Source of the DNA: an uncultured bacterium
GTDB lineage: Bacteria > Patescibacteriota > Minisyncoccia > Phycocordibacterales > UBA11359
Assembly (NCBI GenBank): GCA_903831815.1
Contig: CAIKZC010000010.1
Coordinates: 14,914-78,913, forward strand
DNA length: 64,000 nucleotides
Direction of reading: 5' to 3'
Under the pieces are notes generated by a model that did not search any database, was not told the DNA's origin, and saw nothing but the letters and a program-made list of their open reading frames with translations. Numbering within the stretch: position 1 is the first letter of the stretch; the number at the start of each line of letters is the position of its first letter. Both the position numbers and the translations under genes were made by a program. Shown here piece by piece: positions 1 through 64,000 of the stretch.

Positions 1-278
1 CTTGGCGAGTTTATGGTCATGAAAAAACAAGCGCTGCGGATCGAATGCGTGTCGAGAATGAATTGGCTTTGGCTAATCAGCGTGCAATGCTTTTGAAAAC
101 TCAAGTTGATAATTTAAAAACAAAACAAGGAGTGGATGATGAGATACGTTCGAAATTTAACGTAGTTAAAGAAAATGAAGGAGTTGCGGTTATTGTGACT
201 GGCACAAGTGGTGTCAGCACGTCAACAATTCCGGCTGAGGAAAGATCGTGGTGGCAAAAGATGTTTGACATATTTTAG
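1..278 (+). CDS. Hypothetical protein, 5'-truncated at window edge (reading frame is open back to position 3); coiled-coil-like, C-terminus Gly/Ser/Thr-rich
   Basis: Frame containing ORF 45..278 has no upstream stop back to the window start; no recognisable family. Confidence 0.35.
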   Translation, partial: WRVYGHEKTSAADRMRVENELALANQRAMLLKTQVDNLKTKQGVDDEIRSKFNVVKENEGVAVIVTGTSGVSTSTIPAEERSWWQKMFDIF

Positions 279-351
279 CGGGATTAGTTTAGTGGTAGAA
301 CTTGTGCTTCCCAAGCATAGGGCGCCAGTTCGATTCTGGCATCCCGCACCA
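278..351 (+). tRNA. tRNA-Gly (anticodon CCC), CCA encoded
   Basis: Cloverleaf read by eye: acceptor GCGGGAT/ATCCCGC, anticodon loop TTCCCAA, T-arm GCCAG-TTCGATT-CTGGC, 3' ACCA. Confidence 0.85.
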
Positions 352-446
352 CAAGAAGTTTTTTTATGTTCTATTTTTGAAAATTTTGGAGGATATGTTA
401 CGGGTATGTTATAATCGGAAAATATCATTAATATTTGAAATATATC

Positions 447-680
447 ATGAAAAACATAACGATTTATTCAACGCCGACGTGTCACTTCTGTAATTTAGCC
501 AAGGATTTCTTCATTGAGCACAATATCGCATACACGGAATATGATGTGGCGGCCGATGTTAAAAAACGTCAAGAAATGGTTGATAAGACCGGCCAAATGG
601 GCGTGCCTGTCATTGATATTGATGGAGAGATCATGGTCGGATTTAACGAAGAAGCCATGGCAAAAGCCCTTGGTATATAG
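447..680 (+). CDS. Glutaredoxin/NrdH-like thiol-disulfide oxidoreductase
   Basis: CHFC active-site motif after a beta-strand (ITIYSTPTCHFC), ~78 aa, thioredoxin-fold pattern (GVPVIDIDG); ATG at 447 (track M at 435 is TTG). Confidence 0.75.
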   Translation: MKNITIYSTPTCHFCNLAKDFFIEHNIAYTEYDVAADVKKRQEMVDKTGQMGVPVIDIDGEIMVGFNEEAMAKALGI

Positions 681-706
681 TCCAAAAACAGCTTAAAAGT
701 GCCCTA

Positions 707-730
707 AAAGCCTCATAGCGAGGCTTTTTT
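707..730 (+). terminator. Rho-independent terminator (AAAGCCTC-ATAGC-GAGGCTTT + T6)
   Basis: Perfect stem followed by TTTTTT directly after the glutaredoxin stop. Confidence 0.7.
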
Positions 731-763
731 GTTGCTCTGGTCTATGTTATAGTTTCCGTGCCT

Positions 764-835
764 GCCCTCGTAGTTCAACGGATAGAACGATTCCGTCCTA
801 AGGAATAAATGTAGGTTCAATTCCTGCCGGGGGCA
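764..835 (+). tRNA. tRNA-Arg (anticodon CCT), no encoded CCA
   Basis: Acceptor GCCCTCG/CGGGGGC, anticodon stem ATTCC/GGAAT with loop GTCCTAA, T-loop TTCAATT. Confidence 0.8.
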
Positions 836-887
836 CAAATCTTCAGTCTTTGTTTTTCGGCATATCTGTGTTATCCTAGAAAAACCG

Positions 888-1142
888 ATGGATGAACAAG
901 AGCGAAAAATGCTTGAAGAAGTGGTAGCACTTTCTCGAGAAAATAACGTTGCGATTCGCAAGTTGATGGCTTCTCATCGACGAACTGTGATTTGGCGTTC
1001 TATCTATTGGACAATCATAATCGGAAGTACTATTGCGGCTTATTATTCGATCCAGCCGTACATGACTTCGCTCATCAGTTTGTATAGCGGTCAAGATATT
1101 AGTAAAGTTCTTGATACCTTCAACGCTTCGACGAGTCATTAA
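888..1142 (+). CDS. Hypothetical small membrane protein (one TM segment)
   Basis: ORF between two tRNAs; hydrophobic stretch WRSIYWTIIIGSTIAAYY. Confidence 0.4.
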   Translation: MDEQERKMLEEVVALSRENNVAIRKLMASHRRTVIWRSIYWTIIIGSTIAAYYSIQPYMTSLISLYSGQDISKVLDTFNASTSH

Positions 1143-1144
1143 AT

Positions 1145-1220
1145 GCTGAGGTAGCTCAGTTGGTAGAGCATTTCCCTGAAGAGGAAGGGGTCGCCGGTTC
1201 GATCCCGGCCCTCAGCACCA
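1145..1220 (+). tRNA. tRNA-Phe (anticodon GAA), CCA encoded
   Basis: GCTGAGG...CCTCAGC acceptor, anticodon loop CTGAAGA, T-loop TTCGATC, 3' ACCA. Confidence 0.85.
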
Positions 1221-1224
1221 TAAC

Positions 1225-1256
1225 AAAAAACCGCCTATTACTTTGGCGGTTTTTTG
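1225..1256. terminator. Bidirectional intrinsic terminator (CCGCC...GGCGG flanked by A6 and T6)
   Basis: AAAAAACCGCC-tattactttg-GGCGGTTTTTT lies between tRNA-Phe (+) and the hsp20 stop (-). Confidence 0.65.
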
Positions 1257-1257
1257 T

Positions 1258-1734
1258 TTAAACAGATTTAACGCGGAGTTTGGCTTGTCTTCGTTTATCT
1301 ATTTTTGGCAGACGGATTGTAAGCAAACCATGTTTTTGTGTCGCCTCAGCTTCTTCAACCTCGATCTCTTGCGGTAATGCAATCGTTCTTGAGAATGAAC
1401 CCCAATACAATTCGCGGCAGAAATAATCATCGTCGGTGACTTCGCGAACACCTTCTCGCTTGCCTTTGATCGTAACGGTATCTCGTCCGATGGAAATATC
1501 CAATTCATTTGGGTCCATGCCGGAAACCATGGCTTTGATAATGATATCATCAGGAGTTTGGTAAACATCAACGGTCAATTCGCCTTCAGGTTCTTCTTCA
1601 CCCCATTCACTTTTTATCGGCAAATGAGAAACGGGTTTTTTAGTTTCTTCCTCCTCTTCAACTTCCGGCTCCAATTCGTCGTCAATCTTGACGGTGCCGG
1701 TTAGTCTTTCAAAAAAAGATCTTTTTTCTTTCAT
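1258..1734 (-). CDS. Hsp20/alpha-crystallin family small heat-shock protein
   Basis: Alpha-crystallin-domain pattern (VDVYQT...ISIGRDTVTIKGKRE...GLLTIRLPK) with an acidic N-terminal extension. Confidence 0.8.
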   Translation of the reverse strand: MKEKRSFFERLTGTVKIDDELEPEVEEEEETKKPVSHLPIKSEWGEEEPEGELTVDVYQTPDDIIIKAMVSGMDPNELDISIGRDTVTIKGKREGVREVTDDDYFCRELYWGSFSRTIALPQEIEVEEAEATQKHGLLTIRLPKIDKRRQAKLRVKSV

Positions 1735-1736
1735 GT

Positions 1737-2492
1737 TTATAAATTATTTTTTAATAAAATCTGAGTTACCGGCGCTCTCATTCTTTTGATCTCTTCAAAA
1801 ACGAGGGCGAAACCTATCATTGTTATCCAGACTATCGAGAATATTAGGAAAATGCTGCCGCTACTTCCATCTATTATAAATAAATTAAAGATTGTATGCA
1901 ATACGATGGCCACAAATATGCCGCCGACAGCCCAAAATATTTTTTTAGCCTTGGATTTGTAAAAGCTCCAAGCCATGGCGATACCGATCGTTGATGAAGC
2001 GACAACGTGCAACAAATTGGCGCCGATAAAGCGCAAATTGGTCAGGAAAATAGTGCTATATATACTTGTATTGATTATTGCAGGCGTTCCTGAAACCGAG
2101 CTATTTAGAATAAATAACGTGTTTTCAAGGGCGGCAAAACCAAGAGCGGCGCACATCATATAAATAACAGCATCAAGCGGTTCGTCGAATTGTTTGGTGT
2201 GAAGGGCGGCGATGTAAGCGGCCGAAAACTTCAAAATTTCTTCAACGGCGGCCCAAGCGGTAAAACGCCAAAATGGAGTAGGTGAATTCTGATAAAAAAA
2301 TGCTTCAAGAGGAATTGCCAGAAAAATCATGGACATACCGGTCGTAAAAGTGAAAGCTAAAGTTGAACGCGGCTCGGGATGTTCTTTGTCTTCGTGAAGC
2401 CAAAACCACAACCAAACAAGTGCCGGCAAGAGGCCGGCAAAAAAGGCATAAACGATCGTTTCAAAAATATTCATTACTATATTATAGGCCAA
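1737..2492 (-). CDS. PrsW-family intramembrane protease-like membrane protein
   Basis: Multi-TM protein carrying EEILKF and FAALEN motifs, consistent with the PrsW/YhfC EExxK + FxxxEN signature. Confidence 0.55.
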   Translation of the reverse strand: MAYNIVMNIFETIVYAFFAGLLPALVWLWFWLHEDKEHPEPRSTLAFTFTTGMSMIFLAIPLEAFFYQNSPTPFWRFTAWAAVEEILKFSAAYIAALHTKQFDEPLDAVIYMMCAALGFAALENTLFILNSSVSGTPAIINTSIYSTIFLTNLRFIGANLLHVVASSTIGIAMAWSFYKSKAKKIFWAVGGIFVAIVLHTIFNLFIIDGSSGSIFLIFSIVWITMIGFALVFEEIKRMRAPVTQILLKNNL

Positions 2493-4681
2493 TTTTCCAC
2501 AATCAGCATCTTATCTGAGTTGGGGATAATTAATGACCAGAGTTCTTCGGTCACAAATGGCATAAATGGATGAAGAACTTTAAGAGAAGTCGTTAAAATC
2601 GTAAGCAAAGTTTTCTGACGGGAATTTTTGGCGGCGATATCGGCGCCAGCGAGGATCGGTTTACTTTGTTCGATTATAACATCGGCAAATTCACTCCAGA
2701 TATAATGGTAAATTTTTTCGGCAGCCATGTAGAAACGATATTCTTCGATATCTTTAGTGACGTCGACAACTTGAGCGTTGAGGGCGTCGATGAGCGCTTG
2801 ATCGGCTGGCAAAATCGTAATTTTTGTGGAAGCATTTTCCTCCGGCATATCCGTCGTGCTGGTCAAAACGAAACGAGCGATGTTCCAAATCTTGTTGGCG
2901 AAATGTTTATAACCTTTGATTTTGTCTTCGGAAAGTTTGCTGTCAGTGCCGGCACTTCCTGACATGATAAGAGCCATGCGACCAGCGTCGGCACCGTATT
3001 TGTCAGCTACATCTATCGGATCGATACCGTTGCCGAGTGACTTGGACATTTTTTGACCCTTGGCATCGCGAACTGTGCCGTGTAAATAAACGGTATGAAA
3101 GGGAATTGTGCCGATATGATATCCGGTCATAAGGATCATGCGAGCCACCCAGAAGAAAAGGATTTCGTAACCGGTTTCTAGGACGTCGGTTGGGTGATAA
3201 ATTTCCATGTCTTGTGTTTTTTCCGGCCAACCCAAAGTTGAAAACGTCCAAAGACCGGAAGAAAACCAAGTGTCAAGGGTGTCCTCGTCTTGTGTCCAAC
3301 CTTCTTCTTTCGGTGCTTCTATTCCGCAATAAATTTCTTTACCTTTATACCATACAGGAATGCGATGACCGTACCAGATCTGACGGCTGATGCACCAATC
3401 ACGCAAATTTTCGATCCAATGAAAATAAGTTTTGTCAAAATATTCAGGGATAATTTGAATTTGTTTTGAACTAACAGTTTTGGACATTATTTCTTTGAGG
3501 GTGGTTTCTGAACCGCTCGCAATGCCTTCAATGTTGGAATTTTTGATCGTAAATTTTTTATTTACAGCCACGAACCACTGATTCATGATTTGTGGTTCGA
3601 TCATGCCGCCAGTGCGTTCTGCTGTGGCGGTATTGTGAGTATAATCCTCTTCTTTTTCCACCAAGCCTTTAGATCGAAGTTTTTCAACTATTTTTGCTCG
3701 TGCATCGGTTATTTTCATTCCGGAAAATTCACCAGTAATAGGCAAAAGTTTTCCATATTTATCAATAATCTGCTCTTTGTCCAAATTGTGTCGCTCGGCT
3801 ATTTCAAAGTCCACAACAGAGTGCCAAGGAGTAATGGTCATAACGCCAGTTCCGAATTCCATATCGATGGCCGTATCTTTGATAACGGTGGCAGTGATTG
3901 GTCCGTTAATCCATTCCAAATCGATTTTTTGGCCGTCTTTGTATTCAGCATAGCGTTTGTCATCAGGATGCATGACGACGTATTTGTCACCAAACTTTGT
4001 CTCGGGACGCGAAGTACCAATAACGAAAGGTCCATATTTAAAATAATAGAATTTGGTTTTTTCTTCTTTGTAAACAATCTCGTCGTCGGAAATCGTGGTC
4101 TGACCTTTTGGATCCCAGTTAACAATACGTTTGCCTTGGTAGATTAAGCCGTCATCGAACATGTTTTTGAAGGCTGTACGAACAGCCAAACTTCTTTTTT
4201 CATCTAGAGTAAAAGCTTCACGAGTCCAATCGACGGAAGCACCGGTGCGTTTAACTTGTTCGACGATTGTGTCGTGGCTTTCTTGGGCAAATTTTTCGAT
4301 GCGTTTCAGCAATTCTTCGCGACCGAGGTCGTGACGATTTTTACCTTCTTTTTTGGCAATATCTTTTTCAACTTTTGATTGAGTGGCGATAGCGGCGTGA
4401 TCGGTTCCAGGAAGCCAAAGTGTGCGACGGCCGTTCATTCGATAATATCGAATCATGAGATCCTCGATGGCGATCATCAAAGCGTGTCCCATGTGCAAAA
4501 TACCAGTGACGTTTGGCGGAGGTAAAATAATAGTGTACGGCTTGGCGTCAGCTTTTGTGTAGCCTTTTTTGATGCAAGTTTCGGGATTAAAAAAACCGCT
4601 TGCTTCCCAAGTTTTGTAAATGCGTTGTTCTGTCTCTTTCGGATCGTACGGTTTTAAAAGTTTTTCCGGGATTTGGTTCAT
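2477..4681 (-). CDS. valS: Valine--tRNA ligase (shortened form, 734 aa)
   Basis: Class I HIGH region PPPNVTGILHMGHA and the KMSKSLGN motif; editing-domain-like middle region; lacks the long C-terminal coiled coil. Confidence 0.85.
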   Translation of the reverse strand: MNQIPEKLLKPYDPKETEQRIYKTWEASGFFNPETCIKKGYTKADAKPYTIILPPPNVTGILHMGHALMIAIEDLMIRYYRMNGRRTLWLPGTDHAAIATQSKVEKDIAKKEGKNRHDLGREELLKRIEKFAQESHDTIVEQVKRTGASVDWTREAFTLDEKRSLAVRTAFKNMFDDGLIYQGKRIVNWDPKGQTTISDDEIVYKEEKTKFYYFKYGPFVIGTSRPETKFGDKYVVMHPDDKRYAEYKDGQKIDLEWINGPITATVIKDTAIDMEFGTGVMTITPWHSVVDFEIAERHNLDKEQIIDKYGKLLPITGEFSGMKITDARAKIVEKLRSKGLVEKEEDYTHNTATAERTGGMIEPQIMNQWFVAVNKKFTIKNSNIEGIASGSETTLKEIMSKTVSSKQIQIIPEYFDKTYFHWIENLRDWCISRQIWYGHRIPVWYKGKEIYCGIEAPKEEGWTQDEDTLDTWFSSGLWTFSTLGWPEKTQDMEIYHPTDVLETGYEILFFWVARMILMTGYHIGTIPFHTVYLHGTVRDAKGQKMSKSLGNGIDPIDVADKYGADAGRMALIMSGSAGTDSKLSEDKIKGYKHFANKIWNIARFVLTSTTDMPEENASTKITILPADQALIDALNAQVVDVTKDIEEYRFYMAAEKIYHYIWSEFADVIIEQSKPILAGADIAAKNSRQKTLLTILTTSLKVLHPFMPFVTEELWSLIIPNSDKMLIVENWPII

Positions 4682-4723
4682 TTTAATTAACTGTAAATTG
4701 ATTGTGAAAATTGCTTGCGCGGT

Positions 4724-4879
4724 TTAATCTGGTTTATATTTCATTATTAACATTGCCCCGATAGTCAAGCAGAGCCAGAAAACAATAAAAGCCCAAAGAT
4801 AGGTTTGAAAATAATAAACAATTGCCACGCTCGCAGCTATTCCGGCAAATAAGATTAAGTATCCCAAAGCTCCTTTCAT
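4724..4879 (-). CDS. Small hydrophobic protein (51 aa, two predicted TM helices)
   Basis: Hand translation: MKGALGYLILFAGIAASVAIVYYFQTYLWAFIVFWLCLTIGAMLIMKYKPD; fills the valS-tsaD gap; too short for the ORF track. Confidence 0.3.
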   Translation of the reverse strand: MKGALGYLILFAGIAASVAIVYYFQTYLWAFIVFWLCLTIGAMLIMKYKPD

Positions 4880-4927
4880 GGTTGTATCTTAGCAAAAAGT
4901 TGCTATATATTCAATTTATCAACAAAC

Positions 4928-6184
4928 CTAGAGGCTCAGGTTGCCGACGGCTTTAAAATCGGTGCGCGAATGACGACCAAGAAGGAAATTGAAATAGCCG
5001 GCGACAGCGATCATGACAGCATTGTCGGTGGAAATAATGGTTGGCGGAATAATGAGATGGATGTGAGGCGATTGCAAGATCATTTTTTCAAAGGCGGTGC
5101 GAATGTGAGTGTTGGCTGTGACGCCGCCACCGAGGATCAGATTTTTCACGCCAAATTCATCAAAAGCTTTTTCGGTTTTGTAAACCAAGACGTCGGTGAC
5201 GGCGTTTTGAAACTCTTCAGCGATGACGGATTTGAGTTCGGGGGATAGATTTGTCGCGAGGTCCGGATTGGCATCTTTGATCTTTTTAATGAAATAAAGA
5301 ACGGAAGTTTTTAGGCCGGAAAAAGAAAAATCAAAATCTTTGGAGTCAATCATTGGGCGAGGGAATACGACGTTGTATTTTTCTTTGATTTCTCGACGCT
5401 TTTGTTCGTTGAATTGCTCGGCGAGTTTACTGATCTCCGGACCGCCTGGATATGGTAGGTCCAGCATGCGGGCCACTTTGTCAAAAGCTTCACCAACGGC
5501 ATCGTCTTTGGTTTGTCCGATGACTTGATAGTCAAGCCAATCTTTTATGACGACAAGTTCCGTATGACCGCCGCTAATGATGAGTGAAAGAGCGGGGAAA
5601 GCGATTTTTTGTAATTGATGCGCTTCAATGAGAGGCGAGAGCACGTGACCTTCGAGGTGATTGACCGGATAGACCGGCATGTTCCAAGCAATCGCTAGTG
5701 CTTTGGAAAAGTTGACTCCAACCCAAAGCGCTGGCTCGAGTCCCGGACCCATAGTCACCGAAATCATATCGATGGCAGGTCGATCGTATGTGTTAATGAA
5801 TTGCCAAAAATCTTCAAAAAGCCCTATCTCACGCTCGAGCAACGTTTGCAGCTGACTTTTTTTGGCCGCTAAAGTTTGCAAAAATTCCGTCGATTTGTTT
5901 GGCGATTTTTCTGAGTTTTTTTCCGAATCATTTGTCCGTTCAGATTGAATCGGCAACAGAACGTCAGCCTCCTTCAAAGCCTGTCCCAAAAGTGGCACCA
6001 GATTTTTAGCATGCTCGCGTTTAGCTAGAGCAGGAAAAACCCCGCCATATTCCTTGTGAATCGCGATTTGTGAATATAATGCATTACCAAGCACTTTAAA
6101 TTGTGCGGTCGAAACATCACCTTGCGCTTCAAGGAGACAAACCGCCGTTTCGTCGCAACTTGTTTCAATTCCTAAAATTTTCAT
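4928..6184 (-). CDS. tsaD: tRNA N6-adenosine threonylcarbamoyltransferase TsaD (Kae1/Gcp family) with a ~70-aa low-complexity insertion
   Basis: MKILGIETSCDETAVCL N-terminus, HLEGHVLSP metal-binding motif, GGVTANTHIR C-terminal motif. Confidence 0.85.
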   Translation of the reverse strand: MKILGIETSCDETAVCLLEAQGDVSTAQFKVLGNALYSQIAIHKEYGGVFPALAKREHAKNLVPLLGQALKEADVLLPIQSERTNDSEKNSEKSPNKSTEFLQTLAAKKSQLQTLLEREIGLFEDFWQFINTYDRPAIDMISVTMGPGLEPALWVGVNFSKALAIAWNMPVYPVNHLEGHVLSPLIEAHQLQKIAFPALSLIISGGHTELVVIKDWLDYQVIGQTKDDAVGEAFDKVARMLDLPYPGGPEISKLAEQFNEQKRREIKEKYNVVFPRPMIDSKDFDFSFSGLKTSVLYFIKKIKDANPDLATNLSPELKSVIAEEFQNAVTDVLVYKTEKAFDEFGVKNLILGGGVTANTHIRTAFEKMILQSPHIHLIIPPTIISTDNAVMIAVAGYFNFLLGRHSRTDFKAVGNLSL

Positions 6185-6247
6185 ATAATTTAGTATACAG
6201 AAAGGCTCTCGATATTGCTATCGAGAGCCGGGCGGTTGTTATATAAC

Positions 6248-6607
6248 TCATTGACACTTAAGGACTAGAGATGGGTCTGCAATCAGTACACCCTTAACGC
6301 TGATGCCATCAATCGCAAAGTCGAAGTTCATGCCCAAGACACGTTTCTTGTCTCTTCGATAAAACACGCACGAAGCAGACATAGATCCGGTCGTTGTGAA
6401 TTGAACGTTCACTACAAGCCGCGTTGAGATTTCATAGGCGATAGCCCAATACTGGCTCCATTCTTGAGGCGCATCAAGCCCCAAAAATTTTTTGCAAGAT
6501 GGGCCGATGAAACTGATGGATTCATCAAATCGTTCCCTTTGCATGGAAAGGCGACTCATTGCATGGCGTACGTCCTGAGAGACTGAGATAGAGATATTCT
6601 TAATCAC
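6248..6607 (-). CDS. Hypothetical protein
   Basis: 119-aa ORF with a GC hairpin (GGCTCTCGAT...ATCGAGAGCC, 6196..6228) downstream of its stop. Confidence 0.35.
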   Translation of the reverse strand: MIKNISISVSQDVRHAMSRLSMQRERFDESISFIGPSCKKFLGLDAPQEWSQYWAIAYEISTRLVVNVQFTTTGSMSASCVFYRRDKKRVLGMNFDFAIDGISVKGVLIADPSLVLKCQ

Positions 6608-6710
6608 CGTGATTCTCCTTTTGGAAATGGCTCACTGCGGCCAGTTGAACATCGGTGGCACAATACCACCTCTCTAATCCAAATAATATAAGACAATTAT
6701 AAAAAGTCAA

Positions 6711-6785
6711 TGGTCGGGGCACTGGGATTTGAACCCAGAGTCTTACGTACCCGAAACGTAAATGTTACCGTTACACTATGCCCCG
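6711..6785 (-). tRNA. tRNA-Pro (anticodon CGG), CCA encoded
   Basis: Reverse complement folds: CGGGGCA acceptor, anticodon stem TACGT/ACGTA with loop TTCGGGT, T-arm CTGGG-TTCAAAT-CCCAG, ACCA. Confidence 0.8.
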
Positions 6786-6805
6786 AATAAAATATTACTT
6801 AAATG

Positions 6806-6879
6806 TGGGCGGTGAGGAATTCGAATCCACGACCCTCGTCACGTCAAGACGATGCTCTAACCAGCTGAGCTAACCGCCC
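6806..6879 (-). tRNA. tRNA-Val (anticodon GAC), no encoded CCA
   Basis: Reverse complement: GGGCGGT acceptor, D-arm GCTCAGCTGGTTAGAGC, anticodon stem TCGTC/GACGA with loop TTGACGT. Confidence 0.8.
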
Positions 6880-7562
6880 ATCAACTTAATGGTCTTTTCA
6901 CAGAACCTCCTACTAAGATAGACTAATTTTCTCTGTATGGCAACAGTGCAGCAATTAACTACGCAAACACCTTTATAATTTGGGTATGTTGGTTTGCCTA
7001 CAGTTCTTTGATCTATTGATACTTGAGTAAATCTTTCAATTGTGGCATTTAGTTCTTTTGACCAATATTTCTTCATCTCTTGTGGATTTTGGTCGGCACG
7101 TAAGTGTAATGCGTATCGTATTTTTGTTGAATCGATATTATATATTTTCTTCATTCCAATTAAGAAGAATTTTAAAATTAATGGGTCAGAATTTCCGAGA
7201 CACGTTTTGTTCTTTTTTGATCCTTCACCTAGATATAACATAGCTAGCGCGAGTTCAAATGTTTCTTTTGAAGAGAGGTCGATTTTATTTAAAACACTCA
7301 ATGCTTGTTGTTCGGCAAATTCTAACCGATGTTTTTTCTGTGTATTGTGCCAAACAACAGCGTTTTTTCTTGCGTTATTTAATGCGATTTCTGAATTATG
7401 TTTTAGTTTAGCTATTTGTTTTTTGTTTAAGGTAATATTTTTAAACCAACCGCTAAGTGTCGATCTGGGGATTTTTAATCTTTTTTCTATAACAACAATC
7501 GATTCACCTTGTTTTCTTAGATGTAGAGCTTTTGATTTTAATTTGATCCACTTTGATTTCAT
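6870..7562 (-). CDS. HTH-domain protein of unknown function (N-terminal resolvase/IS30-like helix-turn-helix); 3' end overlaps tRNA-Val by 10 nt
   Basis: N-terminal GESIVVIEKRLKIPRSTLSGW HTH-like segment; LYLGEGSK segment faintly reminiscent of LAGLIDADG; sits between tRNAs and a divergent malic enzyme gene. Confidence 0.4.
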   Translation of the reverse strand: MKSKWIKLKSKALHLRKQGESIVVIEKRLKIPRSTLSGWFKNITLNKKQIAKLKHNSEIALNNARKNAVVWHNTQKKHRLEFAEQQALSVLNKIDLSSKETFELALAMLYLGEGSKKNKTCLGNSDPLILKFFLIGMKKIYNIDSTKIRYALHLRADQNPQEMKKYWSKELNATIERFTQVSIDQRTVGKPTYPNYKGVCVVNCCTVAIQRKLVYLSRRFCEKTIKLMGG

Positions 7563-7636
7563 TTATCAAGGCTAACATTTCGGAGATAAACTTTTCTAAA
7601 GTTATCAACTTACAAAAATATGCTAGAATACACCCC

Positions 7637-8794
7637 ATGAATTACAAAAAAGAATCACTAAAGAGACATCTGAAATTTCAGGGCAAAATCGAAATTAAAA
7701 ATAAATTCCCAGCGATAAAAACAAAAGATGATTTAAGTGTGGCATATACTCCCGGTGTGGCCGAGGTGTCGTCATTTCTCGCTAAAAATCCGGATCAAGC
7801 GCGAAAGTACTCAATTAAAGGCAACACTATCGCCGTGGTCTCCGACGGCTCGGCGGTTTTGGGTCTTGGCAATATTGGTCCGTACGGCGCGCTGCCCGTG
7901 ATGGAAGGGAAGTCTTTGCTTTTTAAGGAATTTGGCAACGTGGACGCATATCCGATCGTTTTGGCGACGCAGGATACGGAGGAGATCATCAAGATCGTCA
8001 AAGCTATTGCGCCGACTTTTGGCGGCATAAATTTGGAAGATATTTCTTCGCCTCGCTGTTTTGAGGTAGAAGAAAGGTTAATTAAGGAATTGGACATTCC
8101 GGTCTTTCATGATGATCAGCATGGAACGGCGATCGTGATTTTGGCGGCGCTTATCAATAGTTTGAAGTTGGTGAAAAAGCAAAAAGAAAATATAAAAATG
8201 GTGATCTGTGGTGCGGGTGCAGCAGGCATGGCCACCACTAAATTGTTAGTGAAATTTGGAATTAAAAATATTGTTTTGGTTGATTCAAAAGGAATCGTTT
8301 CCAAGGATCGAAAGGACCTCAATGGTGTGAAAATAGAAATGCTCAAGCTGACCAATTCGCAGAACCTTTCTGGAAGTTTAGCTGATGCATTAAAAGGTAC
8401 CGATGTTTTTGTGGGCGTGAGTACTGCCAATATTTTGAAACCGGAATTTATTAAACTTATGGCTGACAAACCAATTATTTTCGCCATGGCCAATCCATGC
8501 CCGGAAATTATGCCCGACCTCGCCAAGAAAGCCGGAGCTTATATCGTCGGTACCGGCCGAAGTGATTTCCCTAATCAGATAAATAATGTACTAGTTTTTC
8601 CCGGTTTGTTTCGTGGTGTTTTAGATAACGGCATCAGGCTCATCACGGATGAAATAAAAATTGCGGTGGCTCAAACGCTTGCCGATTCGCTCGCCAAAAA
8701 AGATCTCAGCGTCGACAAAATCTTGCCGAGCACTTTGGATAAAAGTATCGCGCAGCTCATCTCCAAAAAATTGAAAAAATTCAAAGGAAAATAA
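7637..8794 (+). CDS. NAD(P)-dependent malic enzyme (small ~385-aa type)
   Basis: YTPGVAEV, VVSDGSAVLGLGNIGP, GAGAAG Rossmann motif, NQINNVLVFPG; start taken at the internal Met (ORF track start 7553 would overlap the divergent gene). Confidence 0.8.
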   Translation: MNYKKESLKRHLKFQGKIEIKNKFPAIKTKDDLSVAYTPGVAEVSSFLAKNPDQARKYSIKGNTIAVVSDGSAVLGLGNIGPYGALPVMEGKSLLFKEFGNVDAYPIVLATQDTEEIIKIVKAIAPTFGGINLEDISSPRCFEVEERLIKELDIPVFHDDQHGTAIVILAALINSLKLVKKQKENIKMVICGAGAAGMATTKLLVKFGIKNIVLVDSKGIVSKDRKDLNGVKIEMLKLTNSQNLSGSLADALKGTDVFVGVSTANILKPEFIKLMADKPIIFAMANPCPEIMPDLAKKAGAYIVGTGRSDFPNQINNVLVFPGLFRGVLDNGIRLITDEIKIAVAQTLADSLAKKDLSVDKILPSTLDKSIAQLISKKLKKFKGK

Positions 8795-8819
8795 AATCCA
8801 TTTGAAATGTTTTTATTTC

Positions 8820-8909
8820 TGGCGGAGAGGGGGAGATTCGAACTCCCGAAGAACTTTCGCCCTTGCTGGTTTTCGAAACCAGTGCTTTCGACCACTCAGC
8901 CACCTCTCC
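8820..8909 (-). tRNA. tRNA-Ser (anticodon CGA), long variable arm, CCA encoded
   Basis: Reverse complement: GGAGAGG acceptor, anticodon stem CTGGT/ACCAG with loop TTCGAAA, extended variable arm, T-loop TTCGAAT, GCCA. Confidence 0.8.
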
Positions 8910-8970
8910 GTGCCTCTAAACCTAACACTTTTTTGCTTTTTTATCAAAAAATGTTATATTCAAGCCTACC

Positions 8971-9045
8971 GGCTCTATCGTCTAACGGTTAGGACACGGC
9001 CTTTTCAAGGCTGGAATCGGGGTTCGATTCCCCGTAGAGTCACCA
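8971..9045 (+). tRNA. tRNA-Glu (anticodon TTC), CCA encoded
   Basis: GGCTCTA acceptor, anticodon stem CGGCC/GGCTG with loop TTTTCAA, T-arm CGGGG-TTCGATT-CCCCG, ACCA. Confidence 0.8.
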
Positions 9046-10673
9046 GTTAACTTTTTACGTCTCAAAAGGGCTTCAAAACCGTCTTTTCCCTTGAAATCTA
9101 CTAGCTTTTTGTTGTTAAAGGTAAGTTCGGTAAACATCATTGCTGCAATATCCCTTTTTTCATTATCAAGAGCGAATTTATAGTACAGGCTCGCACGTTT
9201 GATGAGTTCGGAAAAAGTTGTTACGTATTTGAGCATTTCTTGTGCGGCTTCGCCGTATGCTCCGGCTTTCTGTCTGATCTCATTTAGTTGTCCCATCAGC
9301 CTGTTCTCCTCGGTTTTGGCATCTTCAATGCTCATTGAGTTCGTCCTTAGAAGGGTAATACGATTTTTAGTTAGATAATCCAGATCCGCATAGACTCGCT
9401 TCTCTTGATTGTGAAGATCGTCGAGCTCTTTGTTGCGTTTTATGGTAATCGCATCTATACCTGAGCGTGCTTTGACCTCAAGTTCTCGCAATTCTTCATC
9501 ATCGAAATGCATGCGGTCCATTAGCGACTGTATACTCGCGTGGATATCGCTCTCTTTTAGATTTCTATCTGGGTTATTGCACGTTGCAGCACATCGCAGT
9601 CGATAGTAGCCGATACCCTTTCTTATATAATGACAATATGCACGGCCGCAAGTGCATCGAATCAGTTTTCTGTAAGTTGCGAACTTTTTATTGACGTAAT
9701 ATACCGATACACAACGCGCCTTCAGAACCTCTTGAACCTTATTAAAGAGACTAGTATCTATGAGTGGTTGATGCGCGGTTGAGATTATGAAGCCCTCTTT
9801 TGTTCTGTTCTGGCCTATATAAAATGGGTTAGTTAATATGTGCTCGATCGTTTTGTGTGTCACAGGTCTTGAAATCTTAGGCATCGTTTCGAGTTCTATA
9901 TTGGATAAAATCTGGTCCTCTGTTCTTTTGCCGCGAGAAGGTTTTGTCGTCAGCCCTTGTTCGTTGGCCCATTTACTCAACTCGAGTACACTCCAATCGC
10001 CTGTGGCGTACAATTCAAATATACGCTTTACAATAGGTGCTCGTACTGGGTCTATTGGTTTGTCACCTGATCCATTATCGAGATAGCCGGTAGGAGAGCA
10101 GTTAATGAACTTGCCCTCGGCTCGTAATTTTCTGTTTGTGTTTCTTACTTTTTCACTGATAACTCTAGAGTAGTGGGTAGAGAACATGCCATCGATGTCC
10201 ATGTGTAAGTCACCGGAGCTACTTTTTTCGTAAGTTGTTTCGGAAAATCTAATGTCGCAACCCAGCTTAAGTAACTTTTTGATGATTACGTCATCTTGCC
10301 CGTTGCGACTCGCTCGGTCCCAACATAGGAATATGGCCCCTTTTATTTCTTTATTCTTGAGCATTCCAACAAGTCGCAGAAACTTTGGTCTTTCGATTTT
10401 ATATTGGACAGTGCCGTTCGGCATAATTTCAAAACATTCATCTTCCTTGAAACCGGAATGTCTTTCATTGATAATCCCAGCATTGCAGAAGTTTGGTATT
10501 GTCAGATCGGCTATATTTAATTTTTCTCTTTTTGCGAATCGTAAGTTTGCACCCCTCTGATATTCCAAAGAATTTTTTTGGTTGTCGGCGTCATCTGTAC
10601 TCTTACGGTCGTACACGATGTGCATGTCCCTGAAAGGACTTGATGTTTGTTTTATCTGGTTCTGATTTTTCAT
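8982..10673 (-). CDS. Large serine recombinase/integrase (563 aa); 3' end reads through tRNA-Glu on the opposite strand
   Basis: N-terminal resolvase catalytic domain with YDRKST catalytic-serine context; recombinase domain, Cys-rich zinc-ribbon region (CTCGRAYCH...C) and coiled coil; last ~21 codons are the antisense of the tRNA. Confidence 0.75.
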   Translation of the reverse strand: MKNQNQIKQTSSPFRDMHIVYDRKSTDDADNQKNSLEYQRGANLRFAKREKLNIADLTIPNFCNAGIINERHSGFKEDECFEIMPNGTVQYKIERPKFLRLVGMLKNKEIKGAIFLCWDRASRNGQDDVIIKKLLKLGCDIRFSETTYEKSSSGDLHMDIDGMFSTHYSRVISEKVRNTNRKLRAEGKFINCSPTGYLDNGSGDKPIDPVRAPIVKRIFELYATGDWSVLELSKWANEQGLTTKPSRGKRTEDQILSNIELETMPKISRPVTHKTIEHILTNPFYIGQNRTKEGFIISTAHQPLIDTSLFNKVQEVLKARCVSVYYVNKKFATYRKLIRCTCGRAYCHYIRKGIGYYRLRCAATCNNPDRNLKESDIHASIQSLMDRMHFDDEELRELEVKARSGIDAITIKRNKELDDLHNQEKRVYADLDYLTKNRITLLRTNSMSIEDAKTEENRLMGQLNEIRQKAGAYGEAAQEMLKYVTTFSELIKRASLYYKFALDNEKRDIAAMMFTELTFNNKKLVDFKGKDGFEALLRRKKLTGDSTGNRTPIPALKRPCPNR

Positions 10674-10687
10674 GAATTAGTCGCTAT

Positions 10688-10879
10688 TTACATATTACCG
10701 CATCTCTGGTTTGTTTGTAAGCGCGGTGGCTCGATAATTTGATCATCCTTAATTATGTAGCCTTCTCTCACTAAGCGCATGTGAATTCTCTTTAGTGCGA
10801 CGCCAAGAGCAGTAAGAGCATTGATCTCCATCTCATTGAATTTTTGGTTTTCAGAATTGGGTGTTGATTGTTCCTTCAC
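10688..10879 (-). CDS. Hypothetical small protein
   Basis: 63-aa ORF immediately upstream of and co-oriented with the serine recombinase; no family recognisable (an excisionase/RDF role would be pure speculation). Confidence 0.3.
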   Translation of the reverse strand: MKEQSTPNSENQKFNEMEINALTALGVALKRIHMRLVREGYIIKDDQIIEPPRLQTNQRCGNM

Positions 10880-11022
10880 CCTGTTATCCTATACCCGACA
10901 TTTTTATAGAAATGACTATTTTATATGGTCGAATCTGTCATCAATAAACCAGTGAGCAGGCTAAGGAGAGATTGGCCGGAAGTTCACCTTTTTCTAGTGA
11001 GTATTACTCTTTGTTGAGCTTT

Positions 11023-11140
11023 CATACACCTCATACACTATTGTAATTTAGTCCTTTTTTTAAGGGTATTTTGAGTGTATGTTCAAGTGTATGAGAATTT
11101 GTTGTGTATGATGGACATACAGAGGAGATGCTCATACACA
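11023..11140. repeat. Iteron-like array: about 7 copies of heptamer CATACAC/GTGTATG in both orientations
   Basis: tcatacacctcatacac ... gagtgtatgttcaagtgtatgagaatttgttgtgtatgatgg ... ctcatacacac within ~120 bp of non-coding DNA. Confidence 0.6.
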
Positions 11141-11157
11141 CTAAGCATTCACCCAAA

Positions 11158-12588
11158 TTAAGCCATAATCGCAGGGTCTTTTTTATCAGTGAAGGTTGGT
11201 GTAGGCACGATCTCAGTTTTGTTATCAAAGTATCCGCGGTAAACTTTTTCAACCTGTTCTTTTTTGAAAAGATACCGTTCGCCTTTGTTGTCTCTAGGCA
11301 ATTTTTCAGATGATAGATTGAATTTGTGAATAATTTTTCCGACCTGTGCGGATTGTTGCTTTGCCGATTCGGTGTTATCGAAATACATTTCATTTATGCC
11401 GCTTGCAATTTCCTTTGGCCTTAGGACCATGGAATCGATGTTAGTCAGGTTTTCCATCACTTTTTCTATGATCATTCGTTCTAAATCAGATACTTGGTAT
11501 TCGGCAAAATTGTATTGTGATAGGAATTGCTGCTTAGCATTTTGTTGTTCTGTTTCAGGGATATTGAGAACGGAAAACATGACCTCAAAGGGTATCCATA
11601 ACTCAAGTTGTCGGCCTACGAGTTCCGGTTTTTCTTGGTGTTTGTAAGCAGTTTTTGTTTGGTCATATTTAATTTGGGCAAAATTGAAATTGGAGATGAG
11701 TAATTTATATATGTCATTTCGTACGCCTTTCCAAATAGCATTTTCTTCGTCGAGTGGTTTATATATTTTGCTGCTTCTGATGAGTGAAATAATGAGACAC
11801 CGGTCGCGTAGGTCTTCAGGCAGTTGGTTGATCGAGGCAAAGGCTTTTGGCGTATATGCCTGAAATTCTTGTAGGTTCCAGTTCTTACCTTTATCAGCCA
11901 CCATCTTGCGTATATCGCCGCCGCCGCGTTTGTATGAGTCGGTTAAAATATCCAGAAGGTCATCCATGTTTGGTCTGTGTAAGGCATCAGCTTGATCCAT
12001 AAGATACGTGCCTCTCAACGCGTCGACGGTATCTCGCAATGCCGGTAGACTTGCACGAGCCTTGGTGGCGTTAAAACATATCTGGTTTAGGAAACCTAGA
12101 CACTGAGATTTCCCTGAACCTTTAGGGGCTTTTATATGTAGATATGGATACGCGGAGAATATAGGGAAAAAGTATGTACCAATGGCCCATGTGCACATTA
12201 ACGTTGCGTCCGCATCTTCTATGTCCATGTGCTGTTTCAATGCATCTTTAATGTCGGTGTACAGGTGTTGGGAGTTTATTTTATGCGCTGGCGATAGCCA
12301 ATTTTCGCGAAAGTCATCCAGATTTTTTCTGTCTAGCCTCTGAGAGAATTTTGCCAGTTTCCTTTTTTTGACGTCTATGTAATAGGTTTTGCCACTGATC
12401 ACGAATGACGGCTCTTTGGTAATTTGGAATTGACCCTCCGTAGTAGCAACTATGAATATCTCACTTTCTTTATCAATTTTAGGTTTTACTCTAAATCCAA
12501 GCACCAAGACGCCGTTTTTAATATCGAGAGATGGATGGAATGCTGGCTCATCAAAATAGTCTATATCCTGCGTTTTATTTTTGTCCAT
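11158..12588 (-). CDS. P-loop NTPase of phage/plasmid replication type (VirE/DUF3987-like, primase-associated helicase-like)
   Basis: Walker A-like KAPKGSGKSQ; 476 aa; sits beside the iteron array and a serine recombinase. Confidence 0.4.
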   Translation of the reverse strand: MDKNKTQDIDYFDEPAFHPSLDIKNGVLVLGFRVKPKIDKESEIFIVATTEGQFQITKEPSFVISGKTYYIDVKKRKLAKFSQRLDRKNLDDFRENWLSPAHKINSQHLYTDIKDALKQHMDIEDADATLMCTWAIGTYFFPIFSAYPYLHIKAPKGSGKSQCLGFLNQICFNATKARASLPALRDTVDALRGTYLMDQADALHRPNMDDLLDILTDSYKRGGGDIRKMVADKGKNWNLQEFQAYTPKAFASINQLPEDLRDRCLIISLIRSSKIYKPLDEENAIWKGVRNDIYKLLISNFNFAQIKYDQTKTAYKHQEKPELVGRQLELWIPFEVMFSVLNIPETEQQNAKQQFLSQYNFAEYQVSDLERMIIEKVMENLTNIDSMVLRPKEIASGINEMYFDNTESAKQQSAQVGKIIHKFNLSSEKLPRDNKGERYLFKKEQVEKVYRGYFDNKTEIVPTPTFTDKKDPAIMA

Positions 12589-12615
12589 TTTAATCTGTAT
12601 TTAGTTGATAATTTT

Positions 12616-12933
12616 TTAATCTTTCAGCCTGTCTAGTAATTCACGTCTGGCTTGCTCGTAAACGTGAACGTTTACTAACATATCCGGGTTAGCTCGGTCT
12701 CCGAATTTATAAATATCAACTAGGCGCTTCAGTTGGCTATTGTTCACAAACAAAAACTCCTTTTTATTTGGGTTCTCGGTTGCGTCGATTCCTGTGATCG
12801 GTTGGCCTTTGGCTACTAAGAAGCAGGCGAGCGTGAAAGAGCTCTGCCTATATGTTTTATTTGTGTTGTGCATGTCTATTTTTATATAAGAAAATAAGAC
12901 TATTAATAGCCTTATAATATCTGCACTCTCCAT
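12616..12933 (-). CDS. Hypothetical protein
   Basis: 105-aa ORF, no recognisable family. Confidence 0.3.
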   Translation of the reverse strand: MESADIIRLLIVLFSYIKIDMHNTNKTYRQSSFTLACFLVAKGQPITGIDATENPNKKEFLFVNNSQLKRLVDIYKFGDRANPDMLVNVHVYEQARRELLDRLKD

Positions 12934-12948
12934 ATGAAAATGACAGTT

Positions 12949-13722
12949 TTATAGTGGGGGATTTGTCATCTTGTATTTTTCTCTAAACCTCTTTCTTATT
13001 GTTCGTAATTCGTTCACTCTTTTTCTGTCTCTCGCTTCATCATCATTCGTTGCACTTTCCCAGATTTGACCAACTCGATCTAGATCGATAGCGCTATCAT
13101 CTTGTATTTTACCGTCTTCTCCGCGAGTATCATATACTATTCCTTTTGTTGCCCGTATCTCTATGTCTTTCAACGCGATAGATAGGTTATTCATCGAAGC
13201 CTTTGAAAAATTCTGCCTCTTGAAATTCGGCCATAACTTTTTTTGCTGTTTTTTTATCCAGAACCAGGCTTCCGCTATATCATCAACAGAGGTGTCTGGA
13301 TTCAAGGTTAATACAAGCCTCCGTTTCTCCTTTTTGTTTTTCTCGGCTTTTATATATAAATTGTAAATTGGCGGACTGAACCACCAGCTGATTATGAAAT
13401 CTGTTATAGTATTGAACCACTCCTGTCCCAAATCATTTTTATCTAAAAACTCATCAATATCGTTACTTAGTGCGATGGCTTTTTGAGCACTCAGTGAATT
13501 TATAAATGCTGTCCTTTTTGAATAAGCGATCGCATTTTTTCTTTTTACCTCATCATAACTATCACTATCAAAAAACCATCCCATGGGCTTTTTGAGGTGT
13601 TCAGATTTCCACTTGTCTACCAAACCAGTGATTGAGTCACTGAATTTTTTATTGGTATACAATGAGTCCAAGAAAATGAATGAATTCTTGAACAGATTTC
13701 TGTATGTATCTGATTTTTTCAT
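12949..13722 (-). CDS. Hypothetical protein
   Basis: 257-aa ORF, Lys/Trp-rich, no recognisable family. Confidence 0.35.
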   Translation of the reverse strand: MKKSDTYRNLFKNSFIFLDSLYTNKKFSDSITGLVDKWKSEHLKKPMGWFFDSDSYDEVKRKNAIAYSKRTAFINSLSAQKAIALSNDIDEFLDKNDLGQEWFNTITDFIISWWFSPPIYNLYIKAEKNKKEKRRLVLTLNPDTSVDDIAEAWFWIKKQQKKLWPNFKRQNFSKASMNNLSIALKDIEIRATKGIVYDTRGEDGKIQDDSAIDLDRVGQIWESATNDDEARDRKRVNELRTIRKRFREKYKMTNPPL

Positions 13723-13946
13723 TTTAATCTTTATCTCAATTTACCAATACTACCTCTACCTTAAGATTTTGTTAAGACAAAGATGGTGATTGCCTGAACA
13801 CCCCGCGACAAAGCCTCAAAAATGCCCAACGGCGCCTCGTTTTGCTCATTTAGCCATTAGTGCCTTACTGTGCCCAAAATGGGACTGAAAGATTGAAAAA
13901 GATGAGAAATTGATTTGTTGAGTAAACTTGATAACTTGAAAAACAA

Positions 13947-14444
13947 TTAACTAGTCAGTTCATCGATATTACTAGGTAACGTAGTCGTGCCGCAATTCTT
14001 GTCATTAAGAATGTTAGCTAAAAAACCAGAGGCTACATCGTCATTTGGGGCTCTCAGAAGTACATGGTAAAAAGCCGCACCTGCGTCAGCACAATTACCA
14101 AGACTATAAAGTGCGAATCCTCTGTGATTCCAAAAGTCTATATCGTTCCAAATTAAATCTTTGTGATTTTTGATACCATAGTCTGTCGCATTAACGACAA
14201 ATTGATAATCTTTATTTTGATTTCCCATAAATAAAAAACTATCACGGTCTGCGGATGATAGTGCGTACAAGTCCGGAGTAGTTGATGTGCTTTCTTGGGT
14301 TATGCTTACGGTTGTACTCGTAGAAGTAGCGCTTGAACTGGATTCCGTTCTTTGTGCTGGTTTTGAATGATAGAAAAGTACAACTAAAACAACAACGAGT
14401 CCTAATGCTATGATGCCGATAATTATTTTATTGTTGTTTTTCAC
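13947..14444 (-). CDS. Membrane-anchored extracellular protein (N-terminal TM, Ser/Thr-rich linker)
   Basis: N-terminal hydrophobic anchor IIIGIIALGLVVVLVVLF, then an S/T-rich stretch, then a globular domain with conserved Cys. Confidence 0.45.
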   Translation of the reverse strand: MKNNNKIIIGIIALGLVVVLVVLFYHSKPAQRTESSSSATSTSTTVSITQESTSTTPDLYALSSADRDSFLFMGNQNKDYQFVVNATDYGIKNHKDLIWNDIDFWNHRGFALYSLGNCADAGAAFYHVLLRAPNDDVASGFLANILNDKNCGTTTLPSNIDELTS

Positions 14445-14549
14445 TTTATTTTATTTTCCTTAACAGTATCTCGCTTAATGAGGAAATAGTCTATTGAGTA
14501 TTCGTAATGATATTTTCAATTAATCTTACAATGCGACTATTCATAGAGG

Positions 14550-15086
14550 CTATTGTGTCCAATCATCTTTCATCACTTTACTAATATAGATCATTGCAGA
14601 ATCGTAGTTAGATATAGAGGGGTTATACATAGGCCAAGTGTCATTTTTGTCGACTGGACCATCTATATTTATCCACCCCGTGTTGCCTTTATCTTTATCT
14701 TCAAATGCATAAGCTAATTCATCTTTTGTTTGGCCGTCATATAGAAATCTTGAGTAACTTCCTTTTGCCTCTAACGACCCCATATCACTAAACTCTACAT
14801 AACAGCGGTTCGTTGCTGGGTTATAATGCGAACTTTGGAGTCGAGAGTATCGGTAGTTGCCGCTTGGTTTGCTATCTGAGATTTTTTGACCAAGAGTAGC
14901 ACATTCTGATCGTAAATTGAATACCTCCGTAGCTGTGGGTAAATTATATACTTTTGTTTGCAAATCTAGATTTTGTTTGTTTACTTTACCTGATTCATTT
15001 TGAGTTTTGATAACGACAATAAGCAGAGCTAGGATGATAATGCCTAGCACCGACTCAAACCAATGTTCTTTGATTAATTTTTTCAT
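14550..15086 (-). CDS. Membrane-anchored extracellular protein
   Basis: N-terminal TM VLGIIILALLIVVI; 178 aa. Confidence 0.45.
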   Translation of the reverse strand: MKKLIKEHWFESVLGIIILALLIVVIKTQNESGKVNKQNLDLQTKVYNLPTATEVFNLRSECATLGQKISDSKPSGNYRYSRLQSSHYNPATNRCYVEFSDMGSLEAKGSYSRFLYDGQTKDELAYAFEDKDKGNTGWINIDGPVDKNDTWPMYNPSISNYDSAMIYISKVMKDDWTQ

Positions 15087-15091
15087 GCCAT

Positions 15092-15922
15092 TTAATTATT
15101 ACAACCCCCAGATAACGATAAGCGGTCGTAAAAACTAACCTGATTACAGTTAGGCCGCATCTGTTGAAGTTGTTGTTGAAATAGTTGTTGCTGTCGCTGT
15201 GCTTCTTGTTGTTGTTTCATTTGATCTAATGAACTCTGTACTTGCTGGAGCTGTTGCTGCTGTTGTTGCTGGAGAAGAATTGTTGCGTTTTGAGAAGATT
15301 GCTCAGCGTAGTTTGTGGTGTTATATGTTGGGAGAAAGATAGGAGCTGATTGTTGTCCAGTGTTCTGGCAAGATGTCCTAGTGCTGTTCCACATGTAGCC
15401 ACTTTTACAGAAACAAACAGGGCCACCACTTTCGTTTTTATTGCCAGAATCTACACTATTTTGGCCATACGAATCTTCGCATATTTGTTGATTTGTTTTT
15501 GGCACTGCTTGTGGCGGAGTCGGTTCGATAATTACGGTCGTCCCGTTTGGAAAAGTTGCGCAGTTACTTTCCAGTGTCGCTCCATTTGGACAGAGTGGAA
15601 CTGAGGCTGGTGCAGGTGTCGAAACTGGAACGGAAGTAAGATCAGGAGTAATTACTGTGTTAGAAACTTGTTTTTTAATAGCAGGTTTATTTTTTATTGT
15701 TGAAGTAGCAGTAGATGTTGCTGTATGCGTTTGTATAGTTACAGTTGTAGTACTTACAGAAGTGGTGGTTGTGGAAATATCTATCGGAGTAAATACGGTT
15801 TGAGGTTTAACTACGTTTGACCCAAACCATGTGAATGGATTCCACCAGGAGGCCATGGCTACGGAGGGAGTAACTACTGCTAGTACAATAATCGCAATAA
15901 ATACTTTGTTTAATTTCTGCAT
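15092..15922 (-). CDS. Secreted Thr-rich/Gln-rich protein with Cys-containing middle domain
   Basis: Signal peptide MQKLNKVFIAIIVLAVVTPSVAMA; poly-Thr linker; C-terminal poly-Q/coiled-coil QQQQQQQLQQ. Confidence 0.5.
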   Translation of the reverse strand: MQKLNKVFIAIIVLAVVTPSVAMASWWNPFTWFGSNVVKPQTVFTPIDISTTTTSVSTTTVTIQTHTATSTATSTIKNKPAIKKQVSNTVITPDLTSVPVSTPAPASVPLCPNGATLESNCATFPNGTTVIIEPTPPQAVPKTNQQICEDSYGQNSVDSGNKNESGGPVCFCKSGYMWNSTRTSCQNTGQQSAPIFLPTYNTTNYAEQSSQNATILLQQQQQQQLQQVQSSLDQMKQQQEAQRQQQLFQQQLQQMRPNCNQVSFYDRLSLSGGCNN

Positions 15923-15947
15923 ATTATTAGGCTAATGATGACTATGT

Positions 15948-15963
15948 GTACCACTGTACCACA
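15948..15963. promoter_or_regulatory. Tandem direct repeat TGTACCAC x2 in the divergent promoter region upstream of the XRE gene (candidate operator)
   Basis: tgtaccactgtaccac about 60 nt upstream of the XRE start. Confidence 0.3.
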
Positions 15964-16024
15964 TATTTTGTGATACTCATAGTCCGTCGCCTTAAAGTCA
16001 TCACACGCATACGCTTAGAGTGTA

Positions 16025-16249
16025 ATGATGCCTAAAAATAATGCTATATTAAAGAGCTTCGGTAATCGTGTTAGAGATCTCAGAATTGAGAAGGGTATTA
16101 ACTCACAAATTGCTTTGGCTAACAAAGCTGGGCTGGACCGCACATACATTGGCGGTGTAGAGCGTGGAGAGAGAAATGTGGGTCTTAAGAATATCGAAAA
16201 AATTGCCAAAGTTCTCGGCGTAAGTCTCGGTGAACTTTTTAGATTTTGA
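16025..16249 (+). CDS. XRE-family helix-turn-helix transcriptional regulator
   Basis: Cro/C1-type HTH pattern: [58 protein letters not shown]. Confidence 0.8.
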
Positions 16250-16374
16250 TTATCCGTAGTTTATTTCAAAATACTTATACACCGTTGACGTAAGCGTGAA
16301 TAAATGCTATTTTGAATGCGATCGACTCGGGAAGCGTTTTCCTGAGCATAACTGTTCCTTGAAAGGAGATTCAG

Positions 16375-17256
16375 ATGAAGATGATTATAGCGGTATTAGT
16401 TGTGATGTTTGTTTGTGCTGGCAACGTAATGGCTGGGGCATGGACCACCATTAACATACCTGGCGGCGGCACAAACTTGTTTGGGGTCAGTGGAAATAAC
16501 ATGGTTGGTAGTTCCTCTCGAGGTGGTTCATTCTACGATGGAACAAGCTGGGCTACCATTAACTATCCTGGGGCATCGAGTGCGGTCCCGTACGCGATCA
16601 GTGGCAACACTATCGTGGGTGAATACCGCGGAGGTACCCACAGTGGTCCTGGTAAGCAGGGCTATGGTTTCATCTATGACGGAACAAATTGGACCACCGT
16701 GGATGCCCCTGGACCAAACTACACAATTTTGTGCGGTATTTCTGGGAACAACATTGTTGGTCAGTACACCGATGCCTCTGACAACAATCACGGTTATTTC
16801 TACAATGGAACAAGTTGGGCGACCCTGGACTATCCTGGGGCAGGCGCAACATACCTACAAGGCATTTCCGGCACAAACATCGTTGGTTGGGAAGAAGGTG
16901 CTCCTGATGGTGACAACGCCTTTCTGTATGATGGAACGACGTGGAAAACTCTTGATATGCCCGGGGTGAATAGCTGGAGCATAGTTCCACGTGGCATTGA
17001 CGGCAGCAACATCGTTGGTTACTACAGCGCTCCAGACGCCACGCATGGTTTTCTCTACGACGGGACGACCTGGACCACACTTGATTACCCTGGGGCATTG
17101 GATACGATGGTGTATGGCATATCCGGTGGCGACATCGTTGGTGAGTATACTGACAACTCGGGGAACTATGGGTTTCTCTATACTGTTCCCGAACCAGCAA
17201 CACTTGGGCTGCTCAGTTTCGGTTTTCTGGCTCTGGTGCGCAGGCGACGGCGCTGA
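16375..17256 (+). CDS. Secreted repeat protein with a C-terminal PEP-CTERM sorting signal
   Basis: Signal peptide; about 7 repeats of a ~30-aa motif (Y/F)DGT(S/T)W(A/T)T(I/L)(D/N)YPGA...GISG.NIVG; C-terminus VPEPATLGLLSFGFLALVRRRRR-stop is a textbook PEP-CTERM (PEP, TM helix, Arg cluster); GC markedly above its surroundings. Confidence 0.7.
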   Translation: MKMIIAVLVVMFVCAGNVMAGAWTTINIPGGGTNLFGVSGNNMVGSSSRGGSFYDGTSWATINYPGASSAVPYAISGNTIVGEYRGGTHSGPGKQGYGFIYDGTNWTTVDAPGPNYTILCGISGNNIVGQYTDASDNNHGYFYNGTSWATLDYPGAGATYLQGISGTNIVGWEEGAPDGDNAFLYDGTTWKTLDMPGVNSWSIVPRGIDGSNIVGYYSAPDATHGFLYDGTTWTTLDYPGALDTMVYGISGGDIVGEYTDNSGNYGFLYTVPEPATLGLLSFGFLALVRRRRR

Positions 17257-17361
17257 TCTCGTGTCTTTGTTGGGAACAAAACAAGGCTGGTGGATTCATT
17301 TCCATCGGCCTTTTCTTTTATTTGGGTAATACCTAAGTTAGCCACCCGCTCTGAACATTAA

Positions 17362-17697
17362 TTATAACAAGTGGTCAACAAGCATTCCTTTGTATCTTCT
17401 GCTCCTGTATTCAAGATTTAGGCATTTCCGACAACCAATCTCTGAGTTTAACGGATGCACAAACAACGTACCAACACGTTCACTACATTTTGGGCACTTA
17501 AACCAATACCGCAAACCATTGAATGCGGTTTTAGATGGCGTAAGCTCGATAATCTGATCACTCATTTCAAGTTCGGCTGTTAACAGTACGCCCTTCAGTT
17601 TTGCCTTGGCCTGCCTGATATAGGTTGTGATGTTAATCTTCTGGCAGTCTTCAACCAGCATTTTTTCTCCTAAATCATTTGGGTTGAATGTTTTCAT
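17362..17697 (-). CDS. Hypothetical protein with C-terminal CxxC...CxxC zinc-ribbon
   Basis: CPKCSERVG...CRKC pairs; start taken at the internal Met MKTFNP. Confidence 0.35.
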   Translation of the reverse strand: MKTFNPNDLGEKMLVEDCQKINITTYIRQAKAKLKGVLLTAELEMSDQIIELTPSKTAFNGLRYWFKCPKCSERVGTLFVHPLNSEIGCRKCLNLEYRSRRYKGMLVDHLL

Positions 17698-18331
17698 GAT
17701 AATTACGATTATCGTTAATCTGCTGATTTTGAGCCACAAAAGCGTTGTGAGTTTTTATGTTCACTTCGAGTTGGGGTTGTTTCAATTGCCTTAAAGCCGT
17801 CATCATTGAAAGGAAGTTTCTGTATGATCTGTCGGCTTGTTTACTAAAGAAAGCGCCACATCTTGTTGAGGCGTCATCTACTTCTTCAACACAATTTAGA
17901 AAATCATTGAGTCGCTTCTGATCATTAATCACTTGTACATGAGCGAGCGCAACAAGCTCGGCTGTGGCTTTCTCAAGAGCAGTGGTGCATTTATAATCTT
18001 TTTCGATTTGTTGGACCACATTTAAGACTAGTGGCGCATATTTTTTACTGACGGAGTGTCTGAGATGGTAGTGATTTTCTAAACCTAAAGCCATCACAAA
18101 CTGATCGGATTGTTCCTGAAGATACTTTTTTGCTTCATCTTTTCCTTTTTTACTACCATCTTTCAGTTTCTGTAAGACGCCAGATATTTCACGAAACAAG
18201 TATTCAGGGTCACATCCGGCATGCATGCTATCACGCACAAACTGTTTGCTTTCCTCGGTGGTAGGGGGTTTTGATAAGGCCTTTGTGGTGTGGTTTTCAT
18301 TTTTATTTTGTATTTTGTTTGATATTGACAT
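17675..18331 (-). CDS. Hypothetical protein
   Basis: 218-aa ORF, charged/helical, no recognisable family. Confidence 0.35.
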   Translation of the reverse strand: MSISNKIQNKNENHTTKALSKPPTTEESKQFVRDSMHAGCDPEYLFREISGVLQKLKDGSKKGKDEAKKYLQEQSDQFVMALGLENHYHLRHSVSKKYAPLVLNVVQQIEKDYKCTTALEKATAELVALAHVQVINDQKRLNDFLNCVEEVDDASTRCGAFFSKQADRSYRNFLSMMTALRQLKQPQLEVNIKTHNAFVAQNQQINDNRNYHENIQPK

Positions 18332-18444
18332 GCATTTATCGTGATATACTGTGTTTTGTTAAGTCGTTTATGCCGCGGATGTTAGCTGCTTATTGCTAAG
18401 TGTGAGTTTGTCCAGGAACTTTAGACGGCTGAGTTTATCCATGC

Positions 18445-19983
18445 TTATTTTGATCGCAGGGTATATATTATAAAGTTCGGTAAATAGGTAAACAGGGTCA
18501 CCATTGTTGATGGGTCTCGCAAATATTCTTGATATATGCTGTAAATAGGCGTTAGTTTTGTGGTTCCAAATTTCTCCCCAGAAAAAGGCAGATTTTCTGC
18601 AAAGATTAAATTTTGGAACCGTAGTCTTTTCTCCGGTTTCTTCTCTAGCTTGCGCCAAGTCTCGGCAGTTTTTCTGATGAAGCTAAAACAATACTCTAAG
18701 GCCTCGTCCATATTGAATTCTTCAACTCGTTTGTCGTGAATTTGAGATTCTTTCAGAGCGATTTTTCTGTTTACGTTATCTTTCTGCATTATGAACTCCT
18801 CTTTGGTGTAGGTGTTGGATTCTAGAAGTTCAAATACACGTTGTCGTTGTTGCTCCAGTACTTTTATCTCTTTTCTGATCTGTGCGTTCTGCTCGTCGAA
18901 GTTTTTAAAATTGTTTTTCCAAATATCTAGGACGATAGCTTTGAAGGCTTTTTCATATTGCATGCTTGGATTGATTTCGTTTAGGTGTTCGACGAACATC
19001 TGCTCAAATGATTCTTTAGGAATGAATTTAGCGTGTTCACATTTCTGCTTGTGGTGGTGATAGTATGGGTACCTCTTGCCCGCTTGTCCGGTTGAGTGGC
19101 TACCAGTTAGAGGTTCGTGGCAAAATTGACATACGGCCAATTTCCTTAAGGGGAAAGAGCTGTTGTGTGTCAGGTGTGGCGAGTTCTTGTGTTTGCGACC
19201 GGATTCTTGGCAGAGGTAGAAAAGATTTTCGTCTACGATTGGTTCAAATGAGCCTTTGCTATCAATGTCCCAAACTCGGATAATTCCGCAATAGAGAGGG
19301 TTCTTGATGATTTTCTCAACAAGCTGAGGGATAGCGGTATTGCCTTGTCTGGTGACGAAACCACGCTTGTTTAAGAAGGTTGCCAGAGAGATATAGGTGT
19401 AAGTACCTTTTGAATATTCTTGAAATGCCATTTTGATATAGGGAGCATACTTTGGATCGGGTACGAGGTTGCCGGCTTTTTCGGTTCGACAATATCCGAG
19501 TGGTGCTTGCCAGACCCAGATACCTTGCTTGATTCTTTCTCGCATACCGTTGACGCTTCTTTCTGTTCTTACGTTGTTATCAAATTCAGCAAAACCGGAG
19601 AGCATGACTTCCATGAGTTTGCCGGATGGAGTGTCATCTATTTTTTCAGAAACGGAACGAATTTCGGTGCCGTAATTTTTGAGTTTTTGTTTGACGATGG
19701 CATAGTCAGTTTGGTTGCGGGAAAATCTATCGATTTTGTAGACGATAAAATAGGCAACTTTATTTTTCTTGTTGGAGCAAAGTGAAATGGCTTTGATGAA
19801 TTCAGTACGATCAGCAGTTTTTGCAGACTCGCCACGTTCGATATAAATCTGGAGGATGTTTACATTTTCTCGTTTAGCATATTCCTTGCACATACGCTCT
19901 TGAGATTCCAAACTGGTGCCGTCAACTTGTTCGAGTGAAGAGACTCGACAATATATTATTCCATTTTTGAGTTCGTTATTCAT
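18445..19983 (-). CDS. Large serine recombinase (512 aa), paralogue of the 26322..27860 recombinase
   Basis: YCRVSSLEQ catalytic-serine motif, resolvase domain, recombinase domain, Cys/His-rich zinc module (CQFCHEPL...YYHHHKQKCEH), C-terminal coiled coil. Confidence 0.75.
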   Translation of the reverse strand: MNNELKNGIIYCRVSSLEQVDGTSLESQERMCKEYAKRENVNILQIYIERGESAKTADRTEFIKAISLCSNKKNKVAYFIVYKIDRFSRNQTDYAIVKQKLKNYGTEIRSVSEKIDDTPSGKLMEVMLSGFAEFDNNVRTERSVNGMRERIKQGIWVWQAPLGYCRTEKAGNLVPDPKYAPYIKMAFQEYSKGTYTYISLATFLNKRGFVTRQGNTAIPQLVEKIIKNPLYCGIIRVWDIDSKGSFEPIVDENLFYLCQESGRKHKNSPHLTHNSSFPLRKLAVCQFCHEPLTGSHSTGQAGKRYPYYHHHKQKCEHAKFIPKESFEQMFVEHLNEINPSMQYEKAFKAIVLDIWKNNFKNFDEQNAQIRKEIKVLEQQRQRVFELLESNTYTKEEFIMQKDNVNRKIALKESQIHDKRVEEFNMDEALEYCFSFIRKTAETWRKLEKKPEKRLRFQNLIFAENLPFSGEKFGTTKLTPIYSIYQEYLRDPSTMVTLFTYLPNFIIYTLRSK

Positions 19984-19993
19984 GGCAGTAGTT

Positions 19994-20179
19994 TTACATA
20001 TCCAAATTTAGAAGTCTATCCACCCCAAGGGGATTATTGGAACCACATTTGTCCTCAATGAAACATTCAATGGCTAGTTGGGCTTGGCCATATAGTAAAT
20101 TACGAATTTTCGTTAATTCTTCGTCAGATTTTTCTTGCAAGGCCGGCTCTATTCTTTTGAGTTCATCGAGGGAGATCAT
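19994..20179 (-). CDS. Hypothetical small protein (overlaps the Rep gene by 4 nt: ATGA)
   Basis: 61-aa ORF translationally coupled to the upstream rep. Confidence 0.3.
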   Translation of the reverse strand: MISLDELKRIEPALQEKSDEELTKIRNLLYGQAQLAIECFIEDKCGSNNPLGVDRLLNLDM

Positions 20180-20982
20180 AGCAGTTCGCGAAGGTTGGGC
20201 AGGATGTCAAAAATCGACTGCTTTTTGCCAAGATTGTATTGTTTGTAGCCGACTGTTCCATTGTAAGAGCTTTCAAAATCTTTTTCTTTGGTGAGAAATT
20301 TTTGTGGTATCAGTTTAGAAATTCTGGTAGCTTTAATATGATCTTTGATCACGATAGGCCTGTGGAGGTAACGACTCGGAAAATATCTTTTTAATCCATC
20401 TAGTCGGCTGTCCGCTAAATTCTTGGACATATATTTTGAAATATACGCACCTACATTATTCACGTTTTCAATCGCTTTGATTTTGATATGACCGTATCGC
20501 CAGAGTTCAGCCAAAGTTTCTTTCTTGATGAATTTCAGATTGAAGAAAATAGTGTGATAGTGAATCGCTCCACGTTTTTGGAATTCAATGACCACGACAT
20601 ATTTGAGTAGATTGTTTTCGTCTACCGCATAATTAAGACGTTTAATAAAATTAGAAAATATTTTATTCGCTTCTTTTATGTTTTGGATATTTTCTTTAAA
20701 AGTAAAAGTAACGAAAACCGGAGGGTAGGGAACGGCATCTTTTTTGAACCATTGCCAAGCATTGGTGTTGACCAGTCTTCGCAAGATTGAATTTGTACGA
20801 TGAAGTGATCGTTGTTGAGATTCCGCTTTGCGCTGTTTGCTGGCTTCATCAGTCACCACAATTCTGGATCGAGTACGGCTTTGTTCGGGTACGGTAAAAT
20901 CATAGGACAGTGGTTTGTCGTCATAGCTGTATTCCTCAATAGTGGAACCAGAAAATATTAGTTTTTTCTTAGTTAATTTCAT
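20176..20982 (-). CDS. HUH rolling-circle replication initiator (two-tyrosine, phiX174 gpA/Microviridae VP4-like or plasmid Rep-like)
   Basis: Metal-binding HUH motif AIHYHTIFF and catalytic motif GAYISKYMSK (Y-x-x-K-Y); start taken at the internal Met MKLTKKK (track start 21063 would translate the upstream GC hairpin). Confidence 0.55.
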   Translation of the reverse strand: MKLTKKKLIFSGSTIEEYSYDDKPLSYDFTVPEQSRTRSRIVVTDEASKQRKAESQQRSLHRTNSILRRLVNTNAWQWFKKDAVPYPPVFVTFTFKENIQNIKEANKIFSNFIKRLNYAVDENNLLKYVVVIEFQKRGAIHYHTIFFNLKFIKKETLAELWRYGHIKIKAIENVNNVGAYISKYMSKNLADSRLDGLKRYFPSRYLHRPIVIKDHIKATRISKLIPQKFLTKEKDFESSYNGTVGYKQYNLGKKQSIFDILPNLRELL

Positions 20983-21034
20983 CCCTTTATGTGTGACTAT
21001 AATCAAGTCCAACCGGACTTCGCTTCGCTCGTCC

Positions 21035-21061
21035 GCCCGCCCCGCATAAGCGGGGGCGGGC
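21035..21061. promoter_or_regulatory. GC-rich hairpin immediately upstream of the Rep gene: candidate rolling-circle origin (nick-site stem-loop) or regulatory structure
   Basis: GCCCGCCCCGC-ATAA-GCGGGGGCGGGC: ~11-bp nearly pure-GC stem with one bulge in otherwise AT-rich DNA, ~50 nt upstream of the preferred Rep start. Confidence 0.4.
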
Positions 21062-21154
21062 ACCCGACAGCGATAGCAAAAAGACCATGATGTATTGTCA
21101 TGGCCAAGTATAAATAACGACTTAGAGAAAACTTTTCTAGAAATTCGGTAAAGT

Positions 21155-21895
21155 TTATAGAACCCTTAAATATTCTGGGTTAATTCGCACTTTTCCGGAT
21201 ATGGTAGAGTTAAAAATTAGAAATTGTTTGATCTTGTTGTCGGTCGCTTCTCGCACTTTTTCGTTGATGGCTTTGCAGGCAGAGTGATAGCGTTTCCAGT
21301 TATCTTTGTCTTTGGTGTATAGCTCCTTATTTTCGCCAAATTCCTCTCTGGCTATTTCAGCGTAATAGAACTCGTCTTTCAGATTATCTTCGTGATCAAT
21401 GAAAATATTTTTTAGAATTTTGTGTTCGTTGGTTACCTTGTCTTGTCTGGCGATTTTGATCTCGTGTTCACCAATTCGCAAGATACTTTCTGCTTCATTA
21501 AATTCCGGTGTTCTTATTATCTCTTTTGGTTCAATACCTCGCTTATACCGCTCCAGTACTTTATATATTGAATCGGCGACAATGACGTAGAATATTGGAA
21601 TTCGTATTACTCCGTTTACCGTATTATCTACGTCAAAATCGTCTACGTTAGGGTCGAACTTGGCCGGATCGCGAACGGTTTCAATAATTATGCAACCTTT
21701 TTGCTCTAAATATTCAAGAGCTGAACAAAAACCGTATCGGTTCATATTGAGCGGTTCGATATCTTCGCCATATATATCGATGGTAGGTGGTTCATCCTCC
21801 GATGTATGAAGATACCTAGCAGATATCTCAAATTCTTTGAGTTTGAAGACTAATAGCTCTAGTGTTTTGATGATTTCTTGGTCGAAATTGTCCAT
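21155..21895 (-). CDS. Hypothetical protein
   Basis: 246-aa acidic ORF, no recognisable family. Confidence 0.35.
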   Translation of the reverse strand: MDNFDQEIIKTLELLVFKLKEFEISARYLHTSEDEPPTIDIYGEDIEPLNMNRYGFCSALEYLEQKGCIIIETVRDPAKFDPNVDDFDVDNTVNGVIRIPIFYVIVADSIYKVLERYKRGIEPKEIIRTPEFNEAESILRIGEHEIKIARQDKVTNEHKILKNIFIDHEDNLKDEFYYAEIAREEFGENKELYTKDKDNWKRYHSACKAINEKVREATDNKIKQFLIFNSTISGKVRINPEYLRVL

Positions 21896-21970
21896 GGTTT
21901 TTATGCGGGTATATTAGCACTTTTTAGACTTGAAGTAATGGAGTTATGAACAGGCAAATGACCGGTTAGT

Positions 21971-21991
21971 AATATCCAAACTTTGGATATT
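21971..21991. promoter_or_regulatory. Perfect 21-bp palindrome AATATCCAAA-C-TTTGGATATT upstream of an XRE regulator (candidate operator)
   Basis: Dyad symmetry in the divergent promoter region ~30 nt upstream of the XRE start. Confidence 0.5.
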
Positions 21992-22019
21992 GAATATTTA
22001 GATAGACCATAGTAGTATT

Positions 22020-22241
22020 ATGACAAGGTCTATAAGAACAAGGGAATATGCTTATTTTGTCGAGCGATTAAGAAAAGCTCGTGAAGAGGCGGGATTAACT
22101 CAGGTGGAGGTTGCTAGGAAGTTAAAACGTCCGCAGTCGCATATTTCTAATGTGGAATCCGGACAGCAAAGGGTTGATGTTGTCGAACTTCAAAACTTTG
22201 CGAAGATCTATAATAAGGAAATAGGGTATTTTATTAAATAA
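22020..22241 (+). CDS. XRE-family HTH transcriptional regulator
   Basis: GLTQVEVARKLKRPQSHISNVESGQQRVDVVELQNFAKIY Cro/C1-type HTH. Confidence 0.8.
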   Translation: MTRSIRTREYAYFVERLRKAREEAGLTQVEVARKLKRPQSHISNVESGQQRVDVVELQNFAKIYNKEIGYFIK

Positions 22242-22247
22242 AAATTT

Positions 22248-22757
22248 ATGTTTTGTAAACATTGTGGGACTAGCTTGGAAGAAGGAGTGAAGTTTTGTGG
22301 TAAGTGTGGAGGAAAAAATGCAGATGCCGTTGCTCTTGCAGAATCTTCTTTTGTAATACAGGAAGGTTTTTTTGAGCGTATTTCCACGGGCAGACTCGGC
22401 AGACGAAATTATTTCTTTGGCTTATTGTACACAATTTTGCCGATTCCTATTTTGGTTACGTTTTGGGGGTTGATTAGTTTTCTTCTGGGTCAAGAGTCTC
22501 CGATCTTCTCATTTTTTAGCATGATAATCCCGCTTCTTATTGGTCTTGCTGTATTATGGTTCCTAGCCTCTCTTCCTGTGTCTATCTGCATAACAATTAG
22601 ACGTTGTCATGATTTCGGTTTGAGTGGGTGGTTTGTTCTATTAGGAGGCATAATAATGTTAATTGCATTATTTCCAGGTAGTAACAAAGGCTTAAATGAA
22701 TACGGTAAACCGCCGGTGAAAGGCAGGAAATTTTTATCTGATATTTTTAATAAATAA
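22248..22757 (+). CDS. Zinc-ribbon domain membrane protein with DUF805-like 4-TM region
   Basis: N-terminal MFCKHCG...KFCGKCG double CxxC zinc ribbon, then a DUF805-like hydrophobic core (YFFGLLYTILPIPILVTFW...). Confidence 0.6.
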   Translation: MFCKHCGTSLEEGVKFCGKCGGKNADAVALAESSFVIQEGFFERISTGRLGRRNYFFGLLYTILPIPILVTFWGLISFLLGQESPIFSFFSMIIPLLIGLAVLWFLASLPVSICITIRRCHDFGLSGWFVLLGGIIMLIALFPGSNKGLNEYGKPPVKGRKFLSDIFNK

Positions 22758-22762
22758 AAACC

Positions 22763-23896
22763 ATGTTTTGTAAAAATTGTGGGAACAAGATTAAAGATGA
22801 AGAAAAGTTTTGTTCATCTTGCGGAGTTGGAGCTGGGCAAGTTGGTAAAAGTGATCTGCCGGCAGATTCTGTTAAAAAGGAAGTAAGAGCAATAATTAAG
22901 TGTGGGAATTGCGCCTACATTGGTCCTGGAGAGCCAGCAAGAAGCATTGCCGGCATAATCCTAGCTTGGCTATGTGTTTTGTTCGCTCCGATAATCACAA
23001 TTATATATTTTGCGGCAACCCACAAATATAGGTGTCCAAAATGTAAGTCTACGTTTCTTGGTGTCAAAAACAGAGAAGGCAATTTTGTTGGTCAAAGTGG
23101 TGCTGGGCGAGTCGTTATTGTGATTGTTTTTCTACTTGTCGGTATTGCTGTTATGGGTATTTTATCTGCTATTGTTTTAGCATCATTAAATAGTGCACGC
23201 ACGAAAGCTAAAGATGCTCAAATTCAGGCAGGTCTTAGTAGTATGCGAGCGGCTGCCGAGATTTATTATTCAAAAAATTTAGAATCTTATTCAGTAGCTT
23301 CCGACTGTAATCATGGGATGTTTGCTTCCAGTGATCTTTCCGATCTTGTTTCTAACGTTCAGGAAAAAGGTACCAACGTAAAATGTTACGCAAATGGTGA
23401 CAGTTGGGCTGCTTCCTCTGTACTAACTAATTCAACGGGCGATAGTTGGTGTGTTGATAGTACTGGCAAAAGTCAAAATGGGACGGCTACAGAGAGTAAC
23501 TTGAAAGCTTTTTGTTCTAAAGATATTTCTTCAAATAGTTCAGTTGAAGATTCAAGTGATTCTATGACTAACGAAGAATATGTTAAACAAGTAGTTGTTG
23601 AAGCAAAAAAACAACTAACTCTCCCAAAAAAGACTGATGAAAATACGACTTTGACGGATATTGTCGCTGAACAATCAACCTTGCGTTATAAGTACACTCT
23701 GCAAGGGTTAGACCTAAGTGATTATACCGACAGTTCATTTAATAAAAAAATGAAGCCTTTGCTGGCCGATGATCTGTGTAAAAATGATAGTCTGACTGGT
23801 TTTCTGAATAGAGGCATAGATGTAAAGTATTCATATTTAGATTTAGAAACATACAAAAGTTATCTCATAACCTTTACTAAGGGTGATTGTTTATAA
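22763..23896 (+). CDS. Zinc-ribbon domain membrane protein fused to a type IV pilin-like N-terminal helix and a ~240-aa extracellular domain
   Basis: MFCKNCG...KFCSSCG zinc ribbon; TM; segment ILSAIVLASLNSARTKAKDAQIQAGLSSMRAAAEIYY resembles the pilin/pseudopilin N-terminal helix; Ser/Thr/Cys-containing C-terminal domain. Confidence 0.55.
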   Translation: MFCKNCGNKIKDEEKFCSSCGVGAGQVGKSDLPADSVKKEVRAIIKCGNCAYIGPGEPARSIAGIILAWLCVLFAPIITIIYFAATHKYRCPKCKSTFLGVKNREGNFVGQSGAGRVVIVIVFLLVGIAVMGILSAIVLASLNSARTKAKDAQIQAGLSSMRAAAEIYYSKNLESYSVASDCNHGMFASSDLSDLVSNVQEKGTNVKCYANGDSWAASSVLTNSTGDSWCVDSTGKSQNGTATESNLKAFCSKDISSNSSVEDSSDSMTNEEYVKQVVVEAKKQLTLPKKTDENTTLTDIVAEQSTLRYKYTLQGLDLSDYTDSSFNKKMKPLLADDLCKNDSLTGFLNRGIDVKYSYLDLETYKSYLITFTKGDCL

Positions 23897-23901
23897 AATA
23901 T

Positions 23902-24132
23902 ATGCACTGCACAAATTGTGGGAACAAAAATGATCCTGATACAAAATTCTGTGGTAAATGCGGAGCTGAGCATATCGTGAAAGACACAGACTCAAAAATA
24001 AATTTTGTATCTAATTCTACTTGGGCTACTCAAACAACAGGTGTCAAAATTGCAATATACATAGTACTTGCATTTGCTGGTCTAATACTTGTTTCTATGA
24101 TTCTTTTGTATATTCCTTCTTTTTGGCGTTAA
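23902..24132 (+). CDS. Small zinc-ribbon protein with C-terminal TM anchor
   Basis: MHCTNCG...KFCGKCG zinc ribbon, then IAIYIVLAFAGLILVSMILLYI. Confidence 0.5.
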   Translation: MHCTNCGNKNDPDTKFCGKCGAEHIVKDTDSKINFVSNSTWATQTTGVKIAIYIVLAFAGLILVSMILLYIPSFWR

Positions 24133-24326
24133 TGGCGGTCTATCCTGTAGAGAAATTTGTAAGATAAGCCTAAATTAAACGGCTTACTTATGTGTGGCTA
24201 TTCGCAAGTTGTGGATATCCAACAGCTTGACTTTTGTAGCCCCATGGAGTAAGATACTAAGTGAAAGTCACCTGCGCCAGCGAAAGCTGTGTGCAGGTTT
24301 TCGTTATGGGGTGTATAATACAGGCC

Positions 24327-25004
24327 ATGGAACGAATCTGTATACATATTGATGGGGGTAATTTCTACCATTTAGTCCTCAAAAAACTCGGTCTAAAAGA
24401 GAAAGATTTTGACTTTGATAAGTTCACTCAATTTCTCGCCGGAGAGAAAAGGACTATATCTGAAATGGGTAAACGATACTATGTGGGTACAGTAAGAGAA
24501 AAAGTTGGTGACGAGAGAAGTAAAATATCGATGGCTTTGCAAACCTCACTTTTTGCACGACTGAAATCTACTAAATGGGAAATAAAAACAAGCAAATTAA
24601 GGACGAGGATCGAAGAAATTGTTATTGACCAGAGAGTACAAGATTTTAAAAAACTGCAGAAATTGGGAATCAAATCTATTGTATTTGAAAGACAGCGAGA
24701 GAAGGGTATTGATGTAAAACTGGCTACTGATCTGATTGTCGGAGCAATAGATAACAAATATGATACAGCTATAGTAGTTAGTTCGGATGGTGATCTTATT
24801 CCAGCAATTGATTGGGTACGAAATAGATTTAAGAAGAAAATAGAATACGTCGGCTTTTCTATTGCAGATCCAAAAAATCCAAAAAATTCTACTAGACCGT
24901 TGCTTTCGATGATACCAAAAACAGATATTCAACGTACTTTGACAGCAGAGGACTTAAAGCCGTTTATCATTCGATTACCGTTAACCGATGGGGAGGTTGG
25001 CTAA
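24327..25004 (+). CDS. NYN-domain (LabA-like, PF01936) protein
   Basis: IHIDGGNFYH ... GIDVKLATDLI ... YDTAIVVSSDGDLIPAIDWV; a TATAAT hexamer sits 10 nt upstream of the ATG, so the mRNA is possibly leaderless. Confidence 0.7.
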   Translation: MERICIHIDGGNFYHLVLKKLGLKEKDFDFDKFTQFLAGEKRTISEMGKRYYVGTVREKVGDERSKISMALQTSLFARLKSTKWEIKTSKLRTRIEEIVIDQRVQDFKKLQKLGIKSIVFERQREKGIDVKLATDLIVGAIDNKYDTAIVVSSDGDLIPAIDWVRNRFKKKIEYVGFSIADPKNPKNSTRPLLSMIPKTDIQRTLTAEDLKPFIIRLPLTDGEVG

Positions 25005-25013
25005 AATCTATAT

Positions 25014-25667
25014 ATGCATAATATAATATTCAGACACTTTTCGGAGAAAAATACTTCCAATGTTGGTTCAATTGTTGATTGGATAACTATTCTCACATTT
25101 ATTACAACAATCGTTATTTTCTTAATTGATAGTTATTTCAATCGAAGACAAGAACATGAAAAGTGTTTGAATAGATTACTGTCTTTGAAATTTGAGCTTC
25201 AAAAAAATACGAATATAATAAATAAGTTTATCAACGAAATTGAAAAACAGTTATTAAGCGGGAGTAAAGTGGTTTATTACAGGTACGACACTTTGGTAAC
25301 GGAGTCTCTTATTTCAAGTGGAGAAATATTGGACTCGGATTTTCTTAGAAACCTTGATGCAATTTTAGGTGAAGAAAAACAAATAAACAGGCTTTTGGAC
25401 AGCATTGAAAAAATGGCAGATATGTCGCACGTAGATTCTGGTGACATTGCAAATTTGTTTAAAAATAGAATAACCACTGCTTCAAATTTGGTTGTATCAA
25501 TAAACAAAAATTTGACCAAATATTATCCAAAGGTAATCGATGGATTAGGTTCATATATTAGAAAAACAGAGGCAAAGAAATTTTTGGGCGTAAAGGCTTT
25601 TAATGTTTGTACTAATGAAAAGGAGATTAAAGAGGAGTTTTGGAAGGAGAAATATCAAATTTTATAG
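25014..25667 (+). CDS. Hypothetical protein with N-terminal TM helix
   Basis: 217 aa, TM ITILTFITTIVIFLI followed by a helical cytoplasmic domain. Confidence 0.4.
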   Translation: MHNIIFRHFSEKNTSNVGSIVDWITILTFITTIVIFLIDSYFNRRQEHEKCLNRLLSLKFELQKNTNIINKFINEIEKQLLSGSKVVYYRYDTLVTESLISSGEILDSDFLRNLDAILGEEKQINRLLDSIEKMADMSHVDSGDIANLFKNRITTASNLVVSINKNLTKYYPKVIDGLGSYIRKTEAKKFLGVKAFNVCTNEKEIKEEFWKEKYQIL

Positions 25668-25693
25668 CCACGATACCCTTAAACTCCTGGTGT

Positions 25694-25743
25694 GCCCTTA
25701 TATTCCCACAAACTTGGTCCCAATTCCATTTAACGAGGGTCAC
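25694..25743. repeat. Direct repeat copy 1 (50 bp, 45/50 identical to 26286..26335) flanking the NUDIX gene
   Basis: GCCCTTATATTCCCACAAACTTGGTCCCAATTCCATTTAACGAGGGTCAC. Confidence 0.6.
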
Positions 25744-25791
25744 TCGTGAACATCGTGAATGTTGTGAACATCTCTGGTACAATCATCTGAT

Positions 25792-26247
25792 ATGGATAAA
25801 AAGATTATTATTCGATGCAGAGCTATTATTCTCCACAAAGGAAAATTGTTGGTTGTTAAACATTCACCGGAAAATACTTTTTATGTGTTGCCTGGAGGCC
25901 ACTTTGAATGGGGCGAGGAGGTGAAGGAGTGTATGAGTCGTGAATTGGAGGAAGAGCTTGGCATAAAAGGTGATGTGGGGAGATTGTTTTATGTAAACAA
26001 TTTTGTGTGCGACGATACGGATTATATAAGTAAGGGTACACAATCTATTGAATTTTTCTTTGAAATAAAAAACTCTGCTGATTATGCAAATATGAACAAA
26101 CCAACTGGTTCGCATGCCGATGAGATCTATGAACTCAGATGGGTTAGCAAAGACGATGATGTGAATATTATGCCACTAAGTATTAGTAAAGATTTAAGAG
26201 ATGGTGAGCTTGGGTCTGAATCGCCCCGCTTCATTAGAAGTCAATAA
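25792..26247 (+). CDS. NUDIX hydrolase
   Basis: Nudix box GGHFEWGEEVKECMSRELEEELGI. Confidence 0.8.
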   Translation: MDKKIIIRCRAIILHKGKLLVVKHSPENTFYVLPGGHFEWGEEVKECMSRELEEELGIKGDVGRLFYVNNFVCDDTDYISKGTQSIEFFFEIKNSADYANMNKPTGSHADEIYELRWVSKDDDVNIMPLSISKDLRDGELGSESPRFIRSQ

Positions 26248-26285
26248 ATGGGTGTTACCTGACTAAAGCACTTAATTCCTGAAAA

Positions 26286-26335
26286 GCCCTTATATTTCCA
26301 CAAAGTTGGTTCCAATTCCATCTAACGTGGGTCAC
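26286..26335. repeat. Direct repeat copy 2 (matches 25694..25743); its GGGTCAC end abuts the left inverted repeat of the recombinase element
   Basis: GCCCTTATATTTCCACAAAGTTGGTTCCAATTCCATCTAACGTGGGTCAC. Confidence 0.6.
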
Positions 26336-27860
26336 ATTCAGATACTTCGGCAGTGGTGAGCGTAAAATGGGAGCGCGCCGCAGGCGCGCTGTAGGGTGAG
26401 AGGGAGGATTTCCCCTTGCGGGTGCGGACGAAAATGGAGGGCGGGCAAAATGAGATTGAGATAGTTTTGTCTTTTAGCGCGGGGTTCGTTCCAAAAGAGC
26501 GGAGAAAATCTCTCATCTCATGGAGATTTTCGCCCGTTGCCAGAAACCCCGCGCGTTTTGAATCCAAAATCCATTTCCGCAGGGGTTCGACCCAATTCTT
26601 TCTCTCGGCTCGGGCAGATGAAGATTTTGCTTGAAGCGAAAGTTTTTGACGCATGAGTGCGTCTTTTTTGGTCAAATATATCTCGCGCTCAATATCTTGG
26701 TTTAAGTACAAATCAACAAGTGCGTCTAACTTCGCTTCAAGAGTCTTCAAATCTTCCTTCATCTGCCCGAGACGATTTCCCGAAGCGTTGATTTCATCGT
26801 GCTCAAATTCTCCAACTTTTTTGAGCATATAATCTGCCCACGCTTCGGGAAACGACACTGATTGAAGCTGTTCCTTTATTTGGAGAGCGAGCGCACCTTC
26901 CTGCAAATATCCCTGACTACATTTTCCTTTCTTTTTCGTGCAACGATAATAGCGATACCTCCCGCCCATTTTTCCAGTACACCATTGAGCAGTAATCATA
27001 GAGTCACATTCGCCGCAACGAAAAAGACCGGTGAAAGGAAAATTGTGGGATATTTTGCTATGCCTCGGATGCGCTCGCTCCTCCAATCTTTTCTGTACAG
27101 CTTCAAACAGGGTCGGAGAAAGAATCGGTGCAAAGCTTCCGGGAAAAAATTCCCCATGATGTTTGGTGAAGCCGAGATACGCTCGATTGGTCAATATTCT
27201 TTTCACGGAAGCTTTGCCAAGTGGCGTTCCGGACTTTTGTGCTACACCGTGGAGAGCCAAAAACTGCGACAACGAAACTAGGGTATGTGAACCTTTTACA
27301 TATTCTTCATATGCTCGAACAATGATTTTAGATTTCACTGGATCAGGCTCTATGTTACGCGTAACGGGATTGTTCACATACCCGAATGGAGCCCGAGTCA
27401 ACCACTCTCCTCGTCGCAGTTTTTGGCGCATACCTCGCTCAACGTTTTGCTTTAAGTTGTCAGAATAATACTTACTTTGTCCGAACGCCACTTGAAGCAT
27501 AAAGAGACCATGCGGAGTTGGCTCAAACCAAAATGTCGGAAAGCGCAAAGAGACTATTTTAGAAGTGTCGACGGCATAAATGATGCGTCCACCGTCAATG
27601 CTGTTTCTGGCTAGACGGTCGGGGTGCCAGGCGAGAATTCCAACATTACCGACTTTCTCAATTTTAAGCATCATTTTGCCGAACACTTCTCTTCCGGGGC
27701 TCTTGGCGCTTTTCGACTCTTGAAATTCCTCAAGGATTTCAAGATTTTCTCTGCTCGCAAATTCACGAAGTTCTACAAGCTGGGCAGGAATGCTCATGAC
27801 TTGCTTGTCGTCATCTTCAGTACTCTTGCGAGCATAGAGAAAATATTTTGGTTTGTTCAT
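26322..27860 (-). CDS. Large serine recombinase (512 aa) of the IS-like element
   Basis: YARKSTEDDD catalytic-serine motif; resolvase + recombinase domains; zinc ribbon CGECDSM...YYRCTKKKGKC; coiled coil; last ~45 codons lie inside the left inverted repeat. Confidence 0.75.
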   Translation of the reverse strand: MNKPKYFLYARKSTEDDDKQVMSIPAQLVELREFASRENLEILEEFQESKSAKSPGREVFGKMMLKIEKVGNVGILAWHPDRLARNSIDGGRIIYAVDTSKIVSLRFPTFWFEPTPHGLFMLQVAFGQSKYYSDNLKQNVERGMRQKLRRGEWLTRAPFGYVNNPVTRNIEPDPVKSKIIVRAYEEYVKGSHTLVSLSQFLALHGVAQKSGTPLGKASVKRILTNRAYLGFTKHHGEFFPGSFAPILSPTLFEAVQKRLEERAHPRHSKISHNFPFTGLFRCGECDSMITAQWCTGKMGGRYRYYRCTKKKGKCSQGYLQEGALALQIKEQLQSVSFPEAWADYMLKKVGEFEHDEINASGNRLGQMKEDLKTLEAKLDALVDLYLNQDIEREIYLTKKDALMRQKLSLQAKSSSARAERKNWVEPLRKWILDSKRAGFLATGENLHEMRDFLRSFGTNPALKDKTISISFCPPSIFVRTRKGKSSLSPYSAPAARSHFTLTTAEVSECDPR

Positions 27861-28021
27861 ATATATGTTTTGGATTCAAAAAAGGAAACTATCTCAATCT
27901 CATTTTGCCCGCCCTCCATTTTCGTCCGCACCCGCAAGGGGAAATCCTCCCTCTCACCCTACAGCGCGCCTGCGGCGCGCTCCCATTTTACGCTCACCCC
28001 TGCCGAAGTATCTGAATGTGA
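26333..28021. mobile_element. Compact IS-like element: one large serine recombinase gene bounded by ~135-bp near-perfect terminal inverted repeats
   Basis: Reverse complement of 26333..26467 matches 27886..28021 almost perfectly (1-2 mismatches seen by eye); the repeats are far more GC-rich than flanking DNA, carry an internal palindrome GCGCGCCGCAGGCGCGC, and enclose only the recombinase. Confidence 0.65.
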
Positions 28022-28070
28022 TCTAATTGTATCCTTTGGAAAAAAGTTCGTGCAAAGGATACAATTAGAT
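28021..28070. terminator. Perfect 18-bp-stem hairpin (ATCTAATTGTATCCTTTG...CAAAGGATACAATTAGAT) abutting the right element end; likely terminator of the downstream minus-strand methyltransferase gene and/or insertion target
   Basis: Perfect inverted repeat with 14-nt loop, located between IRR and the stop of 28091..29023. Confidence 0.45.
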
Positions 28071-28090
28071 CACCGCGTCATTTTATTTTT

Positions 28091-29023
28091 CTATTTTACC
28101 AAAGCATATACAATGCCCGGTTTTTCTATGATGCTGTAATTTTTGTTATATTTTAATATCAATTCCCTTATTTTCTCTCCGTCACCCTTATTGTGATATG
28201 TGCAGATTGAAAGTTTCGGCGCAAATTTTTCGAGAGTGATTTTGGCGCCCTCAAGAGCTTTTAATTCCGCTCCTTCAATGTCCATTTTAATAAAATCAAT
28301 TTGAGATAATTTTTCTTTTATTACAAAATCATCGATCGTGGTCATGTTTTCATGAGTTTGAACTCCGCAAAAAAGCGGGACAATGGTAATTCGCGTACCA
28401 TTCAATTCTTTGATTAATTCTATTGGTCTGGCGTTTATTGGATCAGGTTCAAATGCAAAAACATTCTTCGCACCTTTAGCCGAACAAACTGCGGAAAAAT
28501 CGCCGGGTCCGGCACCAATATCAAAAACGACGTCACCTGGCTTGATGTTCACTTCATCAAAAAAATACGTAAAACCGTGGGCTACGAGATGCGAGTATTT
28601 AAAACCTGGTTCAATTCTGCCAATATTGTCTTTCCAATATATTAGTCTGGAATATTCTTTTTTTAGTGAAGAATAAAAGACTTCGTTTTGTTGATCGTTG
28701 TAAATGAATTTTTCGGCGTGCGGAATTAAAACATTGAACATTGAATCCGCGATCACTTTGAAAGGGATTTTAATGCCGGCAAAATCATAATATTCTCCAT
28801 TCTTGTATTTATGCCAAATTTTATTGAATTTGCGACAATTTCGATCGTATTCAACATAATCTTTTACACCATTTATGATGTTTTTTGGATCAACTTTTAA
28901 AATATGTATGATTCTCTTGATCCATCGATAGCTGGGGCTGGGTAAATAGTATAAAAAATGAAGAACTTTGGATTTGGCCAATTTCGGACGAATTTTATTT
29001 AGAAATTTCTTTAATGAATGCAT
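28091..29023 (-). CDS. FkbM-family methyltransferase
   Basis: DIGAGPGDFS SAM-binding motif and MDIEGAELKALEGAKITLEKFAPKLSICTYH. Confidence 0.65.
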   Translation of the reverse strand: MHSLKKFLNKIRPKLAKSKVLHFLYYLPSPSYRWIKRIIHILKVDPKNIINGVKDYVEYDRNCRKFNKIWHKYKNGEYYDFAGIKIPFKVIADSMFNVLIPHAEKFIYNDQQNEVFYSSLKKEYSRLIYWKDNIGRIEPGFKYSHLVAHGFTYFFDEVNIKPGDVVFDIGAGPGDFSAVCSAKGAKNVFAFEPDPINARPIELIKELNGTRITIVPLFCGVQTHENMTTIDDFVIKEKLSQIDFIKMDIEGAELKALEGAKITLEKFAPKLSICTYHNKGDGEKIRELILKYNKNYSIIEKPGIVYALVK

Positions 29024-29078
29024 ATTAGGTGGATGATAACACGCTTTACTTTTATATGATATATTTGAATTTAAAGTT

Positions 29079-29690
29079 ATGGATTTGAAATCGACTTATA
29101 ACAGAATAGCCGACGATTGGTTTAGGGATCACAAAGATGATGATTGGTGGCGTGAAGGTACGACAAAATTTATTTCCTATTTACCAAAAAATGCATCTAT
29201 TCTGGATATTGGCTGTGGGTCCGGAATGAAATCAAGATTTCTGGCTGACAACGGTTTCGAGGTTACTGGAATGGATTTTTCCGAAAAAATGATCGAGATT
29301 GCCAAAAGGGAATTGCCGAATATAAACTTTTTTGTTGGTGACGTATATGACATGGATTCATATCCGGAAAAATACGACGCGGTTTTTGCTCAGGCGATGC
29401 TTCTGCATATTCCCAAAAATGATGTCTTAAAAATTTTGGAAAAATTCAAGAATAAATTGAATAAGAACGGATTTCTGTATCTGGCCGTTAAAGAAGTGAA
29501 AAGTGACGGTTTGGCCGAAAAGGTAGTCAAAGAAAACGATTACGGCTATGAGTATGAAAGATTTTTCAGCTTTTTCACTTTGCCGGAAATTATGGAATAC
29601 ATTAACAAACTAGGACTGAAACTAGTTTGGGATGACGTAGCAAATTCCGGTAGAACAAATTGGATACAGGTTATTGCTCAGAATATTTAA
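29079..29690 (+). CDS. Class I SAM-dependent methyltransferase
   Basis: ILDIGCGSGMKSRFLADNGFEVTGMDFSEKMIEIAKREL (motif I and post-I). Confidence 0.7.
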   Translation: MDLKSTYNRIADDWFRDHKDDDWWREGTTKFISYLPKNASILDIGCGSGMKSRFLADNGFEVTGMDFSEKMIEIAKRELPNINFFVGDVYDMDSYPEKYDAVFAQAMLLHIPKNDVLKILEKFKNKLNKNGFLYLAVKEVKSDGLAEKVVKENDYGYEYERFFSFFTLPEIMEYINKLGLKLVWDDVANSGRTNWIQVIAQNI

Positions 29691-29702
29691 AGTGTATAAT
29701 AA

Positions 29703-30137
29703 ATGGGTATGGAACAAATAATTTTACAGGTTGGGGTGAAAATTTTGCTGAAAAATAAAGAAGGAAAATATTTGCTCAATCGTCGAAATCCGAAAAAATA
29801 TCCGGAAGGTGGCGGTCCGAAATGGGATGTTGTTGGCGGCAGGATCGACCCCGGCAGTTCATTGATGGAAAATCTCGATCGTGAAGTAATGGAAGAGACT
29901 GGCTTAAAGATTTTATCCAAACCGGTTTTGGTTGGAGCGCAAGATATTTTGCGATTGCCAGGAAGGCATGTTGTGCGTTTGACTTACACAGGCGATACCG
30001 AAGGTGAACCAGTTTTGAGTGAAGAAAGTTTAGATTTTGGTTGGTTTACTGCTGCCGAGATCAAAGCTATGCCTGAAACCGAATTGGATACTTACGTCAA
30101 AGAATTGATCGACAAAAATTTGTTGCAGATCAGTTAG
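29703..30137 (+). CDS. NUDIX hydrolase
   Basis: Nudix box GGRIDPGSSLMENLDREVMEETGL. Confidence 0.75.
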   Translation: MGMEQIILQVGVKILLKNKEGKYLLNRRNPKKYPEGGGPKWDVVGGRIDPGSSLMENLDREVMEETGLKILSKPVLVGAQDILRLPGRHVVRLTYTGDTEGEPVLSEESLDFGWFTAAEIKAMPETELDTYVKELIDKNLLQIS

Positions 30138-30141
30138 TTTT

Positions 30142-31080
30142 TTACTTCGCGCGGAGGTGAAGGTAGATGTCTTCGAGAGCTTTGGTGCCGTCGCCAGCCG
30201 CGATGTTGTTTTGATGATAGAGACCATCGGTGACGTCTCCGGCCGCCCAGATGCCTTCAGCTGAGGTTTTTTGCGTGCGTGGATCAACGATGATGTGTCC
30301 GGTTTTATTGAGTTCAACAACACCTTTTAGAAAATCGGTATTTGGTAGGGAACCAATCTCGACGAAAATACCGCTGACAGGCAACTCGATATTCTTGCCG
30401 GTATTTTTATCCAAATAGACGATTGAAGTTACAAATTTGTCGCCTTTGATTTCGACGAGCTCGGTGTTGGTGACAGCGCGCATTTGGGGATGAGAAAGCA
30501 CCTTTTTAACGGTGACTTCATCGGCGCGATATTCTGTTCCGCGCTGGATGAGGGTAACACTTTTACAGTAGGCGAGTAGTTGCGCAGCGGATTCAAATGC
30601 AGCATTGCCTCCACCAATCACAGCAACATCCATGGCGGCAAAAAGCGGTCCGTCGCAAGACGCACAATAAGTGACACCTTTATTTTCAAAAGTGGTAGCG
30701 CCTGGAATATTTAATTTACGTCGATTACTTCCAGTTGTAATTAAAATTGTTTTGACTTCGTAAGTATTTTTGGTTGAAGTTATTTTGAAATTTGTGCCGT
30801 TGGTATCATCAGGAATCTTTTCAATTTTCTGGACAAGCTCACCTTCTTTCAAATCCAAAATTCCTTCGGCGTAGGCCAGCAAATGTTTTTTTAAATTTTT
30901 GGCAAAATCTGCTCCGGAAATCGAAGGTGTTCCTATCCAATTCTGAATATCAGTTGAAACCACGCTCTGGCTCTCAAAATCCTTAGTAATAAAAACGGTT
31001 TTAAGTCTTTTGCGCGCAGCATAAACCCCCGCGGCCACACCCGCCGGCCCACCACCCAAAATTGCTAAGTCGTATATCAT
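30142..31080 (-). CDS. trxB: Thioredoxin-disulfide reductase
   Basis: FAD motif GGGPAGVAAGVYAAR, redox-active CASCDG, NAD(P)H motif VIGGGNAAFESA. Confidence 0.85.
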   Translation of the reverse strand: MIYDLAILGGGPAGVAAGVYAARKRLKTVFITKDFESQSVVSTDIQNWIGTPSISGADFAKNLKKHLLAYAEGILDLKEGELVQKIEKIPDDTNGTNFKITSTKNTYEVKTILITTGSNRRKLNIPGATTFENKGVTYCASCDGPLFAAMDVAVIGGGNAAFESAAQLLAYCKSVTLIQRGTEYRADEVTVKKVLSHPQMRAVTNTELVEIKGDKFVTSIVYLDKNTGKNIELPVSGIFVEIGSLPNTDFLKGVVELNKTGHIIVDPRTQKTSAEGIWAAGDVTDGLYHQNNIAAGDGTKALEDIYLHLRAK

Positions 31081-31098
31081 AGTTTAGACATTATATCG

Positions 31099-31214
31099 CA
31101 AAGCACAGAAAAGAGCGACCGAGAGGGGCTCTCGGACGCCGACGGGCGGAGAGTGAGCGCAATTTTCAGCAGAAAATTGACGCGGACCCTCGAGGTGCTT
31201 TTTTCTGTGCTTTG
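31099..31214. repeat. GC-rich structured palindromic repeat, copy a (family of three copies in this window)
   Basis: Perfect 16-18-bp outer stem GCAAAGCACAGAAAAG/CTTTTTTCTGTGCTTTGC enclosing the conserved core GAGGGGCTCTCGGACGCCGACGGGCGGAGAGTGAGCGCAATTTTCAGCAGAAAATTGACGCGGACCCTC. Confidence 0.7.
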
Positions 31215-31221
31215 CTTTAAA

Positions 31222-32439
31222 CTATTTAATCTTTGATCGTCTTAGAAACGCCGGTACTGCGCCCCAGTCATCGTCATGTTCTTCAATCTGTGGTAACTTC
31301 TTGTCATCAGTAATAACCGTAACTTTCGGAGTTTCTTTAACTTCTGCCTTTGTCTCTTTTGGAGTACTAATACTGTTGAAAATTTTACCTCGTTTTTCTT
31401 TTTCCTCAGGTTCTGCTGCTGCAGTGTGGGTAGGGAACAAAGAATGTTTAGCGGTGCCACCCGGGAATCCGGCTGCAACTACAGTCACACGCACTTCACC
31501 TTTTTGCATTCGATCATCGTGAATAGTTCCGAAAATAACTTTGGCGTCACTGTCGATAGATTCGGTAATAATTTTGGCTGCATCCTGAATTTCGTACATC
31601 GTGAGGTCATCACCGCCGGCAATCGAGAAGAGTACACCTTTGGCTCCGTGAATTGAAAGATCAAGAAGAGGAGAATTGATAGCGGCCTTGGCTGCGTCCT
31701 CCGCTCGTTTCTCGCCACTGCCGTTTCCAACACCCATAAGCGCGGAACCGGAGTTTTGCAAAATTGATCGGATATCGGCGAAGTCGATGTTGATAAATCC
31801 AGGGATGGTAATAAGATCGGAAATTCCTTCAACGGCTTGTTTCAAAACTTCATCGCAAGTTGCGAATGCGCTTTTGGCAGTCGTCTCTTTTGTAATGACG
31901 GCAAGTAATCGATCGTTTGGAATGACAATAATGGCATCAACTTCTTTGCGAAGTTCTTCGAGACCTTGTTCAGCCAATCGCATTCGGTGTTGTCCTTCAA
32001 AGAAAAATGGTTTGGTAACAACTGCGATGGTGAGTGCGCCTTGTTCTTTGGCGGTACGTGCAATACCGGGAGCTGCACCGGTGCAAGTGCCTCCGCCGAA
32101 ACCACCGGCGATAAAGACCATGTCTGCGCCTTTCAAAGCTTCCTGAACTTCTTCTTTGGTTTCTTCAACGGCGCGTTTGCCCATGTCCGGATTCATGCCA
32201 GTCCCGAGACCTTTAGTGAGGTTTTTGCCGATGTGAATTTTTTTCTGCGCTAGAGAATTATGTAAATCTTGAGCATCTGTGTTAATGGCAATAAATTCAA
32301 CACCTTTAACTTTGGCGTTGACCATGTGATTGAGGGCGTTTTTGCCGGATCCACCGACACCGACAACCTTTATTCGAGCAAATGTTTGAACTTCTGGTTT
32401 TATTTGTGGCATGTTGTTTGCAGGTCTTTTTGAGGCCAT
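31222..32439 (-). CDS. ftsZ: Cell division GTPase FtsZ
   Basis: Tubulin signature GGGTCTGAAPGIA, VGVGGSGKNALNHM, Lys-rich C-terminal tail. Confidence 0.9.
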   Translation of the reverse strand: MASKRPANNMPQIKPEVQTFARIKVVGVGGSGKNALNHMVNAKVKGVEFIAINTDAQDLHNSLAQKKIHIGKNLTKGLGTGMNPDMGKRAVEETKEEVQEALKGADMVFIAGGFGGGTCTGAAPGIARTAKEQGALTIAVVTKPFFFEGQHRMRLAEQGLEELRKEVDAIIVIPNDRLLAVITKETTAKSAFATCDEVLKQAVEGISDLITIPGFINIDFADIRSILQNSGSALMGVGNGSGEKRAEDAAKAAINSPLLDLSIHGAKGVLFSIAGGDDLTMYEIQDAAKIITESIDSDAKVIFGTIHDDRMQKGEVRVTVVAAGFPGGTAKHSLFPTHTAAAEPEEKEKRGKIFNSISTPKETKAEVKETPKVTVITDDKKLPQIEEHDDDWGAVPAFLRRSKIK

Positions 32440-32538
32440 TGCGCAGTTGGTTAATAAACGTTACCTATTTGCGGTCAATCATAGCAGATATTAAAAAAAA
32501 GCAAAACCCCTTGTACCGGCAGTCTTTTTGTGCTGTAA

Positions 32539-33708
32539 CTAAGGGAGAAATTGTTGAATGAACTTCCAAAGCTTACTGAAATATTCCTTAATTAGACCGT
32601 TGTTGTTGCGCGAATATCCGTTATCGCCGTTTAGACCAAAAATGCACAATCCGTAAGCTACCGACCACATGGAATTTTTAATTTGAGGACGAGTGACGCC
32701 GTCGGCGATAAGGTCGGCAATCCTTGAAGGAAGTTTGAGGGTGTCTTTGGCTTGGTCTTCGATGCTGGTCGTGTCCGATCCGCCACCGGTGATGACGATA
32801 CCGGCCGGCAACATACCGTTGCGATTTATTTTTCGCAAATGCGAATCGATCAGTTCAAAAATATCCGAAAGACGCGCGCCGATAATTTCTTCCAACTTTT
32901 TTCGCGGATATGTACTACCGCCGCTGATCTTAACCTTCTCAGCTTCTTCCAAAGGAATTTTTAATCCGAGCGCGATGTCGTTGGTGATGTCGTTGGAGCC
33001 GATTGGGAAAACTTCGAGAGAGATAGGAATATTGTTTTCAAAAACTACGATCGAAACCGTTTCTGCACCGATGTTAGCCAAGACGACGCCGGCGACTTTT
33101 TGCGCTTTGGTCAAAGTTACGAGGCTTGAAGCGAGCGGTGCGGCCATGACATCTTCAACGATGATGCCAGCTTCGCCGACCGCGGCAATTAAGTCGTTCA
33201 AATGTTGTTCGAGCGCGGAGATAAATAATATCCTTGTTTCCAGCTTTAGACCTTTCATGCCCTGCGGTCGTCCCATCAACGTCTTACCATCGATTCGATA
33301 TGCAATCGGTACGACATTTATTATTTTTCTGTTGAGAGAAAGAGGTCCGGGAATTTCTTGTTCGCAAACTTCCTGAACTTTTTTGACATCAAGATCGGTG
33401 ATCTCAGAATCGCCACGCGAAACCATAACCGCTCCTTGGCTAGTGTAGCCGGTCAGGCCAACGCCACCAACTGCTAAATAGGCTTTTTTGATCTGAACAC
33501 CGGAAGTTTTTTCCGCTTGAGCGGCGGCTTTTCTGATCGAACGCACAACTTCGCTGGAATTCATTATATAACCATGACGCAAGCCTTTTGATTCGGCTAT
33601 GCCGGTACCAATGATTCTTTCTGTTTTTGTTTGAGGATCGCTCTCGGCCACCACCACTTTGATCTGGTAGCTACCAATGTCGATTCCAACTGCGATGTGT
33701 CGTGTCAT
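32539..33708 (-). CDS. ftsA: Cell division protein FtsA (actin-like ATPase)
   Basis: IAVGIDIGSYQIKVVV N-terminus, actin-fold phosphate motifs, GIVITGGGS; immediately upstream of ftsZ. Confidence 0.85.
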   Translation of the reverse strand: MTRHIAVGIDIGSYQIKVVVAESDPQTKTERIIGTGIAESKGLRHGYIMNSSEVVRSIRKAAAQAEKTSGVQIKKAYLAVGGVGLTGYTSQGAVMVSRGDSEITDLDVKKVQEVCEQEIPGPLSLNRKIINVVPIAYRIDGKTLMGRPQGMKGLKLETRILFISALEQHLNDLIAAVGEAGIIVEDVMAAPLASSLVTLTKAQKVAGVVLANIGAETVSIVVFENNIPISLEVFPIGSNDITNDIALGLKIPLEEAEKVKISGGSTYPRKKLEEIIGARLSDIFELIDSHLRKINRNGMLPAGIVITGGGSDTTSIEDQAKDTLKLPSRIADLIADGVTRPQIKNSMWSVAYGLCIFGLNGDNGYSRNNNGLIKEYFSKLWKFIQQFLP

Positions 33709-33720
33709 CTATTAAATTTT

Positions 33721-34098
33721 TTAGACTCGAAATTCTTGACGGAATGTCTGTTCTATACTCTCCATTGTACTACTATGATCGAAACCTTTCAAATGCACTA
33801 AACCGTGGATAACTAGAAAAGCGACGAAATTGTCGAAATCGCGTTCAAATTTTGATGCTTCTTTTTTAGCTTCAGAAAAACAGAGGAAAATTTCACCGGA
33901 ATTTTCGGTCAGGGGGAAGCTCAGGATGTCGGTCGGCTTATTTTTGTTACGAAATCTCTTGTTGATTTGTTTTATTTCGTCGGCATCAACGATTGTGAGA
34001 CTAAGATCGTATTTTTCGCCCAAAATTTTCTCAACCATTTTATCATATGGGTGATTTGGCAGTTTTTCTTTTGTGATATTGGTAATTGTGAGTGACAT
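33721..34098 (-). CDS. ybeY: Endoribonuclease YbeY (rRNA maturation)
   Basis: Zinc-binding HGLVHLKGFDH motif; ~125 aa. Confidence 0.8.
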   Translation of the reverse strand: MSLTITNITKEKLPNHPYDKMVEKILGEKYDLSLTIVDADEIKQINKRFRNKNKPTDILSFPLTENSGEIFLCFSEAKKEASKFERDFDNFVAFLVIHGLVHLKGFDHSSTMESIEQTFRQEFRV

Positions 34099-34148
34099 GG
34101 TTACTTAAAATTTTTTAAAAGAAAACCCTCGAGTGAGGGTTCCTTTGT

Positions 34149-34388
34149 TTAACGTCGTGGAGCTTTTTCGATGATCTTACCGAGCTTGATGAGGCGACGG
34201 GTTTCGGCTTGTCGACCGAGAGTGGCCAGGGTGTGTTTCTTTTTGGTGTATTCCGAAGGCTTGCGAGCTTTGTATCGGTTGGATCGAACTTTGCGCAAAA
34301 CGCCGGCGCTTTGAACACGCTTGGTAAATCGCTTGATCATGTTAATGCTGCTTTCGTTTGGGTTCTTCTCTATTTGTACGTTTATCAT
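34149..34388 (-). CDS. rpsU: 30S ribosomal protein S21
   Basis: MINVQIEKNPNESSINMIKRFTKRVQSAGVLRKVRSNRYKARKPSEYTKKKH matches the S21 pattern (RRFKR...GVL...R...Y.KPS); start chosen at the internal Met inside ORF 34149..34496. Confidence 0.7.
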   Translation of the reverse strand: MINVQIEKNPNESSINMIKRFTKRVQSAGVLRKVRSNRYKARKPSEYTKKKHTLATLGRQAETRRLIKLGKIIEKAPRR

Positions 34389-34550
34389 GTGGAAATACCA
34401 TAGCATAGGGCCATTTTTTTGGCAAGTATGCGAAAAAATCCTATGCATTAAAATTTTTTGTATATAAAAAAGTCCCTCCCACGCGCCTTTGCTCACGTGA
34501 GAGGGAACCGAACTGCCCTAGACCTACGAATGGTCCTCGAACCAAGTCTG

Positions 34551-34841
34551 TTATGCTGCTGGTTTTCGTTCGACTAGTTTTGACCACTTCTCACGATCTG
34601 TCAGAAGTTTATCGATGGAACGATCAAATTCCTCCTGTTCCTCAAACCAATCAGAAGGACAATAGTCATGGAATTTGACCACCCACAGTTTTTTCTTGAA
34701 TACCAACACGTGGGCAAAATATCCTTCGCCTGCTTGAATCCTATGATTGCACTGCGCACAGTCTCCGTGGTCTTTGTGAGCCACGCTTTCAAACCAACGA
34801 AGCATGCGAGGCCTTTTGGGGGCCCTCATGATTTTCATCAT
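34551..34841 (-). CDS. Hypothetical Cys/His-containing small protein
   Basis: 96 aa with HKDHGDCAQCNH and HDYC, possible metal-binding. Confidence 0.35.
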   Translation of the reverse strand: MMKIMRAPKRPRMLRWFESVAHKDHGDCAQCNHRIQAGEGYFAHVLVFKKKLWVVKFHDYCPSDWFEEQEEFDRSIDKLLTDREKWSKLVERKPAA

Positions 34842-34917
34842 TCAAGACCTCCTTTTTGTACTTGTTTCTGGTGTAAATATACTTGGAAAATAACTAATTG
34901 CAAAGAAAAATTTGTAG

Positions 34918-34947
34918 TTGACAAATAGCTAACGAGTATGGTATAAT
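34918..34947 (+). promoter_or_regulatory. Near-consensus sigma70 promoter with extended -10 (TTGACA-18 nt-TGgTATAAT)
   Basis: TTGACA at 34918, TGgTATAAT at 34939..34947, ~55 nt upstream of the ORF beginning 35014. Confidence 0.55.
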
Positions 34948-35013
34948 ATCAGACAGAAAAGTGTCGTATCGTTCTATATCATTTAGTATCCAACCCCTAA
35001 CATGGAGGAACAA

Positions 35014-35418
35014 ATGGGTCAGGAAAGAATAACGAATGAGGATGGTGTTTCAGACACCACGATCAAGGAGTGGGTCACCGAAGCGCGTGTTTCGAGAAAG
35101 CTAACACCGGAGATGTCGAAAGAAGCGCGGCGTGATGCAACGGTAAAGGCTTTCGAGAAGGTGTTGATTAAGCATAACCGATCCCTATTACTATCCAGTG
35201 AAAAGGGACAGCGCTTGAAACATCGCATGCATGTTGAATCAGGATTCCGAGGCGGTTGCGTAACCGCCCGGCGTCGGCAGATTCAGCAAGAGCTTGATGC
35301 GGAAGCTGGTGCGGAGGAGGTTGAAAAAACCCGATCCAAACGCCAAGCGAAGCAACATGCGACAGCGCCAACGCTTGTCTTCGCAAGATCACTCTTCGAT
35401 ACTACGAGGTTGTATTAG
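35014..35418 (+). CDS. Hypothetical highly charged small protein; monocistronic with consensus promoter, GGAGG SD and strong terminator
   Basis: GGAGG-aacaa-ATG; 134 aa, Lys/Arg/Glu-rich; GC above neighbouring genes. Confidence 0.45.
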   Translation: MGQERITNEDGVSDTTIKEWVTEARVSRKLTPEMSKEARRDATVKAFEKVLIKHNRSLLLSSEKGQRLKHRMHVESGFRGGCVTARRRQIQQELDAEAGAEEVEKTRSKRQAKQHATAPTLVFARSLFDTTRLY

Positions 35419-35437
35419 AAACCAACTTCAATAAGCA

Positions 35438-35480
35438 AACGGGACTTTCCTTTCGGAAAGTCCCGTTATCTTTTGTATTT
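35438..35480. terminator. Strong bidirectional intrinsic terminator (AACGGGACTTTCC-TTTC-GGAAAGTCCCGTT + T-run)
   Basis: Perfect 13-bp stem between convergent genes, followed by atcttttgtattttttt. Confidence 0.75.
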
Positions 35481-35502
35481 TTTTATTTTAATTTTTATTT
35501 CG

Positions 35503-36744
35503 CTATTTCAAACGCTTTAAATGTTTTGGAAGCTCGTCTAGCGTGACGGTTTCCTGCGAGCAATTTTTGGTGGCGCGCACCAAAACCGTATGCTCGATAC
35601 TTTCTTTTTGGCCCATGAGTAAAATATATGGCACACAACACTGCTCGGCGTGCATCAATTGATGAGTCAACGTGTCTCGTATCAATGAATATACGACCGG
35701 CATTTTGGCTTGACGCAAAATTTCCAAAGTGTACAAACTTTTTAGTTTGGCTTCGAAGCCGATGTGCACGAAATAAAATAAAGCTCGTTTTTTTGAAGGC
35801 AGATCTTTTTTCTTTAAAGCGCCAATTTTTGTTTTTTGCAAATAAATTACCACGCGCGCAACAGGTACTTCTTTTTTGTAACCGATCTTTTTGGAAACCG
35901 GATTATAACGGAATCCGATAGCACAAGGATCTTCGTCTGTGGGTGCATTAGCGCGGCGAATCGTGAAAACTGTTTCGGAATAAATATTTCGATTGGCGAT
36001 CAATTTTGGATTGATGCGATATGGAATGTTGAGTGTCTCCATAAATTCCAAGACCTCTTTGAATTGGGTGCGACTTGATTCCGATAGGCAACTGATCGAT
36101 TGCGGAGCATTGACCGCCAACTCAATGGCTTTTGGATTGTCGGAGGTGACCACCAAAGTCGGGTCTTTTTTTAGAGTGCTTTGAAGAGTTGCAGGAAGTT
36201 CACCCAAGAATTTTCTGTAGTAATTGTGTAATTCACGGTTAAAGCGTGCAGCCGAATCTCGATCGCCGAGACTGTTTAATTCTACGACCATATCTTCTTT
36301 ATATTCTTCACACAAAATAGTATAAGCGGTGTGAATTAGAGCGGCCTCGGAAATACTTTTTGAAGATCCGATGATGTCGAGCGTTATTTGTCTTGTTGCG
36401 GCACCGGATTGTTCATTTTCTCGGGGCAGGTGACTCTCATAATAGAACATCGGTGTCTGTTGATATCCTGAAAATTTTCTATCGGCATAAGCGCGAAGGA
36501 TGGCCGAAAGCTCGTCGGTATTTATTTTTGAAAAGGGAGAGTGTTGCTCTTGGGGACATCGTAATTCTCTGGCGACATGCATGTCGTGTCGTGTGACTTG
36601 AATTTTTGGCAGCAAAGAAAAACCGTAATACTCGGCGATCTTAGCAGCCTTTTCCATGGAATCATAGCGAGGAGTAAACTTCTGTTGTGACGATTTATCT
36701 TTTTGGCTGGCCTGTCGAATTTTTCGTAATGCTATTTTCGTCAT
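35503..36744 (-). CDS. Divergent histidine--tRNA ligase-like class II aaRS (HisRS/HisZ-like)
   Basis: C-terminal anticodon-binding-domain pattern (PYILLMGQKESIEHTVLVR...VTLDELPKHL); degenerate class II motifs (RQITLDIIG ~ motif 2, GFRYNPVSKKIGYKKEVPVARVVI ~ motif 3); length typical of HisRS. Confidence 0.45.
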   Translation of the reverse strand: MTKIALRKIRQASQKDKSSQQKFTPRYDSMEKAAKIAEYYGFSLLPKIQVTRHDMHVARELRCPQEQHSPFSKINTDELSAILRAYADRKFSGYQQTPMFYYESHLPRENEQSGAATRQITLDIIGSSKSISEAALIHTAYTILCEEYKEDMVVELNSLGDRDSAARFNRELHNYYRKFLGELPATLQSTLKKDPTLVVTSDNPKAIELAVNAPQSISCLSESSRTQFKEVLEFMETLNIPYRINPKLIANRNIYSETVFTIRRANAPTDEDPCAIGFRYNPVSKKIGYKKEVPVARVVIYLQKTKIGALKKKDLPSKKRALFYFVHIGFEAKLKSLYTLEILRQAKMPVVYSLIRDTLTHQLMHAEQCCVPYILLMGQKESIEHTVLVRATKNCSQETVTLDELPKHLKRLK

Positions 36745-36762
36745 GGAATTTTTTATTAAGGC

Positions 36763-37353
36763 TTATCTGTTTGTAACTTGGGATTCACCTGGCAGAAACG
36801 ATATCTGATTGAAAGGGAAGAGTCTCATGAACGGTCTTCCGATGATATATTTTTTGTCGAGCGGTCCCCAAGATCGAGAATCAAAACTGGCGGCGCGATT
36901 ATCACCCATTGTGAAGTATTGGCTGTTGGAAAGAGTTATCGTAAGTTTGTTGGAAGTAATATTGGTTGGCGCCACATACTTTTCCGTCAAAGTGAAACCA
37001 AGAGGATGATCTTTGTTGGTAATAATGACCTTGGAACCCTCGATTTGGACTGTTTCTCCGGGAAGTCCGATAACGCGTTTAATGAAATATTTGCTGGTAT
37101 CGTTCGGATATTTGAAGATGATGACATCGCCTCGCTCGATTGGTTCAAAACGATATGTAAGTTCGTCAACTATCAGATATTGATTGGAGGCGAATGTTGG
37201 GTCCATTGAAGAACCGTCAACAATGAAAGGTTGGGCAACAAAAAAGCGAATTGGAAGGATGATGGCGAGAGCGATAATGGCAAATATTGCAGTATCCTTC
37301 CAGAAATTTGCTTTTTTAGGAGGAAGAGTAGTTTCTACAATTTTTGTTTCCAT
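36763..37353 (-). CDS. lepB: Signal peptidase I
   Basis: Catalytic Ser box GSSMDPTF, Lys box YFIKRVIGLPGE, box E GDNRAASFDSRSWGPL. Confidence 0.85.
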   Translation of the reverse strand: METKIVETTLPPKKANFWKDTAIFAIIALAIILPIRFFVAQPFIVDGSSMDPTFASNQYLIVDELTYRFEPIERGDVIIFKYPNDTSKYFIKRVIGLPGETVQIEGSKVIITNKDHPLGFTLTEKYVAPTNITSNKLTITLSNSQYFTMGDNRAASFDSRSWGPLDKKYIIGRPFMRLFPFNQISFLPGESQVTNR

Positions 37354-37464
37354 ATTTTGAATATATTGTACTACGCTCGCTGTGTTGACACAAGCGAAAA
37401 TATGATGTTTGATGGTTTTTTAAAAAATTTCGCAAGTTTGGTGCAGTCGTGATAGACTACTTTT

Positions 37465-38055
37465 ATGTTTATAATCGCCGGACTGGGAAATCCCGATCAA
37501 GAATACATTGGAACGCGACACAACACAGGCAGGATAATGCTGGAAGTTTTTCGAGCACGACATAATTTGCCTGCTTGGGACGCTGACAAAAAATCTAAAA
37601 GTTTAATTTCCAAAGGTGAGGTGGCAGGTGAAAAAGTAACATTGGTTGAGCCGGAAACTTATATGAACAAATCCGGATCGGCATTGTCATATTTTATAAA
37701 ATCAAAAAAAGCGGCTGAAAATCTGATTGTGATCTATGATGATCTGGATTTGCCTGTCGGTTCAATAAAGGTATCTTTCAATAAGAGTTCCGGCGGTCAC
37801 CGGGGATTGCAATCGATAATTTCGGCGGTCAAGACCGAAGCCTTTCTCCGTATCCGCGTCGGCATCTCCCCGGTGACCGCCTCCGGCAAACTCAAAAAAC
37901 CGAAAGGCGAGGATGCTGTCGGTAAACACATTTTAGGTGTCTTTAAAAAACCGGAACAAGATATTTTGAAAAAAGTGGCAATGCGTGTCAGTGATGCTTT
38001 AGAAATGCTTCTGACCGAAGGTAAAGAAAAAGCTATGGGTGAGTTCAATAAATAA
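37465..38055 (+). CDS. pth: Peptidyl-tRNA hydrolase
   Basis: IIAGLGNPDQEYIGTRHNTG N-terminal signature, VIYDDLDLPVG, GGHRGLQSII. Confidence 0.85.
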   Translation: MFIIAGLGNPDQEYIGTRHNTGRIMLEVFRARHNLPAWDADKKSKSLISKGEVAGEKVTLVEPETYMNKSGSALSYFIKSKKAAENLIVIYDDLDLPVGSIKVSFNKSSGGHRGLQSIISAVKTEAFLRIRVGISPVTASGKLKKPKGEDAVGKHILGVFKKPEQDILKKVAMRVSDALEMLLTEGKEKAMGEFNK

Positions 38056-38061
38056 AAAAAG

Positions 38062-38097
38062 TAGCCGCAGGCGATCGTGGGAGATCGGCTGCGGCTA
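38062..38097 (+). terminator. Stem-loop after pth (TAGCCGCAG...CTGCGGCTA); weak T-tract
   Basis: 9-bp outer stem with internal GATCG pairing. Confidence 0.3.
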
Positions 38098-38254
38098 TTG
38101 AGATGGTACTCTTTGGGGTTCAGGCAAAGAGTGTGGAACCACCTCGCTATGAGCACGAAACGGCTGGAGGGATGGCGGGGTGCCGTTCCGTTTTTGGTGG
38201 AGGAACGATTTTTGCCGCACGTTCCTTCACCGGGAGGGCTCGGGTAGTCGGGTG

Positions 38255-38485
38255 CTACTCTATATCACGCCACATATCACCCGGAAGAGGAATGGGCTGA
38301 GTTGTCCCAGAAATTCCTCCACTCGTTCGGGCATTTGTATCCGCCTGTTCATCAAGATATCGGTTCATGGCTTCGCAAGCTACTTCGCCGGCGGGGCCTT
38401 CATTGGCGGGTGGTGCACCCTCTTCGCTGGTCGGTTGAATCATACCAATTCCTAATTCAAGTCCGGTTAAACCATTGCGGTTCAT
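38255..38485 (-). CDS. Hypothetical small acidic Gly/Pro/Thr-rich protein (76 aa), GC-rich
   Basis: GGAGG-ttagt-ATG SD before MNRNGLTGLELGIGMIQ...; possible promoter TTGTTT-16-TATATT upstream; located in a ~400-bp GC-elevated segment. Confidence 0.3.
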   Translation of the reverse strand: MNRNGLTGLELGIGMIQPTSEEGAPPANEGPAGEVACEAMNRYLDEQADTNARTSGGISGTTQPIPLPGDMWRDIE

Positions 38486-38586
38486 ACTAACCTCCATGTT
38501 TGTTGGAGACACTGAGACCTATTTGTACTGCAACTCTGGCATGAATATACCACAGCTTCTGTAAAAAACAAGTTTAATTTTATAAA

Positions 38587-38696
38587 CAAAAGAAAATAGC
38601 AGTTTTGAGGGACTCACGGAGCGCGACGGCGCGAGTGTGAAGGAAATTTCCAGCAGGAAATTTACCTGTGCCCTCAAAACTGCTATTTTCTTTTGT
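38587..38696. repeat. GC-rich structured palindromic repeat, copy b
   Basis: Perfect 26-bp outer stem ACAAAAGAAAATAGCAGTTTTGAGGG/CCCTCAAAACTGCTATTTTCTTTTGT enclosing core GAGGGACTCACGGAGCGCGACGGCGCGAGTGTGAAGGAAATTTCCAGCAGGAAATTTACC. Confidence 0.7.
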
Positions 38697-38705
38697 TTCT
38701 TATTC

Positions 38706-39866
38706 CTACTTCTTTCCTACAAACGCTAATGCCATTTTTTGATCCTTGGCATCAAATAAAGTTATCTTGAAATCGTAAGTCTTTCCAAGTTCAAGAGCTT
38801 CTCGAAGTTTGTCATCACTTCCAAATTCTGAAACGTGTACTAATCCAGCAATTCCTTCTTCAATCGAAGCCAACGCACCGTGTCGATTGTATTTAATGAT
38901 GACACCTTTGACCAAAGCATCTTTCTTGTATTTCTTTGAAGCTTCAACCCAAGGATTTGGTTTCAAAGCTTTGATTGAAAGAGAAATTTTATTGTCTTTG
39001 ATCTCAATAATTTTCACTTTGACAGTTTCGCCAACTTTGTAGAGAGCGCGAGGATCTTCAACGAGTGACCAATCGAGTTCGGAGATGTGGACAAGTCCTT
39101 CCAAACCTTCCTCGATCTTGACGAAGATTCCAAAATCAACGGTACCGGTGACTTCACCTTTAACTTCATCGCCAACCGTATATTTGCCGATAATTTTCTC
39201 TTTATCTTTTTGGGTTGGGCTCTTTTCTGAGAAAATAAGTTTGCCTTCCTTTGGAGTTGCACCAATAATCGTGACGTGAATTTTTGTATTTACTAATTTT
39301 CGCAATTCCTCAAGAATTTTATCCTTGTCGCCATCAACGATGCGAGGATAATGCTCAGGTTTAAGTTGTGAAGCCGGCAAAAATCCTTGGATGCCTTGCC
39401 ACAATATAATAAGACCACCTTTGTTGGCATCGGTGACCATGACTTCGATCAAAGTTTTATTCTTGATTGCTTCCTCGGCTTCGTTCCAGATAATTGCTTG
39501 CTTTGCTTCCTTGAGAGAAAGCTCGATGTATCCTTCAACGTTGTCGATATCAATAACTTTGGCTGCAACTTTGTCGCCAATGTTTATTTTTCGAACGATA
39601 TCGCGAGCGTTGGTAAATTCGCGACCGTAAATAATACCAGTTCCGTATGGAGCTAGATCTACATATACGGCAGCTTTGTCGATACTGATAACTGGACCTT
39701 CAACCATGTCGCCGACGTTTGGAGTCGCGATTGATTGCTCGATAAATTTAACCATTGGACCAGTAAGAACAGGCACAACAGGGGATTTACCTTTTTTAAC
39801 CTTTGCTAAAATTCCTTCCGCAGGTTTTTTACCTGCAGTTTTTTCGACTGCAACTTCTTTTTTCAT
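38706..39866 (-). CDS. rpsA: 30S ribosomal protein S1 (four S1 domains)
   Basis: Four tandem S1/OB repeats (GDMVEGPVISIDKAAVYVDL..., GDKVAAKVIDIDN..., GDEVKGEVTGTVDFGIFVK..., ALVKGVIIKYNRHGALASI). Confidence 0.75.
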   Translation of the reverse strand: MKKEVAVEKTAGKKPAEGILAKVKKGKSPVVPVLTGPMVKFIEQSIATPNVGDMVEGPVISIDKAAVYVDLAPYGTGIIYGREFTNARDIVRKINIGDKVAAKVIDIDNVEGYIELSLKEAKQAIIWNEAEEAIKNKTLIEVMVTDANKGGLIILWQGIQGFLPASQLKPEHYPRIVDGDKDKILEELRKLVNTKIHVTIIGATPKEGKLIFSEKSPTQKDKEKIIGKYTVGDEVKGEVTGTVDFGIFVKIEEGLEGLVHISELDWSLVEDPRALYKVGETVKVKIIEIKDNKISLSIKALKPNPWVEASKKYKKDALVKGVIIKYNRHGALASIEEGIAGLVHVSEFGSDDKLREALELGKTYDFKITLFDAKDQKMALAFVGKK

Positions 39867-40041
39867 ACATTAATAGGGAACCTGACTGGTCCGTTGTCGC
39901 ACTCGAGCCTAGGGGCTCAACATGCTATGGGCAACGGGATTAGCAGAAAGGCGCTCTTATAATTAAACAAAAACCGCATAACGGTTTTGATAGGGGAAGT
40001 ATACACTAAAATTGGGGGTTGTAAAGAGATGTTTTTAAAAT

Positions 40042-40364
40042 AAAAAAAGTCGCCGCTCCCTAGGTGGGGGCGGCGCTGAAACAGGTCTTCTCGGTTTAGG
40101 GTTGGGTGCGACGATTATGAGGCACCCGACTTCAGGATCAATGGATCCTTACTCTGGATCATCCTAGGCGGACAATATTTCTGTCCGGTACTGCCGAGCA
40201 CCGAACTATTGTGCCTGCCATGTTGGAGTCCGTAACTCCACAATATTCCTTCTACAGGAAATATCTTGTGTTTGCCCTATTCCCTTATTTCTGATCTCCA
40301 CCCGGGCGAGCTTAAACCATTTTGGGGGAATCGAGATTTCTTTCTTCCTAAAAGAACTGTTTCA
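40042..40364 (-). ncRNA. Candidate ~320-nt non-coding RNA or long regulatory leader upstream of rpsA (own promoter and intrinsic terminator, no ORF of 60 aa or more)
   Basis: Minus-strand TTGACA (40393..40398), 16-nt spacer, TATACT (40371..40376); GC-rich hairpin CGCCGC..GCGGCG + T7 at 40042..40076 on minus; ~650-bp ORF-free, GC-elevated gap between rpsA and the NYN gene. Confidence 0.35.
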
Positions 40365-40516
40365 GAAAAGAGTATATACCTAGGTTAAATTATGTCAATA
40401 GTTTGTAAATGGGGATATCTTAAGTGATATGCAATATCACTAAGTGTGTCCCTTGTGGATAAAGTAGCTTGCAACAAAATTATTTTTGATATAGTGCAAA
40501 AGTCCATCTACCCAAC

Positions 40517-41035
40517 ATGAAAATTCAGGAAAATAATTACGCATTTATTGATAGTCAAAATCTTAACTTGAATATTCGTAATCAGGGTTGGAGTTTAGAT
40601 TTCGCTCGTTTTCGTGTGTATTTAAAAGAGAAATATGGAGTAACAAAAGCTTTTTTGTTTGTTGGGTATGTAGAAGAAAATCAAGAATTGTACGATTTTT
40701 TAATTCGTTCTAATTATGTTTGCATTTTCAAACCTATTTTATATAAAGACGGTGTGATAAAAGGAAATTGTGACGCGGAACTTGTTTTGTAGGCAATGAT
40801 TGAATATGAAAAATATGATAAAGCGGTAATTGTATCCGGTGACGGAGATTTTTATTGTTTAGCAAAATATCTTCTTGGGAAAAATAAGTTGAAGTTTATT
40901 GTCATCCCAAACAAACTTAAGTATTCTGCTTTATTGAAGTTTGAAATATTTCGCGAATATCGCAGATATTTGAACGATTTGAAGGAAAAATTGGAGTATA
41001 AAAAGAAAAGGCCCCACAAGGACGAAACCTTGTAG
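40517..41035 (+). pseudogene. NYN-domain (LabA-like) gene interrupted by a single in-frame TAG at 40790..40792
   Basis: ORFs 40517..40792 and 40796..41035 are in the same frame; joined they read ...NCDAELVL*AMIEYEKYDKAVIVSGDGDFYCLAKYL, the conserved NYN core where the stop replaces a normally conserved residue (TAG vs CAG is one substitution). Confidence 0.6.
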
Positions 41036-41133
41036 GGTGGACTTTTCCATTCTTAGTACTGCTTTATGATATCAAAATAGAAACCAAGCTGTCAAGCTGA
41101 AAAATTTTTAAAATATGATACAATGTCGGTATT

Positions 41134-41772
41134 ATGGTCATCACACATTACGGCGGAGAATTTTTTAAGATCCAGTTTGGCGAAGCGACACTCGCACTTA
41201 ATCCTGTTTCCAAAGATTCAAAATTAAAGTCAGCACGATTTGGTGCAGACGTCGCTCTCGTCAGTTTAAATGACCCGGATTTTAACGGCGTGGATCAAAT
41301 TGGTTTTGGCGAAAAAATGCCATTCATTGTTAATGGTCCTGGTGAATATGAGATCAAAGGTATTTTTATCAAAGGTTTTGGTTCAACTTCAAAATATGGT
41401 GGTGAAAGTCGCATCAACACGATTTATTCTATTTCTCTAGAAAATATGAATCTCTGTTTTCTGGGTGCGCTTGGTACGACGGAATTGTCAGCTGAAATAA
41501 AAGAGGCACTTGGAGATATAGATATCGTCTTTTTGCCGATTGGTGGAGAAGGAGTGCTTACGGCGGCTGAAGCCAATAAAGTGGCGACAGGACTCGAGCC
41601 AAAAATGATTATTCCGATGCATTTTGACGGTATGGGTGACAAAAGTTCTCTTACAAAATTTTTAAAAGAATCGGGATCTGAAGACGTAAAACCGGCCGAC
41701 AAATTAACCATCAAGAAAAAAGATTTGGAAGGCAAGGAAGGGGATGTTGTGGTCTTGTCTTCACAAGCGTAA
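41134..41772 (+). CDS. MBL-fold metal-dependent hydrolase (UPF0173-like)
   Basis: ~212 aa; beta-lactamase-fold pattern with His/Asp clusters (HFDGMGD), N-terminal VITHYGGEFFKI. Confidence 0.45.
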   Translation: MVITHYGGEFFKIQFGEATLALNPVSKDSKLKSARFGADVALVSLNDPDFNGVDQIGFGEKMPFIVNGPGEYEIKGIFIKGFGSTSKYGGESRINTIYSISLENMNLCFLGALGTTELSAEIKEALGDIDIVFLPIGGEGVLTAAEANKVATGLEPKMIIPMHFDGMGDKSSLTKFLKESGSEDVKPADKLTIKKKDLEGKEGDVVVLSSQA

Positions 41773-41790
41773 AATATAATTAAATAAAAA

Positions 41791-42213
41791 ATGGATCTCA
41801 TAAATCGTCTCCGCGAAAAACCAAGGTCAACAAAAAATGCGATTGCGATCACAACGAGCGCTGTGGTGACACTAGTGATTTTTGGATTGTGGATGTCGGT
41901 TTTTAATTTTGGAATGAGTACAAAACCGGCTGAGATCACGGCGGCGGTTCAAAATTCCGAAACTGATTTAAATCCATTTTCCGCTTTTTGGTCGGTGCTT
42001 TCAAAAGGTTGGGGAGGTTTGATGGAAAGTATAAATCAAGCTAAATCGGGGTTTGCTCAAATTCAAAATATTGCATCTTCGACGCAAGCTGCCGTGCAAT
42101 CGGGAGTAATTTTGGATACTCCGGCGACACAATCAACAAAAGACACAACCCCTAATCCATCTTCTCAAAAAGACGTATTAATCCTTACGGGTGACGAGAA
42201 TAACGGCAATTAA
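41791..42213 (+). CDS. Hypothetical membrane-anchored protein
   Basis: N-terminal TM AIAITTSAVVTLVIFGLW; 140 aa. Confidence 0.35.
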   Translation: MDLINRLREKPRSTKNAIAITTSAVVTLVIFGLWMSVFNFGMSTKPAEITAAVQNSETDLNPFSAFWSVLSKGWGGLMESINQAKSGFAQIQNIASSTQAAVQSGVILDTPATQSTKDTTPNPSSQKDVLILTGDENNGN

Positions 42214-42297
42214 ATTACGCCATAAAATTGTTTAAAATGGCTGTTATTTTGCTTCCAAATATGGTATAATAGACCGACATAATTCATCAAAATCAGT

Positions 42298-44763
42298 ATG
42301 GCTAAAGACAATTCTAAAGACATAAAAACCCCGCCGTTGGAGGCTAAAGCTCTGGTTGCGCGCAATATTTCGACCGAAATGAAAGAGTCGTTTATCGACT
42401 ATGCTATGTCGGTTATTACCGATCGAGCACTTACTGATGTGCGTGATGGTTTCAAACCGGTGCATCGTCGTATTTTGTACGCGATGAACGAAATGGGTCT
42501 CACGGCCGGTGGCAAAAATCGTAAATCAGCAGCTGTTGTTGGAGAGGTGCTCGGTAACTATCATCCGCACGGTGATGTCGCGGTTTATGAATCCATGGTC
42601 AAAATGGCGCAGGGTTTCTCGATGCGCTACCCGATGGTTTTAGGTCAAGGAAACTTTGGATCGATTGATGGAGACTCGGCTGCTGCGATGCGTTACACCG
42701 AAGCTAAGATGTCTAGGCTTGCCGGTGAAATGCTTAAAGATATTGAAAAAGAAACGGTGGATTTCCGACCAAACTATGACGGTACACGCAAAGAGCCTGT
42801 GGTTTTACCGGCCGCTGTTCCGAACTTACTCCTTAATGGTACTCTCGGCATCGCTGTTGGTATGGCTTCTAACGTGCCACCACACAATTTGCGCGAGATT
42901 GTTGATGCGACGATACATTTAATAGACAACTCGGATGCAACGACTGAGGACTTGATGCAATTTGTCAAAGGTCCGGATTTTCCGACCGGTGGAGTGGCTT
43001 TTGGTTACAAAGATATTCAACATGCTTATGCCAATGGTAAAGGAGGTGTCGTGGTGCGTGGTGAAGCGGAAATTGTGGAGACTAAAGCTGGCGCTTTCCA
43101 AATTATCATTACTTCAATTCCATATCGCGTAAATAAATCTGAATTGATTCAGAAAATTGCCGAATTGGTGCGTGAGAAAAAGGTTGAAGGCATTAACGAG
43201 CTTCGTGATGAGTCGACCAAGGATATTCGTGTTGTGGTGGGGTTGAAGCGCGACGCGCATGCTCAAGCCGTGCTCAACTTTTTATACAAACATACGCAGT
43301 TGGAGGAAGCTTTCAATTACAATATGGTCGCGCTTCTTAAAGGTGTTCCCCAAACTCTCTCCCTCAAAACCATTTTGGAAGAATTTATCGATCACCGTAA
43401 AGTGGTTATTCGTCGACGTACCGAATTCGATCTCCGAAAAGCCGAAGATCGCGAGCATATTTTGCTCGGTTTGAAAAAAGCGCTCGATCATATCGACGAA
43501 ATCGTTCAGCTCATCAAAAAATCCAAAGATACTCCGACCGCTCATGCCAATTTGATCGCCAAATTCCGTTTTTCCGACAAACAAGCGGCCGCAATTTTGG
43601 AAATGAAGCTCTCGCGACTTGCCGGTCTTGAGCGACAGAAAATTGAGGATGAATTAAATGCTGTTCAAGCTTTGATCCAAGAGCTCAAAGAAATTTTGTC
43701 CAATATTAAAAAATTGGTGGGCATTGTTAAAACAGAACTCAAAGAAATTTCAGAAAAATATGGCGATGAGCGACGCACCAAGATCGTCAAACATGCCGTT
43801 CAAGAATTTTCTATGGAAGATTTGATTCCAAACGAAGAAAGCGTTTTGGTTTTGACTAAAGGTGGATATATAAAACGTACCAATCCGGATGAATATCGCA
43901 AACAGCGTCGAGGTGGCGTTGGTGTGGTTGACCTTGATACTAAAGAGGAAGATTTTGTCACACATTTCTTGAAAGCCAGCACGCACAACGATTTGCTTTT
44001 CTTTACCGACAAAGGCAAGGCCTATCAGATCAAGATGTACGATATTCCTGAGGGACGACGAGCGACTCGTGGCAAGTCAATCATGAACTTTTTGTCTTTG
44101 AATCAGGAAGAAAAAGTGACTTCAATTTTGCCAATGCCAAAAGAGATCAAAGGCAGTACACTTTCGCTTGTAATGGTAACGCGTCAGGGAGTTTCCAAAA
44201 AATGCGCCGCTGAAAGTTTCCAAGATGTTCGACGATCGGGAATTATCGCAATCAAACTTGGCGAAGGTGATGAACTTATTTCCGTTGGATTTGCGGACAA
44301 GGGCGACGACATATTCGTGGCCACTCATAAAGGACAATCAATCCGATTTAAAGAGGCAAATGTACGCGAAATGGGTCGCGCTGCTGCCGGTGTGATTGGT
44401 ATGAAACTTGGCAAAGGTGATTTCATTATTGGTGCCGGTGTGGTCAAGAAAGATAAACAAGATTCCGAGATTTTGGCCATTTCAGAAAACGGTTACGGTA
44501 AAAAGACCAAGAGCGAAGAATACAAAACGCAAAATCGTGGTGGTTCCGGTATCAAAACATTTAAAGTGACTTCAAAGACCGGCAATTTAATCGGCGCGCA
44601 AGTGGTGACCGAAGAGGAGGAAGAAGTTGTGGCCATTTCCAAAAAGAGTCAGGTCATCAGATTGGATATCAAAGAAATTCCATCTCTTGGACGACAGACG
44701 CAAGGTGTGCGCATTATGAAACTGCGAGAAGGGGACTCGATCGCCTCGACCATTTGTTTGTAA
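42298..44763 (+). CDS. gyrA: DNA gyrase subunit A
   Basis: [28 protein letters not shown] with active-site Tyr region; C-terminal beta-pinwheel repeats; 821 aa. Confidence 0.9.
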
Positions 44764-44794
44764 CAGACGAGACATTAAAAATATAAAAAAGGAA

Positions 44795-44823
44795 GCGCAG
44801 TTTTGCTCGGAGCAAAACTGCGC
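44795..44823. terminator. Bidirectional terminator hairpin (GCGCAGTTTTGC...GCAAAACTGCGC)
   Basis: Perfect ~12-14-bp stem between convergent gyrA and 44840..45181, with an A-run upstream and T-rich downstream. Confidence 0.6.
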
Positions 44824-44839
44824 TTTCACGTTTCTGGCA

Positions 44840-45181
44840 CTACTTCACCGAAGGTTTGGACAGAATAAAGACGGCCGACGAACTTCTGCATCCATGCAAT
44901 TTGTCCATCCCCGCGTTCAAACCATGTCTATCTGCCAAAACCCTGGCGAACAGACCATAGTCATTGTGAGGTTCGATCTTCACTTTGACCATGGCTTGGA
45001 TGTGGTCAGGGTGTTCGGGGGTTATCCACCCGAGTCTCACGTCGTTTCGAAAGACGGAAAGTTCCACCCTATGTTTGTCAAAAACCAAATGATCCTCCGC
45101 ATGCAGGTTAGTGCGACCGACGTATTGTCCACGAGCATCGAGTAGCACAAGCCCCGCATATCTTTTTTCGTACATAAGCAC
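44840..45181 (-). CDS. Hypothetical protein
   Basis: 113-aa ORF with GC above average; no recognisable family. Confidence 0.3.
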   Translation of the reverse strand: MLMYEKRYAGLVLLDARGQYVGRTNLHAEDHLVFDKHRVELSVFRNDVRLGWITPEHPDHIQAMVKVKIEPHNDYGLFARVLADRHGLNAGMDKLHGCRSSSAVFILSKPSVK

Positions 45182-45350
45182 TCCTTTGATTACGGTTTCG
45201 TGACTTATAAAAACAACATCTGCATATAGACTGTTCCTTTTAAATATAATGTCAAGTTAATAAATTTTGGAGGAAATACCTACGAAATATGATTTACTTT
45301 GCTCAAGCTATCCACTTCCTACTTTACTCAGTGTGTCATATAATAGAAGC

Positions 45351-45887
45351 ATGTTTGCTAATCCGCAGGAAAATCTTGAAAAGTTCGGACTTTCTCCCGG
45401 AACAATCGTTGCTGATCTTGGCGCCGGAACAGGGCACTATACTTTAGCTGCAGCCAAAATGGTGGAGGGAAAGGATATGAACGGCAAGGTTTACGCTATT
45501 GATGTTCAAAAAGACTTGCTCGACAGGATAAAAACGGAAGCTAATCGCGAACACCTCGCCAATATTGAAATAATTTGGGGTAATGCCGAGAAAATTGGCG
45601 GCACTAAACTGCACGATGGCAGTGTCGATGTCGTTATTGCTTCAAATATCTTTTTTCAAGTCGAGGATCGGGTTTCTTTCGCCAAAGAAATCTCGCGAAT
45701 TCTTAAGTCTAAAGGACGTCTATTGTTTATCGAGTGGAGCGATTCGTTTGGCGGTATCGGACCACACAAAGATGCCGTGGTGACCGAAAATCAAGCCCGA
45801 GATTTTTTTGAAAAGAACGGTTTTGTAATTGAAAAAGGACTAGCGGTCGGTTCGCATCATTATGGGCTTGTAATTAGAAAAAAATAA
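45351..45887 (+). CDS. Class I SAM-dependent methyltransferase
   Basis: GTIVADLGAGTGHYTLAAAKMV motif I, VYAIDVQKDLL post-I; start at internal Met (ORF track start 45267). Confidence 0.65.
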   Translation: MFANPQENLEKFGLSPGTIVADLGAGTGHYTLAAAKMVEGKDMNGKVYAIDVQKDLLDRIKTEANREHLANIEIIWGNAEKIGGTKLHDGSVDVVIASNIFFQVEDRVSFAKEISRILKSKGRLLFIEWSDSFGGIGPHKDAVVTENQARDFFEKNGFVIEKGLAVGSHHYGLVIRKK

Positions 45888-45888
45888 C

Positions 45889-47217
45889 ATGGCTAATTTA
45901 AGTAAATTTCAATTATTTTTTATTGGTGGTCTGATCGTTGCTATTGTGGCGGCGGTCGGAGTTTTTGCTTTAAACAAGTCTGCCGGTGGCGGTTCTACGG
46001 CAACAATAACAATTTGGGGAACTTTACCTGACGCGACTATACAGGAATTTCTTCAAAAAACCGAAATTTCCACATTGCTCGATGCCAAAAAAGTTAATGT
46101 CGTTTATGTCGCAAAACCGGCTGATACTTTTGACCGAAATGTCGTTGAAGCAATCGCGAGCGGAAAGGGTCCTGATGCGGTCATGATCTCTCAGGATGCA
46201 ATCTTGCAATATTTGGACAAGATCGTTCAAATTCCTTTTTCCTCTTTTCCTGAACGCACGTTCAAGGATATGTACATCCAGGAAGCAGAATTGTTCCTGA
46301 CTGATCAAGGTGTCGCCGCAGTGCCATTCACGATTGATCCATTAGTTATGTATTGGAATCGCACATTACTTACAAATGCCGGTATTTCCAATCCACCAAC
46401 GCTTTGGTCTCAGCTTTATGTCCCAGATGGAGTTATTGCTAAAATTAACAAGACTGACGTTAATAATAATATTGTCAAAACCGCTTTGGCTCTTGGAACC
46501 AATAATAATGTTTTTCACTCCAAGGATATTTTGTCTCTACTTATGATGCAGGCCGGAGCGCCGATAGTGGTGAAAAATACCAATGGTAGTTTGCAAAATG
46601 CATTATCAAATTCAAATAGCTCCATAAATCAGAACGGAGCGGAAGCGGCTCTCAGTTTTTACACGCAGTTCGTTGATCCGGTCAAGAGTATTTATTCATG
46701 GAACACTTCTTTGCCACTTTCACGAGATATGTTTACAGCAGGTGACTTGGCCTTATATTTTGGATATGCCAGCGAACTCGGCAATCTAAATGCTCGTAAT
46801 CCAAATCTCAATTTTGATGTTGCTCTTATGCCACAAAGTCAGTCAAGCTCGGTCAAAATGACATATGGCAAGGTTTATGGTTTGGCAATTTTAAAAAGTT
46901 CTCCGAATGTTGTGGCGGCCACCAATGCTTTTTATGCTTTAACTTCGTCAGCGGCACAAACGGTATGGAGTAACGAAAGCGGATATCCACCGGTGGTCCG
47001 AAGTTTATTGACACAAAAAACCAGCAGTCCTTTTATGTCGGTTTTCAACACCGCGGCTCTTCAAAGTCAGGGATGGCTCGATCCAAATCGCTCCGCTACG
47101 AACGAAATATTTAATGATATGATTGGGTCAGTGATCTCGGGCGACAAACAGCCTTCAGGAGCTGTGCAAGATGCGGGGAACAGTTTAGATCAATTGCTAA
47201 AAGGATTTTCCAATTAA
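45889..47217 (+). CDS. Extracellular solute-binding-protein-like secreted protein
   Basis: N-terminal signal anchor; ~440 aa with type 1/2 periplasmic binding protein-like composition; weak similarity only. Confidence 0.4.
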   Translation: MANLSKFQLFFIGGLIVAIVAAVGVFALNKSAGGGSTATITIWGTLPDATIQEFLQKTEISTLLDAKKVNVVYVAKPADTFDRNVVEAIASGKGPDAVMISQDAILQYLDKIVQIPFSSFPERTFKDMYIQEAELFLTDQGVAAVPFTIDPLVMYWNRTLLTNAGISNPPTLWSQLYVPDGVIAKINKTDVNNNIVKTALALGTNNNVFHSKDILSLLMMQAGAPIVVKNTNGSLQNALSNSNSSINQNGAEAALSFYTQFVDPVKSIYSWNTSLPLSRDMFTAGDLALYFGYASELGNLNARNPNLNFDVALMPQSQSSSVKMTYGKVYGLAILKSSPNVVAATNAFYALTSSAAQTVWSNESGYPPVVRSLLTQKTSSPFMSVFNTAALQSQGWLDPNRSATNEIFNDMIGSVISGDKQPSGAVQDAGNSLDQLLKGFSN

Positions 47218-47222
47218 TATAT

Positions 47223-47660
47223 ATGCTTAAAAATTTAGCGAAAAAAATATCAATAACCCTTCTAATTTCATTTTGCTTGTGGGGAACTTTCAGTTCAACT
47301 ATTTTGGCGGCTGATTCTGCGCTTGTTCAGTGCGGAAGAGAAGGTAGTCCCGGTGTGAATGCTACGAGCGGAACACCTCTTGCATTGGGATGCGGATTTG
47401 CCGATTTTATTAAACTCATAAATACGATCATAAATTACTTGATTATCATTTCGATGCCGCTTGCCGCCGTGGCCTTTGCTTGGGCCGGTTGGTTATATCT
47501 ATCGGCGGGCGAAGATACGGGTAAAGTAAAAACTGCTCGTGCGATATTTACTGATGTGGGCATTGGTTTGATTATTCTTTTGTCCGGATGGTTGGTGTTT
47601 AAATTAATCGCCGACAACTTTTTAAACACGTTTTATGCCGGCAGCACGTTTTTAAATTAA
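47223..47660 (+). CDS. TrbC/VirB2-like small membrane (pilin-like) protein, paralogue 1 of 5
   Basis: Signal/TM at N-terminus, then two closely spaced C-terminal TM helices separated by a short charged loop (AGWLYLSAGEDTGKVKTARAIF). Confidence 0.5.
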   Translation: MLKNLAKKISITLLISFCLWGTFSSTILAADSALVQCGREGSPGVNATSGTPLALGCGFADFIKLINTIINYLIIISMPLAAVAFAWAGWLYLSAGEDTGKVKTARAIFTDVGIGLIILLSGWLVFKLIADNFLNTFYAGSTFLN

Positions 47661-47666
47661 ATTATT

Positions 47667-48194
47667 ATGAAAAAAACATTTTTGATCATAGGGATAATTT
47701 CGGTGATGGTGTCGTCGTTTTATTTTATGTCAGATCGTTTAGTTTTTGCTGATAATTTGGCTGTGAACCTTCCTTCTCAGAACACTTCTGCAAGTGATAA
47801 TACTTTAATCCCTTCGCAGAACACTTCTGCTGGTGACAATGTGTCCGTTAACCCTTCTTCAATTTCAGATCACTCGGGAGAAAATAATTCAATTGGAATA
47901 CAAAATCCCTTAAAAAACATCAATTCGATCCCACAACTCATAGGAGCGGTGTTAAAATTCGTAGTTAATTTACTTTCCATAGCCGGTGCGCTTTATATCA
48001 TTTGGTCTGGATTTATGTTCGTCAAAGCTCAAGGTAATGAGAAAGAATTGGAAGCGGCGAAAAAATCTTTCGTAAATGCTATCATAGGGATGGCTATAAT
48101 CTTGGGAGCATGGGGACTCGCACAAGTTATTGCCAAAACGATCGATAGTGTGACGGGTGTTCAATCGGGTTTCGGAACGGTTTTAGGTGGTTAA
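47667..48194 (+). CDS. TrbC/VirB2-like small membrane protein, paralogue 2 of 5
   Basis: Same architecture: N-terminal TM, C-terminal TM-loop-TM (IIWSGFMFVKAQGNEKELEAAKKSFVNAIIGMAIILGAWGL). Confidence 0.5.
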   Translation: MKKTFLIIGIISVMVSSFYFMSDRLVFADNLAVNLPSQNTSASDNTLIPSQNTSAGDNVSVNPSSISDHSGENNSIGIQNPLKNINSIPQLIGAVLKFVVNLLSIAGALYIIWSGFMFVKAQGNEKELEAAKKSFVNAIIGMAIILGAWGLAQVIAKTIDSVTGVQSGFGTVLGG

Positions 48195-48218
48195 AATAAT
48201 TAGTAATTAATATTTAAT

Positions 48219-48626
48219 ATGAAAAAATGTCTTAAGTTGGTGGCGCTTGGTTCAATGTTTTTTGCCGCCCAGAATGTTTTTGCGGCGGCTCTTATTCCTC
48301 CGGGTACGGATCTTACCGGATTGATCGGAAATGTTAAAACCATTTTGAGTAGTTTGGTTGGTTTGCTGGTTGTCGCCGCTCTCGTTGTATTCCTATATGG
48401 AACTTTCATTTTTATCGCTAAAGCAAGTCAGGGTGACGCCGAAGGTCGAACAGAAGGAAGAAAGTTCATGATCTATGGGGTCATCGGTCTCGCTGTCATG
48501 ATTTCTGTTTGGGGACTTGTTGAATTCGTGACAAATGCATTAGGTGTAGGTCATACGCTCATTCAATTTAATAGTAACGCAGGCCCAGTCGATAACAGTA
48601 CTCAAAACGGTCCGGAACGAATATAA
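48219..48626 (+). CDS. TrbC/VirB2-like small membrane protein, paralogue 3 of 5
   Basis: Signal peptide + FLYGTFIFIAKASQGDAEGRTEGRKFMIYGVIGLAVMISVWGL. Confidence 0.5.
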   Translation: MKKCLKLVALGSMFFAAQNVFAAALIPPGTDLTGLIGNVKTILSSLVGLLVVAALVVFLYGTFIFIAKASQGDAEGRTEGRKFMIYGVIGLAVMISVWGLVEFVTNALGVGHTLIQFNSNAGPVDNSTQNGPERI

Positions 48627-48731
48627 CTATGGACTTCCGGCACATTAGATATCCACAGTTTGAATTGTAGGGCCTGGAATAAAGGGGTATAATATATATT
48701 GTGATTATTTATTAGCAGTTTTATTAATATT

Positions 48732-49103
48732 ATGAATAAAATAAAAGTTATCGTAAGCGCATTGTTGGGTTCTTTGGGTCTTTTGCCGGCATTGGCTTTT
48801 GCTCAAAGCAACTTTAATTTGTCTTCGGGTGGAATTAGTGGCATCCTCGTTCAAATTCAGGATATTTTGGGTATGGTGGTTCCTTTGCTTATTGGCCTTG
48901 CCGTCATCGTTTTCCTATGGGGCGTTTTGAAGTTCCTCATGAATGCTAATGATCCTGATAAACGAGGTGAAGGCAGAATGTTTATGATCTGGGGTATTGT
49001 CGGAATCGTCATAATGGTATCTGTCTGGGGCCTTGTAGGGTTCGTTCAGCGAGCAACAGGTGTTCGTGGCGGTGCTGCTCCACAAGCTCCTGCAATTCCT
49101 TAG
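48732..49103 (+). CDS. TrbC/VirB2-like small membrane protein, paralogue 4 of 5
   Basis: Signal peptide + FLWGVLKFLMNANDPDKRGEGRMFMIWGIVGIVIMVSVWGL. Confidence 0.55.
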   Translation: MNKIKVIVSALLGSLGLLPALAFAQSNFNLSSGGISGILVQIQDILGMVVPLLIGLAVIVFLWGVLKFLMNANDPDKRGEGRMFMIWGIVGIVIMVSVWGLVGFVQRATGVRGGAAPQAPAIP

Positions 49104-49119
49104 AACTCTCTAATTTCAA

Positions 49120-49383
49120 ATGGATATTGTCGACAAAATAATTACTGTTATAGTAAATCCTCTTCTAACCCTTCTTTTCAGTTTGGCCGGTCTTTATTTT
49201 CTGTATGGAGTGTTTAAATTTATCCAAAATGCGGAAAATTCGGAAAAGAGGCTAGAGGGTGCGAGACATATGCTGTGGGGAATCATAGGTATTGCGATAA
49301 TGTTTTCGGTATTTGCTTTCATTCATGTGATCCGTCAAACTGTCGGTCCAAGTCCGTATAATGAGACGCCGAGTTTGAAATAG
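49120..49383 (+). CDS. TrbC/VirB2-like small membrane protein, paralogue 5 of 5 (shortest)
   Basis: LYGVFKFIQNAENSEKRLEGARHMLWGIIGIAIMFSVFAF. Confidence 0.45.
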   Translation: MDIVDKIITVIVNPLLTLLFSLAGLYFLYGVFKFIQNAENSEKRLEGARHMLWGIIGIAIMFSVFAFIHVIRQTVGPSPYNETPSLK

Positions 49384-49421
49384 GGGAGAAAGAAAAAGTA
49401 AAAAAAGAAATAAAAAAAGAT

Positions 49422-49449
49422 GGCGCGGGACTCAGCTGAGTCCCGCGCC
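49422..49449. terminator. Perfect 28-bp palindrome GGCGCGGGACTCAG/CTGAGTCCCGCGCC (bidirectional terminator)
   Basis: Flanked by A-run upstream and TTTTG downstream, between the plus-strand TrbC array and the minus-strand GC island. Confidence 0.65.
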
Positions 49450-49467
49450 ATTTTGCTTCGCATGTAG

Positions 49468-50076
49468 CTACTGGTTTCCGACCAGTATCTGCATCGGACG
49501 GTCATCTCCTTCCGGCCGAATCGGTTCCACGTACATAGTCGTGAATGCTTTCGGCTTTATCGGAACCTTTCTGGAGTCGGAGTATTTGATCGGTTCCGGA
49601 TCGACCAAGTGTTCCTTCCCTTGGGGATCGGTGATCATTCGGTAGATGAGAAAATCATCATCTTTCAGTGCCGGTCTTGCACAAAGTCCGGCGTACTTCT
49701 TGATGGTCACTTTAACTCGCTGGTGAGGATAAGCCCAGATCTCATCCATCTGGCCGGCGGGTGCAGGGGATTCCGCTATTGGCGCCGACTTCGCGGCATC
49801 CGTTGCTCGAGGTGTAGACGAGGGGATCCCGCTGTAACTCTCGCAGATTCGTACCGTGACGATGACCACAATCGTCATTGCAACTATGATCGAGGTCGCT
49901 GCGATCTTGTCGATACGACGAGCTCGCCACAGCTTCCACATGAGACCTGTGACAATTGTCACAAACATCAAGATCCAGAAAGAAGTGGGGTGCAGCAAAT
50001 AGTACAAAATATCTAACGCTGCAACGATAGCGGCTATTATTGCCACCCACTTCGTAAATGTCCGTAAACTTGGCAT
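49468..50076 (-). CDS. Hypothetical membrane protein (GC-rich island)
   Basis: Three N-terminal TM helices then a soluble domain; GC clearly above genome average. Confidence 0.4.
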   Translation of the reverse strand: MPSLRTFTKWVAIIAAIVAALDILYYLLHPTSFWILMFVTIVTGLMWKLWRARRIDKIAATSIIVAMTIVVIVTVRICESYSGIPSSTPRATDAAKSAPIAESPAPAGQMDEIWAYPHQRVKVTIKKYAGLCARPALKDDDFLIYRMITDPQGKEHLVDPEPIKYSDSRKVPIKPKAFTTMYVEPIRPEGDDRPMQILVGNQ

Positions 50077-50202
50077 TGCTACCTCTCTTTCTTTTCCGTG
50101 TTTTTTGTTGTCAAAGGTAGCAACGCGCTACCAAACTAGGCACAGAGTATTGTATCATAATACAACGATAAAGTCAAGAATCGTGAAAATATATAAAAAA
50201 AT

Positions 50203-50240
50203 AACCGCGGACACCAGTTTTTAAACTGGCGCCGCGGTTT
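50203..50240 (-). terminator. Intrinsic terminator hairpin (AACCGCGG...CCGCGGTT with inner palindrome CCAGTTTTTAAACTGG)
   Basis: Downstream of the stop of 50273..51085 on the minus strand, followed by a T-run on that strand. Confidence 0.5.
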
Positions 50241-50272
50241 GTTGACCTTCTTCGTCGTAGTGGTCAAGAGTG

Positions 50273-51085
50273 CTACGGTGACATTGGGACTCCGGAAGCG
50301 GAGTTAGCCCCAGCCACAGACCTCGAAGCGGAAATAGATTCGGAAGCAGCAGACTGAGTCTGCTGTTGTCCCTGAACCTGAAATGCGTTACCGCCTCTTC
50401 CACCGGCACCGCCCAAACCGATGCCACCACCACCGCCGGCTCCGCCCGCGCCGCCGTTAGCTTTGACCACAGTGGAACTGCGTGCTGGCCGAATTAATGC
50501 TCCGGCTACAGCAACACCTGTGCCTTGAGCAATACCTTGCCCAAGACCGTCCATTATGCGTGTGTTTTTGCCAGACGCACTTCCGCTGGCGGAATTCACC
50601 AGGTAAGAATTTCCTGGTTGATTTTCAACCGGCGGATTGGGAACAGCAGTCATTTGCTGTGGCTGCGGAGTGCCGTAGTTTGGAACGGCAGTCGGCGTTT
50701 GCATAATCGGCTGCCGAGCATCGTAGGTGACCTGAGCTGCACCGAATGGTTGCTGCGTCGGCGCCCACGGTTTCGGCGATGTAAATCCGGTTGTCGGAAT
50801 GTTGGCCGGCGGCAGCTGCGGCGGTTGCTGCGCACTTATGTCAGTCGTCTGCTGTGGTGGCGCCACGGGCTCGATCTCAGTAGCGTAGGTGTCGACTTTC
50901 GTCACCACTACGCCACTGTCGTCTTTGTAAGAGACGACGCGATCACGAAGCTTCATGTTGCCGTTTTGGTACGGCTCGCCGATCCAGTGAGAGGTCTCGT
51001 ACTTGTTTGCGCAGCCAACGAGGCCACACAAGATTGTCGCCATAATAGCGACGATGAACAGTTTCATTTTCATGGTTTCTCCCAA
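50273..51085 (-). CDS. Pro/Gln-rich lipoprotein with Gly-rich C-terminus (GC-rich island)
   Basis: Signal peptide + lipobox LVGC; long P/Q-rich low-complexity region; GGAGGAGGGGGIGLGGAGGRGG tract. Confidence 0.5.
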   Translation of the reverse strand: MGETMKMKLFIVAIMATILCGLVGCANKYETSHWIGEPYQNGNMKLRDRVVSYKDDSGVVVTKVDTYATEIEPVAPPQQTTDISAQQPPQLPPANIPTTGFTSPKPWAPTQQPFGAAQVTYDARQPIMQTPTAVPNYGTPQPQQMTAVPNPPVENQPGNSYLVNSASGSASGKNTRIMDGLGQGIAQGTGVAVAGALIRPARSSTVVKANGGAGGAGGGGGIGLGGAGGRGGNAFQVQGQQQTQSAASESISASRSVAGANSASGVPMSP

Positions 51086-51130
51086 AAAAGAACGAAAAAC
51101 AAAACGAAGGATCGAACTTCCTTGCTCAGC

Positions 51131-52204
51131 TTATGGCTGAGAGGGCAAGGAGAGTGGAATCGTTAACAACCCCGATCCTGCTGGCGCATACGGAAAGTTT
51201 CCCGGACTCGCCATGTAGCGTGTAAAACCTCCACCTTGGTAAAATCGCGAGGGACTGACGTTTGTCACCGGGGTTACCAGTTTGGCAACTTCAGGTGAGT
51301 AAACGATCTGGCCGGTCGCGTTGTCTACCGTAAAAGGAAGGCTATACATGACAACATACGGCCAATCGTTTGGCACGCCGTTCACCCAAAAGCGGGTGTG
51401 TTTGCTGCCATCGGGTTGGCTAAAGTCGTTCATGTAGACACCGTCAACAGCCTTGACCAAAGCTCCATCATCCAGACACAAAAGGATATTCACCTTCCAT
51501 ATCGGAGGAGCATTGCCAGAAAGTATGGCGCCGCGATCCTTTTGGGGGATTTGCGCCAACACTTTCTGAAAATCTTGACTCAGTCCATCGAGCTTGCTTC
51601 CCAGCTTGTCTCCAAGCTCTTTCATGTCGGCCTTGGTAGCCAATGGACTTGTCGTCGGATCGAAGATCTGGCGACGCTGTTCGTCGAACTGCGCCTGAGT
51701 TTTCTTGACGACACGTTCGGCCACATCGTCGGCATATTTCGTCCAGTTATCGGCGGTGACGAGCTTCTCCTTATCTTTGAGAATCTCGTTCCGCAATTCG
51801 CTGATGATCTTGCCGCTTGAGTCGCTTGCGCCAGACTTCATGCTATCGGACTTCAAGAGCCAGATACCGAATCCGACAACAACGATCAGGGCGATGATAG
51901 CCAGGATAAACCAAGCAATCTCCGACCACTTGGCAATCCTCGACGCGACCTGACTCGGTGCGGGTGCCGGTTGCCCAGGCGGATTGGGATCCGTGTTCCT
52001 GGTTGCGACACCAGGGACCAAACCGAACTGTTCCATGGATATTCTTCTCAGATAACCTGCGCGCTCCATCTCCTCGACTACAGGATCGCGAATTTCTTCG
52101 CGTCCTCGTGCGGGCGCAGGTGCGGGTGCCGGTGGAACTGTACTCGACGCAGGTGCAGGGCCCGGATTAGGGGGACTTGCAGGGTTATTCGGAACTTGTG
52201 ACAT
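51131..52204 (-). CDS. Hypothetical surface protein: Pro-rich N-terminus, one TM, extracellular domain (GC-rich island)
   Basis: PAPAPAPA-type N-terminus, TM WFILAIIALIVVVGFGIWLL, ~230-aa C-terminal domain. Confidence 0.45.
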   Translation of the reverse strand: MSQVPNNPASPPNPGPAPASSTVPPAPAPAPARGREEIRDPVVEEMERAGYLRRISMEQFGLVPGVATRNTDPNPPGQPAPAPSQVASRIAKWSEIAWFILAIIALIVVVGFGIWLLKSDSMKSGASDSSGKIISELRNEILKDKEKLVTADNWTKYADDVAERVVKKTQAQFDEQRRQIFDPTTSPLATKADMKELGDKLGSKLDGLSQDFQKVLAQIPQKDRGAILSGNAPPIWKVNILLCLDDGALVKAVDGVYMNDFSQPDGSKHTRFWVNGVPNDWPYVVMYSLPFTVDNATGQIVYSPEVAKLVTPVTNVSPSRFYQGGGFTRYMASPGNFPYAPAGSGLLTIPLSLPSQP

Positions 52205-52343
52205 GTGTCACCTCCTAATTGCGTTCTACTATTGCAGAAAAAGACGCGAAATCGCGCCGATTTCTTGTTCGTTTCAACGAACAGGACCTATGTTTGTACT
52301 ACCATATCTAAAGAGATTTGTAAAGGGGTATTCTCTTTGTGGG

Positions 52344-52370
52344 CGAGGAGGGACTTGGTCACGCATAAAT
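52344..52370. repeat. Direct repeat 1 (CGAGGAGGGACTTGGTCACGCATAAAT; 26/27 identical to 52748..52774)
   Basis: Read directly; the pair brackets a 65-aa ORF and lies between the GC island and tRNA-Leu. Confidence 0.55.
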
Positions 52371-52465
52371 TCCCATGAAAAATACTCGGTAAATTATAAA
52401 AGAGATAAAAGATAACCCACGATTGAGTTCGTGGGTTTAAGAGGAGCTGACTGTGTGGTCGAATT

Positions 52466-52663
52466 TTATCGAGAACCAAGGATGCGGCGCCTTCGAAGTT
52501 CAAAGACAAGTTCTTGGGCTCTCAATCGCTTCATATCCGCTTTAACCGCGATCTCGGTTGCTTTTTCGCGTATCCATGCAGACAGAGTTGCTGCTTCTCG
52601 CAGGGGAAGTGACAGTTTCAACACAATCACTTTCTCGGTTTTTTTACCGTTTACTACTCGCAT
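52466..52663 (-). CDS. Hypothetical small basic protein (65 aa)
   Basis: MRVVNGKKTEKVIVLKLSLPLREAA...; bracketed by the 27-bp direct repeats. Confidence 0.25.
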   Translation of the reverse strand: MRVVNGKKTEKVIVLKLSLPLREAATLSAWIREKATEIAVKADMKRLRAQELVFELRRRRILGSR

Positions 52664-52747
52664 TGGCCACTCAACCTTTCTTTGGGGTTAAAATCTAATT
52701 TAATTTTACATAAAGTAGTTACTTTTGCAATGTAAATATTATATTTA

Positions 52748-52774
52748 CGAGGGGGGACTTGGTCACGCATAAAT
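52748..52774. repeat. Direct repeat 2 (CGAGGGGGGACTTGGTCACGCATAAAT)
   Basis: ~43 nt from the 3' end of tRNA-Leu(TAG). Confidence 0.55.
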
Positions 52775-52816
52775 CGTTTAAAACAAAACCGCCAAAATAG
52801 CGGTATGTTTTGTCTG

Positions 52817-52897
52817 TGGGCGAGGGGGGACTTGAACCCCCACGCCTTGCGGCACTAGCTCCTAAGGCTAGCGTGTATGCCATTTCACCACTCGCCC
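52817..52897 (-). tRNA. tRNA-Leu (anticodon TAG), long variable arm, no encoded CCA
   Basis: Reverse complement: GGGCGAG acceptor, anticodon stem CTAGC/GCTAG with loop CTTAGGA, long variable arm, T-arm GGGGG-TTCAAGT-CCCCC. Confidence 0.75.
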
Positions 52898-52924
52898 ATG
52901 AATGATCTTTCTTCGCATACCTTG

Positions 52925-52997
52925 TGCACCCAGTTGGATTCGAACCAACGACCGTCTCCTTAAGAGGGAGTCGCTCTACCAACTGAGCTATGGGTGC
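52925..52997 (-). tRNA. tRNA-Lys (anticodon CTT), no encoded CCA
   Basis: Reverse complement: GCACCCA acceptor, D-arm AGCTCAGTTGGTAGAGC, anticodon loop CTCTTAA, T-loop TTCGAAT. Confidence 0.7.
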
Positions 52998-53062
52998 ATT
53001 TCTTTTAATACTCGAAAAATTTAACAGATTTTTCGACTTTCGGCAAATTTTCTTTTTACCGG

Positions 53063-53144
53063 TGCCCAGGGCGGGAATCGAACCCACATCCCTTGCGAGA
53101 CAACATTTTAAGTGTTGCGTGTATACCAGTTCCACCACCTGGGC
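53063..53144 (-). tRNA. tRNA-Leu (anticodon TAA), long variable arm
   Basis: Reverse complement: GCCCAGG acceptor, anticodon stem CAACA/TGTTG with loop CTTAAAA, long variable arm, T-loop TTCGATT. Confidence 0.75.
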
Positions 53145-53200
53145 ATTTTTAATTTATTAAAAAACAGAAATGTTTTTTGCTAATAGATACACTATTAGTG

Positions 53201-53274
53201 AGGCGTAGATCAGGTTCGAACTGATGCATAGCAGTTTTGCAGACTGCCGCGTTAACCAACTTCGCCACTACGCC
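53201..53274 (-). tRNA. tRNA-Cys (anticodon GCA), no encoded CCA
   Basis: Reverse complement: GGCGTAG acceptor, anticodon stem GCAGT/ACTGC with loop CTGCAAA, T-loop TTCGAAC, discriminator U. Confidence 0.75.
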
Positions 53275-53304
53275 GTTATTTCGCGATTTTTTATCGCGCT
53301 GGTT

Positions 53305-53637
53305 CTACTTTTTTAAATCCTGCTGACTTAACTCATCAAGTCGTTGTCTATTCTTTTCGCCATAGTCTATTTTGAAGGAAAGAGTAGGTATGCGACCGAT
53401 CTTTGAATTGTCGTGTACGTACTCGACAAATTCAGTGCGTTTCCTTTTGACGAACTCTTCCGCGGCTTCTTCGTTGTCAGTCGGGAAAACGCTGATGAAG
53501 ATAGTAGCATATTTTTGGTTATCCGACAGCTCACAGCGAGTGACGGTAATTAGCGAGGTGCGATTGGACTCACGTTGCAGGAAATTGGCAGCGAGGTGCT
53601 GAAGTTCTTCGGCGAGTTTTTCGGAGCGGTGTGACAT
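53305..53637 (-). CDS. rbfA: Ribosome-binding factor A
   Basis: ~110 aa KH-like pattern (SNRTSLITVTRCELSDNQKYATIFISVF), immediately downstream of infB. Confidence 0.7.
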   Translation of the reverse strand: MSHRSEKLAEELQHLAANFLQRESNRTSLITVTRCELSDNQKYATIFISVFPTDNEEAAEEFVKRKRTEFVEYVHDNSKIGRIPTLSFKIDYGEKNRQRLDELSQQDLKK

Positions 53638-53675
53638 GATGGGGAATTAAAATAAGTAGGGGAATTATTCAATAA

Positions 53676-55253
53676 TTACAAAAGTTTGACGGCTTCGATG
53701 GTGTCGCCGGTGGCCATTTCGATTTTTGATTCGATTTGAGCCCCGAATTCTTTACCTTCGATAACAGTGTCGGTATTGGCTTTCATTTGTTGAAGGTTAC
53801 GAATTTTACCTGTGCCGATTTGAGCGGCGCGGCGACGAATCGTGACGAGCTCGCCGACCTTAATCGCGCCGCTCACCACTTTCCCGCCCACAACTTGTCG
53901 GTCGCGCTGTTTGCCGAAGATTTTTAGAATATTTGCCGTCCCGCGAATCTCTTCCGTCGGTTTCGGAGCGCGCTCATTGGCAAGTCCAGCCAAATATTCA
54001 GATAATTTATAAATCACGGTAAAGTTTTGCACATTAATACCTGATCTTTCCGCGAGGTTGAGTGCGGCGTTGTCGATACGTACATTAAATCCGAGCACCG
54101 CGGCGCCGGCAGCACCAAGCGCCCCCTTAATGTCAATTTCTGAAATCGGCCCGATACCTTTTTGAATAAGACGGACCTCAACTTCTTCGTGATGAAGTTT
54201 TCCGATCTCATGTTCAATACCTTCGAGACTTCCAACCGTGTCGGCTTTCAAAATTACAGGGATCAAAACTTTTTCCACGGTGGCTTTTTCTTCAGGATTA
54301 TCTTTGGAAATTTTGACCGGACCGTTGTTGGCAACTTTAACCACGACATTTTTCACAGCTGCTGCTTTCACAATCGCCGCTTCAGTCGCATATTTTGCCG
54401 CTTCCTCCTCAGCGAGTTTTTTCGAATCAACAGCATAAAATAAACTCCCAACTTCCGGCAATTTACTCCAACCAATAATTTGCACCGGACTGCCAAACAT
54501 CGCGCTCTCGATTGGTTTACCTAAAAAGTTTTCCATAATTCGCACTGGTGTCCAAGCATCGCCGGCCACAATATATGAACCGCGTTTCAAAACTCCGTCT
54601 TTGATCACAAGTACTGCTGAAATACCTTTTTTGGTATCGAGTTTAGTTTCAATGACAATTCCTTCGGCCGCTTTATTCACATCACCGGTAAATCCACCCA
54701 TTTCTGCCACAAGCAAAATCAAATCTAGTAATTCAGGAATACCTTCTCCTGTTTTCGCAGAAATAGCAACCCAAGAAATATCACCACCATATCCTTCCAA
54801 ATAGACATCAGCTTCGGCCAACTTTTGCTTGGTCATTTCAATATTGGCATTTGGCTTATCAATTTTGTTGATGGCTACGACGAAGGGGAGGCCAGCCGTG
54901 CGAATCGCTTTGATGGCTTCGATCGTCTGAGGCTTCACGCCGTCTTCGGCGGAAACAACGAGCACGGCAATGTCAGCCGCAATCGCGCCACGTGATCGCA
55001 TTTTAGAAAAAGCTTCATGACCGGGCGTATCGAGAAAAGTTATTCTTTTATCCGCACCATCTTTTTTGTGAACAACTTCGTACGCGGAAATATGCTGTGT
55101 GATGCCACCCGCTTCTTTATCAACAATATTTGTTTTGCGAATATAATCTAGGAGAGTCGATTTGCCGTGGTCAATGTGACCCATGATAACCACAACGGGC
55201 GTTCGCTCGCTCTGCTCCTTGGCAGTATTATTTTGTGGTTTTTTTGTAGCCAT
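53676..55253 (-). CDS. infB: Translation initiation factor IF-2 (short form lacking N-terminal domains)
   Basis: G-domain motifs GHIDHGKST, DTPGHEAF, NKID; C-terminal beta-barrel domains; 525 aa. Confidence 0.9.
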   Translation of the reverse strand: MATKKPQNNTAKEQSERTPVVVIMGHIDHGKSTLLDYIRKTNIVDKEAGGITQHISAYEVVHKKDGADKRITFLDTPGHEAFSKMRSRGAIAADIAVLVVSAEDGVKPQTIEAIKAIRTAGLPFVVAINKIDKPNANIEMTKQKLAEADVYLEGYGGDISWVAISAKTGEGIPELLDLILLVAEMGGFTGDVNKAAEGIVIETKLDTKKGISAVLVIKDGVLKRGSYIVAGDAWTPVRIMENFLGKPIESAMFGSPVQIIGWSKLPEVGSLFYAVDSKKLAEEEAAKYATEAAIVKAAAVKNVVVKVANNGPVKISKDNPEEKATVEKVLIPVILKADTVGSLEGIEHEIGKLHHEEVEVRLIQKGIGPISEIDIKGALGAAGAAVLGFNVRIDNAALNLAERSGINVQNFTVIYKLSEYLAGLANERAPKPTEEIRGTANILKIFGKQRDRQVVGGKVVSGAIKVGELVTIRRRAAQIGTGKIRNLQQMKANTDTVIEGKEFGAQIESKIEMATGDTIEAVKLL

Positions 55254-55316
55254 TTTGTTTTCATGAACGTCGCACTATTTTGCATTTTGCGCATTTTTTT
55301 CGCTTCTATTTTCATT

Positions 55317-55859
55317 TTATGCATCTCGTGTTTCTTGCGCTTTTTTCACCGCCATTTTTTCTTCTTCGGAAAGTCCGTGCTCAGAATTATGATCTTTTAA
55401 TGGTTTCGAAAAAACACTAGTTCGCTCTCGGCCATACAGACTTGAAAAAACAACGCCATCGCCATGCTGATTCATAATCGCAGTTGCGAAACTTTGATTG
55501 GCACCGACACCTTCAAAAGCATTAAAACGAACGGTCTCAACAGCTTGCACGCTTTTCTGTAAACGTTTCTCGACGTCGGTCAAATACTTTTCCATTTCAC
55601 TCATAAACTTCTCGGCTTCTTTTTGATTATTTTTGAGATGAGTGATGGATTCCTCAAGATTACCAGACGCACCGGCTGTCAATTTACGAAACTTCATTTC
55701 CAAACGAATTATCCAAATGACCAATAAAATTACAATCAAACTTGCCAATATCGCCATTCTAAGCGGATCTTGAAGATAATTAGCAATTGAATTGATGAAT
55801 GAGTACATATGGATATTTAAGCCAAGAAATATCCTGTGATTATACATATAAAACGACAT
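55317..55859 (-). CDS. Hypothetical membrane protein with coiled-coil region
   Basis: TM MAILASLIVILLVIWIIRL, then helical charged segment. Confidence 0.35.
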   Translation of the reverse strand: MSFYMYNHRIFLGLNIHMYSFINSIANYLQDPLRMAILASLIVILLVIWIIRLEMKFRKLTAGASGNLEESITHLKNNQKEAEKFMSEMEKYLTDVEKRLQKSVQAVETVRFNAFEGVGANQSFATAIMNQHGDGVVFSSLYGRERTSVFSKPLKDHNSEHGLSEEEKMAVKKAQETRDA

Positions 55860-55895
55860 TTTGCAAAATTCAGTTATACACTATAATATGACGAT

Positions 55896-57206
55896 ATGGA
55901 TATATTTAAATATTTTGGAAAGAAGCCGGTAATTATTGACTCAAAGCTTTTGGAAAAAGAGCGAAAAGAGAGGGAAGATAAGGAAGCGGACGAGGAAAAA
56001 AATAAACAAACCGCAAGAGAGACATCAAAAAATCGTCTTTATTTTGACCACGCTTCTATCACGCCAATCGATCCGAAAGTCGAACAAACCATGCGCGAAT
56101 TGTCCGCTCGTTTTCATAATCCTTCTTCACTCTATGCCGAAGCTGTTGCCAACAAATCCCTGATCACCGAAGCTCGTAAAACCATTGCTTCGTTTTTCAA
56201 TGTGCAAAGCGATGAAATTATTTTTACGGCGACCGGCACTGAAGCTAACAATTTGGCGATTCTCGGAGTCTTCAACGCATATCGTGGTAAAAAAACTCCG
56301 CACTTTGTGGTTTCCGCGATTGAACATCCTTCAATTTTGGAAGCTTGTGCTGAAGTTGAACGTCTTGGTGGGCAAGTCTCGTATGTTTTGCCGGAAAAGA
56401 ACGGCATGATCGATCCTAAAAAAGTTCGAGCCGCTTTGAAAACTTCAACCGTGTTGGTGTCGGTGATGTACGCCAACAATGAGATTGGTACGATTCAACC
56501 TGTCAGTGCAATCGGTCGTGCGGTCAAAGAATATCGCGCGTCTCGAGCAGAACAACATAAAACAAATAGTGACGAAATAGAATATCCGTTTTTCCATACT
56601 GATGCGAGCCAAGCGCCAAACTATATGCCGATTCATATGGGACAACTTTCGGCTGACATGGTGACGCTTGATGGCGGTAAAGTTTATGGTCCGCGCGGCG
56701 TCGGCCTGCTGGCCGTACGCCGCGCTGTCCCACTCCACCCAATCATCTTTGGCGGTGGTCAGGAAAAAGGTTTGCGGTCTGGCACCGAAAATGTGGCGGC
56801 CATTGTTGGTTTCGCTCAAGCGCTAGATATCACCGAAAAAATGCGCGAAGCGGAAGGGGAGAGGCTCATTGAACTTCGCGAATATGCGGAGGAGGAAATA
56901 AAAAATAAATTTCCCGAAGCAATTATTCACGGCGACGGCGCTCCGCGCTTGCCAAACATTTTTAATATTTGTTTTCCAGGACTCGATTCCGAATTCGCGG
57001 TTATAAAACTTGATCACGAAGGTATTTTAGCCAGCTCCGCCAGCGCCTGCCAAAACAACGCCGAAGAAAATTACTCCCCAACTGTCGCCGCACTCCCCGA
57101 CATCGGTGACACCTGCAAACGTTCCTCCCTCCGCTTCTCCATGGGTCGCACCACCACCAAAAAAGATGTTGACGTGCTTTTAAGCTCACTCGGTAAATTA
57201 TTCTAG
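55896..57206 (+). CDS. Cysteine desulfurase family aminotransferase (class V), with Lys/Glu-rich N-terminal extension
   Basis: NifS/IscS-like pattern: ANNEIGTIQPV, HTDASQAPNYMPI with PLP-lysine region, C-terminal active-site Cys region (SASACQN). Confidence 0.65.
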   Translation: MDIFKYFGKKPVIIDSKLLEKERKEREDKEADEEKNKQTARETSKNRLYFDHASITPIDPKVEQTMRELSARFHNPSSLYAEAVANKSLITEARKTIASFFNVQSDEIIFTATGTEANNLAILGVFNAYRGKKTPHFVVSAIEHPSILEACAEVERLGGQVSYVLPEKNGMIDPKKVRAALKTSTVLVSVMYANNEIGTIQPVSAIGRAVKEYRASRAEQHKTNSDEIEYPFFHTDASQAPNYMPIHMGQLSADMVTLDGGKVYGPRGVGLLAVRRAVPLHPIIFGGGQEKGLRSGTENVAAIVGFAQALDITEKMREAEGERLIELREYAEEEIKNKFPEAIIHGDGAPRLPNIFNICFPGLDSEFAVIKLDHEGILASSASACQNNAEENYSPTVAALPDIGDTCKRSSLRFSMGRTTTKKDVDVLLSSLGKLF

Positions 57207-57308
57207 TTTTATTTTTTTGACTTTTTCTATAAACATGGTATCTTTTTGGTTAGAAATGAACAACGTGTTCTAGTGTCTGCTTTGATCTTTGGCAAGAGGA
57301 GAATTATC

Positions 57309-58040
57309 ATGGCTACAACAGCCATTCTAGAGCGTCGAGGGATTTCAGTTGTTTCGGTTGATTCGGAAGACAGTATTCTGGTTGAAGCTCGGAAAGAGCT
57401 TTTCCAAGAGGCTGAACGGGTGCTCGGCTATAGGCCGCAATCTGGTATTCAGGCCGCAGAAATCGGTTGGCGAACGACCAACACGGTGGCGGTGGCTTTT
57501 GGGGATGACATCAAACCCTTTACCACCAAATCGGTGGATACCTACAAACGCCGGATTACGAAATGGAATTGGTTGGCTCACACAATCAGTGGCCTGCCAG
57601 ACGATGATGGTAACCGCTTGATGAAATTGCTTGTGATGTTGGGGTCATTATCCTTTATCGTCTCCCTTTTCGGTTTTGTGATGATCTGGTCAGGTGATGC
57701 CAGCAGAATTTCCAGGGGTTGGAGAGTCGCAGGAATCTCTGGTCTGTCCATGTCCGCCTGTATTGTACTTTTGTTTGGTATGTTAGTGCTGGCTGACAAG
57801 GTAAAAGTTCTTTCGTGGCACCTTGTCGACCTTAATGGATTTCAGGACGAAGTTCCGGACTTTGTCCTGCAAACGGCGATAACCATTAAGAAGCGACTGC
57901 CGGAAGCTACGTTTTTCGTGGATGTATGCCAGAAGGAGAAGCTCAACGTTGATCCCTTCTTGGTTATGCAGTTTCGTGGTGAGAGCTACTACCTCGAGGT
58001 TTGGAACGAGCCGAAATTCGAAAAGGGCTCCTCGACTTAA
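57309..58040 (+). CDS. Hypothetical membrane protein (two TM helices), GC-rich
   Basis: AGAGGAG SD then ATG (MATTAILERRG); TM helices LMKLLVMLGSLSFIVSLFGFVMIW and ISGLSMSACIVLLFGMLVLA. Confidence 0.4.
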   Translation: MATTAILERRGISVVSVDSEDSILVEARKELFQEAERVLGYRPQSGIQAAEIGWRTTNTVAVAFGDDIKPFTTKSVDTYKRRITKWNWLAHTISGLPDDDGNRLMKLLVMLGSLSFIVSLFGFVMIWSGDASRISRGWRVAGISGLSMSACIVLLFGMLVLADKVKVLSWHLVDLNGFQDEVPDFVLQTAITIKKRLPEATFFVDVCQKEKLNVDPFLVMQFRGESYYLEVWNEPKFEKGSST

Positions 58041-58159
58041 CCTCGCGACATCGAATCAGTTTTCGCAGAACATCAGCCGCCACAATCCTGTGGCGGCTTT
58101 TCATTTTTTTTGAATTGTCATTTTAGAATTCTGAAAACGGCATTTATAGTGCAACCTTA

Positions 58160-58269
58160 AGCTTCCGGGAGTGCTATCTGAGGGGACTCTCGGACGCCGA
58201 CGGGCGGAGAGTGAACGAAATTTCCAGCAGGAAATTTACGCGGGCCCCGAAGATAGCACTCGCGGAAGC
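58160..58269. repeat. GC-rich structured palindromic repeat, copy c
   Basis: 19-bp outer stem GCTTCCGGGAGTGCTATCT/AGATAGCACTCGCGGAAGC (1 mismatch) enclosing core GAGGGGACTCTCGGACGCCGACGGGCGGAGAGTGAACGAAATTTCCAGCAGGAAATTTACGCGGGCCCC. Confidence 0.7.
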
Positions 58270-58369
58270 GTAAATTTGACTCCCACTTTTTAATTTTGCA
58301 TAATTGGGGTATCCGAACGACTTATTTCTGAATTCCTCTATTAACGCCTTAATTTAAGCCATTTTAACT

Positions 58370-61102
58370 ATGTTACCATTCAATCATTTCACAACTAAAG
58401 CCAAAGAAGCTATTCGCCGAGCGCACGAACTCGCCATTGAACGTGGCCAAAATCACGTCAATCCGATGCACTTGCTGGCCGCTCTCATTTTGCAGGAGGA
58501 AAGCATGGTCACTTCCATTTTGGAAAAATTGGAAATCGACACCATGTTGTTGACCGATTCGATTCTAGAAACTATTGAAGGAGCCGAAGGTGGTTCATCA
58601 ACTTTGTCGCCTTCATATCAAATTTATTTGACTCCGGAATTGAGTCAGGCAATTGAGTCGTCGGCCAAAATTGCCGAATCACTCAAAGATGAATTTGTTT
58701 CGACTGAACACTTGTTTATTTCCGTACTAGAAGTGCCGGGTGCTGCGCGAGAAATGCTGACAAAATTTAAGATTGATAAAAATGCGGTGCTCAAAGTGTT
58801 GGAAGAAATTCGAACGACCAAAACGGCCGATGTTAAAGAGTCTAAGAAATTTAAATCGCTTTTGAAATACACTCGAAACCTGACGACGCTTGCTCGCGAA
58901 AATAAACTTGATCCTGTCATCGGCCGTGACGCGGAAATTTCGCGCATCATTCAAATTCTTTCTCGTCGCACCAAAAATAATCCGATTTTGATTGGTGAAG
59001 CCGGGGTTGGTAAGACGGCAATCGTTGAAGGTCTGGCAATTCGTATGTCGGTTGGCGATATTCCTGAATCTCTCAAAGACAAGGAACTTGTTTCTCTTGA
59101 TCTTGGTTTGCTTATTGCTGGCACAAAATATCGTGGCGAGTTTGAAGAGCGTTTGAAGAATATTATGAAAGAGATCGAGCGTGCTGACGGCAAGATCGTT
59201 CTCTTTATTGATGAGATCCACACGATTGTCGGAGCTGGCGCAGCCGAAGGTGCGATGGATGCTTCCAACATGTTGAAACCTGCTCTGGCTCGCGGAGAAC
59301 TTCGAGCGATTGGTGCGACGACGACCAAGGAATATCAAAAACATATTGAAAAAGATCCAGCGTTGACTCGTCGTTTCCAGCCGGTCTATGTCAACGAGCC
59401 TAGTATTGACGATGCGATCGCAATCATGCGCGGACTCAAAGAAAAATATGAGTTGTATCACGGCGTGCACATTACTGATGATGCAATTGTCGCTGCGGTA
59501 AATCTTTCTAGTCGATATATTTCTGATCGATTTTTGCCTGACAAAGCAGTGGACTTGGTTGATGAAGCTGCTTCAGCTCTCCGTATTTCGTTGGAAAACA
59601 AACCACCGATTCTTGAGGAAACAGATCGAAAAATTGTGCGTTTGGAAATCGAGCGTGAAGCTCTAAAAAAAGATGCCGTTCATTCAAAAGTAGCTAAGGC
59701 TCGCACCAAAGTTATCGAAGCTGAAATTGCTAACTTACGAGAGAAAACCAGCGAGCTTGAACTTAAATGGAAAAATGAAAAAGATACTTTGACTGGCATC
59801 AAATCGATTAAAAAAGAATTAGAACAGTTGCGAAATGAAGCGGAAGGTGCAGAAGCTCGCGCCGACCTTTCTCGCGCAGCTGAAATTCGTTACGGAAAAA
59901 TTCCTGAACTTCAAAAAGATTTGGAAACCAAGACCAAACGTCTGAAACGTTTGCAAAGTACTCGCCGGATTCTCAAGGAAGAGGTGACTGAAAATGATAT
60001 TGCGCAGGTCGTGGCAAAGTGGACCAGTATTCCGGTCACTCGCATGCTTGAAGAGGAAGCTCAAAAACTGACTCGCATGGAAGACGACCTCAAAAAGAAA
60101 ATTGTCGGCCAAGACGAAGCTGTTAAAAAGATTTCCGACACCATCAAACGTTCTCGTGCCGGTATTGCCGATCCAAATCGTCCAATTGGTTCGTTTATTT
60201 TCCTTGGACCTACAGGAGTTGGTAAAACGGAACTGACCAAAAAACTAGCCGAGTTCATGTTCGACGACGAGAAAGCTTTGATCCGCGTTGATATGTCCGA
60301 ATTCATGGAACGACATTCAGTTTCAAAATTGATTGGTGCGCCTCCAGGCTATGTCGGATATGAAGAAGGCGGTAACTTGACCGAAATGGTGCGTCATCGA
60401 CCGTATGCCGTGATTCTTTTCGACGAGATCGAAAAAGCCCACCCGGAAGTTTTCAACGTGCTTCTACAGGTGCTTGATAACGGACGATTGACGGATGCTA
60501 AGGGGCGATTGGTGAACTTCAAAAACACTATCATTATAATGACATCAAACGTTGGTGCTCAGCATATTCAGAAAATGGAAAAAATTGGTTTCGGCGGTGT
60601 TGAGACCGACATCCAGAAATATCAAAGTGTTAAAGAAAAACTTAGTTCATCGCTCAAAGATTATTTCCGTCCGGAATTCTTGAACCGTATTGATGACATT
60701 ATTATCTTTGATATCTTGAACGAGAAAGCTATTGAAGAAATTGTGAAAATTCAAGTTGATATTGTTAAGGAGCGATTGTCGGTCAAAGATATCAAACTCG
60801 ATATTACTCCCGATGTTTACAAATATCTGGCCAAGGAAGGTTACAATCCGGAATACGGTGCACGACCTTTGAAACGTTTGATTCAGACCAAGATTCTAAA
60901 TCCTGTCGCTAACCTCATTATCTCACAAGGTGTAATGAAGGGCGGAGAGATTATGGTGGGAATTAAATCAGTTGATGCAAAATCGACAGAAGTGCAGAGT
61001 GTGCAAACGGGTGTACAACCAGTCGAATTTACTTTTGAGGTCAAGAAAGGGAAAAGGGGATCGATTGTCACATCGGCGATTGAGCAAGCGATGAGTAAGT
61101 AA
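58370..61102 (+). CDS. clpB: ATP-dependent chaperone ClpB (AAA+ disaggregase)
   Basis: Clp N-domain, two AAA+ modules ([13 protein letters not shown]; [15 protein letters not shown]), long middle coiled-coil domain between them. Confidence 0.85.
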
Positions 61103-61224
61103 GACAAAACAAAACACACTTTAAAAAAGCTGCATCTTTCCTCTTGTCTAAAAGGGCTATTTTTCTAATGTATACATGCTAAAATAATATAGGTAATATT
61201 AATGCAGGCTAATAACCAATTAAA

Positions 61225-64000
61225 ATGAAAAATATTTTAAACGAAATCGCAGATGGGTATTTATTCAACAAATATTTTCATATTAAAAAACTGGTCTCAA
61301 TTATTTTGATCATTATTCTCGCGATTCCTTTTGGATTTTGGCCAACAAAACAAGCGGAGGCTGCAGATCAAACTATCACTCTAACTTCCCAAAATGACTT
61401 TAAAGCCGGAACAATCGAAGATGGTTTGGATGCGGATCAGTCAGCCGGAGATTTAAGATTGAAATATAAAACTATTACCTCTACCGATACCACGGACAGT
61501 GATTTTTATTTGGGCAAGACTTTAACTGACGGTTTTTTTATGAGTAACGTTTCATCAGCCGATGGTGGAAAAGTGACAATTAATCAAGGGTATACCTATC
61601 AGAGTAATTCTTCTCCCGCTCTTAGTAATTATCCGTATGCCTCCTTTTTAGACGCCTCCTCCAGTCTTTTGTATGTTAGCACTTGGGGTGGAGGCCTATC
61701 CGTCATTGATACTAAAGGCACAGTCAGTCCGTCTGACGACACTCTGCTGAAATCATATACTACGGCTACCACCCCGGCTATTGCTAATAATAAGGTCATG
61801 TATACTATTTTAGATGCTTCCTCCAGTCTTTTGTATGTTAGCACTAATGGCGGTTTATCTGTCATCGATACTAAAGGCACAAAAGATCCGGCAGACGACA
61901 CTTTGGTCATAACATATACTACAACCTCCACTCCAGCTATTAATGACAACATTGTGAATCATTCCTTTTTGGACGCTTCCTCTAGTCTTTTATACGTTAG
62001 CACCGGTGAAGGTGGAGTATCCGTCATTGATACTAAAGGCACAAAAGATCCGACTGACGACACTTTAGTTAGAACATATACTACAACTAGCACCCCGGCT
62101 ATTGGTAGTGGCAATGTGTATCATTCCTTTTTAGACGCCTCCTCCAGTTATTTGTATATCAGTGTTTATGGTAGCGGTCTATCCGTCATTGATACTAAAG
62201 GCACAAAAGATCCGTTAGACGACACTTTAGTTAAAACATATACTAAAGCTAGCAGCCCGGCTATTGGAAGTAATAATGTCGAGCATTCCTTTTTAGACGC
62301 CTCCTCCAGTCTTTTGTATGTTAGCACTTGGGGTGGCGGTCTATCCGTCATTGATACTAAAGGTACAAAAAGTGCGGCTGACGACACTTTGGTTAGATCG
62401 TATACCACAACTAGTACTCCAGGTATTAGTGACGATAATACTTATTCTACTTATTTGGACGCTACCTCCAGTCTTTTGTATGTTAGCAATTATGGCGGTT
62501 TATCGGTTGTTAGCTTAAATAATCTTTACAACACCCGAGGTGTATATAACAAAACTGTATCAGACGATAAAACTAATTTTTGGCAAACTAAAACCGAAAT
62601 GCCATCAGCAGTACTGGCTGCTGGAAGTGCGGTAATTGGCGACACAATATATGTTATCGGAGGAATGGATAGTGATAGCAGTCCGGTTAATACCGTGTAT
62701 GCTTATGATACTAAAACTAATACTTGGACAACCAAAGCACCACTTCCGGCAGAACGATCCAATGTTTTAGTCGGAGTAATAGGTGGTAAATTGTATGTAG
62801 CTGGTGGAAAGAATTCTGATGGAGATGCCACCAAAACTGTATATGAATATAATCCCACTTCCAATGCGTGGGCGACTAAAACCTCTATGTCACAAGATAG
62901 GATTGGTCCTGTAGGCGGAGTCTATAATGGCAAGCTGTACGTAGGAGGCGGGATGAATAGTTCGTGCGGGGTAAGTGCGTCAAGTATTGAGGAGTATAAT
63001 CCTGATCTAAATACTTGGACTACAAAAACTCCGGCACCGAGCAAAAAACTCGGCAGTGCAACCGCCCAATTTATTAACGGAAAGTTATATGTCGCGGGTG
63101 GGCAGAGTTGTAGTCCATTATCTGACTCATTACTAATATATGATGTGGCGACCGATTCATGGACTACGGGTGCTCCTCTTCCGTTTCATAGAGTTGGGGG
63201 AACATCCGCCGTGCACGATGGCAAGCTATTGTATATTGGTGGATCGGATGGTGTTAATGTTCATTCAGATATGTATATTTATGACCCCGTAACGGATATT
63301 TGGAATTTTTTTAACAATCTTCCGCAAGCTAGGCACAGAGCAATAGCTGAAATTGTTAACGGTGATCTGTATGTGATTGGGGGAGCATTAGATGTTTATG
63401 GCGAAATAACAAATATCACCTACAAACTCCCTTCGACCTATCTCTCCGACACATATCAAAAAAATGCATACAGTCAATTATCTTGGGCGGCCACTACTCC
63501 TTCCGGCACGTCAGTGGAGTTACTCTACTCTTTTGATGACGGAAAAACCTACACCAGTCTTGGCACTACTCCGGGCGACTTCTATCTCCCACCAAACAGA
63601 AGTTACGACTTAACCTACAAAGCTATCCTTTCAACTGACAACACTTCAGTTACTCCAAGTCTGGATAGTGTAACTGTCAAATATGCGCAAGGTGAAAACG
63701 GTCTCTACGCCACATCTTCCGCTGCTTTCACATCCGCTATTGTAGATTTCGGATCGGGACGAGATACTGGAAGATTTATCGCCGACGCCACAACAACAGC
63801 CAGCACTTCCATCGCATATTCCTTCCGTTCCGGATCTACCGCGACACCGGATGGAACATGGACAGGTTGGCAAGTGATCACAGATACATTGCCTGCATAC
63901 TCTCGATACGGTCAGGTCAAAGCTACCCTCAGCACCACCGACCTATCACTCACCCCCACACTTTCCACTCTCACATTTACAACCGACGAGACTGTACCAG
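61225..64000 (+). CDS. Very large secreted/surface protein, 3'-truncated at window end: signal anchor, six tandem ~53-aa repeats, six Kelch-type beta-propeller blades, further S/T-rich domain
   Basis: Hand translation shows an open frame from ATG 61225 to the window end (no stop; absent from the ORF track for that reason); MKNILNEIADGY...IILIIILAIPFGFWPTKQAEA signal; repeats LDASSSLLYVSTWGGGLSVIDTKGTKDP.DDTLV.TYTTTSTPAI; Kelch blades (IYVIGG...W...PLP, KLYVAGG...). Confidence 0.6.
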   Translation, partial: MKNILNEIADGYLFNKYFHIKKLVSIILIIILAIPFGFWPTKQAEAADQTITLTSQNDFKAGTIEDGLDADQSAGDLRLKYKTITSTDTTDSDFYLGKTLTDGFFMSNVSSADGGKVTINQGYTYQSNSSPALSNYPYASFLDASSSLLYVSTWGGGLSVIDTKGTVSPSDDTLLKSYTTATTPAIANNKVMYTILDASSSLLYVSTNGGLSVIDTKGTKDPADDTLVITYTTTSTPAINDNIVNHSFLDASSSLLYVSTGEGGVSVIDTKGTKDPTDDTLVRTYTTTSTPAIGSGNVYHSFLDASSSYLYISVYGSGLSVIDTKGTKDPLDDTLVKTYTKASSPAIGSNNVEHSFLDASSSLLYVSTWGGGLSVIDTKGTKSAADDTLVRSYTTTSTPGISDDNTYSTYLDATSSLLYVSNYGGLSVVSLNNLYNTRGVYNKTVSDDKTNFWQTKTEMPSAVLAAGSAVIGDTIYVIGGMDSDSSPVNTVYAYDTKTNTWTTKAPLPAERSNVLVGVIGGKLYVAGGKNSDGDATKTVYEYNPTSNAWATKTSMSQDRIGPVGGVYNGKLYVGGGMNSSCGVSASSIEEYNPDLNTWTTKTPAPSKKLGSATAQFINGKLYVAGGQSCSPLSDSLLIYDVATDSWTTGAPLPFHRVGGTSAVHDGKLLYIGGSDGVNVHSDMYIYDPVTDIWNFFNNLPQARHRAIAEIVNGDLYVIGGALDVYGEITNITYKLPSTYLSDTYQKNAYSQLSWAATTPSGTSVELLYSFDDGKTYTSLGTTPGDFYLPPNRSYDLTYKAILSTDNTSVTPSLDSVTVKYAQGENGLYATSSAAFTSAIVDFGSGRDTGRFIADATTTASTSIAYSFRSGSTATPDGTWTGWQVITDTLPAYSRYGQVKATLSTTDLSLTPTLSTLTFTTDETVP
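61640..62520 (+). repeat. Six tandem ~159-165-bp coding repeats inside the large surface-protein gene
   Basis: Recurrent ttagacgcctcctccagtcttttgtatgttagcac...gtcattgatactaaaggcacaaaagatcc units; they explain the spurious antisense ORFs 61629..61952 and 62166..62408. Confidence 0.75.

Follow-up and report, generated by a model that had tools for sequence, protein, structure and literature searches.

A candidate structured RNA gene in a strain-specific insertion upstream of rpsA in an uncultured Candidatus Taylorbacteria genome

Genes and transcription signals upstream of rpsA

The DNA analyzed here (the window, 64,000 nucleotides at full length) comes from the genome of an uncultured Candidatus Taylorbacteria (Patescibacteria/Paceibacteria). 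The genes around the locus lie in the order pth, a small orphan cassette, rpsA (38706-39866 on the minus strand, with its start at 39866), the interval studied here, a NYN-domain gene, a metallo-beta-lactamase-fold gene and gyrA. The S1 protein encoded by rpsA shares 93% identity with its counterpart in MAG UBA11359 and 70-79% with those of 79 other Paceibacteria MAGs. Features of the locus are collected in Table 1.

An earlier, sequence-only reading had described the interval as GC-elevated, lacking ORFs of 60 aa or more, and carrying a promoter and an intrinsic terminator of its own on the rpsA strand. The promoter, TTGACA-16-TATACT at 40398..40371, was found as described. It matches the sigma-70 consensus at 11 of 12 positions and is one of only three sites scoring at least 11/12 in the window when both strands (128 kb of strand sequence) are counted. 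Given the usual spacing of 6-8 nt, transcription is predicted to start at about 40364-40366. The terminator also proved to be present as CGCCGCCCCCACCTAGGGAGCGGCG followed by AC and seven T residues; a simple terminator scan of the sequence did not list this site (40075..40042). It lies 175 nt from the rpsA start codon, in agreement with the approximately 170 nt estimated earlier. At 0.46-0.49, the GC content of the interval is only mildly above that of the window (0.42); the adjoining NYN region is at 0.30-0.35.

Two further signals were seen on the NYN side of the candidate gene. A palindrome with 19-nt arms (GGGATATCTTAAGTGATAT/ATATCACTAAGTGTGTCCC) occupies 40412-40452, between the divergent RNA and NYN promoters, and may be an operator. 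A second near-consensus promoter-like site (TTGACA-18-TATCAT, 11/12, minus strand) at 41066-41095 lies at the edge of the insertion described below and is directed antisense into the NYN pseudogene.

Table 1. Positions of features at the rpsA locus (window coordinates unless a locus is named)
Feature	Position	Strand	Basis
-35 hexamer TTGACA of the candidate RNA gene	40393..40398	-	promoter scan
-10 hexamer TATACT, 16-nt spacer	40371..40376	-	promoter scan
Intrinsic terminator, CGCCGC-CCC...GGG-GCGGCG, then AC and T7	40042..40075	-	sequence; fold -18.3 kcal/mol
Predicted closing helix P1, 5' arm (RNA 2-20), CUGAAACAGUUCUUUUAGG	40347..40365	-	pair probability 0.8-0.99; inverted repeat
Predicted closing helix P1, 3' arm (RNA 273-291)	40076..40094	-	fold; inverted repeat
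Predicted hairpin I (RNA 36-88), three stacked helices	40279..40331	-	one-sequence prediction, probabilities 0.88-0.99
Predicted hairpins II and III (RNA 102-125 and 127-143)	40224..40265	-	prediction, probabilities 0.53-0.97
Predicted hairpin IV (RNA 148-200), 21 pairs, 5-nt AGAAA bulge, CGGC loop	40167..40219	-	probability 0.97-0.98
Predicted region V (RNA 202-239) and hairpin VI (RNA 240-263)	40104..40165	-	fold prediction
Strain-specific insertion, about 1.08 kb, with RNA gene and NYN pseudogene	40032..41111	.	absent from close relatives
NYN (LabA-like) gene, divergent from the RNA gene	40517..41035	+	homologue alignment
Proximal rpsA promoter TTTACA-16-TATACT, outside the RNA gene	39998..40025	-	conserved in L001, L162 and L165
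rpsA leader element, CUUUCUG-CUAAUC-CCG...CGG-AC-CAGUCAGG, outside the RNA gene	39877..39954	-	divergent match to clade motif
Clade leader motif, examples in other loci	L019 3853-3916; L005 3855-3917; plus 42 further loci		covariance model

The region between the two signals is non-coding. No ORF of 60 aa or more lies between rpsA and the NYN ORF, as the sequence-only reading had indicated; the longest are 40-46 aa, and several stops occur in each of the six frames. The 3-nt periodicity of the region is 0.149, lower than in any of 112 equally long coding windows (5th percentile 0.80) and lower than the median of shuffled sequences (0.67). Values of 1.9-3.2 were obtained for the NYN gene and two neighboring orphan ORFs. 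Concatenated stop-free stretches from five of the six frames were compared to 5.8 billion proteins, and none matched.

The divergent NYN gene carries an in-frame TAG at 40790-40792, where Gln is found in all eight aligned homologues, and is otherwise intact. Its family is very large, with at least 8000 matches, the best 120 of those listed being 67-82% identical. Across Patescibacteria, the homologues are found in a wide variety of surroundings and frequently on short contigs, a pattern suggestive of mobility. The other NYN loci that were checked had no adjoining copy of the candidate RNA; the two are therefore not an obligate pair.

A strain-specific insertion in front of the rpsA promoter

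Close relatives of the window (S1 at least 90% identical) are represented by loci L001, L162 and L165 and by the P0122 contig, and neither the RNA nor the NYN gene is present in any of the four. In the case of L001, the closest relative, homology stops at 41112 and resumes at 40031, directly after the T-run of the terminator and just before a second promoter, the proximal promoter of rpsA. Homology to L162 resumes at 40026. In L001, L162 and L165, the three relatives with DNA at this position, homology resumes at the -35 box of that proximal promoter. What these relatives carry instead differs from one to the next: a 159-aa orphan ORF with its own terminator in L001, a different 133-aa orphan ORF in L162 and unrelated sequence in L165. 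The P0122 contig has a 311-nt gap, which is too short for the element. In most of the other 79 loci, just 100-250 nt lie upstream of rpsA.

The slot runs from the beta-lactamase-fold gene to the rpsA promoter (40032-41111 in the window, 3147-3833 in L001, 2187-2837 in L162) and in each close relative is either empty or occupied by a different orphan cassette, GC-rich and equipped with a promoter and terminator of its own. No boundary repeat common to the insertions was seen. Taken together, the compared sequences show a hypervariable cassette slot with fast turnover between strains. Since the RNA lies in a strain-specific insertion within this slot, it was probably acquired horizontally.

Conservation of the interval, whose absence in relatives the sequence-only reading had named as a refutation of its proposal, was not found in any of the relatives examined. 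This weakens the case for a housekeeping role; the RNA may nonetheless be made. Searches of the 80 related rpsA loci and of NYN loci using blastn, nhmmer, tblastx and a single-sequence covariance model (R1) returned only identical copies from the same strain. A distant blastn search of phage and plasmid databases gave no match to the candidate RNA. Six exact words were searched in IMG/VR, where two gave chance matches lacking flanking similarity and four gave none. In the metagenome collection, an exact 22-mer had no match and an exact 18-mer had 51 chance matches, on GC-rich contigs with unrelated flanks; Rfam detected nothing in the 20 of these loci that were scanned with it. The large collections were scanned by exact words only, a procedure by which diverged homologues could have been missed.

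The RNA region was recovered at 100% identity in at least six contigs assembled from several samples (ENA ERZ27313080/81/96/102, ERZ18625277 and ERZ18626762), which establishes that the sequence is real DNA and not an assembly artefact. Because all recovered copies are identical and no homologue was found, there is no variation with which structure or function could be examined by covariation. For the same reason, the searches yielded no evidence of selection on the candidate RNA.

Other cassettes were observed in the window. A strain-specific, GC-rich (0.50-0.57) cassette at 38050-38570 on the minus strand, directly downstream of rpsA and absent from L001, combines a 76-aa orphan ORF with a promoter-like site, a strong terminator and approximately 200 nt of additional non-coding DNA. 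At 34918-35490 on the plus strand, the sole perfect (12/12) sigma-70 promoter of the window precedes a GC-rich 138-aa orphan ORF, whose strong terminator has the same T7-A-TTT tail as the other cassettes. The proteins of the slot cassettes and the ORF at 38050-38570 had no significant match in Pfam, PADLOC or PHROG.

The distribution of CCTAGG is also unusual. All four occurrences in the 64-kb window (39908, 40059, 40163 and 40379) fall within 477 bp that span the RNA gene and the rpsA leader, and CTAG is under-represented genome-wide (82 observed vs 236 expected). The cluster may mark foreign origin, or it may be a binding or pairing site.

Predicted fold and comparison with known RNA classes

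The predicted transcript is about 325 nt long, from a start at about 40365 to the terminator, with a body of about 290 nt. Its minimum free energy is -120 kcal/mol (z = -5.06). In a sliding scan, the RNA region ranked 8th of 193 windows by folding z-score and several coding windows were equally low; the z-score on its own is therefore weak evidence. Strongly negative folding z-scores, reaching about -9 when scanned roughly with 12 shuffles, were also obtained for coding regions at 26505-28154 and 49900-51600. The latter lies inside an island of GC 0.58-0.61, and Rfam gave no match in either.

The ends of the body are more distinctive. P1 is the best 19-nt inverted repeat of the transcript, with 16 of 19 Watson-Crick pairs, and it is formed by the first and last bases of the body. 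Its 5' arm lies directly after the predicted start and its 3' arm ends where the terminator stem begins. A 16/19 repeat was reached anywhere in the sequence in just 1 of 400 shuffles of the RNA. P1 is predicted to close a branched core of five or six hairpins, and most helices have pair probabilities of at least 0.88. Hairpin IV is the most stable internal element. Hairpin VI has a 6-bp stem with a 12-nt loop, CUCAUAAUCGUC, at a probability of 1.0. Region V contains repeated GGAUC/GAUCC segments that allow two alternative pairings, and its fold is uncertain (probability 0.3-0.6).

Comparison with known RNA classes gave no assignment. Rfam 15, run over the whole window at the gathering threshold, had no match in the region. 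At E-values up to 10 (on 801 nt and 331 nt) only chance matches appeared, namely RAGATH-13 outside the element and SNORD22 and IRE on the opposite strand. ARAGORN detected neither tRNA nor tmRNA in 37500-41500, and no T-loop motif was visible. These results bear out the earlier statement that the RNA could not be matched to RNase P, tmRNA, SRP or 6S RNA. On reading the RNA sequence, hallmark sequences of RNase P, SRP, tmRNA, T-box and group I intron RNAs were absent. C/D-box and K-turn motifs were considered and dropped on the sequence. A CsrB-like GGA sponge was rejected as well, the GGA motifs of the RNA being mostly within stems. Complementarity of the RNA to the rpsA leader or to the NYN 5' region was no better than that of shuffled sequences. 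Intron-split tRNAs have been reported for Patescibacteria (PMC13011429, 2026); no tRNA exon halves of this kind flank the RNA body.

In its overall organization, the candidate has what bacterial non-coding RNA genes generically have: its own promoter, its own terminator and no coding potential. In architecture it resembles 6S, RNase P, SRP, Ms1 and bacterial Y RNAs, which share with it a length of 200-400 nt, a promoter and an intrinsic terminator of their own, a long helix that pairs both ends, a multi-hairpin body and the lack of an ORF. However, the candidate matches none of their Rfam models at E-values up to 10, and these housekeeping RNAs are conserved across relatives whereas the candidate is strain-specific.

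Retron msr-msd RNAs are about 150-300 nt long, with a1/a2 inverted repeats that pair the ends and with short hairpins followed by one long hairpin. The candidate is similar in its end-pairing repeats, size and hairpin layout, but no reverse transcriptase follows it. Downstream are the terminator, the rpsA promoter and rpsA, and upstream is the NYN gene, and a retron was rejected on this ground. The large RNAs raiA, HEARO, ROOL, GOLLD and OLE are also comparable in having an elaborate fold and a biochemical function that is unknown and in often residing in mobile or accessory DNA. These classes are defined by covariation over many genomes, whereas the candidate is one sequence, and it had no Rfam match to any of them.

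Possible origins of the candidate RNA and the separate rpsA leader

The combination of promoter, terminator and end-to-end helix suggests that an RNA of about 325 nt, stable, highly structured and of no recognized class, is encoded here by an independent gene that was probably acquired horizontally. We assign this reading a probability of about one half; transcription, stability and any function of the RNA are inferred from the features described above. According to this reading, a strong sigma-70-type promoter would fire about 7 nt upstream of the 19-nt helix, which would join the 5' end of the RNA to the bases just ahead of the strong intrinsic terminator. The RNA would then have both ends buried in helices, and the end helix would close a multi-branched core of five or six hairpins. 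The most plausible role for an RNA with locked ends and such a core is that of a trans-acting scaffold or protein-binding RNA, with catalysis as a further possibility; an sRNA that works by short seed pairing is less plausible. Confirmation would make it a rare example of a large, accessory and strain-variable RNA in a poorly understood phylum. A more specific proposal, that the RNA is the first sighted member of an undescribed class of multi-helix RNAs of about 290 nt carried on accessory cassettes of Patescibacteria, is speculative and quite unlikely to hold. If true, the class could comprise protein-sequestering or defence-related RNAs or ribozymes that move between strains as promoter-RNA-terminator units, and its other members would have been missed in the large collections by scans restricted to exact words.

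The main alternative, possible though somewhat unlikely, is that the region is a non-functional relic, either a cassette whose promoter and terminator outlived its ORF or inert foreign DNA that folds by chance, and that it is perhaps transcribed but idle. The same layout of promoter, orphan ORF and terminator is found at 34918-35490 and 38050-38570 and in L001 (3261-3740) and L162 (2324-2725), which is consistent with such an origin. The lack of homologues and of any sign of selection agrees with it, as does the nonsense codon in the adjoining NYN gene; with a pseudogene as neighbor, the whole insertion may be decaying. However, the codon periodicity kept by the NYN gene and other cassettes has left no residue in the RNA region, every reading frame is interrupted by several stops, and a 16/19 repeat that fits exactly between start site and terminator is not expected of a decayed ORF. 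Non-coding DNA is scarce in the tiny genomes of Patescibacteria, which makes it unlikely that a structured RNA of 325 nt with a consensus promoter would be idle there. The repeat itself could be read differently, with the 19-nt arms as the terminal inverted repeats of a MITE-like element and not as an RNA helix. A 290-bp non-coding unit with imperfect inverted repeats at its borders and TG...CA-like ends, lying within an insertion, has the appearance of such an element. This origin is nevertheless improbable, as there is no target-site duplication at the arm ends and no second copy in the 64-kb window, in the related loci or in the k-mer scans, and the promoter and terminator lie just outside the arms, an arrangement that suits an RNA gene better.

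Two further readings carry little weight. The sequence-only reading had left open whether the element is an independent sRNA or a terminator-based leader of rpsA. An independent sRNA fits all of the evidence; the leader and S1 autoregulation through this element were not supported. In a leader, S1 or another factor would control whether the terminator forms or transcription from 40398 continues into rpsA. In E. coli, S1 is known to be autoregulated, and the candidate, like the E. coli rpsA 5' UTR, lies upstream of rpsA on the same strand, only 175 nt from its start. Unlike ribosomal protein leaders, the candidate is a separate, non-conserved unit with a strong terminator placed upstream of the rpsA promoter. 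The element is missing from the four close relatives and the 79 other loci, homology in three of the relatives resumes at the -35 box of the proximal promoter, and rpsA has a conserved promoter and structured leader of its own, so that a separate promoter intervenes. The clade leader motif ends a few nucleotides before the start codon. Alternative antiterminator structures, which had been suggested as a check, were not seen: neither inspection of the sequence nor the MFE and centroid folds revealed a pairing competing with the arms of the -18 kcal/mol terminator. The leader reading is thus largely refuted and very improbable. A small-protein gene, or one with a recoded stop such as TAG read as Gln, is hardly credible. 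The TAG of the NYN gene does align with Gln in all homologues, and in one minus-strand frame of the RNA region TAG accounts for two of the three stops. However, read-through of that frame would yield no more than about 50 aa, and its GTG start lacks a ribosome-binding site; the region has neither periodicity nor a protein homologue, and the standard code leaves the other genes of the window intact.

The firmer value of the analysis lies in the hypervariable cassette slot and in the separate leader motif of rpsA. In many relatives this motif occupies the last approximately 100 nt before rpsA. It consists of a 7-bp helix (P1 of the leader), a (C)UAA(A/C)(A/C) junction, a CCGC/GCGG helix, an AU-rich loop of approximately 26 nt ending in UAAAAAGCGG, an A(C/A/U) junction and the 3' strand of P1. 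A seed alignment of 27 sequences displayed compensatory changes in all seven P1 pairs, and its covariation score was reached in 0 of 500 shuffles. The covariance model built on the motif found it in 44 of the 80 related loci, always on the rpsA strand, and had no off-target match in 688 kb. The alignment of these 44 sequences has pairing in 91% of cells and double changes at 9 of its 11 pairs. The 3' end of the motif lies a few nucleotides before the start codon where it was checked against predicted starts, and no Shine-Dalgarno sequence was visible before the start codon in the loci that were read.

The leader of the window is a weak and divergent match, with a GC-rich insert in place of the AU-rich loop. 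It scored 10.3 bits (E 0.09 in 801 nt), which was the best match and at the expected position, and the leader helices change in a compensatory manner among L001, L162 and the window. With its filters off, the leader motif model (R2) did not match the candidate RNA; the proximal leader was the only match, a weak one, within 39700-40500. A loop that is AU-rich and adjoins a start codon lacking a visible Shine-Dalgarno sequence fits binding and autoregulation by S1. The clade motif is therefore likely to be an S1 autoregulatory element, the mechanism being deduced from these sequence features. Rfam detected nothing in the four motif-carrying loci scanned, and S1 is not mentioned in a paper that describes 20 ribosomal leaders. 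In this clade, rpsA appears to have as its conserved regulatory element a different RNA motif, undetected by Rfam, which makes S1 autoregulation in Patescibacteria directly testable. At the other end of the gene, a long, near-perfect inverted repeat with arms of about 30 nt (GAAACAAAAGAAAAUAGCAGUUUUGAGGG...) lies at 38580-38700, immediately after the rpsA stop codon, and may be a terminator or a processing hairpin.

Follow-up and report, generated by a model that had tools for sequence, protein, structure and literature searches.

The split NYN gene and its candidate antisense RNA

The window (the entire 64,000-nucleotide stretch of DNA that was analyzed) contains on its plus strand two open reading frames (40517..40792 and 40796..41035) that lie in one frame and, as proposed in the preliminary description, jointly encode a single NYN/LabA domain, since the match to the Pfam NYN family (PF01936) spans the stop codon that separates them (Table 1). 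The joined 172-residue product matches PF01936 over residues 10-130 with a score of 41.8 bits (E 2e-10; cutoff 24.2); scored singly, the halves reach 14.2 and 18.5 bits, both below the cutoff. The product is also matched by the PADLOC NYN model (E 9e-8). Beyond the TAG codon at 40790-40792 the frame continues unchanged with GCA, an ATG at 40796 and 78 further sense codons, and this ATG encodes the invariant Met94 as well as supplying the start codon of the second reading frame. Both products have been called in public assemblies, the exact 91-residue product on 9 contigs and the 79-residue product likewise on 9. Judged by its sequence, the gene is that of a LabA-like NYN (PIN-like) predicted ribonuclease of Patescibacteria. 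Its putative promoter, an extended -10 element, was not reported by a consensus promoter scan because of its 15-nt spacer.

Table 1. Positions of the features of the NYN gene and of the candidate antisense RNA gene in the window.
Feature	Position	Strand	Remarks
Putative NYN promoter, extended -10 TGaTATAGT	40487..40495	+	Read from sequence; weak TTGCAA 15 nt upstream
NYN codons 1-91 (N-terminal fragment)	40517..40789	+	ATG at 40517; bears conserved Asp12 and Asp86
Premature TAG, codon 92	40790..40792	+	Gln or His in homologues
NYN codons 93-172 and natural TAG stop (41033-41035)	40793..41035	+	GDGD motif (Asp109, Asp111)
Candidate antisense sRNA, ~60 nt	40998..41062	-	5′ single-stranded tail, two-part hairpin, U-tail
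Predicted terminator hairpin CCCUACAAGG-UUUCGU-CCUUGUGGGG, then CCUUUUCUUU	41012..41037	-	Consensus terminator scan; covariation
Predicted sRNA promoter, sigma-70 type: TTGACA, 18 nt, TG-n-TATCAT	41066..41095	-	11 of 12 consensus matches, with TG extension

A search of 5.8 billion proteins returned at least 8000 relatives of the NYN product, the best 120 of which are 165-187 residues long, share 66-81% identity with it and come almost all from Patescibacteria. Among 34 close homologues (67-81% identity, 172-183 residues) 48 residues are invariant, all of which are kept in the window protein; the list is identical with or without the latter, and therefore no invariant residue has been lost. Asp12, Asp86, Asp109 and Asp111 are invariant in all 35 sequences (the homologues and the window protein). 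In the NYN/LabA-like family four conserved acidic residues are predicted to bind a metal ion (PMC5499597), and in the same work the NYN.COG1432 cluster is given as ‘function unknown’. A one-residue deletion and a few unusual residues in the window protein are shared by its closest homologue (P0001, 78% identical), whose AF2 model (pLDDT 81.6) has 2qip as its top Foldseek match (E 2.8e-7, probability 1.0, TM 0.60). A profile match of the family to 2qip (E 1.3e-11) also aligns the motifs, and a PIN-like alpha/beta fold like that of 2qip is accordingly predicted for the protein. The resemblance to LabA-like NYN proteins and to 2qip (VPA0982 of Vibrio parahaemolyticus) thus extends to the Pfam match, the profile, the fold and the four aspartates, whereas the present proteins differ in forming a tightly conserved Patescibacteria subfamily (57-81% identity across classes), in consisting of a single domain of ~172 residues without OST-HTH or another partner, and in the predicted RNA gene at the 3′ end. 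Members of the family are also found in records labelled Emticicia (Bacteroidota), Sedimentisphaerales, Planctomycetaceae and ‘Gammaproteobacteria’ MAGs (L081, L078, L086, L042 and similar), a distribution that points to horizontal transfer or to mis-binning of contigs.

On the minus strand, the sequence predicts a small RNA gene, not mentioned in the preliminary description, that has a promoter and a terminator of its own and lies antisense to the last ~12 sense codons of the NYN gene, its stop codon and its 3′ flank. The DNA of the terminator hairpin, which is probably a bidirectional terminator, encodes the residues ...RPHKDETL* on the plus strand. When the 3′ ends of 80 loci are aligned, nucleotide conservation runs past the NYN stop codon, and in 50 aligned loci the promoter pattern TTGACn-17-TGnTAnnAT is kept at a fixed distance. 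The minus-strand consensus consists of TTGACn, 17 nt, TGnTAnnAT and ~7 nt, followed by an RNA beginning with UAUCACCAAYGG, for which the full consensus is UAUCACCAAYGG-GAAAAG-AUCA-CCCUAUAAGG-UUUCGU-CCUUAUGGGG-C-CUUUUC-UUUUU.

Support for this RNA comes from its predicted structure of 17 pairs, in which 95.6% of cells are paired across 50 sequences, compared with 45-71% when the partners are slid. Compensatory changes on both sides occur in 9 pairs (59 cells), and none of 500 shuffles reaches the observed values of pairing and covariation. Furthermore, two positions are G.U pairs in 42 and 33 of the 50 sequences on the minus strand only; they would be A.C mismatches on the plus strand, and the folded molecule is therefore the minus-strand RNA. 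With a covariance model of the RNA (R1), the minus strand of the window reaches 73.2 bits (E 1.9e-14) versus 16.6 bits for the plus strand, and the model matches antisense to the NYN 3′ end at 77 of the 80 family loci, 27 of which lie outside the model alignment. One of the misses (L072) is cut by a contig end; the other two (L078 and L086) are Planctomycetota-type records, in which a reading of the sequence suggests a diverged hairpin of the same layout. The minimum free energy of the window sRNA is -22.4 kcal/mol (z -3.5). The RNA has no match in Rfam, even at E≤1, and the literature searched contains nothing relevant that connects NYN or LabA genes to the Patescibacteria (CPR), to an antisense RNA or to antitoxins.

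As a consequence of the overlap, the complement of the sRNA terminator hairpin and U-tail (window 41000-41035) codes for the ‘conserved’ C-terminal peptide KKKRPHKDETL. At L043, L044, L046, L051, L052, L069 and L086 a stop codon lies within this stretch and nucleotide conservation persists beyond it; the peptide seems conserved even where it is interrupted because the same DNA is the sRNA gene. In the window, the gene and its promoter appear structurally intact. The tail of the window sRNA, GUACUAAGAAUGG (41049-41062), is the strongest departure in the alignment from the near-invariant UAUCACCAAYGG and deviates at 4 of the 6 near-invariant AUCACC bases. The tails of the nearest relatives (L008-L010) deviate as well; the departure in the window could reflect clade-specific variation or an early relaxation following loss of the nuclease. 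The consensus AUCACC is identical to part of the 3′ terminus of 16S rRNA, GAUCACCUCCUUA. An attC-like recombination site was considered for the hairpin and rejected, as a reading of the sequence shows no GTTRRRY/RYYYAAC core motifs and a transcript is what the conserved promoter speaks for. An association with phages was likewise rejected, the sRNA pattern having a single match in 2.9 million viral contigs.

The window contains a second NYN reading frame (24261/24327..25004; PF01936, E 1.7e-13), for which the earlier claim of an intact gene in a mobile region holds, in view of the PF01936 match and of a serine recombinase nearby. It was rejected as a backup copy of the split gene, since it falls in an unrelated subfamily whose resemblance is confined to the surroundings of the GDGD motif. 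For its product (24261-25004) PADLOC gives the candidate defence family HEC-09 (E 8e-17), and 1.3 kb separates the gene from a large serine recombinase gene (26322-27860; Resolvase, Recombinase and Zn_ribbon_recom domains), the two being surrounded by zinc-ribbon, DUF805 and NUDIX genes; the region is consistent with a mobile island. Upstream of the split NYN gene, a 650-nt gap free of reading frames contains, on the minus strand, a strong promoter-like sequence (TTGACA, 16 nt, TATACT; 40398..40371). The minus strand of 40035-40398 would form one closed multibranch fold of ~290 nt and, behind it, a GC-rich hairpin bearing a U7 run (MFE -127.6 kcal/mol versus -101.6 for shuffled sequences, z -5.2); Rfam gives no match to it at E≤1, a tmRNA is not found there, and it is a candidate structured RNA of ~320 nt. 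Finally, a single long reading frame on the plus strand (~61200-64000), which runs off the end of the window, probably encodes a large surface protein; a 162-nt unit is repeated in it five to six times in tandem (61635-62490), and Kelch-like repeats with a length of 144-147 nt come next (62560-63032).

The amber codon and other nonsense alleles of the family

The preliminary description had predicted that the amber codon replaces a conserved polar residue and arose from CAG by one transition, and both predictions agree with the family. In the alignment with the 34 close homologues, the residue in the column of the stop is mostly Gln and otherwise His, and codon 92 at 80 genome loci is CAG (26), CAA (24), CAC or CAT (19), TGG (6) or another codon (4), so that a single C to T transition from CAG is the simplest origin of the TAG. 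Residue 92 is non-catalytic; it is located six residues past the invariant Asp86 of the GNCDAE motif and, in the model of P0001, inside a helix (residues 87-96).

The best reading of the locus, and in our judgment a highly probable one, is a young inherited nonsense allele in the NYN half of a two-gene cassette of NYN nuclease and RNA, the RNA half being intact. An inherited C to T change would have converted CAG (Gln92) to TAG in the ribonuclease gene, and translation would end after 91 residues, partway along the helix behind the catalytic Asp86. As the stop parts Asp12 and Asp86 from Asp109 and Asp111, the enzyme would be absent or, at most, produced in trace amounts. The mutation would be young, because nothing else in the gene has decayed. 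Most likely, then, a GC to AT transition disabled the nuclease gene and the allele subsequently spread through the population.

Evidence that the allele is real is provided by six contigs from separate ENA assemblies, these being the contigs for which DNA was available, all of which read TAG at this codon and are 99.95-100% identical to the window at the DNA level. They derive from at least three named samples (SAMEA6872770, SAMEA6872773 and SAMEA6872781) and follow two styles of contig naming (‘k141’ and ‘scaffold’). One contig genotype (L001/L006) differs from the window at two SNPs, 39427 and 41075, and keeps the TAG; the allele is therefore common to at least two genotypes. The second of these SNPs (A to C) falls in the promoter spacer of the antisense RNA. 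No intact NYN allele of more than 81% identity is present among the matches listed from the search of 5.8 billion proteins, and a metagenome scan with a 30-nt pattern, having N at the first stop position, found no match to a CAG allele of the same strain. Recent pseudogenisation through CAG to TAG, one of the causes put forward at the outset, is thus supported by the presence of TAG in all six contigs and by the otherwise intact domain.

Also significant is the observation that such alleles recur in the family, with premature stops in 6 of 146 other distinct near-full-length genes from genome and metagenome contigs. These are TAA at residue 14 (L049), TAG, TGA and TAG at residue 25 (L071, L091/L096 and L174, respectively), TAA at residue 63 (L139) and TAA at residue 92, the very codon affected in the window, in a lineage that is 68% identical (L092/L206). 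All six are GC to AT transitions at Gln or Trp codons, and the four sites hit (residues 14, 25, 63 and 92) are those with the four largest shares of the transition-to-stop opportunity (22, 11, 11 and 8%). The recurrence at codon 92 needs no special explanation, because the site is rich in such opportunity. The broken gene is an ordinary unitary pseudogene for which no special mechanism is required: it resembles other unitary pseudogenes in having one premature stop in a conserved domain, reproducible across samples and without evidence of recoding, and is unlike them only in that ~4-5% of the sampled family members have similar young nonsense alleles. For such a conserved protein this share, which is taken among family genes alone, looks high.

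The allele may be leaky rather than null, in that low-level UAG readthrough by tRNA-Gln would restore the wild-type residue, and re-initiation could take place at the ATG 4 nt past the stop (40796). The gene would then still function, either by near-cognate readthrough or by re-association of fragments 1-91 and 94-172 after termination and reinitiation, which we consider unlikely. The TAG GCA ATG context with an AGG just upstream would suit reinitiation, as would the independent lineage L092/L206, in which codon 92 is likewise a stop with the ATG downstream of it; such recurrence is, however, expected from the 8% of the transition-to-stop paths that fall at this codon (two of seven events), and the stop in L092 is TAA, not TAG. 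Similarly, both halves of the window gene are otherwise perfectly conserved, but the break falls mid-helix, between catalytic residues, and the family members broken at residues 14, 25 and 63 have no restart codon after the stop. The mid-helix position and these restart-less breaks make residual function less likely.

A programmed recoding, in which a reassigned code or a suppressor tRNA would give TAG the meaning of an amino acid and leave the gene intact, is very improbable. The remainder of the reading frame is intact, as this would require, and in reassigned codes TAG most often stands for Gln. In the window, however, TAG is an ordinary terminator. It ends 20 (~34%) of the 59 large non-overlapping reading frames (TAA 35, TGA 4), and it does so at family ends: the TAG of the NYN gene itself is placed exactly at the usual family C-terminus, ...KDETL, and a class-V aminotransferase gene (Aminotran_5) that is complete over profile positions 2-371 of 371 terminates at TAG. 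The preliminary description had called for a scan for further in-frame TAG codons; carried out on the 64-kb window as a screen for same-frame pairs separated by a single stop, it found no coding pair split by TAG other than the NYN pair and no sign of recoding, the remaining pairs being antisense shadows or adjacent distinct genes. A reading frame of ~900 codons at the end of the window has no internal stop, and none of the 11 tRNAs in the window has the anticodon CUA. In addition, the equivalent breaks in relatives are TAA and TGA as well as TAG, which argues against recoding that is specific to TAG. Recoding is thus already largely refuted, and the programmed readthrough that had been suggested earlier is not supported, given the normal TAG stops, the lack of a second in-frame TAG in the window and the TAA and TGA breaks in sister genes.

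A sequencing or assembly artefact concealing a true C, the third cause named in the preliminary description, is hardly credible and has nothing positive in its favor beyond contig breaks in or near the gene (ends at 40975, a start at 40754) that mark the region as hard to assemble, whereas the same base is read in six contigs of separate origin, one of them a distinct genotype, the site at 40790 lies outside any homopolymer, and the CAG version is absent from the record in both searches; with this agreement and no CAG record, assembly or random sequencing error is very unlikely, although a minority CAG allele may occur within the population. The breaks concern contigs L007, L003 and L004, which start or stop within the NYN gene, two of them ending exactly at 40975, and may arise from the conserved 3′ block, which is common to co-occurring Patescibacteria and would tangle assembly graphs.

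Genomic association of the nuclease and RNA genes and comparison with known systems

The neighborhood of the NYN gene is not conserved, as no neighbor family occurs in more than 7 of 81 loci, and the cluster present at 7 loci is, in the example shown, an antisense reading frame overlapping the NYN gene. With flanking genes that are not conserved, the pair of NYN and RNA genes is therefore autonomous. A metagenome search with the 5′ part of the RNA found an NYN homologue in the expected antisense position at 81 of the 115 sites with enough flanking sequence; about a dozen metagenome sites match the pattern only, without a full model match.

At ~16 sites the RNA occurs without NYN, either beside NYN remnants with large internal deletions (L148, L135, L112 and L157, for example) or with no trace of NYN (such as L098, L113, L122 and L137). 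Extra tandem RNA copies adjoin the NYN gene at L107, L151, L160, L115 and L190, and tandem arrays of two or three copies, every one with a separate promoter, occur at sites that include L008 (1407-1469), L107, L151 and L157. A separate copy is found beside a distant NYN paralogue of 37% identity (L036, 6275-6338). The promoter is kept in orphan and tandem copies alike; it agrees with the consensus at 8-11 of 12 positions (in most copies 9-11), and its distance is usually unchanged. An intact NYN gene lacking the RNA gene was not found among 80 sampled family loci. The RNA thus survives without the nuclease, and in this sample the intact nuclease is not seen without the RNA, an asymmetry that is predicted by a dependence of the toxin/antitoxin type.

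It is possible, if only as a tentative proposal, that the NYN gene and the convergent ~60-nt RNA form an undescribed, phylum-wide toxin-antitoxin-like (nuclease/RNA-inhibitor) cassette, of which the amber allele would be a snapshot of loss. In such a cassette the RNA would converge on the NYN gene from the opposite strand and have the terminator hairpin in common with it, and would restrain the nuclease as an antisense repressor of the mRNA or as an RNA decoy for the protein. The NYN half would be lost repeatedly, by nonsense mutation or deletion, with the RNA half persisting, sometimes alone or in several copies; loss of the nuclease would then be a tolerated route of decay for a type I (or type III-like) toxin-antitoxin pair. 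Two forms of base pairing were considered and rejected. Pairing of the NYN 5′ UTR with the sRNA, suggested by a 9-nt identity in the window, is not conserved, the longest common substring averaging 6.4 versus 6.3 for shuffled sequences over 76 loci. Pairing between the 5′ tail of the sRNA and the coding region of the NYN gene, that of the GDGD codons among it, scores no better than with shuffled tails (7.09 versus 6.99). Simple cis-antisense pairing does not account for the near-invariance of the 5′ tail and loop, which may be recognized by a protein.

Type I loci with a convergent 3′ overlap include par/Fst (RNA I-RNA II, Enterococcus pAD1), txpA/RatA and bsrG/SR4 (Bacillus subtilis). The resemblance of the predicted NYN-RNA arrangement to the par/Fst and txpA/RatA type comprises convergent genes with a 3′ overlap and a bidirectional terminator, an RNA with its own strong promoter in an autonomous pair, and a protein half that is often inactivated while an orphan RNA survives. 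In contrast to these loci, the NYN protein is a soluble predicted RNase of 172 residues rather than a short hydrophobic peptide, the sequence of its RNA is conserved across the phylum rather than diversified, and no second pairing site was found in the NYN 5′ UTR or coding region. A small hydrophobic toxin (<60 residues), which is a criterion for type I systems, is thus not what this 172-residue soluble domain represents. The classical type I toxins are small membrane peptides, with SymE and RalR as nuclease exceptions, and in SymE/SymR and RalR/RalA a nuclease toxin is checked by a small RNA. The overlap of SymR with its target is at the 5′ end, and RalA, which depends on Hfq, pairs inside the coding region, whereas the NYN-linked RNA overlaps the 3′ end. 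VapC, a type II toxin, is an RNase with a PIN-like fold, and the VapC antitoxins are proteins. No sequence homology to SymE/SymR, RalR/RalA or VapC was found here.

For annotation, these results serve as a warning that nonsense alleles of the NYN family are real and recurrent rather than assembly noise. The stop codon is ordinary, and the parts worth following up are the RNA gene and the pattern of nuclease loss. The predicted RNA gene, which is in neither Rfam nor the literature searched, would be a further small-RNA family in a phylum with very few known ones, and one of the most conserved small proteins of the Patescibacteria, with its at least 8000 database relatives, would have a structured RNA gene at the 3′ end of its own gene. 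For this uncharacterised nuclease family, the pairing offers a testable hypothesis, namely that the nuclease may be held back by an RNA.

What the first reader, a model, noticed from the sequence alone, without database searches (positions are those of the whole stretch)
47223..49383. Tandem array of five paralogous TrbC/VirB2-like small membrane (pilin-like) genes
Five consecutive same-strand genes (87-175 aa) share an N-terminal signal/TM and a C-terminal TM-loop-TM hairpin with a short charged loop, the hallmark of TrbC/VirB2-type pilin-like proteins that are expanded in CPR genomes. Their N-terminal regions are highly divergent. An upstream secreted solute-binding-like protein (45889..47217) and a downstream perfect-palindrome terminator frame the block. 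Diversified tandem pilin-like paralogues could represent surface-structure variation for host attachment.
Basis: partly seen in the sequence, partly recalled or inferred. Interest (0 to 1): 0.55.

Follow-up and report, generated by a model that had tools for sequence, protein, structure and literature searches.

The report
Five-gene VirB2-like pilin operon, CPR
This is a tandem set of five small pilin-like membrane proteins (Pfam T4SS_pilin) in a Parcubacteria-type ultrasmall bacterium; such pilin arrays are already described in these bacteria, so it is a new example of a known thing, with a conserved link to a solute-binding protein as the only unreported detail I found.

Summary
Five same-strand genes sit at exactly the stated coordinates. 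All match Pfam PF18895 (T4SS_pilin), are homologous to one another (hhalign 96-100%), and have the TM-loop-TM hairpin. One correction: the fifth gene has no signal peptide.

The kind is already published. PMC12102498 reports 441 tandem 'VirB2 arrays' of 2-11 genes in Patescibacteria. A six-gene PF18895 array is essential in Southlakia epibionticum (PMC10633639).

What I add:
- The organism is a Paceibacteria relative of Ca. Taylorbacteria.
- The operon methyltransferase - solute-binding protein - five (sometimes six) pilins follows gyrA in all 8 genomes examined, down to 42% solute-binding-protein identity.
- Position 1, 2 and 5 genes have clean positional orthologues, and populations from other samples are 99.95-100% identical. 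This is an old, fixed set of specialised subunits, not a variation cassette.
- A perfect TATAAT lies upstream of gene 4 in 8/8 genomes, pointing to an internal promoter and to genes 4 and 5 as candidate main subunits.
- No VirB4, VirB6 or VirD4 lies in the 64-kb window or within 8-10 kb in the related loci, so dependence on a type IV secretion machine is inferred, not shown.

Verdict: new member of a known kind, modest interest.

The parts
45339..45344 (+). Candidate -10 box (TATAAT) of the operon promoter. It ends 6 nt before the methyltransferase ATG, which implies a leaderless or near-leaderless mRNA. A TATCCAC motif lies at 45309-45315.
   Evidence: TATAAT sits at -12 from the orthologous start in the window, L004, L006 and L008. 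This is a consensus match plus conservation; promoter function is inferred.
45351..45887 (+). Class I SAM-dependent methyltransferase (UbiE/COQ5-like), first gene of the operon. The mechanical ORF starts at TTG 45267, but the orthologous start is ATG 45351.
   Evidence: Methyltransf_31/11/25 hits, E 1e-15 to 1e-18. It is 78-81% identical to the L004 and L006 orthologues. It lies directly upstream of the solute-binding gene in 8/8 genomes.
45889..47217 (+). Sugar-type extracellular solute-binding protein with an N-terminal signal peptide or membrane anchor. No ABC permease or ATPase gene is nearby.
   Evidence: SBP_bac_8 and SBP_bac_1 hits. The nearest solved structures are sugar ABC binding proteins (4r9f, E 6e-8). 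Its stop is 5 nt before the P1 start. It is followed by the pilin array in 8/8 genomes, down to 42% identity.
47223..47660 (+). P1, pilin-like protein: signal peptide, conserved Cys pair in the exposed N-terminal segment, TM-loop-TM hairpin, conserved C-terminal tail.
   Evidence: PF18895 at 24.4 bits (cut-off 26.6). Its best hit in other genomes is P1 in 55 of 56 comparisons. hhalign against the P2, P4 and P5 groups gives 96-98.5%.
47667..48194 (+). P2, pilin-like protein with the longest exposed N-terminal segment, rich in S, N and T and containing an imperfect 13-residue duplication.
   Evidence: PF18895 at 36.0 bits; weak PF04956 at 17.4 bits. Best hit in other genomes is P2 in 56 of 56 comparisons.
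48219..48626 (+). P3, pilin-like protein of the P3/P4/P5 subgroup.
   Evidence: PF18895 at 34.8 bits; also DUF5671 at 29.5 bits. hhalign of P3 against P4 gives 100%.
48650..48693 (+). Candidate internal promoter in the P3-P4 gap: TATCCAC 48650-48656, TTGTAG 48665-48670, a 17-nt spacer, and TATAAT 48688-48693.
   Evidence: A perfect TATAAT lies within 120 nt upstream of the P4 start in 8/8 genomes, against 0.064 expected per 120 nt from its frequency in the window. The gap shows no unusual RNA structure (z 0.18). Promoter function is inferred.
48732..49103 (+). P4, pilin-like protein and best family match; candidate main subunit.
   Evidence: PF18895 at 42.0 bits. The AlphaFold2 model (pLDDT 79.9) has a signal helix at 3-25, a helix at 34-70, a loop at 71-74 and a helix at 75-109. 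There are 172 homologues, some named 'pilin' by NCBI.
49120..49383 (+). P5, shortest pilin-like protein, with no signal peptide.
   Evidence: PF18895 at 25.4 bits; NF045849 at 36.7 bits. hhalign of P4 against P5 gives 99.8%. The lack of a signal peptide is conserved in its orthologues.
49420..49451 (.). Perfect 14-bp palindrome with a 4-nt loop; a bidirectional terminator shared with the convergent gene 49468-50076.
   Evidence: The scan calls it on the minus strand, with tail CTTTTTTTAT. Sequence checked. Terminator function is inferred.

Best explanation
This is a chromosomal operon of a Paceibacteria (Parcubacteria, CPR) bacterium related to Ca. Taylorbacteria. It encodes a methyltransferase, a sugar-type solute-binding protein, and five paralogous VirB2-like pilins of Pfam family PF18895.

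Shown:
- The five genes belong to PF18895 and have the hairpin architecture.
- Tandem PF18895 arrays are a described feature of Patescibacteria.
- The operon, with fixed gene order, is deeply conserved.

Inferred mechanism:
- P1-P4 are inserted through Sec and cut by signal peptidase I at their AxA sites. A Peptidase_S26 gene lies at 36763-37353.
- P5 inserts without cleavage.
- Each mature protein sits in the membrane as a two-helix hairpin, with the charged loop in the cytoplasm and both ends outside.
- A monoderm-type type IV secretion machine (VirB4, VirB6) encoded elsewhere in the genome extracts and polymerises them into a pilus or channel-lining filament that contacts the host cell.
- Each position has its own orthologue line, and P4 has its own conserved promoter. 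The five are therefore probably non-interchangeable parts: P4 (perhaps with P5) as main subunit, and P1-P3 as low-copy subunits whose variable exposed N-termini provide specificity.
- The role of the co-transcribed solute-binding protein and methyltransferase is unknown. The simplest reading is that they are functionally coupled envelope and modification partners.
For: Family membership:
- All five window proteins hit PF18895, as do 42 of 42 proteins from 8 genomes.
- NCBI names some P4 homologues 'pilin'.

Architecture:
- Hydropathy and sequence show the hairpin.
- The AlphaFold2 model confirms it.

The kind is known:
- PMC12102498 reports 441 arrays of 2-11 pilin genes, with mean identity 25% and maximum 54%. 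The range here is 19-53%.
- Southlakia SEML1_0014-0019 are six tandem PF18895 genes. All are essential and lie beside VirB6-like and VirB4-like genes.

Conservation:
- The operon is the same after gyrA in 8 of 8 genomes.
- Best hits keep their position: P1 55/56, P2 56/56, P5 51/56, P4 61/70.

Other points:
- An internal TATAAT lies upstream of P4 in 8/8 genomes.
- There is weak whole-domain similarity to bona fide VirB2: hhalign 31%, E 5e-4, 75 columns, against 0.2% for a reversed-sequence control.
- The top PDB sequence hit is the pKM101 pilin TraM, but it is not significant (E 0.18).
- The three Taylorbacteria genomes shown in the paper's Table S1 excerpt are flagged VirB4-positive.
Against: - No VirB4, VirB6, VirB3 or VirD4 lies in the 64-kb window (47 kb upstream and 15 kb downstream of the array), in about 7.3 kb beyond its left edge on another sample's contig, or within 8-10 kb in the seven related loci.
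- I could not check whether this genome has a VirB4 at all.
- PF04956 is below threshold.
- The fold search found nothing specific. The best hits are generic hairpins such as ATP synthase subunit c, with E > 0.5.
- Nobody has seen a pilus made of PF18895 proteins; pilus formation is a hypothesis even in Southlakia.
- The strict link to a solute-binding protein is not explained by a pilus model.
Confidence: 0.62

Rival explanations
1. The five hairpin proteins work with the co-transcribed solute-binding protein as a module independent of type IV secretion. For example, they could form a membrane or surface scaffold that displays or docks the binding protein for nutrient capture from the host. 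This would be analogous to the Sulfolobus bindosome, where sugar-binding proteins depend on small pilin-like proteins.
For: - The solute-binding gene lies 3-8 nt upstream of P1 in 8 of 8 genomes, down to 42% identity.
- No ABC permease or ATPase and no type IV secretion genes are nearby.
- The operon sits among housekeeping genes (gyrA, rbfA, infB, clpB), not in a secretion cluster.
- Similarity to real VirB2 is weak.
- The bindosome precedent exists (PMC3047682).
Against: - Elsewhere the same family lies beside virB4: 1135 of 1948 assemblies.
- In Southlakia it sits inside the essential type IV secretion cluster with no solute-binding gene.
- The binding protein's N-terminus lacks a prepilin-type cleavage motif. 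It reads [KR]FQ[LI], with no Gly at -1 and no Glu at +5.
- Bindosome pilin-like proteins are type IV pilins, a different fold.
Confidence: 0.15
2. The five are interchangeable variants of one pilin, kept for surface variation or for switching between host strains. This is the first reader's suggestion, and the analogy drawn in the literature with Bartonella and Anaplasma VirB2 paralogues.
For: - Paralogues are highly divergent (19-53%).
- The exposed N-terminal segments of P1 and P2 differ in length and sequence between species.
- Two genomes have an extra P4-like copy.
- PMC12102498 raises this idea.
Against: - Each position has its own orthologue across genomes whose solute-binding proteins are only 42% identical, so the duplications are ancient and every copy has been kept.
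- Gene order and even the P3-P4 gap with its promoter are conserved.
- Contigs from other samples are 99.95-100% identical.
- P5 is structurally distinct, having no signal peptide.
- There are no repeats or recombination substrates.
Confidence: 0.1
3. The five are generic small two-helix membrane proteins whose 'pilin' label is an artefact of hydrophobic composition, and the tandem arrangement has no link to secretion or pili.
For: - The fold search returns only generic helical hairpins.
- JGI gives homologues unrelated names such as YidH, HdeD and CAAX protease.
- Weak hits to many unrelated membrane families appear.
Against: - All 42 of 42 proteins hit PF18895 specifically, with best E 9e-12.
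- The family profile finds 9,196 representatives at E <= 1e-10.
- The reversed-sequence control in hhalign is flat.
- The family is physically clustered with VirB4 and VirB6 in other Patescibacteria and is essential there.
Confidence: 0.03

Closest known systems
Patescibacteria 'VirB2 arrays' (PMC12102498), including the essential six-gene array SEML1_0014-0019 of Southlakia epibionticum ML1 (PMC10633639)
   Same: - Same Pfam family (PF18895).
- Same tandem, same-strand layout of 5-6 small genes of about 100-185 aa.
- Same low within-array identity (about 25% mean, maximum 54%, against 19-53% here).
- Same hairpin model.
- Chromosomal, not on a mobile element.
   Different: - The Southlakia array lies inside the type IV secretion cluster, next to VirB6-like and VirB4-like genes, with no solute-binding gene.
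- This array lies after gyrA, is co-transcribed with a methyltransferase and a solute-binding protein, and has no secretion genes within at least 15-47 kb.
- The paper reports arrays as most abundant in Microgenomatia and Saccharimonadia; this one is in Paceibacteria.
Classical VirB2/TrbC pilins of Gram-negative type IV secretion systems (PF04956; Agrobacterium T-pilin, pKM101 TraM)
   Same: - Small protein with a cleaved signal peptide.
- Two hydrophobic helices joined by a short charged loop.
- Weak whole-domain profile similarity (hhalign 31%, E 5e-4).
- 4 of 42 relatives hit PF04956.
   Different: - The window proteins fall below the PF04956 threshold.
- The classical gene is single, lies between virB1 and virB3, and sits in a diderm system with an outer-membrane core.
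- Here there are five paralogues in a monoderm-type organism, away from any virB genes.
Mbov_0395 family pilin-like conjugal transfer protein of Mycoplasma ICEs (NCBIfam NF045849)
   Same: An 80-residue hairpin domain aligned end to end with P2-P5, from a wall-less monoderm (18-38 bits).
   Different: - All five are below the 40-bit cut-off.
- The Mycoplasma protein is encoded on a conjugative element as a single gene.
VirB2 paralogue families of Bartonella, Anaplasma and Rickettsia
   Same: Several diverged VirB2 copies in one genome of a host-dependent bacterium.
   Different: Those are read as antigenic or host-range variants in diderm pathogens. Here the copies are ancient positional orthologues with no sign of ongoing variation.
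Sulfolobus bindosome (sugar-binding proteins plus small pilin-like Bas proteins; PMC3047682)
   Same: Genetic coupling of a sugar-type solute-binding protein with several small pilin-like membrane proteins.
   Different: - Bas proteins and the binding proteins carry type IV prepilin signals and need a type IV pilus-like ATPase.
- Here the small proteins are VirB2-type hairpins, and the binding protein has no prepilin motif.
- This is an analogy only.

Membership tests
Pfam PF18895 T4SS_pilin | Score at or above the Pfam gathering threshold (26.6 bits) | tested here: met
   P2 scores 36.0, P3 34.8 and P4 42.0 bits. P1 (24.4) and P5 (25.4) are just below, but they are homologous to the others at 96-99.8% by hhalign. 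All 42 orthologues and paralogues hit PF18895 at E <= 1e-3.
Pfam PF18895 T4SS_pilin / VirB2-like architecture | Signal peptide followed by two transmembrane helices joined by a short charged loop | tested here: met
   Shown by hydropathy and sequence and by the AlphaFold2 model of P4 with helices 34-70 and 75-109. P5 lacks the signal peptide, and this is conserved in its orthologues.
Patescibacteria VirB2 array (as defined in PMC12102498) | Two or more pilin genes in tandem, or separated by one non-pilin gene, in a Patescibacteria genome | tested here: met
   Five adjacent genes with gaps of 6, 24, 105 and 16 nt. The nearest named relative is Ca. Taylorbacteria UBA11359. Taylorbacteria fall in GTDB class Paceibacteria.
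Patescibacteria VirB2 array | Low identity among array members (reported mean 25%, maximum 54%) | tested here: met
   19-53% in local pairwise alignments.
Pfam PF04956 TrbC/VirB2 | Score at or above the gathering threshold (27.9 bits) | tested here: not met
   Only P2 hits, at 17.4 bits, E 0.005. 4 of 42 relatives hit at E <= 1e-3.
VirB2 superfamily (remote homology) | Profile-profile similarity to bona fide VirB2 genes lying between virB1 and virB3 | tested here: inconclusive
   hhalign of the 42-sequence alignment against 8 plasmid VirB2/TrbC proteins gives probability 31%, E 5e-4, over 75 columns. The reversed control gives 0.2%. Single positional groups give 0.4-3.7%.
VirB2 superfamily | Fold match to solved pilin structures | tested here: inconclusive
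   Foldseek against the PDB finds no hit with E < 0.5, and the top hits are generic hairpins. The profile search of PDB sequences ranks the pKM101 pilin TraM first, at E 0.18.
Type IV secretion system component | Genomic association with VirB4, VirB6, VirB3 or VirD4 | tested here: not met
   None in the window, none in about 7.3 kb beyond its left edge on another sample's contig, and none within 8-10 kb in seven related loci.
Type IV secretion system component | A VirB4 ATPase encoded somewhere in the same genome | not testable with these tools
   The 228-kb source contig could not be fetched beyond the window. The only indirect evidence is that the three Taylorbacteria genomes shown in the Table S1 excerpt of PMC12102498 are flagged VirB4 'Yes'.
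Type IV secretion system pilin | Polymerises into an extracellular filament | not testable with these tools
   No experimental data exist for this family. It is a hypothesis even for Southlakia.
ABC-transporter solute-binding protein (SBP_bac_1 / SBP_bac_8), for gene 45889-47217 | Pfam score above threshold | tested here: met
   67.7 and 63.8 bits against cut-offs of 27 and 26. The nearest solved structures are sugar-binding proteins.
ABC-transporter solute-binding protein | Encoded next to its permease and ATPase genes | tested here: not met
   No ABC permease or ATPase was found among the window ORFs scanned. In all 8 genomes the gene is followed by pilin genes instead.

The most novel reading that the evidence does not exclude
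In Paceibacteria the VirB2-like pilins have been recruited into a dedicated, deeply conserved module with a sugar-type solute-binding protein and a methyltransferase. This module builds a surface structure that presents the binding protein to the host cell for nutrient capture. It would be a bacterial, VirB2-based counterpart of the archaeal bindosome, working with or without the VirB4 machine.
Probability: 0.12. Interest if true: 0.65.

Novelty: new member of a known kind. Interest (0 to 1): 0.3.

Why it matters
Ultrasmall CPR bacteria depend on host cells, and how they attach and feed is an open question. In the one genetically tractable species the type IV secretion cluster and its pilin array are essential, but their function is unknown.

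This locus adds a well-defined comparative case. A five-member pilin set has been kept in fixed order since before the divergence of Taylorbacteria-like and Wolfebacteria-like lineages. It has its own internal promoter and an obligate genetic partner, a sugar-type binding protein.

That argues for a heteromeric structure built from specialised subunits rather than antigenic variation. It also gives a concrete hypothesis to test, namely coupling between the binding protein and the pilins. It does not reveal a new kind of system.

Tried and rejected
1. I suspected that a 162-aa variant of P2 in another sample had lost one 13-residue repeat unit. It is only an alternative start-codon call at Met14 of the same sequence.
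2. Tandem Repeats Finder found no meaningful repeats in or between the pilin genes.
3. The fold search of the P4 model against the PDB gave only generic hairpins, so it cannot decide VirB2 membership.
4. The profile search of PDB sequences gave no significant hit.
5. The genome-contig scan with the solute-binding-protein alignment returned one locus only (Ca. Taylorbacteria UBA11359). The window's own genome was not found there, so the organism is named only by its relatives.
6. Exact look-ups returned no accession numbers or names for the window proteins.
7. I tried to extend beyond the window on the source contig. Only shorter contigs from other samples were served, and they showed LepA, MurJ and glutaredoxin on the left and nothing new on the right.
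8. I searched the T4SS paper's supplement for the assemblies of L009, L010 and L008. None was found, and the stored file is truncated.
9. The P3-P4 gap was folded as RNA and shows no unusual structure (z 0.18). I read it as a promoter region, not an RNA element.
10. A prepilin-type signal on the solute-binding protein was considered and rejected, because there is no Gly at -1 or Glu at +5.
Full report
**1. The observation**

The window holds five consecutive + strand ORFs at exactly the coordinates given:
- P1, 47223-47660 (145 aa)
- P2, 47667-48194 (175 aa)
- P3, 48219-48626 (135 aa)
- P4, 48732-49103 (123 aa)
- P5, 49120-49383 (87 aa)

The gaps between them are 6, 24, 105 and 16 nt, and P1 starts 5 nt after the stop of the upstream gene. 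Each protein has two strongly hydrophobic segments separated by a 12-15 residue charged loop. P1-P4 also have an N-terminal signal peptide ending in an AxA-type site. P5 has none and begins at the mature domain.

An HMM built from the five finds only these five among 759 six-frame ORFs of the window. Alignments of the orthologues at each position are mutually homologous at 96-100% hhalign probability. The array is real and is not a chance run of hydrophobic ORFs.

**2. Family**

[quoted passage not shown] P2, P3 and P4 score above the gathering threshold (36.0, 34.8 and 42.0 bits against 26.6). P1 and P5 fall just below it (24.4 and 25.4). NCBIfam NF045849, a pilin-like conjugal transfer protein of Mycoplasma ICEs, aligns end to end at 18-38 bits, below its cut-off of 40.

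All 42 pilin-like proteins collected from eight related genomes hit PF18895 at E <= 1e-3, and four of them also hit PF04956. The family is very large: a profile of P4 homologues finds 44,964 cluster representatives at E <= 1e-3 and 9,196 at E <= 1e-10. NCBI names some P4 homologues 'pilin [Candidatus Paceibacterota bacterium]'.

**3. Structure and remote homology**

The AlphaFold2 model of P4 (pLDDT 79.9) has a signal helix at residues 3-25 and two long helices at 34-70 and 75-109, joined by a four-residue turn. A hairpin is too generic for fold search. Foldseek against the PDB gave no hit with E < 0.5, and ATP synthase subunit c was among the top matches. The Southlakia authors' own domain classification of their pilins lists similar generic hits.

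For a direct test I fetched eight annotated VirB2/TrbC genes, each lying between a lytic transglycosylase (VirB1-type) gene and virB3 on an MPF_T plasmid. The 42-sequence alignment matches their profile at 31% probability, E 5e-4, over 75 columns covering the whole mature domain. A reversed-sequence control gives 0.2%. This is weakly supportive, not proof.

**4. Organism and conservation**

The window is ordinary chromosome. It carries an aminoacyl-tRNA synthetase, TsaD, FtsZ, FtsA, ribosomal protein S1, GyrA, IF-2, ClpB and 11 tRNAs.

The only species representative found with the solute-binding-protein alignment is Ca. Taylorbacteria bacterium UBA11359, at 70% identity. Taylorbacteria belong to GTDB class Paceibacteria.

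Eight distinct genomes share the same layout: gyrA, zero to two small genes, methyltransferase, solute-binding protein, then five pilin genes. Two genomes have six pilin genes through an extra P4-like copy. The eight are:
- the window
- L004
- L006/L007
- L008
- L009
- L010, a Ca. Wolfebacteria
- L011
- L012

In L009 and L010 the binding protein is only 42% identical to the window's. L011 and L012 were reached through P4 homologues of 40-42% identity.

Best-hit analysis shows positional orthology: P1 to P1 in 55 of 56 comparisons, P2 to P2 in 56 of 56, P5 to P5 in 51 of 56, and P4 to P4 in 61 of 70. P3 splits between P3 and P4. Among the three closest genomes, orthologues are 48-75% identical and paralogues 19-53%. 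Contigs from other samples carrying the same species are 99.95-100% identical over the array.

The five genes are therefore an old, fixed set and not a recently amplified or rapidly varying cassette. What does vary between species is the length of the exposed N-terminal segments of P1 and P2.

**5. Transcription signals (inferred)**

A perfect TATAAT lies within 120 nt upstream of the P4 start in all eight genomes. From its frequency in the window, 0.064 would be expected per 120 nt. In the window it sits at 48688-48693, with TTGTAG 17 nt upstream. The gap has no unusual RNA structure.

At the head of the operon, a TATAAT at 45339-45344 ends 6 nt before the orthologous methyltransferase start at 45351. 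The same holds in the three closest genomes, which suggests a leaderless transcript.

A TATCC[AC]C motif precedes both boxes (45309-45315 and 48650-48656). It occurs only six times on the + strand of the whole window.

The palindrome at 49420-49451 is a bidirectional terminator shared with the convergent gene, and its long T-run is on the minus strand side.

**6. What is missing**

No VirB4, VirB6, VirB3, VirD4 or type IV pilus gene was found among the ORFs of the window. None lies in about 7.3 kb beyond its left edge on another sample's contig, and none within 8-10 kb in the related loci. No ABC permease or ATPase for the solute-binding protein is present either.

I could not read the rest of the source genome. 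Whether it encodes a VirB4 is therefore unknown. The only indirect evidence is that the three Taylorbacteria genomes shown in the Table S1 excerpt of PMC12102498 are flagged VirB4-positive. The same paper reports that virB4 in Paceibacteria usually lies near dnaA and dnaN.

**7. Comparison with the literature**

PMC12102498 searched 3,035 Patescibacteria genomes with PF04956, PF18895 and CONJScan profiles. It reports 441 'VirB2 arrays' of 2-11 genes in 383 assemblies, with mean identity 25% and maximum 54%. Pilin genes lie near virB4 in 1135 of 1948 assemblies.

In Southlakia epibionticum the six tandem PF18895 genes SEML1_0014-0019 sit in the type IV secretion cluster and are essential. A 2025 review calls this the one exception to the rule that monoderm systems lack VirB2.

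The present array is therefore a member of a described kind. PMC12102498 has no occurrence of the words solute, SBP, ABC or gyrA, and its one use of 'methyltransferase' refers to KsgA near virB4. The conserved methyltransferase - binding protein - pilin operon after gyrA therefore appears to be an unreported clade-specific arrangement. I checked only that paper and part of its supplement.

**8. Mechanism**

Shown: family membership, hairpin architecture, and the conserved operon with positional orthologues.

Inferred from established knowledge of VirB2-type pilins:
- The proteins insert through Sec and are cut by signal peptidase I. A Peptidase_S26 gene is at 36763-37353.
- They are stored in the membrane as hairpins.
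- A VirB4/VirB6 machine extracts and polymerises them.

Inferred from the anatomy found here:
- The structure is heteromeric.
- P4, perhaps with P5, is the main subunit, transcribed from its own promoter.
- P1-P3 are low-copy specialised subunits.

The rival I take most seriously is that in this clade the pilins work with the solute-binding protein in a module that does not need VirB4, by analogy with the Sulfolobus bindosome. The interchangeable-variant reading is disfavoured by the orthology pattern.

**9. Verdict**

The pilin identity is supported through PF18895 rather than PF04956. The surface-variation reading is not supported. This is a new member of a known kind, of modest interest, with one conserved and apparently unreported association worth a targeted follow-up.

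Noticed in passing
window 49468-52204 (minus strand): Three ORFs (202, 270 and 357 aa) have no Pfam hits and GC of 0.51-0.57, against 0.39-0.45 for their neighbours. Related loci hold essentially no homologues; only the first matches L006 weakly. They occupy a slot between P5 and the tRNA cluster / rbfA whose content differs in every related genome (HNH in L004, LAGLIDADG in L009 and L010). It looks like a foreign island in a variable hotspot.
   Followed up: partly
window 8982-27860: This stretch holds three large serine recombinases (8982-10673, 18445-19983, 26322-27860), a Rep protein (20176-21063, PF23343), a PEP-CTERM protein (16375-17256) and several ORFs without hits. GC is low and AT skew strongly negative. 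The first recombinase abuts or overlaps a tRNA-Glu at 8971-9045. One or more integrated mobile elements are likely.
   Followed up: no
window 45309-45315 and 48650-48656; L004, L006, L008 and L009 at -82/-83 from the P4 start: The motif TATCC[AC]C precedes both candidate promoters of the operon. It occurs only six times on the + strand of the window. It may be a shared operator or promoter element.
   Followed up: partly
window 45339-45351: The TATAAT box ends 6 nt before the methyltransferase start codon in the window and its three closest relatives. This suggests a leaderless mRNA for the first gene of the operon.
   Followed up: partly
proteins P0254, P0256 and P0389, from the representative library: Many family members are single polypeptides with 2-8 tandem pilin hairpin domains, for example 336 aa with three and 820 aa with eight. 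Tandem arrays have thus been fused into 'polypilins' in some lineages. This constrains how these proteins can assemble.
   Followed up: partly
L008 4327-4791 and L010 11181-11540: Ca. Taylorbacteria UBA11359 and a Ca. Wolfebacteria genome each carry a sixth pilin gene, an extra P4-like copy inserted between P4 and P5. The extra copies may be independent lineage-specific duplications.
   Followed up: partly
window 45889-45990 and homologues P0134-P0253: The N-terminus of the solute-binding-protein family is unusually conserved: a short basic stretch, then [KR]FQ[LI], then about 20 hydrophobic residues. It is not a canonical prepilin signal and has no lipobox.
   Followed up: partly
window 61225-63999: A large ORF of more than 924 aa runs off the window end and carries many Kelch repeats (Kelch_1 E 1e-53). 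This is an uncommon architecture for a bacterium with a small genome. The same gene is present in another sample's contig (L021).
   Followed up: no
window 36763-37353 (minus strand): A signal peptidase I gene (Peptidase_S26, E 1e-43). It is the likely processing enzyme for the AxA sites of P1-P4.
   Followed up: no

Follow-up and report, generated by a model that had tools for sequence, protein, structure and literature searches.

Three GC-rich genes on the minus strand of a 64,000-nucleotide stretch of DNA from an uncultured bacterium (hereafter the window) appear to occupy a resident, hypervariable slot for envelope genes beside a polymorphic tRNA insertion hotspot, a reading in which we place middling confidence. 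The direct repeats that lie between these genes and the neighbouring tRNAs mark a separate small insertion and are not the borders of the GC-rich block. A variable envelope-gene slot next to a tRNA insertion hotspot is of an ordinary kind; this one defines a rare surface cassette of two genes in CPR bacteria. The episymbiotic life of these organisms is mediated by a cell surface that has scarcely been characterised.

The window comes from a genome of the Patescibacteria (CPR), Paceibacteria group. Across Paceibacteria the locus keeps the order gyrA, methyltransferase, solute-binding protein, T4SS-pilin array, slot, tRNA-Leu/Lys/Leu/Cys, rbfA and infB. The four-tRNA cluster listed in the initial annotation was recovered as Leu-tag, Lys-ctt, Leu-taa and Cys-gca, downstream of the genes for IF-2 and RbfA (named, like the cysteine desulfurase/aminotransferase neighbour, from precomputed Pfam matches). 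The same arrangement is found in most of 28 related loci and, judged by this conservation of gene order, the synteny of the tRNA cluster with IF-2/RbfA is ancestral and widely conserved in Paceibacteria. The slot itself, from the tRNAs to the pilin genes, measures 1.3-4.2 kb in 16 related loci and holds mostly unrelated transmembrane (TM) proteins; by direct sequence comparison none of these is like the window's, and most are unlike one another. Slot GC exceeds locus GC in 10 of the 16. Three of ten scanned slot proteins of relatives matched SPFH/Band 7 (PF01145), two of them above cutoff. The possibility that the first cassette gene of the window, gene A, encodes a degenerate SPFH protein was rejected, as its 357-aa product gave no Pfam signal (PF01145 unmatched) and has a different domain order. 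Comparison with relatives at the tRNA locus, on which the initial annotation had let its island reading depend, cut both ways: content varies across relatives, the block being absent from 16 distant ones that carry other genes there, but one close relative (L109) has a homologous, 28-30%-identical cassette in syntenic position.

Coordinates of features in and around the GC-rich block (positions within the window)
Feature	Position	Strand	Description
Perfect-stem hairpin	49417..49454	.	19-nt inverted repeat, 95% complementary; between pilin gene and 202-aa gene
202-aa protein gene	49468..50076	-	three hydrophobic segments and C-terminal soluble part of ~120 aa
Lipoprotein gene	50273..51085	-	266 aa from ATG at 51073; second gene of cassette
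Gene A	51131..52204	-	357 aa; first gene of cassette, 46 nt upstream of lipoprotein gene
Copy A	52337..52370	-	in tRNA sense, ATTTATGCGTGAC + CAAGTCCCTCCTCGCCCACA
Repeat-enclosed segment	52371..52747	-	377 bp; 65-aa basic ORF at 52466-52663
Copy B	52748..52774	-	reads ATTTATGCGTGAC + CAAGTCCCCCCTCG; same Y-unit terminal piece
Terminator-like hairpin	52788..52804	-	directly after tRNA-Leu(tag); homologous hairpin in L102
tRNA cluster	52816..53274	-	Cys(gca) 53200-53274, Leu(taa) 53061-53144, Lys(ctt) 52924-52997, Leu(tag) 52816-52897

The block (49468-52204) has a GC content of 0.530, compared with 0.421 for the whole window. This is the highest value among all 2.7-kb windows (mean 0.420, sd 0.031), and the tetranucleotide distance of the block is likewise the largest in the window (z=4.1). 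The GC3 values of its three genes (0.58, 0.56 and 0.57) stand against 0.40 +/- 0.06 for 53 other ORFs, whose maximum is 0.54. The claim that three minus-strand genes are far richer in GC than their flanks thus held up by all three measures, and in the sliding-window GC and tetranucleotide analyses that had been suggested as a check, composition is not uniform and the block tops both. The anomaly is genuine, although about half of it reflects the amino-acid composition of the proteins: amino-acid content alone predicts a GC of 0.46-0.53 for the block genes (window mean 0.42), and synonymous choice contributes +0.045-0.052 (z about 2), with RbfA also reaching up to 0.050. Only one other gene in the window exceeds 0.51 GC and its product is a PEP-CTERM surface protein, so that high GC here tracks low-complexity exported proteins. 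One part of the high GC comes from Pro/Gly/Ala-rich proteins, and another from a synonymous-site bias of the cassette family in every genome.

The ORFs and their translations bear out the earlier descriptions of the three products as a 3-TM protein, a lipobox lipoprotein with a Pro/Gln region and a Gly tail, and a Pro-rich single-TM protein. The gene A protein has its one TM segment at residues 99-117, a Pro-rich N-terminus (10.6% Pro overall) and long helices; its C-terminal domain, at residues about 230-357, is beta-rich and conserved. The predicted membrane topology is type II, with the Pro-rich head in the cytoplasm, a coiled-coil stalk outside the cell and the beta-rich domain at the C-terminus. 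The lipoprotein carries an LVGC lipobox at residues 18-21 behind a hydrophobic segment, in agreement with the pattern [LVI][ASTVI][GAS]C. Its signal peptide is followed by a small N-terminal domain, a Pro/Gln-rich linker (21% Pro and 14% Gln over residues 61-160), a conserved ...GALIRP... motif and a Gly/Ser-rich tail with 25% Gly. Gene A and the lipoprotein gene, 46 nt apart, are probably co-transcribed, and the two proteins may form a surface complex. The 202-aa gene appears to be under its own promoter-like site (50177..50149) and is convergent with a pilin gene (49120-49383, plus strand). The hairpin between these two genes includes a terminator-like site (minus strand, 49451..49420); it looks like a bidirectional terminator, and the low-coordinate edge of the block lies here. 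None of the three block proteins matched Pfam, PHROGs or NCBIfam, and word-index protein searches with each returned only the protein itself, the 202-aa protein included.

Gene A and the lipoprotein gene form a cassette that belongs to a rare, uncharacterised family, in which a membrane-anchored coiled-coil protein is paired with a Pro/Gln-rich lipoprotein. The order gene A then lipoprotein is kept in seven other loci (L088, L089, L092, L094, L109, L110 and L111), where lipoprotein homologues of the same layout directly follow gene A homologues. By BLASTP the window lipoprotein matches the L092 protein with E=4e-05, and LVGC is kept in six of seven aligned homologues, L088 having LGGC. The window copy of gene A fits the family's C-terminal pattern VNILL..G....W...V.SY....G.I.Y....V.N....Y....G..RY.....AP.G, after which the lipoprotein gene follows. 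The family occurs in at least four unrelated genomic contexts and is richer in GC than its flanks in every genome examined, with a GC3 of 0.45-0.65 versus 0.16-0.38 for its neighbours in L092, L093, L110 and L111. An IMG/VR scan returned no relative of the gene A family. In the three loci that reach past the lipoprotein gene (L092, L110 and L111) no counterpart of the 202-aa gene was found after it; a 201-aa TM protein in L092 was considered as its match and rejected, similarity being nil.

The closest relative found, and the sole close one, is L109, whose IF-2 and RbfA are 80.3% and 84.5% identical to those of the window. There the same four tRNAs are followed by homologues of gene A (27.8%) and of the lipoprotein (30.2%), the contig stopping inside the lipoprotein gene, and the spacer upstream of gene A aligns between the two loci. 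A cassette in this position would already have been in the slot of their common ancestor, which makes it resident and not a freshly integrated island. The slot of the window would then be filled by this two-gene cassette and a lineage-specific 3-TM gene without homologue, and the cassette would have diverged extremely fast or been swapped for a distant allele. The 202-aa gene could be a recent arrival.

Two 27-bp direct repeats (52344-52370 and 52748-52774) around a 65-aa basic ORF had also been reported, and both features stood: the repeats match at 26 of 27 positions, with none expected in 100 shuffles, and the ORF has 17 Lys and Arg residues. Their origin had been missed. Both duplicate tRNA-Leu(tag) sequence from its 3' end, which makes them att-like. 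Copy A extends the repeat to 52337 and shows 18-19 matches with the last 20 nt of tRNA-Leu(tag); it is the 3'-terminal piece of a structured unit that trails tRNA genes (the Y-unit, see below), ending with the tRNA-Leu(tag) 3' end copied in full. It carries the allele (CCCTCC) of the L109 tRNA, with 22 nt identical to the end of tRNA-Leu(tag) in L109, and the spacer after it is colinear with that of L109. Copy B stops after 14 nt of tRNA-derived sequence and carries the allele of the window's present tRNA. The segment enclosed by the two copies has a promoter-like site (52766..52738) that overlaps Copy B and a terminator-like hairpin (52437..52414). Its 65-aa ORF has no family in Pfam, PHROGs or NCBIfam, no match to phage records by tblastn and none in the PDB by sequence.

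This segment is missing in L109, L101 and L102 and is probably either a small element that was inserted here or what is left of one. In the sister strain L101, whose flanks are 99.3% identical, the sequence departs exactly at window position 52816, while in strain L102 other sequence fills the interval from the tRNA to its distal copy. Among near-identical strains the tRNA-Leu(tag) 3' end is polymorphic, a genuine point of insertion. The C-terminal 125 aa of the L101 ORF that abuts the tRNA could not be assigned to any recombinase family, and exact-pattern scans for the L101 insert and the repeat junction were negative. Independent assemblies from other samples have the same arrangement in overlapping contigs, both repeats never lying on one short contig, and given this recurrence the arrangement is no assembly artefact. 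The piece of ~0.4 kb with the 65-aa ORF would have been inserted at the tRNA trailer, most likely by recombination across the 27-nt core, which would have duplicated that core.

The initial annotation had taken the whole block for a horizontally acquired island with att-like scars, and its odd composition, the tRNA-derived repeats and the polymorphic tRNA end remain of that reading; what falls is its extent, as the repeats exclude the GC-rich genes. That the three genes came in together as an island integrated at tRNA-Leu(tag), leaving the 27-nt repeats as att scars, is in our judgement very unlikely. It would account for a block of atypical composition that begins 611 nt past the 3' end of this tRNA gene, on the 3' side of a demonstrated insertion point, and for repeats made from the tRNA 3' end; the family member in L094 also adjoins tRNA-Leu(tag), and there the tRNA end and its flank recur as a 46-nt repeat. 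Yet both copies lie on one side, between the tRNA and the block, and enclose the 65-aa ORF only. No tRNA-derived repeat was found at the far edge (49417..49454), and elsewhere in the 64 kb the only copy of the tRNA end with at least 14/20 matches is in an unrelated tRNA. No integrase was found near the block, and family scans, Pfam included, of the ORFs in 45267-52663, 55317-55859 and 57246-61102 detected no recombinase domain. Moreover, the nearest relative has its homologous cassette in this place without the repeat-bracketed segment. Scarcely better placed, and improbable to us, is a purely compositional account in which the DNA is vertical, its GC stems fully from Pro/Gly/Ala/Gln-rich coding and the repeats are unrelated local duplications. 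The GC predicted from amino-acid content, the PEP-CTERM gene and the synonymous excess of like size in RbfA would agree with it, but all three genes, including the 202-aa gene, which is not of low complexity, have the highest GC3 of the window, strains differ exactly at the tRNA end, and the repeat unit recurs behind many tRNAs in many genomes.

A replacement within the slot deserves more weight, though we think it unlikely on balance. Here the slot would be ancestral, with its resident cassette replaced and the 202-aa gene gained by lateral transfer of a distant, GC-richer allele, through recombination within the conserved tRNA-trailer and pilin-side flanks and not through the direct repeats. 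Such a replacement is possible because the cassette proteins are 28-30% identical where the hosts' housekeeping proteins are 80-85% identical, a gap that is hard to reach by vertical divergence alone, even if the divergence of surface proteins can be this fast. Within its family the window's gene A stands furthest apart (mean 35% identity), and the L109 copy resembles proteins from other contexts (P0003 at 56%) more than it does the window's, which favours a foreign allele, as do the spread of the family over unrelated contexts, the tetranucleotide outlier and the orphan 202-aa gene. The cassette's GC3 is 0.56-0.58 here versus 0.46-0.51 in L109, and the synonymous GC of the block is at the top of the window's range; high GC3 is, however, a property of the family in all hosts and so no pointer to a recent donor. 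No donor-like sequence for the cassette was found, the only matches above 40% identity being the protein itself, and the spacer upstream of gene A can still be aligned with that of L109, so at least that junction is old.

Our preferred reading, a resident slot beside an insertion hotspot, has partial parallels in known systems. Islands and prophages integrate at tRNA 3' ends by crossing over in the T loop, and their att repeats consist of the tRNA 3' end; Williams reportedly described, in Nucleic Acids Res in 2002, sublocation classes of integration at tRNA genes. The window resembles such islands in its direct copies of the tRNA 3' end from the T loop, in their tandem order (tRNA, B, A), in the sister-strain insertion point exactly at the tRNA end and in the atypical DNA beside the tRNA; it differs in that an integrase is absent, the bracketed piece is just 377 bp, and the repeats leave out the GC-rich genes, which the nearest relative has in synteny. 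CIMEs, or cis-mobilizable elements, are what remains of integrative elements: att-flanked, devoid of recombination genes and accreting in tandem at tRNA or other att sites, as in relatives of Streptococcus ICESt1/3. The region 52344-52774 is similar, with repeats derived from an attachment site, a recombinase-free interior, tandem accretion and presence that varies among strains, but no parent integrative element was identified here and the att-like core belongs to a conserved structured unit behind many different tRNAs. Hypervariable surface-gene slots, or 'flexible genomic islets', are a concept from the population genomics of free-living bacteria. The slot shares with them conserved flanks, non-homologous or extremely divergent envelope proteins, compositional deviation and tRNA adjacency, whereas its host is a reduced CPR genome and its cargo a specific rare two-gene cassette that is present in other contexts too.

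The tRNA-trailer unit is the more consequential by-product of this analysis; if it is real, a widespread structured element duplicates the 3' end of the preceding tRNA, which would matter for tRNA processing, for mobility that is RNA-guided or targeted to tRNAs, and for the evolution of tRNA clusters in reduced genomes. The 27-nt repeats match the 3' end of this conserved, covarying Y-shaped unit, which follows many tRNA genes in Paceibacteria. About 90-150 nt long, it forms a three-way junction with conserved GACG and AGCA loops and follows tRNA genes of at least seven kinds at a distance of 35-70 nt; in its 3' tail the last 16-20 nt of that tRNA, from the T loop onward, are repeated exactly. 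We tentatively regard the repeats as fragments of an undescribed class of structured elements, either an RNA that mimics tRNA ends or a miniature mobile element that homes to T loops. An RNA could be processed, CCA-tagged or guide-like, for example, and a mobile element could home to tRNA T loops while restoring the gene. With Rfam covariance models only tRNAs were matched, the unit itself drawing no hit in L073, L023 or window 38540-38760, so that it has no Rfam family. Hammerhead, twister and HDV-like ribozymes, tmRNA and group I/II introns were rejected, as they had no Rfam or ARAGORN support and their size or core motifs did not fit. The idea that the outer helix always mimics the acceptor/T minihelix was also set aside, since an ungapped test agreed in only about a third of tRNA-linked copies. 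In TnpB omega/reRNA a structured scaffold is followed by a guide of roughly 16-20 nt from flanking DNA, and in the Y-unit, similarly, a conserved scaffold precedes some 19-20 nt that are identical to the tRNA 3' end, a neighbouring genomic target. In contrast to those systems, its 'guide' duplicates upstream sequence, not downstream flanking DNA, and no TnpB, IscB or transposase gene was seen beside any copy examined. By analogy it also resembles REP/MITE-type structured repeats, being intergenic and present in many copies per genome. The TTATGCGTGAC junction of Copy A is found in L102, L073 and L069 as well.

Three minus-strand genes, encoding a 202-aa protein, a lipoprotein and a 357-aa protein (the product of gene A), form a block whose composition departs from that of the surrounding DNA. 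At 49468-52204 GC content is 53.0%, versus a window average of 42.1%, which ranks highest among all 2.7-kb windows (mean 0.420, sd 0.031), and the distance in tetranucleotide usage from the window average is greatest here as well (z = 4.1), so that the compositional anomaly noted in the initial annotation is confirmed. The GC3 values of the three ORFs (0.58, 0.56 and 0.57) are the top three among 56 ORFs, the others averaging 0.40 +/- 0.06 and none exceeding 0.54. When codon usage was set to that of the window, the amino acids of the block proteins alone predicted GC contents of 0.46, 0.53 and 0.49 (window mean 0.42), and synonymous choice contributed an extra 0.045-0.052 (z ~2); RbfA likewise has a synonymous excess of 0.050. 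The anomaly is therefore real, and about half of it is due to proteins rich in Pro, Gly, Ala and Gln. The sole other window gene above 0.51 GC (0.52 at each codon position) also encodes an exported protein; this carries a PEP-CTERM sorting motif at its C terminus (PF07589, E=2.4e-6), which is unusual in a CPR genome.

The architectures proposed for the three products were borne out: three hydrophobic segments in the 202-aa protein; in the lipoprotein, an LVGC lipobox at residues 18-21, a Pro/Gln-rich region (21% Pro and 14% Gln over residues 61-160) and a tail with 25% Gly; and in the 357-aa protein, one TM segment (residues 99-117). In a word-indexed protein search all three were orphans. For the C-terminal domain of the 357-aa protein, HMMER run exhaustively against 1.84 billion representatives recovered 11 remote homologues, all built like that protein, with a signal/TM segment followed by a coiled coil and a beta-rich domain. 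Wherever DNA was available, the gene after gene A encoded a lipoprotein of the same build, comprising an LVGC (or LGGC) lipobox, a small domain, a Pro/Gln linker, a ...GA.QG..G....ALIRPS... motif and a Gly/Ser tail, with BLASTP support for homology at E=4e-05. Gene A and the lipoprotein gene thus constitute a conserved two-gene cassette, and the 202-aa gene lies outside it. The C-terminal domain of gene A was modelled with good confidence as ten strands (pLDDT 78.5, pTM 0.70), for which a PDB search returned no analogue. The cassette is found in several genomic contexts (see table), and in every genome its GC exceeds that of its neighbours (GC3 0.45-0.65 vs 0.16-0.38). Near the cassette of one relative, L092, lies a gene for a 201-aa TM protein, another GC-rich membrane orphan (GC3 0.55 vs a genome GC3 of ~0.3) that does not resemble the window's 202-aa protein.

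Coordinates and contexts of features in the window and in related loci (L-numbers)
Locus	Coordinates	Strand	Feature
Window	16375-17256	+	PEP-CTERM protein gene
Window	31128-31198		tRNA-independent Y-shaped intergenic copy, fold z-score -3.4
Window	38603-38689		tRNA-independent Y-shaped intergenic copy, fold z-score -9.6
Window	58180-58259		tRNA-independent Y-shaped intergenic copy, fold z-score -7.8
Window	47223-49383	+	T4SS-pilin array
Window	52337-52370		Trailer-unit fragment (copy A)
Window	52748-52774		Trailer-unit fragment (copy B)
L069	14088-14179		Y-unit
L073	12365-12456		Y-unit
L059	8060-8151		Y-unit
L038	12427-12518		Y-unit
L102	3597-3714		Y-unit
About 40 more			Y-units
Window, L094, L109			Cassette adjoining tRNA-Leu(tag)
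L092, L111			Cassette with sortase - CAP - FtsQ - FemAB
L110			Cassette with P-type ATPase and lytic transglycosylase
L093			Cassette after ValRS - PrsW - Hsp20
L092	4470-5075	-	201-aa TM protein gene
L094	1115-1265		Inverted tRNA-like 3' half
L101	5889-6246		AT-rich foreign DNA
L107	1882-2057		HNH homing-endonuclease gene

IF-2 places the organism in Patescibacteria/Paceibacteria; in the best species-representative genomes among the matches listed, this protein is at most 55% identical. A gene order recurs across these genomes in which IF-2, RbfA, tRNA-Cys, tRNA-Leu(taa), tRNA-Lys and tRNA-Leu(tag) are followed, after 1.3-4.2 kb, by a T4SS-pilin array, a solute-binding protein, a methyltransferase and GyrA, and all four tRNAs of the cluster said to adjoin the block were confirmed. 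The pilin array, which in the window comprises five small paralogues (PF18895) downstream of the solute-binding protein gene, is conserved across Paceibacteria, including its place beside the interval that separates it from tRNA-Leu(tag). This interval is a variable slot. Across 16 loci it holds membrane proteins, oriented as in the window, that show no relationship to those of the window and for the most part none to each other; SPFH/Band 7 matches were obtained for three of ten slot proteins scanned from relatives, and slot GC exceeds locus GC at 10 of the 16 loci.

The 27-nt direct repeats, which had been read as att-like scars of an island, match at 26 of 27 positions (52344-52370 and 52748-52774), with none expected by chance, and a repeat finder placed a third, weaker member within tRNA-Leu(tag). 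Read in tRNA sense, the tRNA ends in ...GGGGGTTCAAGTCCCCCCTCGCCCAC, copy B is ATTTATGCGTGAC-CAAGTCCCCCCTCG and copy A is ATTTATGCGTGAC-CAAGTCCCTCCTCGCCCACA; aligned in this way, both repeats are copies of the tRNA-Leu(tag) 3' end from the T loop onward, joined to a common 13-nt sequence. No further tRNA-end copies were found across the 64 kb. As borders of the GC-rich block the repeats fail: the DNA they enclose is only 377 bp, containing a 65-aa ORF together with a terminator-like hairpin and a promoter-like site that overlaps copy B, and the GC-rich genes lie outside, beyond copy A. The repeats are thus att-like, as proposed, in carrying a tRNA 3' end, but they are part of a separate, small insertion and of a conserved tRNA-trailer unit, a Y-shaped structured element found after tRNA genes, and the island interpretation holds only in part. 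The GC-rich genes themselves comprise an envelope cassette that is rare and diverging fast, together with an orphan gene, and occupy a conserved slot of variable content.

The nearest relative found, L109 (IF-2 80.3% and RbfA 84.5% identical), carries the same four tRNAs followed, after 224 nt, by homologues of gene A (27.8% identical) and the lipoprotein (30.2%). The 3' end of its tRNA-Leu(tag) is identical to window copy A over 22 nt, the spacer preceding gene A is alignable, and it is the stretch from the tRNA to copy A (52358-52815) that sets the two apart. The shared tRNAs, homologous cassette and alignable spacer indicate that the cassette was already present in the slot in their common ancestor. 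We put at about even odds that it is resident there and has diverged fast by vertical descent. The cassette proteins have, however, diverged much further than the flanking ones, gene A of the window is the outlier of the entire family (mean 35% identity), and its L109 counterpart shares 56% identity with a protein from elsewhere; for these reasons we keep as a serious rival, if a less likely one, that the cassette was replaced by a distant allele.

Whether resident or replaced, the cassette lies next to a tRNA-Leu(tag) end that is a live hotspot in sister strains. In L101 (99.3% identity across 5.9 kb) the match ends precisely with the final base of this tRNA, beyond which (window equivalent beyond 52816) lies AT-rich foreign DNA with an ORF (C-terminal 125 aa) that converges on and overlaps the tRNA gene; the ORF received no family assignment, and the region may mark one end of a larger integrated element. 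L102 (99.0% identical) has another tRNA-Leu allele, a 157-nt filling and a distal copy matching its own allele, then unrelated DNA. L107 and L108 (flanks 100% identical) diverge at the tRNA-Cys end into an HNH homing-endonuclease gene (phrog_10822, E=1.3e-5) directly after the tRNA, where the window, just beyond 53200, has a 55-nt spacer only. Breaks in short contigs fall mostly between copies A and B, and the window arrangement is backed by overlapping contigs from several samples. Inserts of 0.9-1.9 kb are present within the tRNA cluster in L010, L056, L066 and L078.

Turning to the trailer unit, the DNA between tRNA-Leu(tag) and its copy has a conserved three-way junction fold, for which RNAalifold on five sequences predicted 25 pairs with compensatory changes at 15. 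In an alignment fitted to the covariance model, which inflates these figures somewhat, 94% of pairing cells are paired (63.5% after shuffling), double changes occur at all 25 pairs and the covariation score is 0.625, against 0.16 shuffled and 0.04-0.10 with the pairing slid; a single conserved G-U pair marks the tRNA-sense strand. The covariance model itself was built from those sequences and gave 60 matches at E<=1 (47 at E<0.01) in 1.24 Mb. Of the best 40, 38 have a same-strand tRNA no more than 260 nt upstream, and in 18 of them the tail matches the 3' end of that tRNA at >=15/16, a level that none of 146 non-cognate tRNAs from the same loci reaches (maximum 13/16). In Paceibacteria the unit follows tRNA genes at a distance of 35-70 nt, and its tail repeats the last 16-20 nt of the tRNA concerned; at least seven kinds are represented: Leu(tag), Leu(taa), Leu(caa), Tyr, Trp, Cys and Lys. 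A variant marked by GAAAAGG occurs in L023, L034 and L046. Of 44 related genomic loci with tRNA-Leu(tag), 12 have a copy of that genome's own tRNA 3' end (17-20/20, direct or inverted) 51-269 nt downstream, and so does the sister-strain contig L102. Window copies A and B are the final 27-34 nt of a trailer unit, which is intact in L102 and of which L109 retains the 5' part only. A search of Rfam returned no matching family for the unit, and mimicry of an acceptor/T minihelix by the outer helix holds in only about one third of copies; the unit may be a functional RNA or a miniature mobile element. It merits separate study, the block itself being of modest interest. In L094, an inverted tRNA-like 3' half, with a T arm and a long variable-arm hairpin and no ARAGORN call, lies between tRNA-Leu(tag) and its 46-nt repeat.

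The three related Y-shaped copies dispersed through the window share the core GAGGGACTC-TCGGA-[CGCC GACG GGCG]-GAGAGTGA-[AAATTTCC AGCA GGAAATTT]-...CCCTC. Under each lies a long closing stem that differs from copy to copy, and T runs follow two of the three; they may represent a MITE-like repeat or elaborated terminators.
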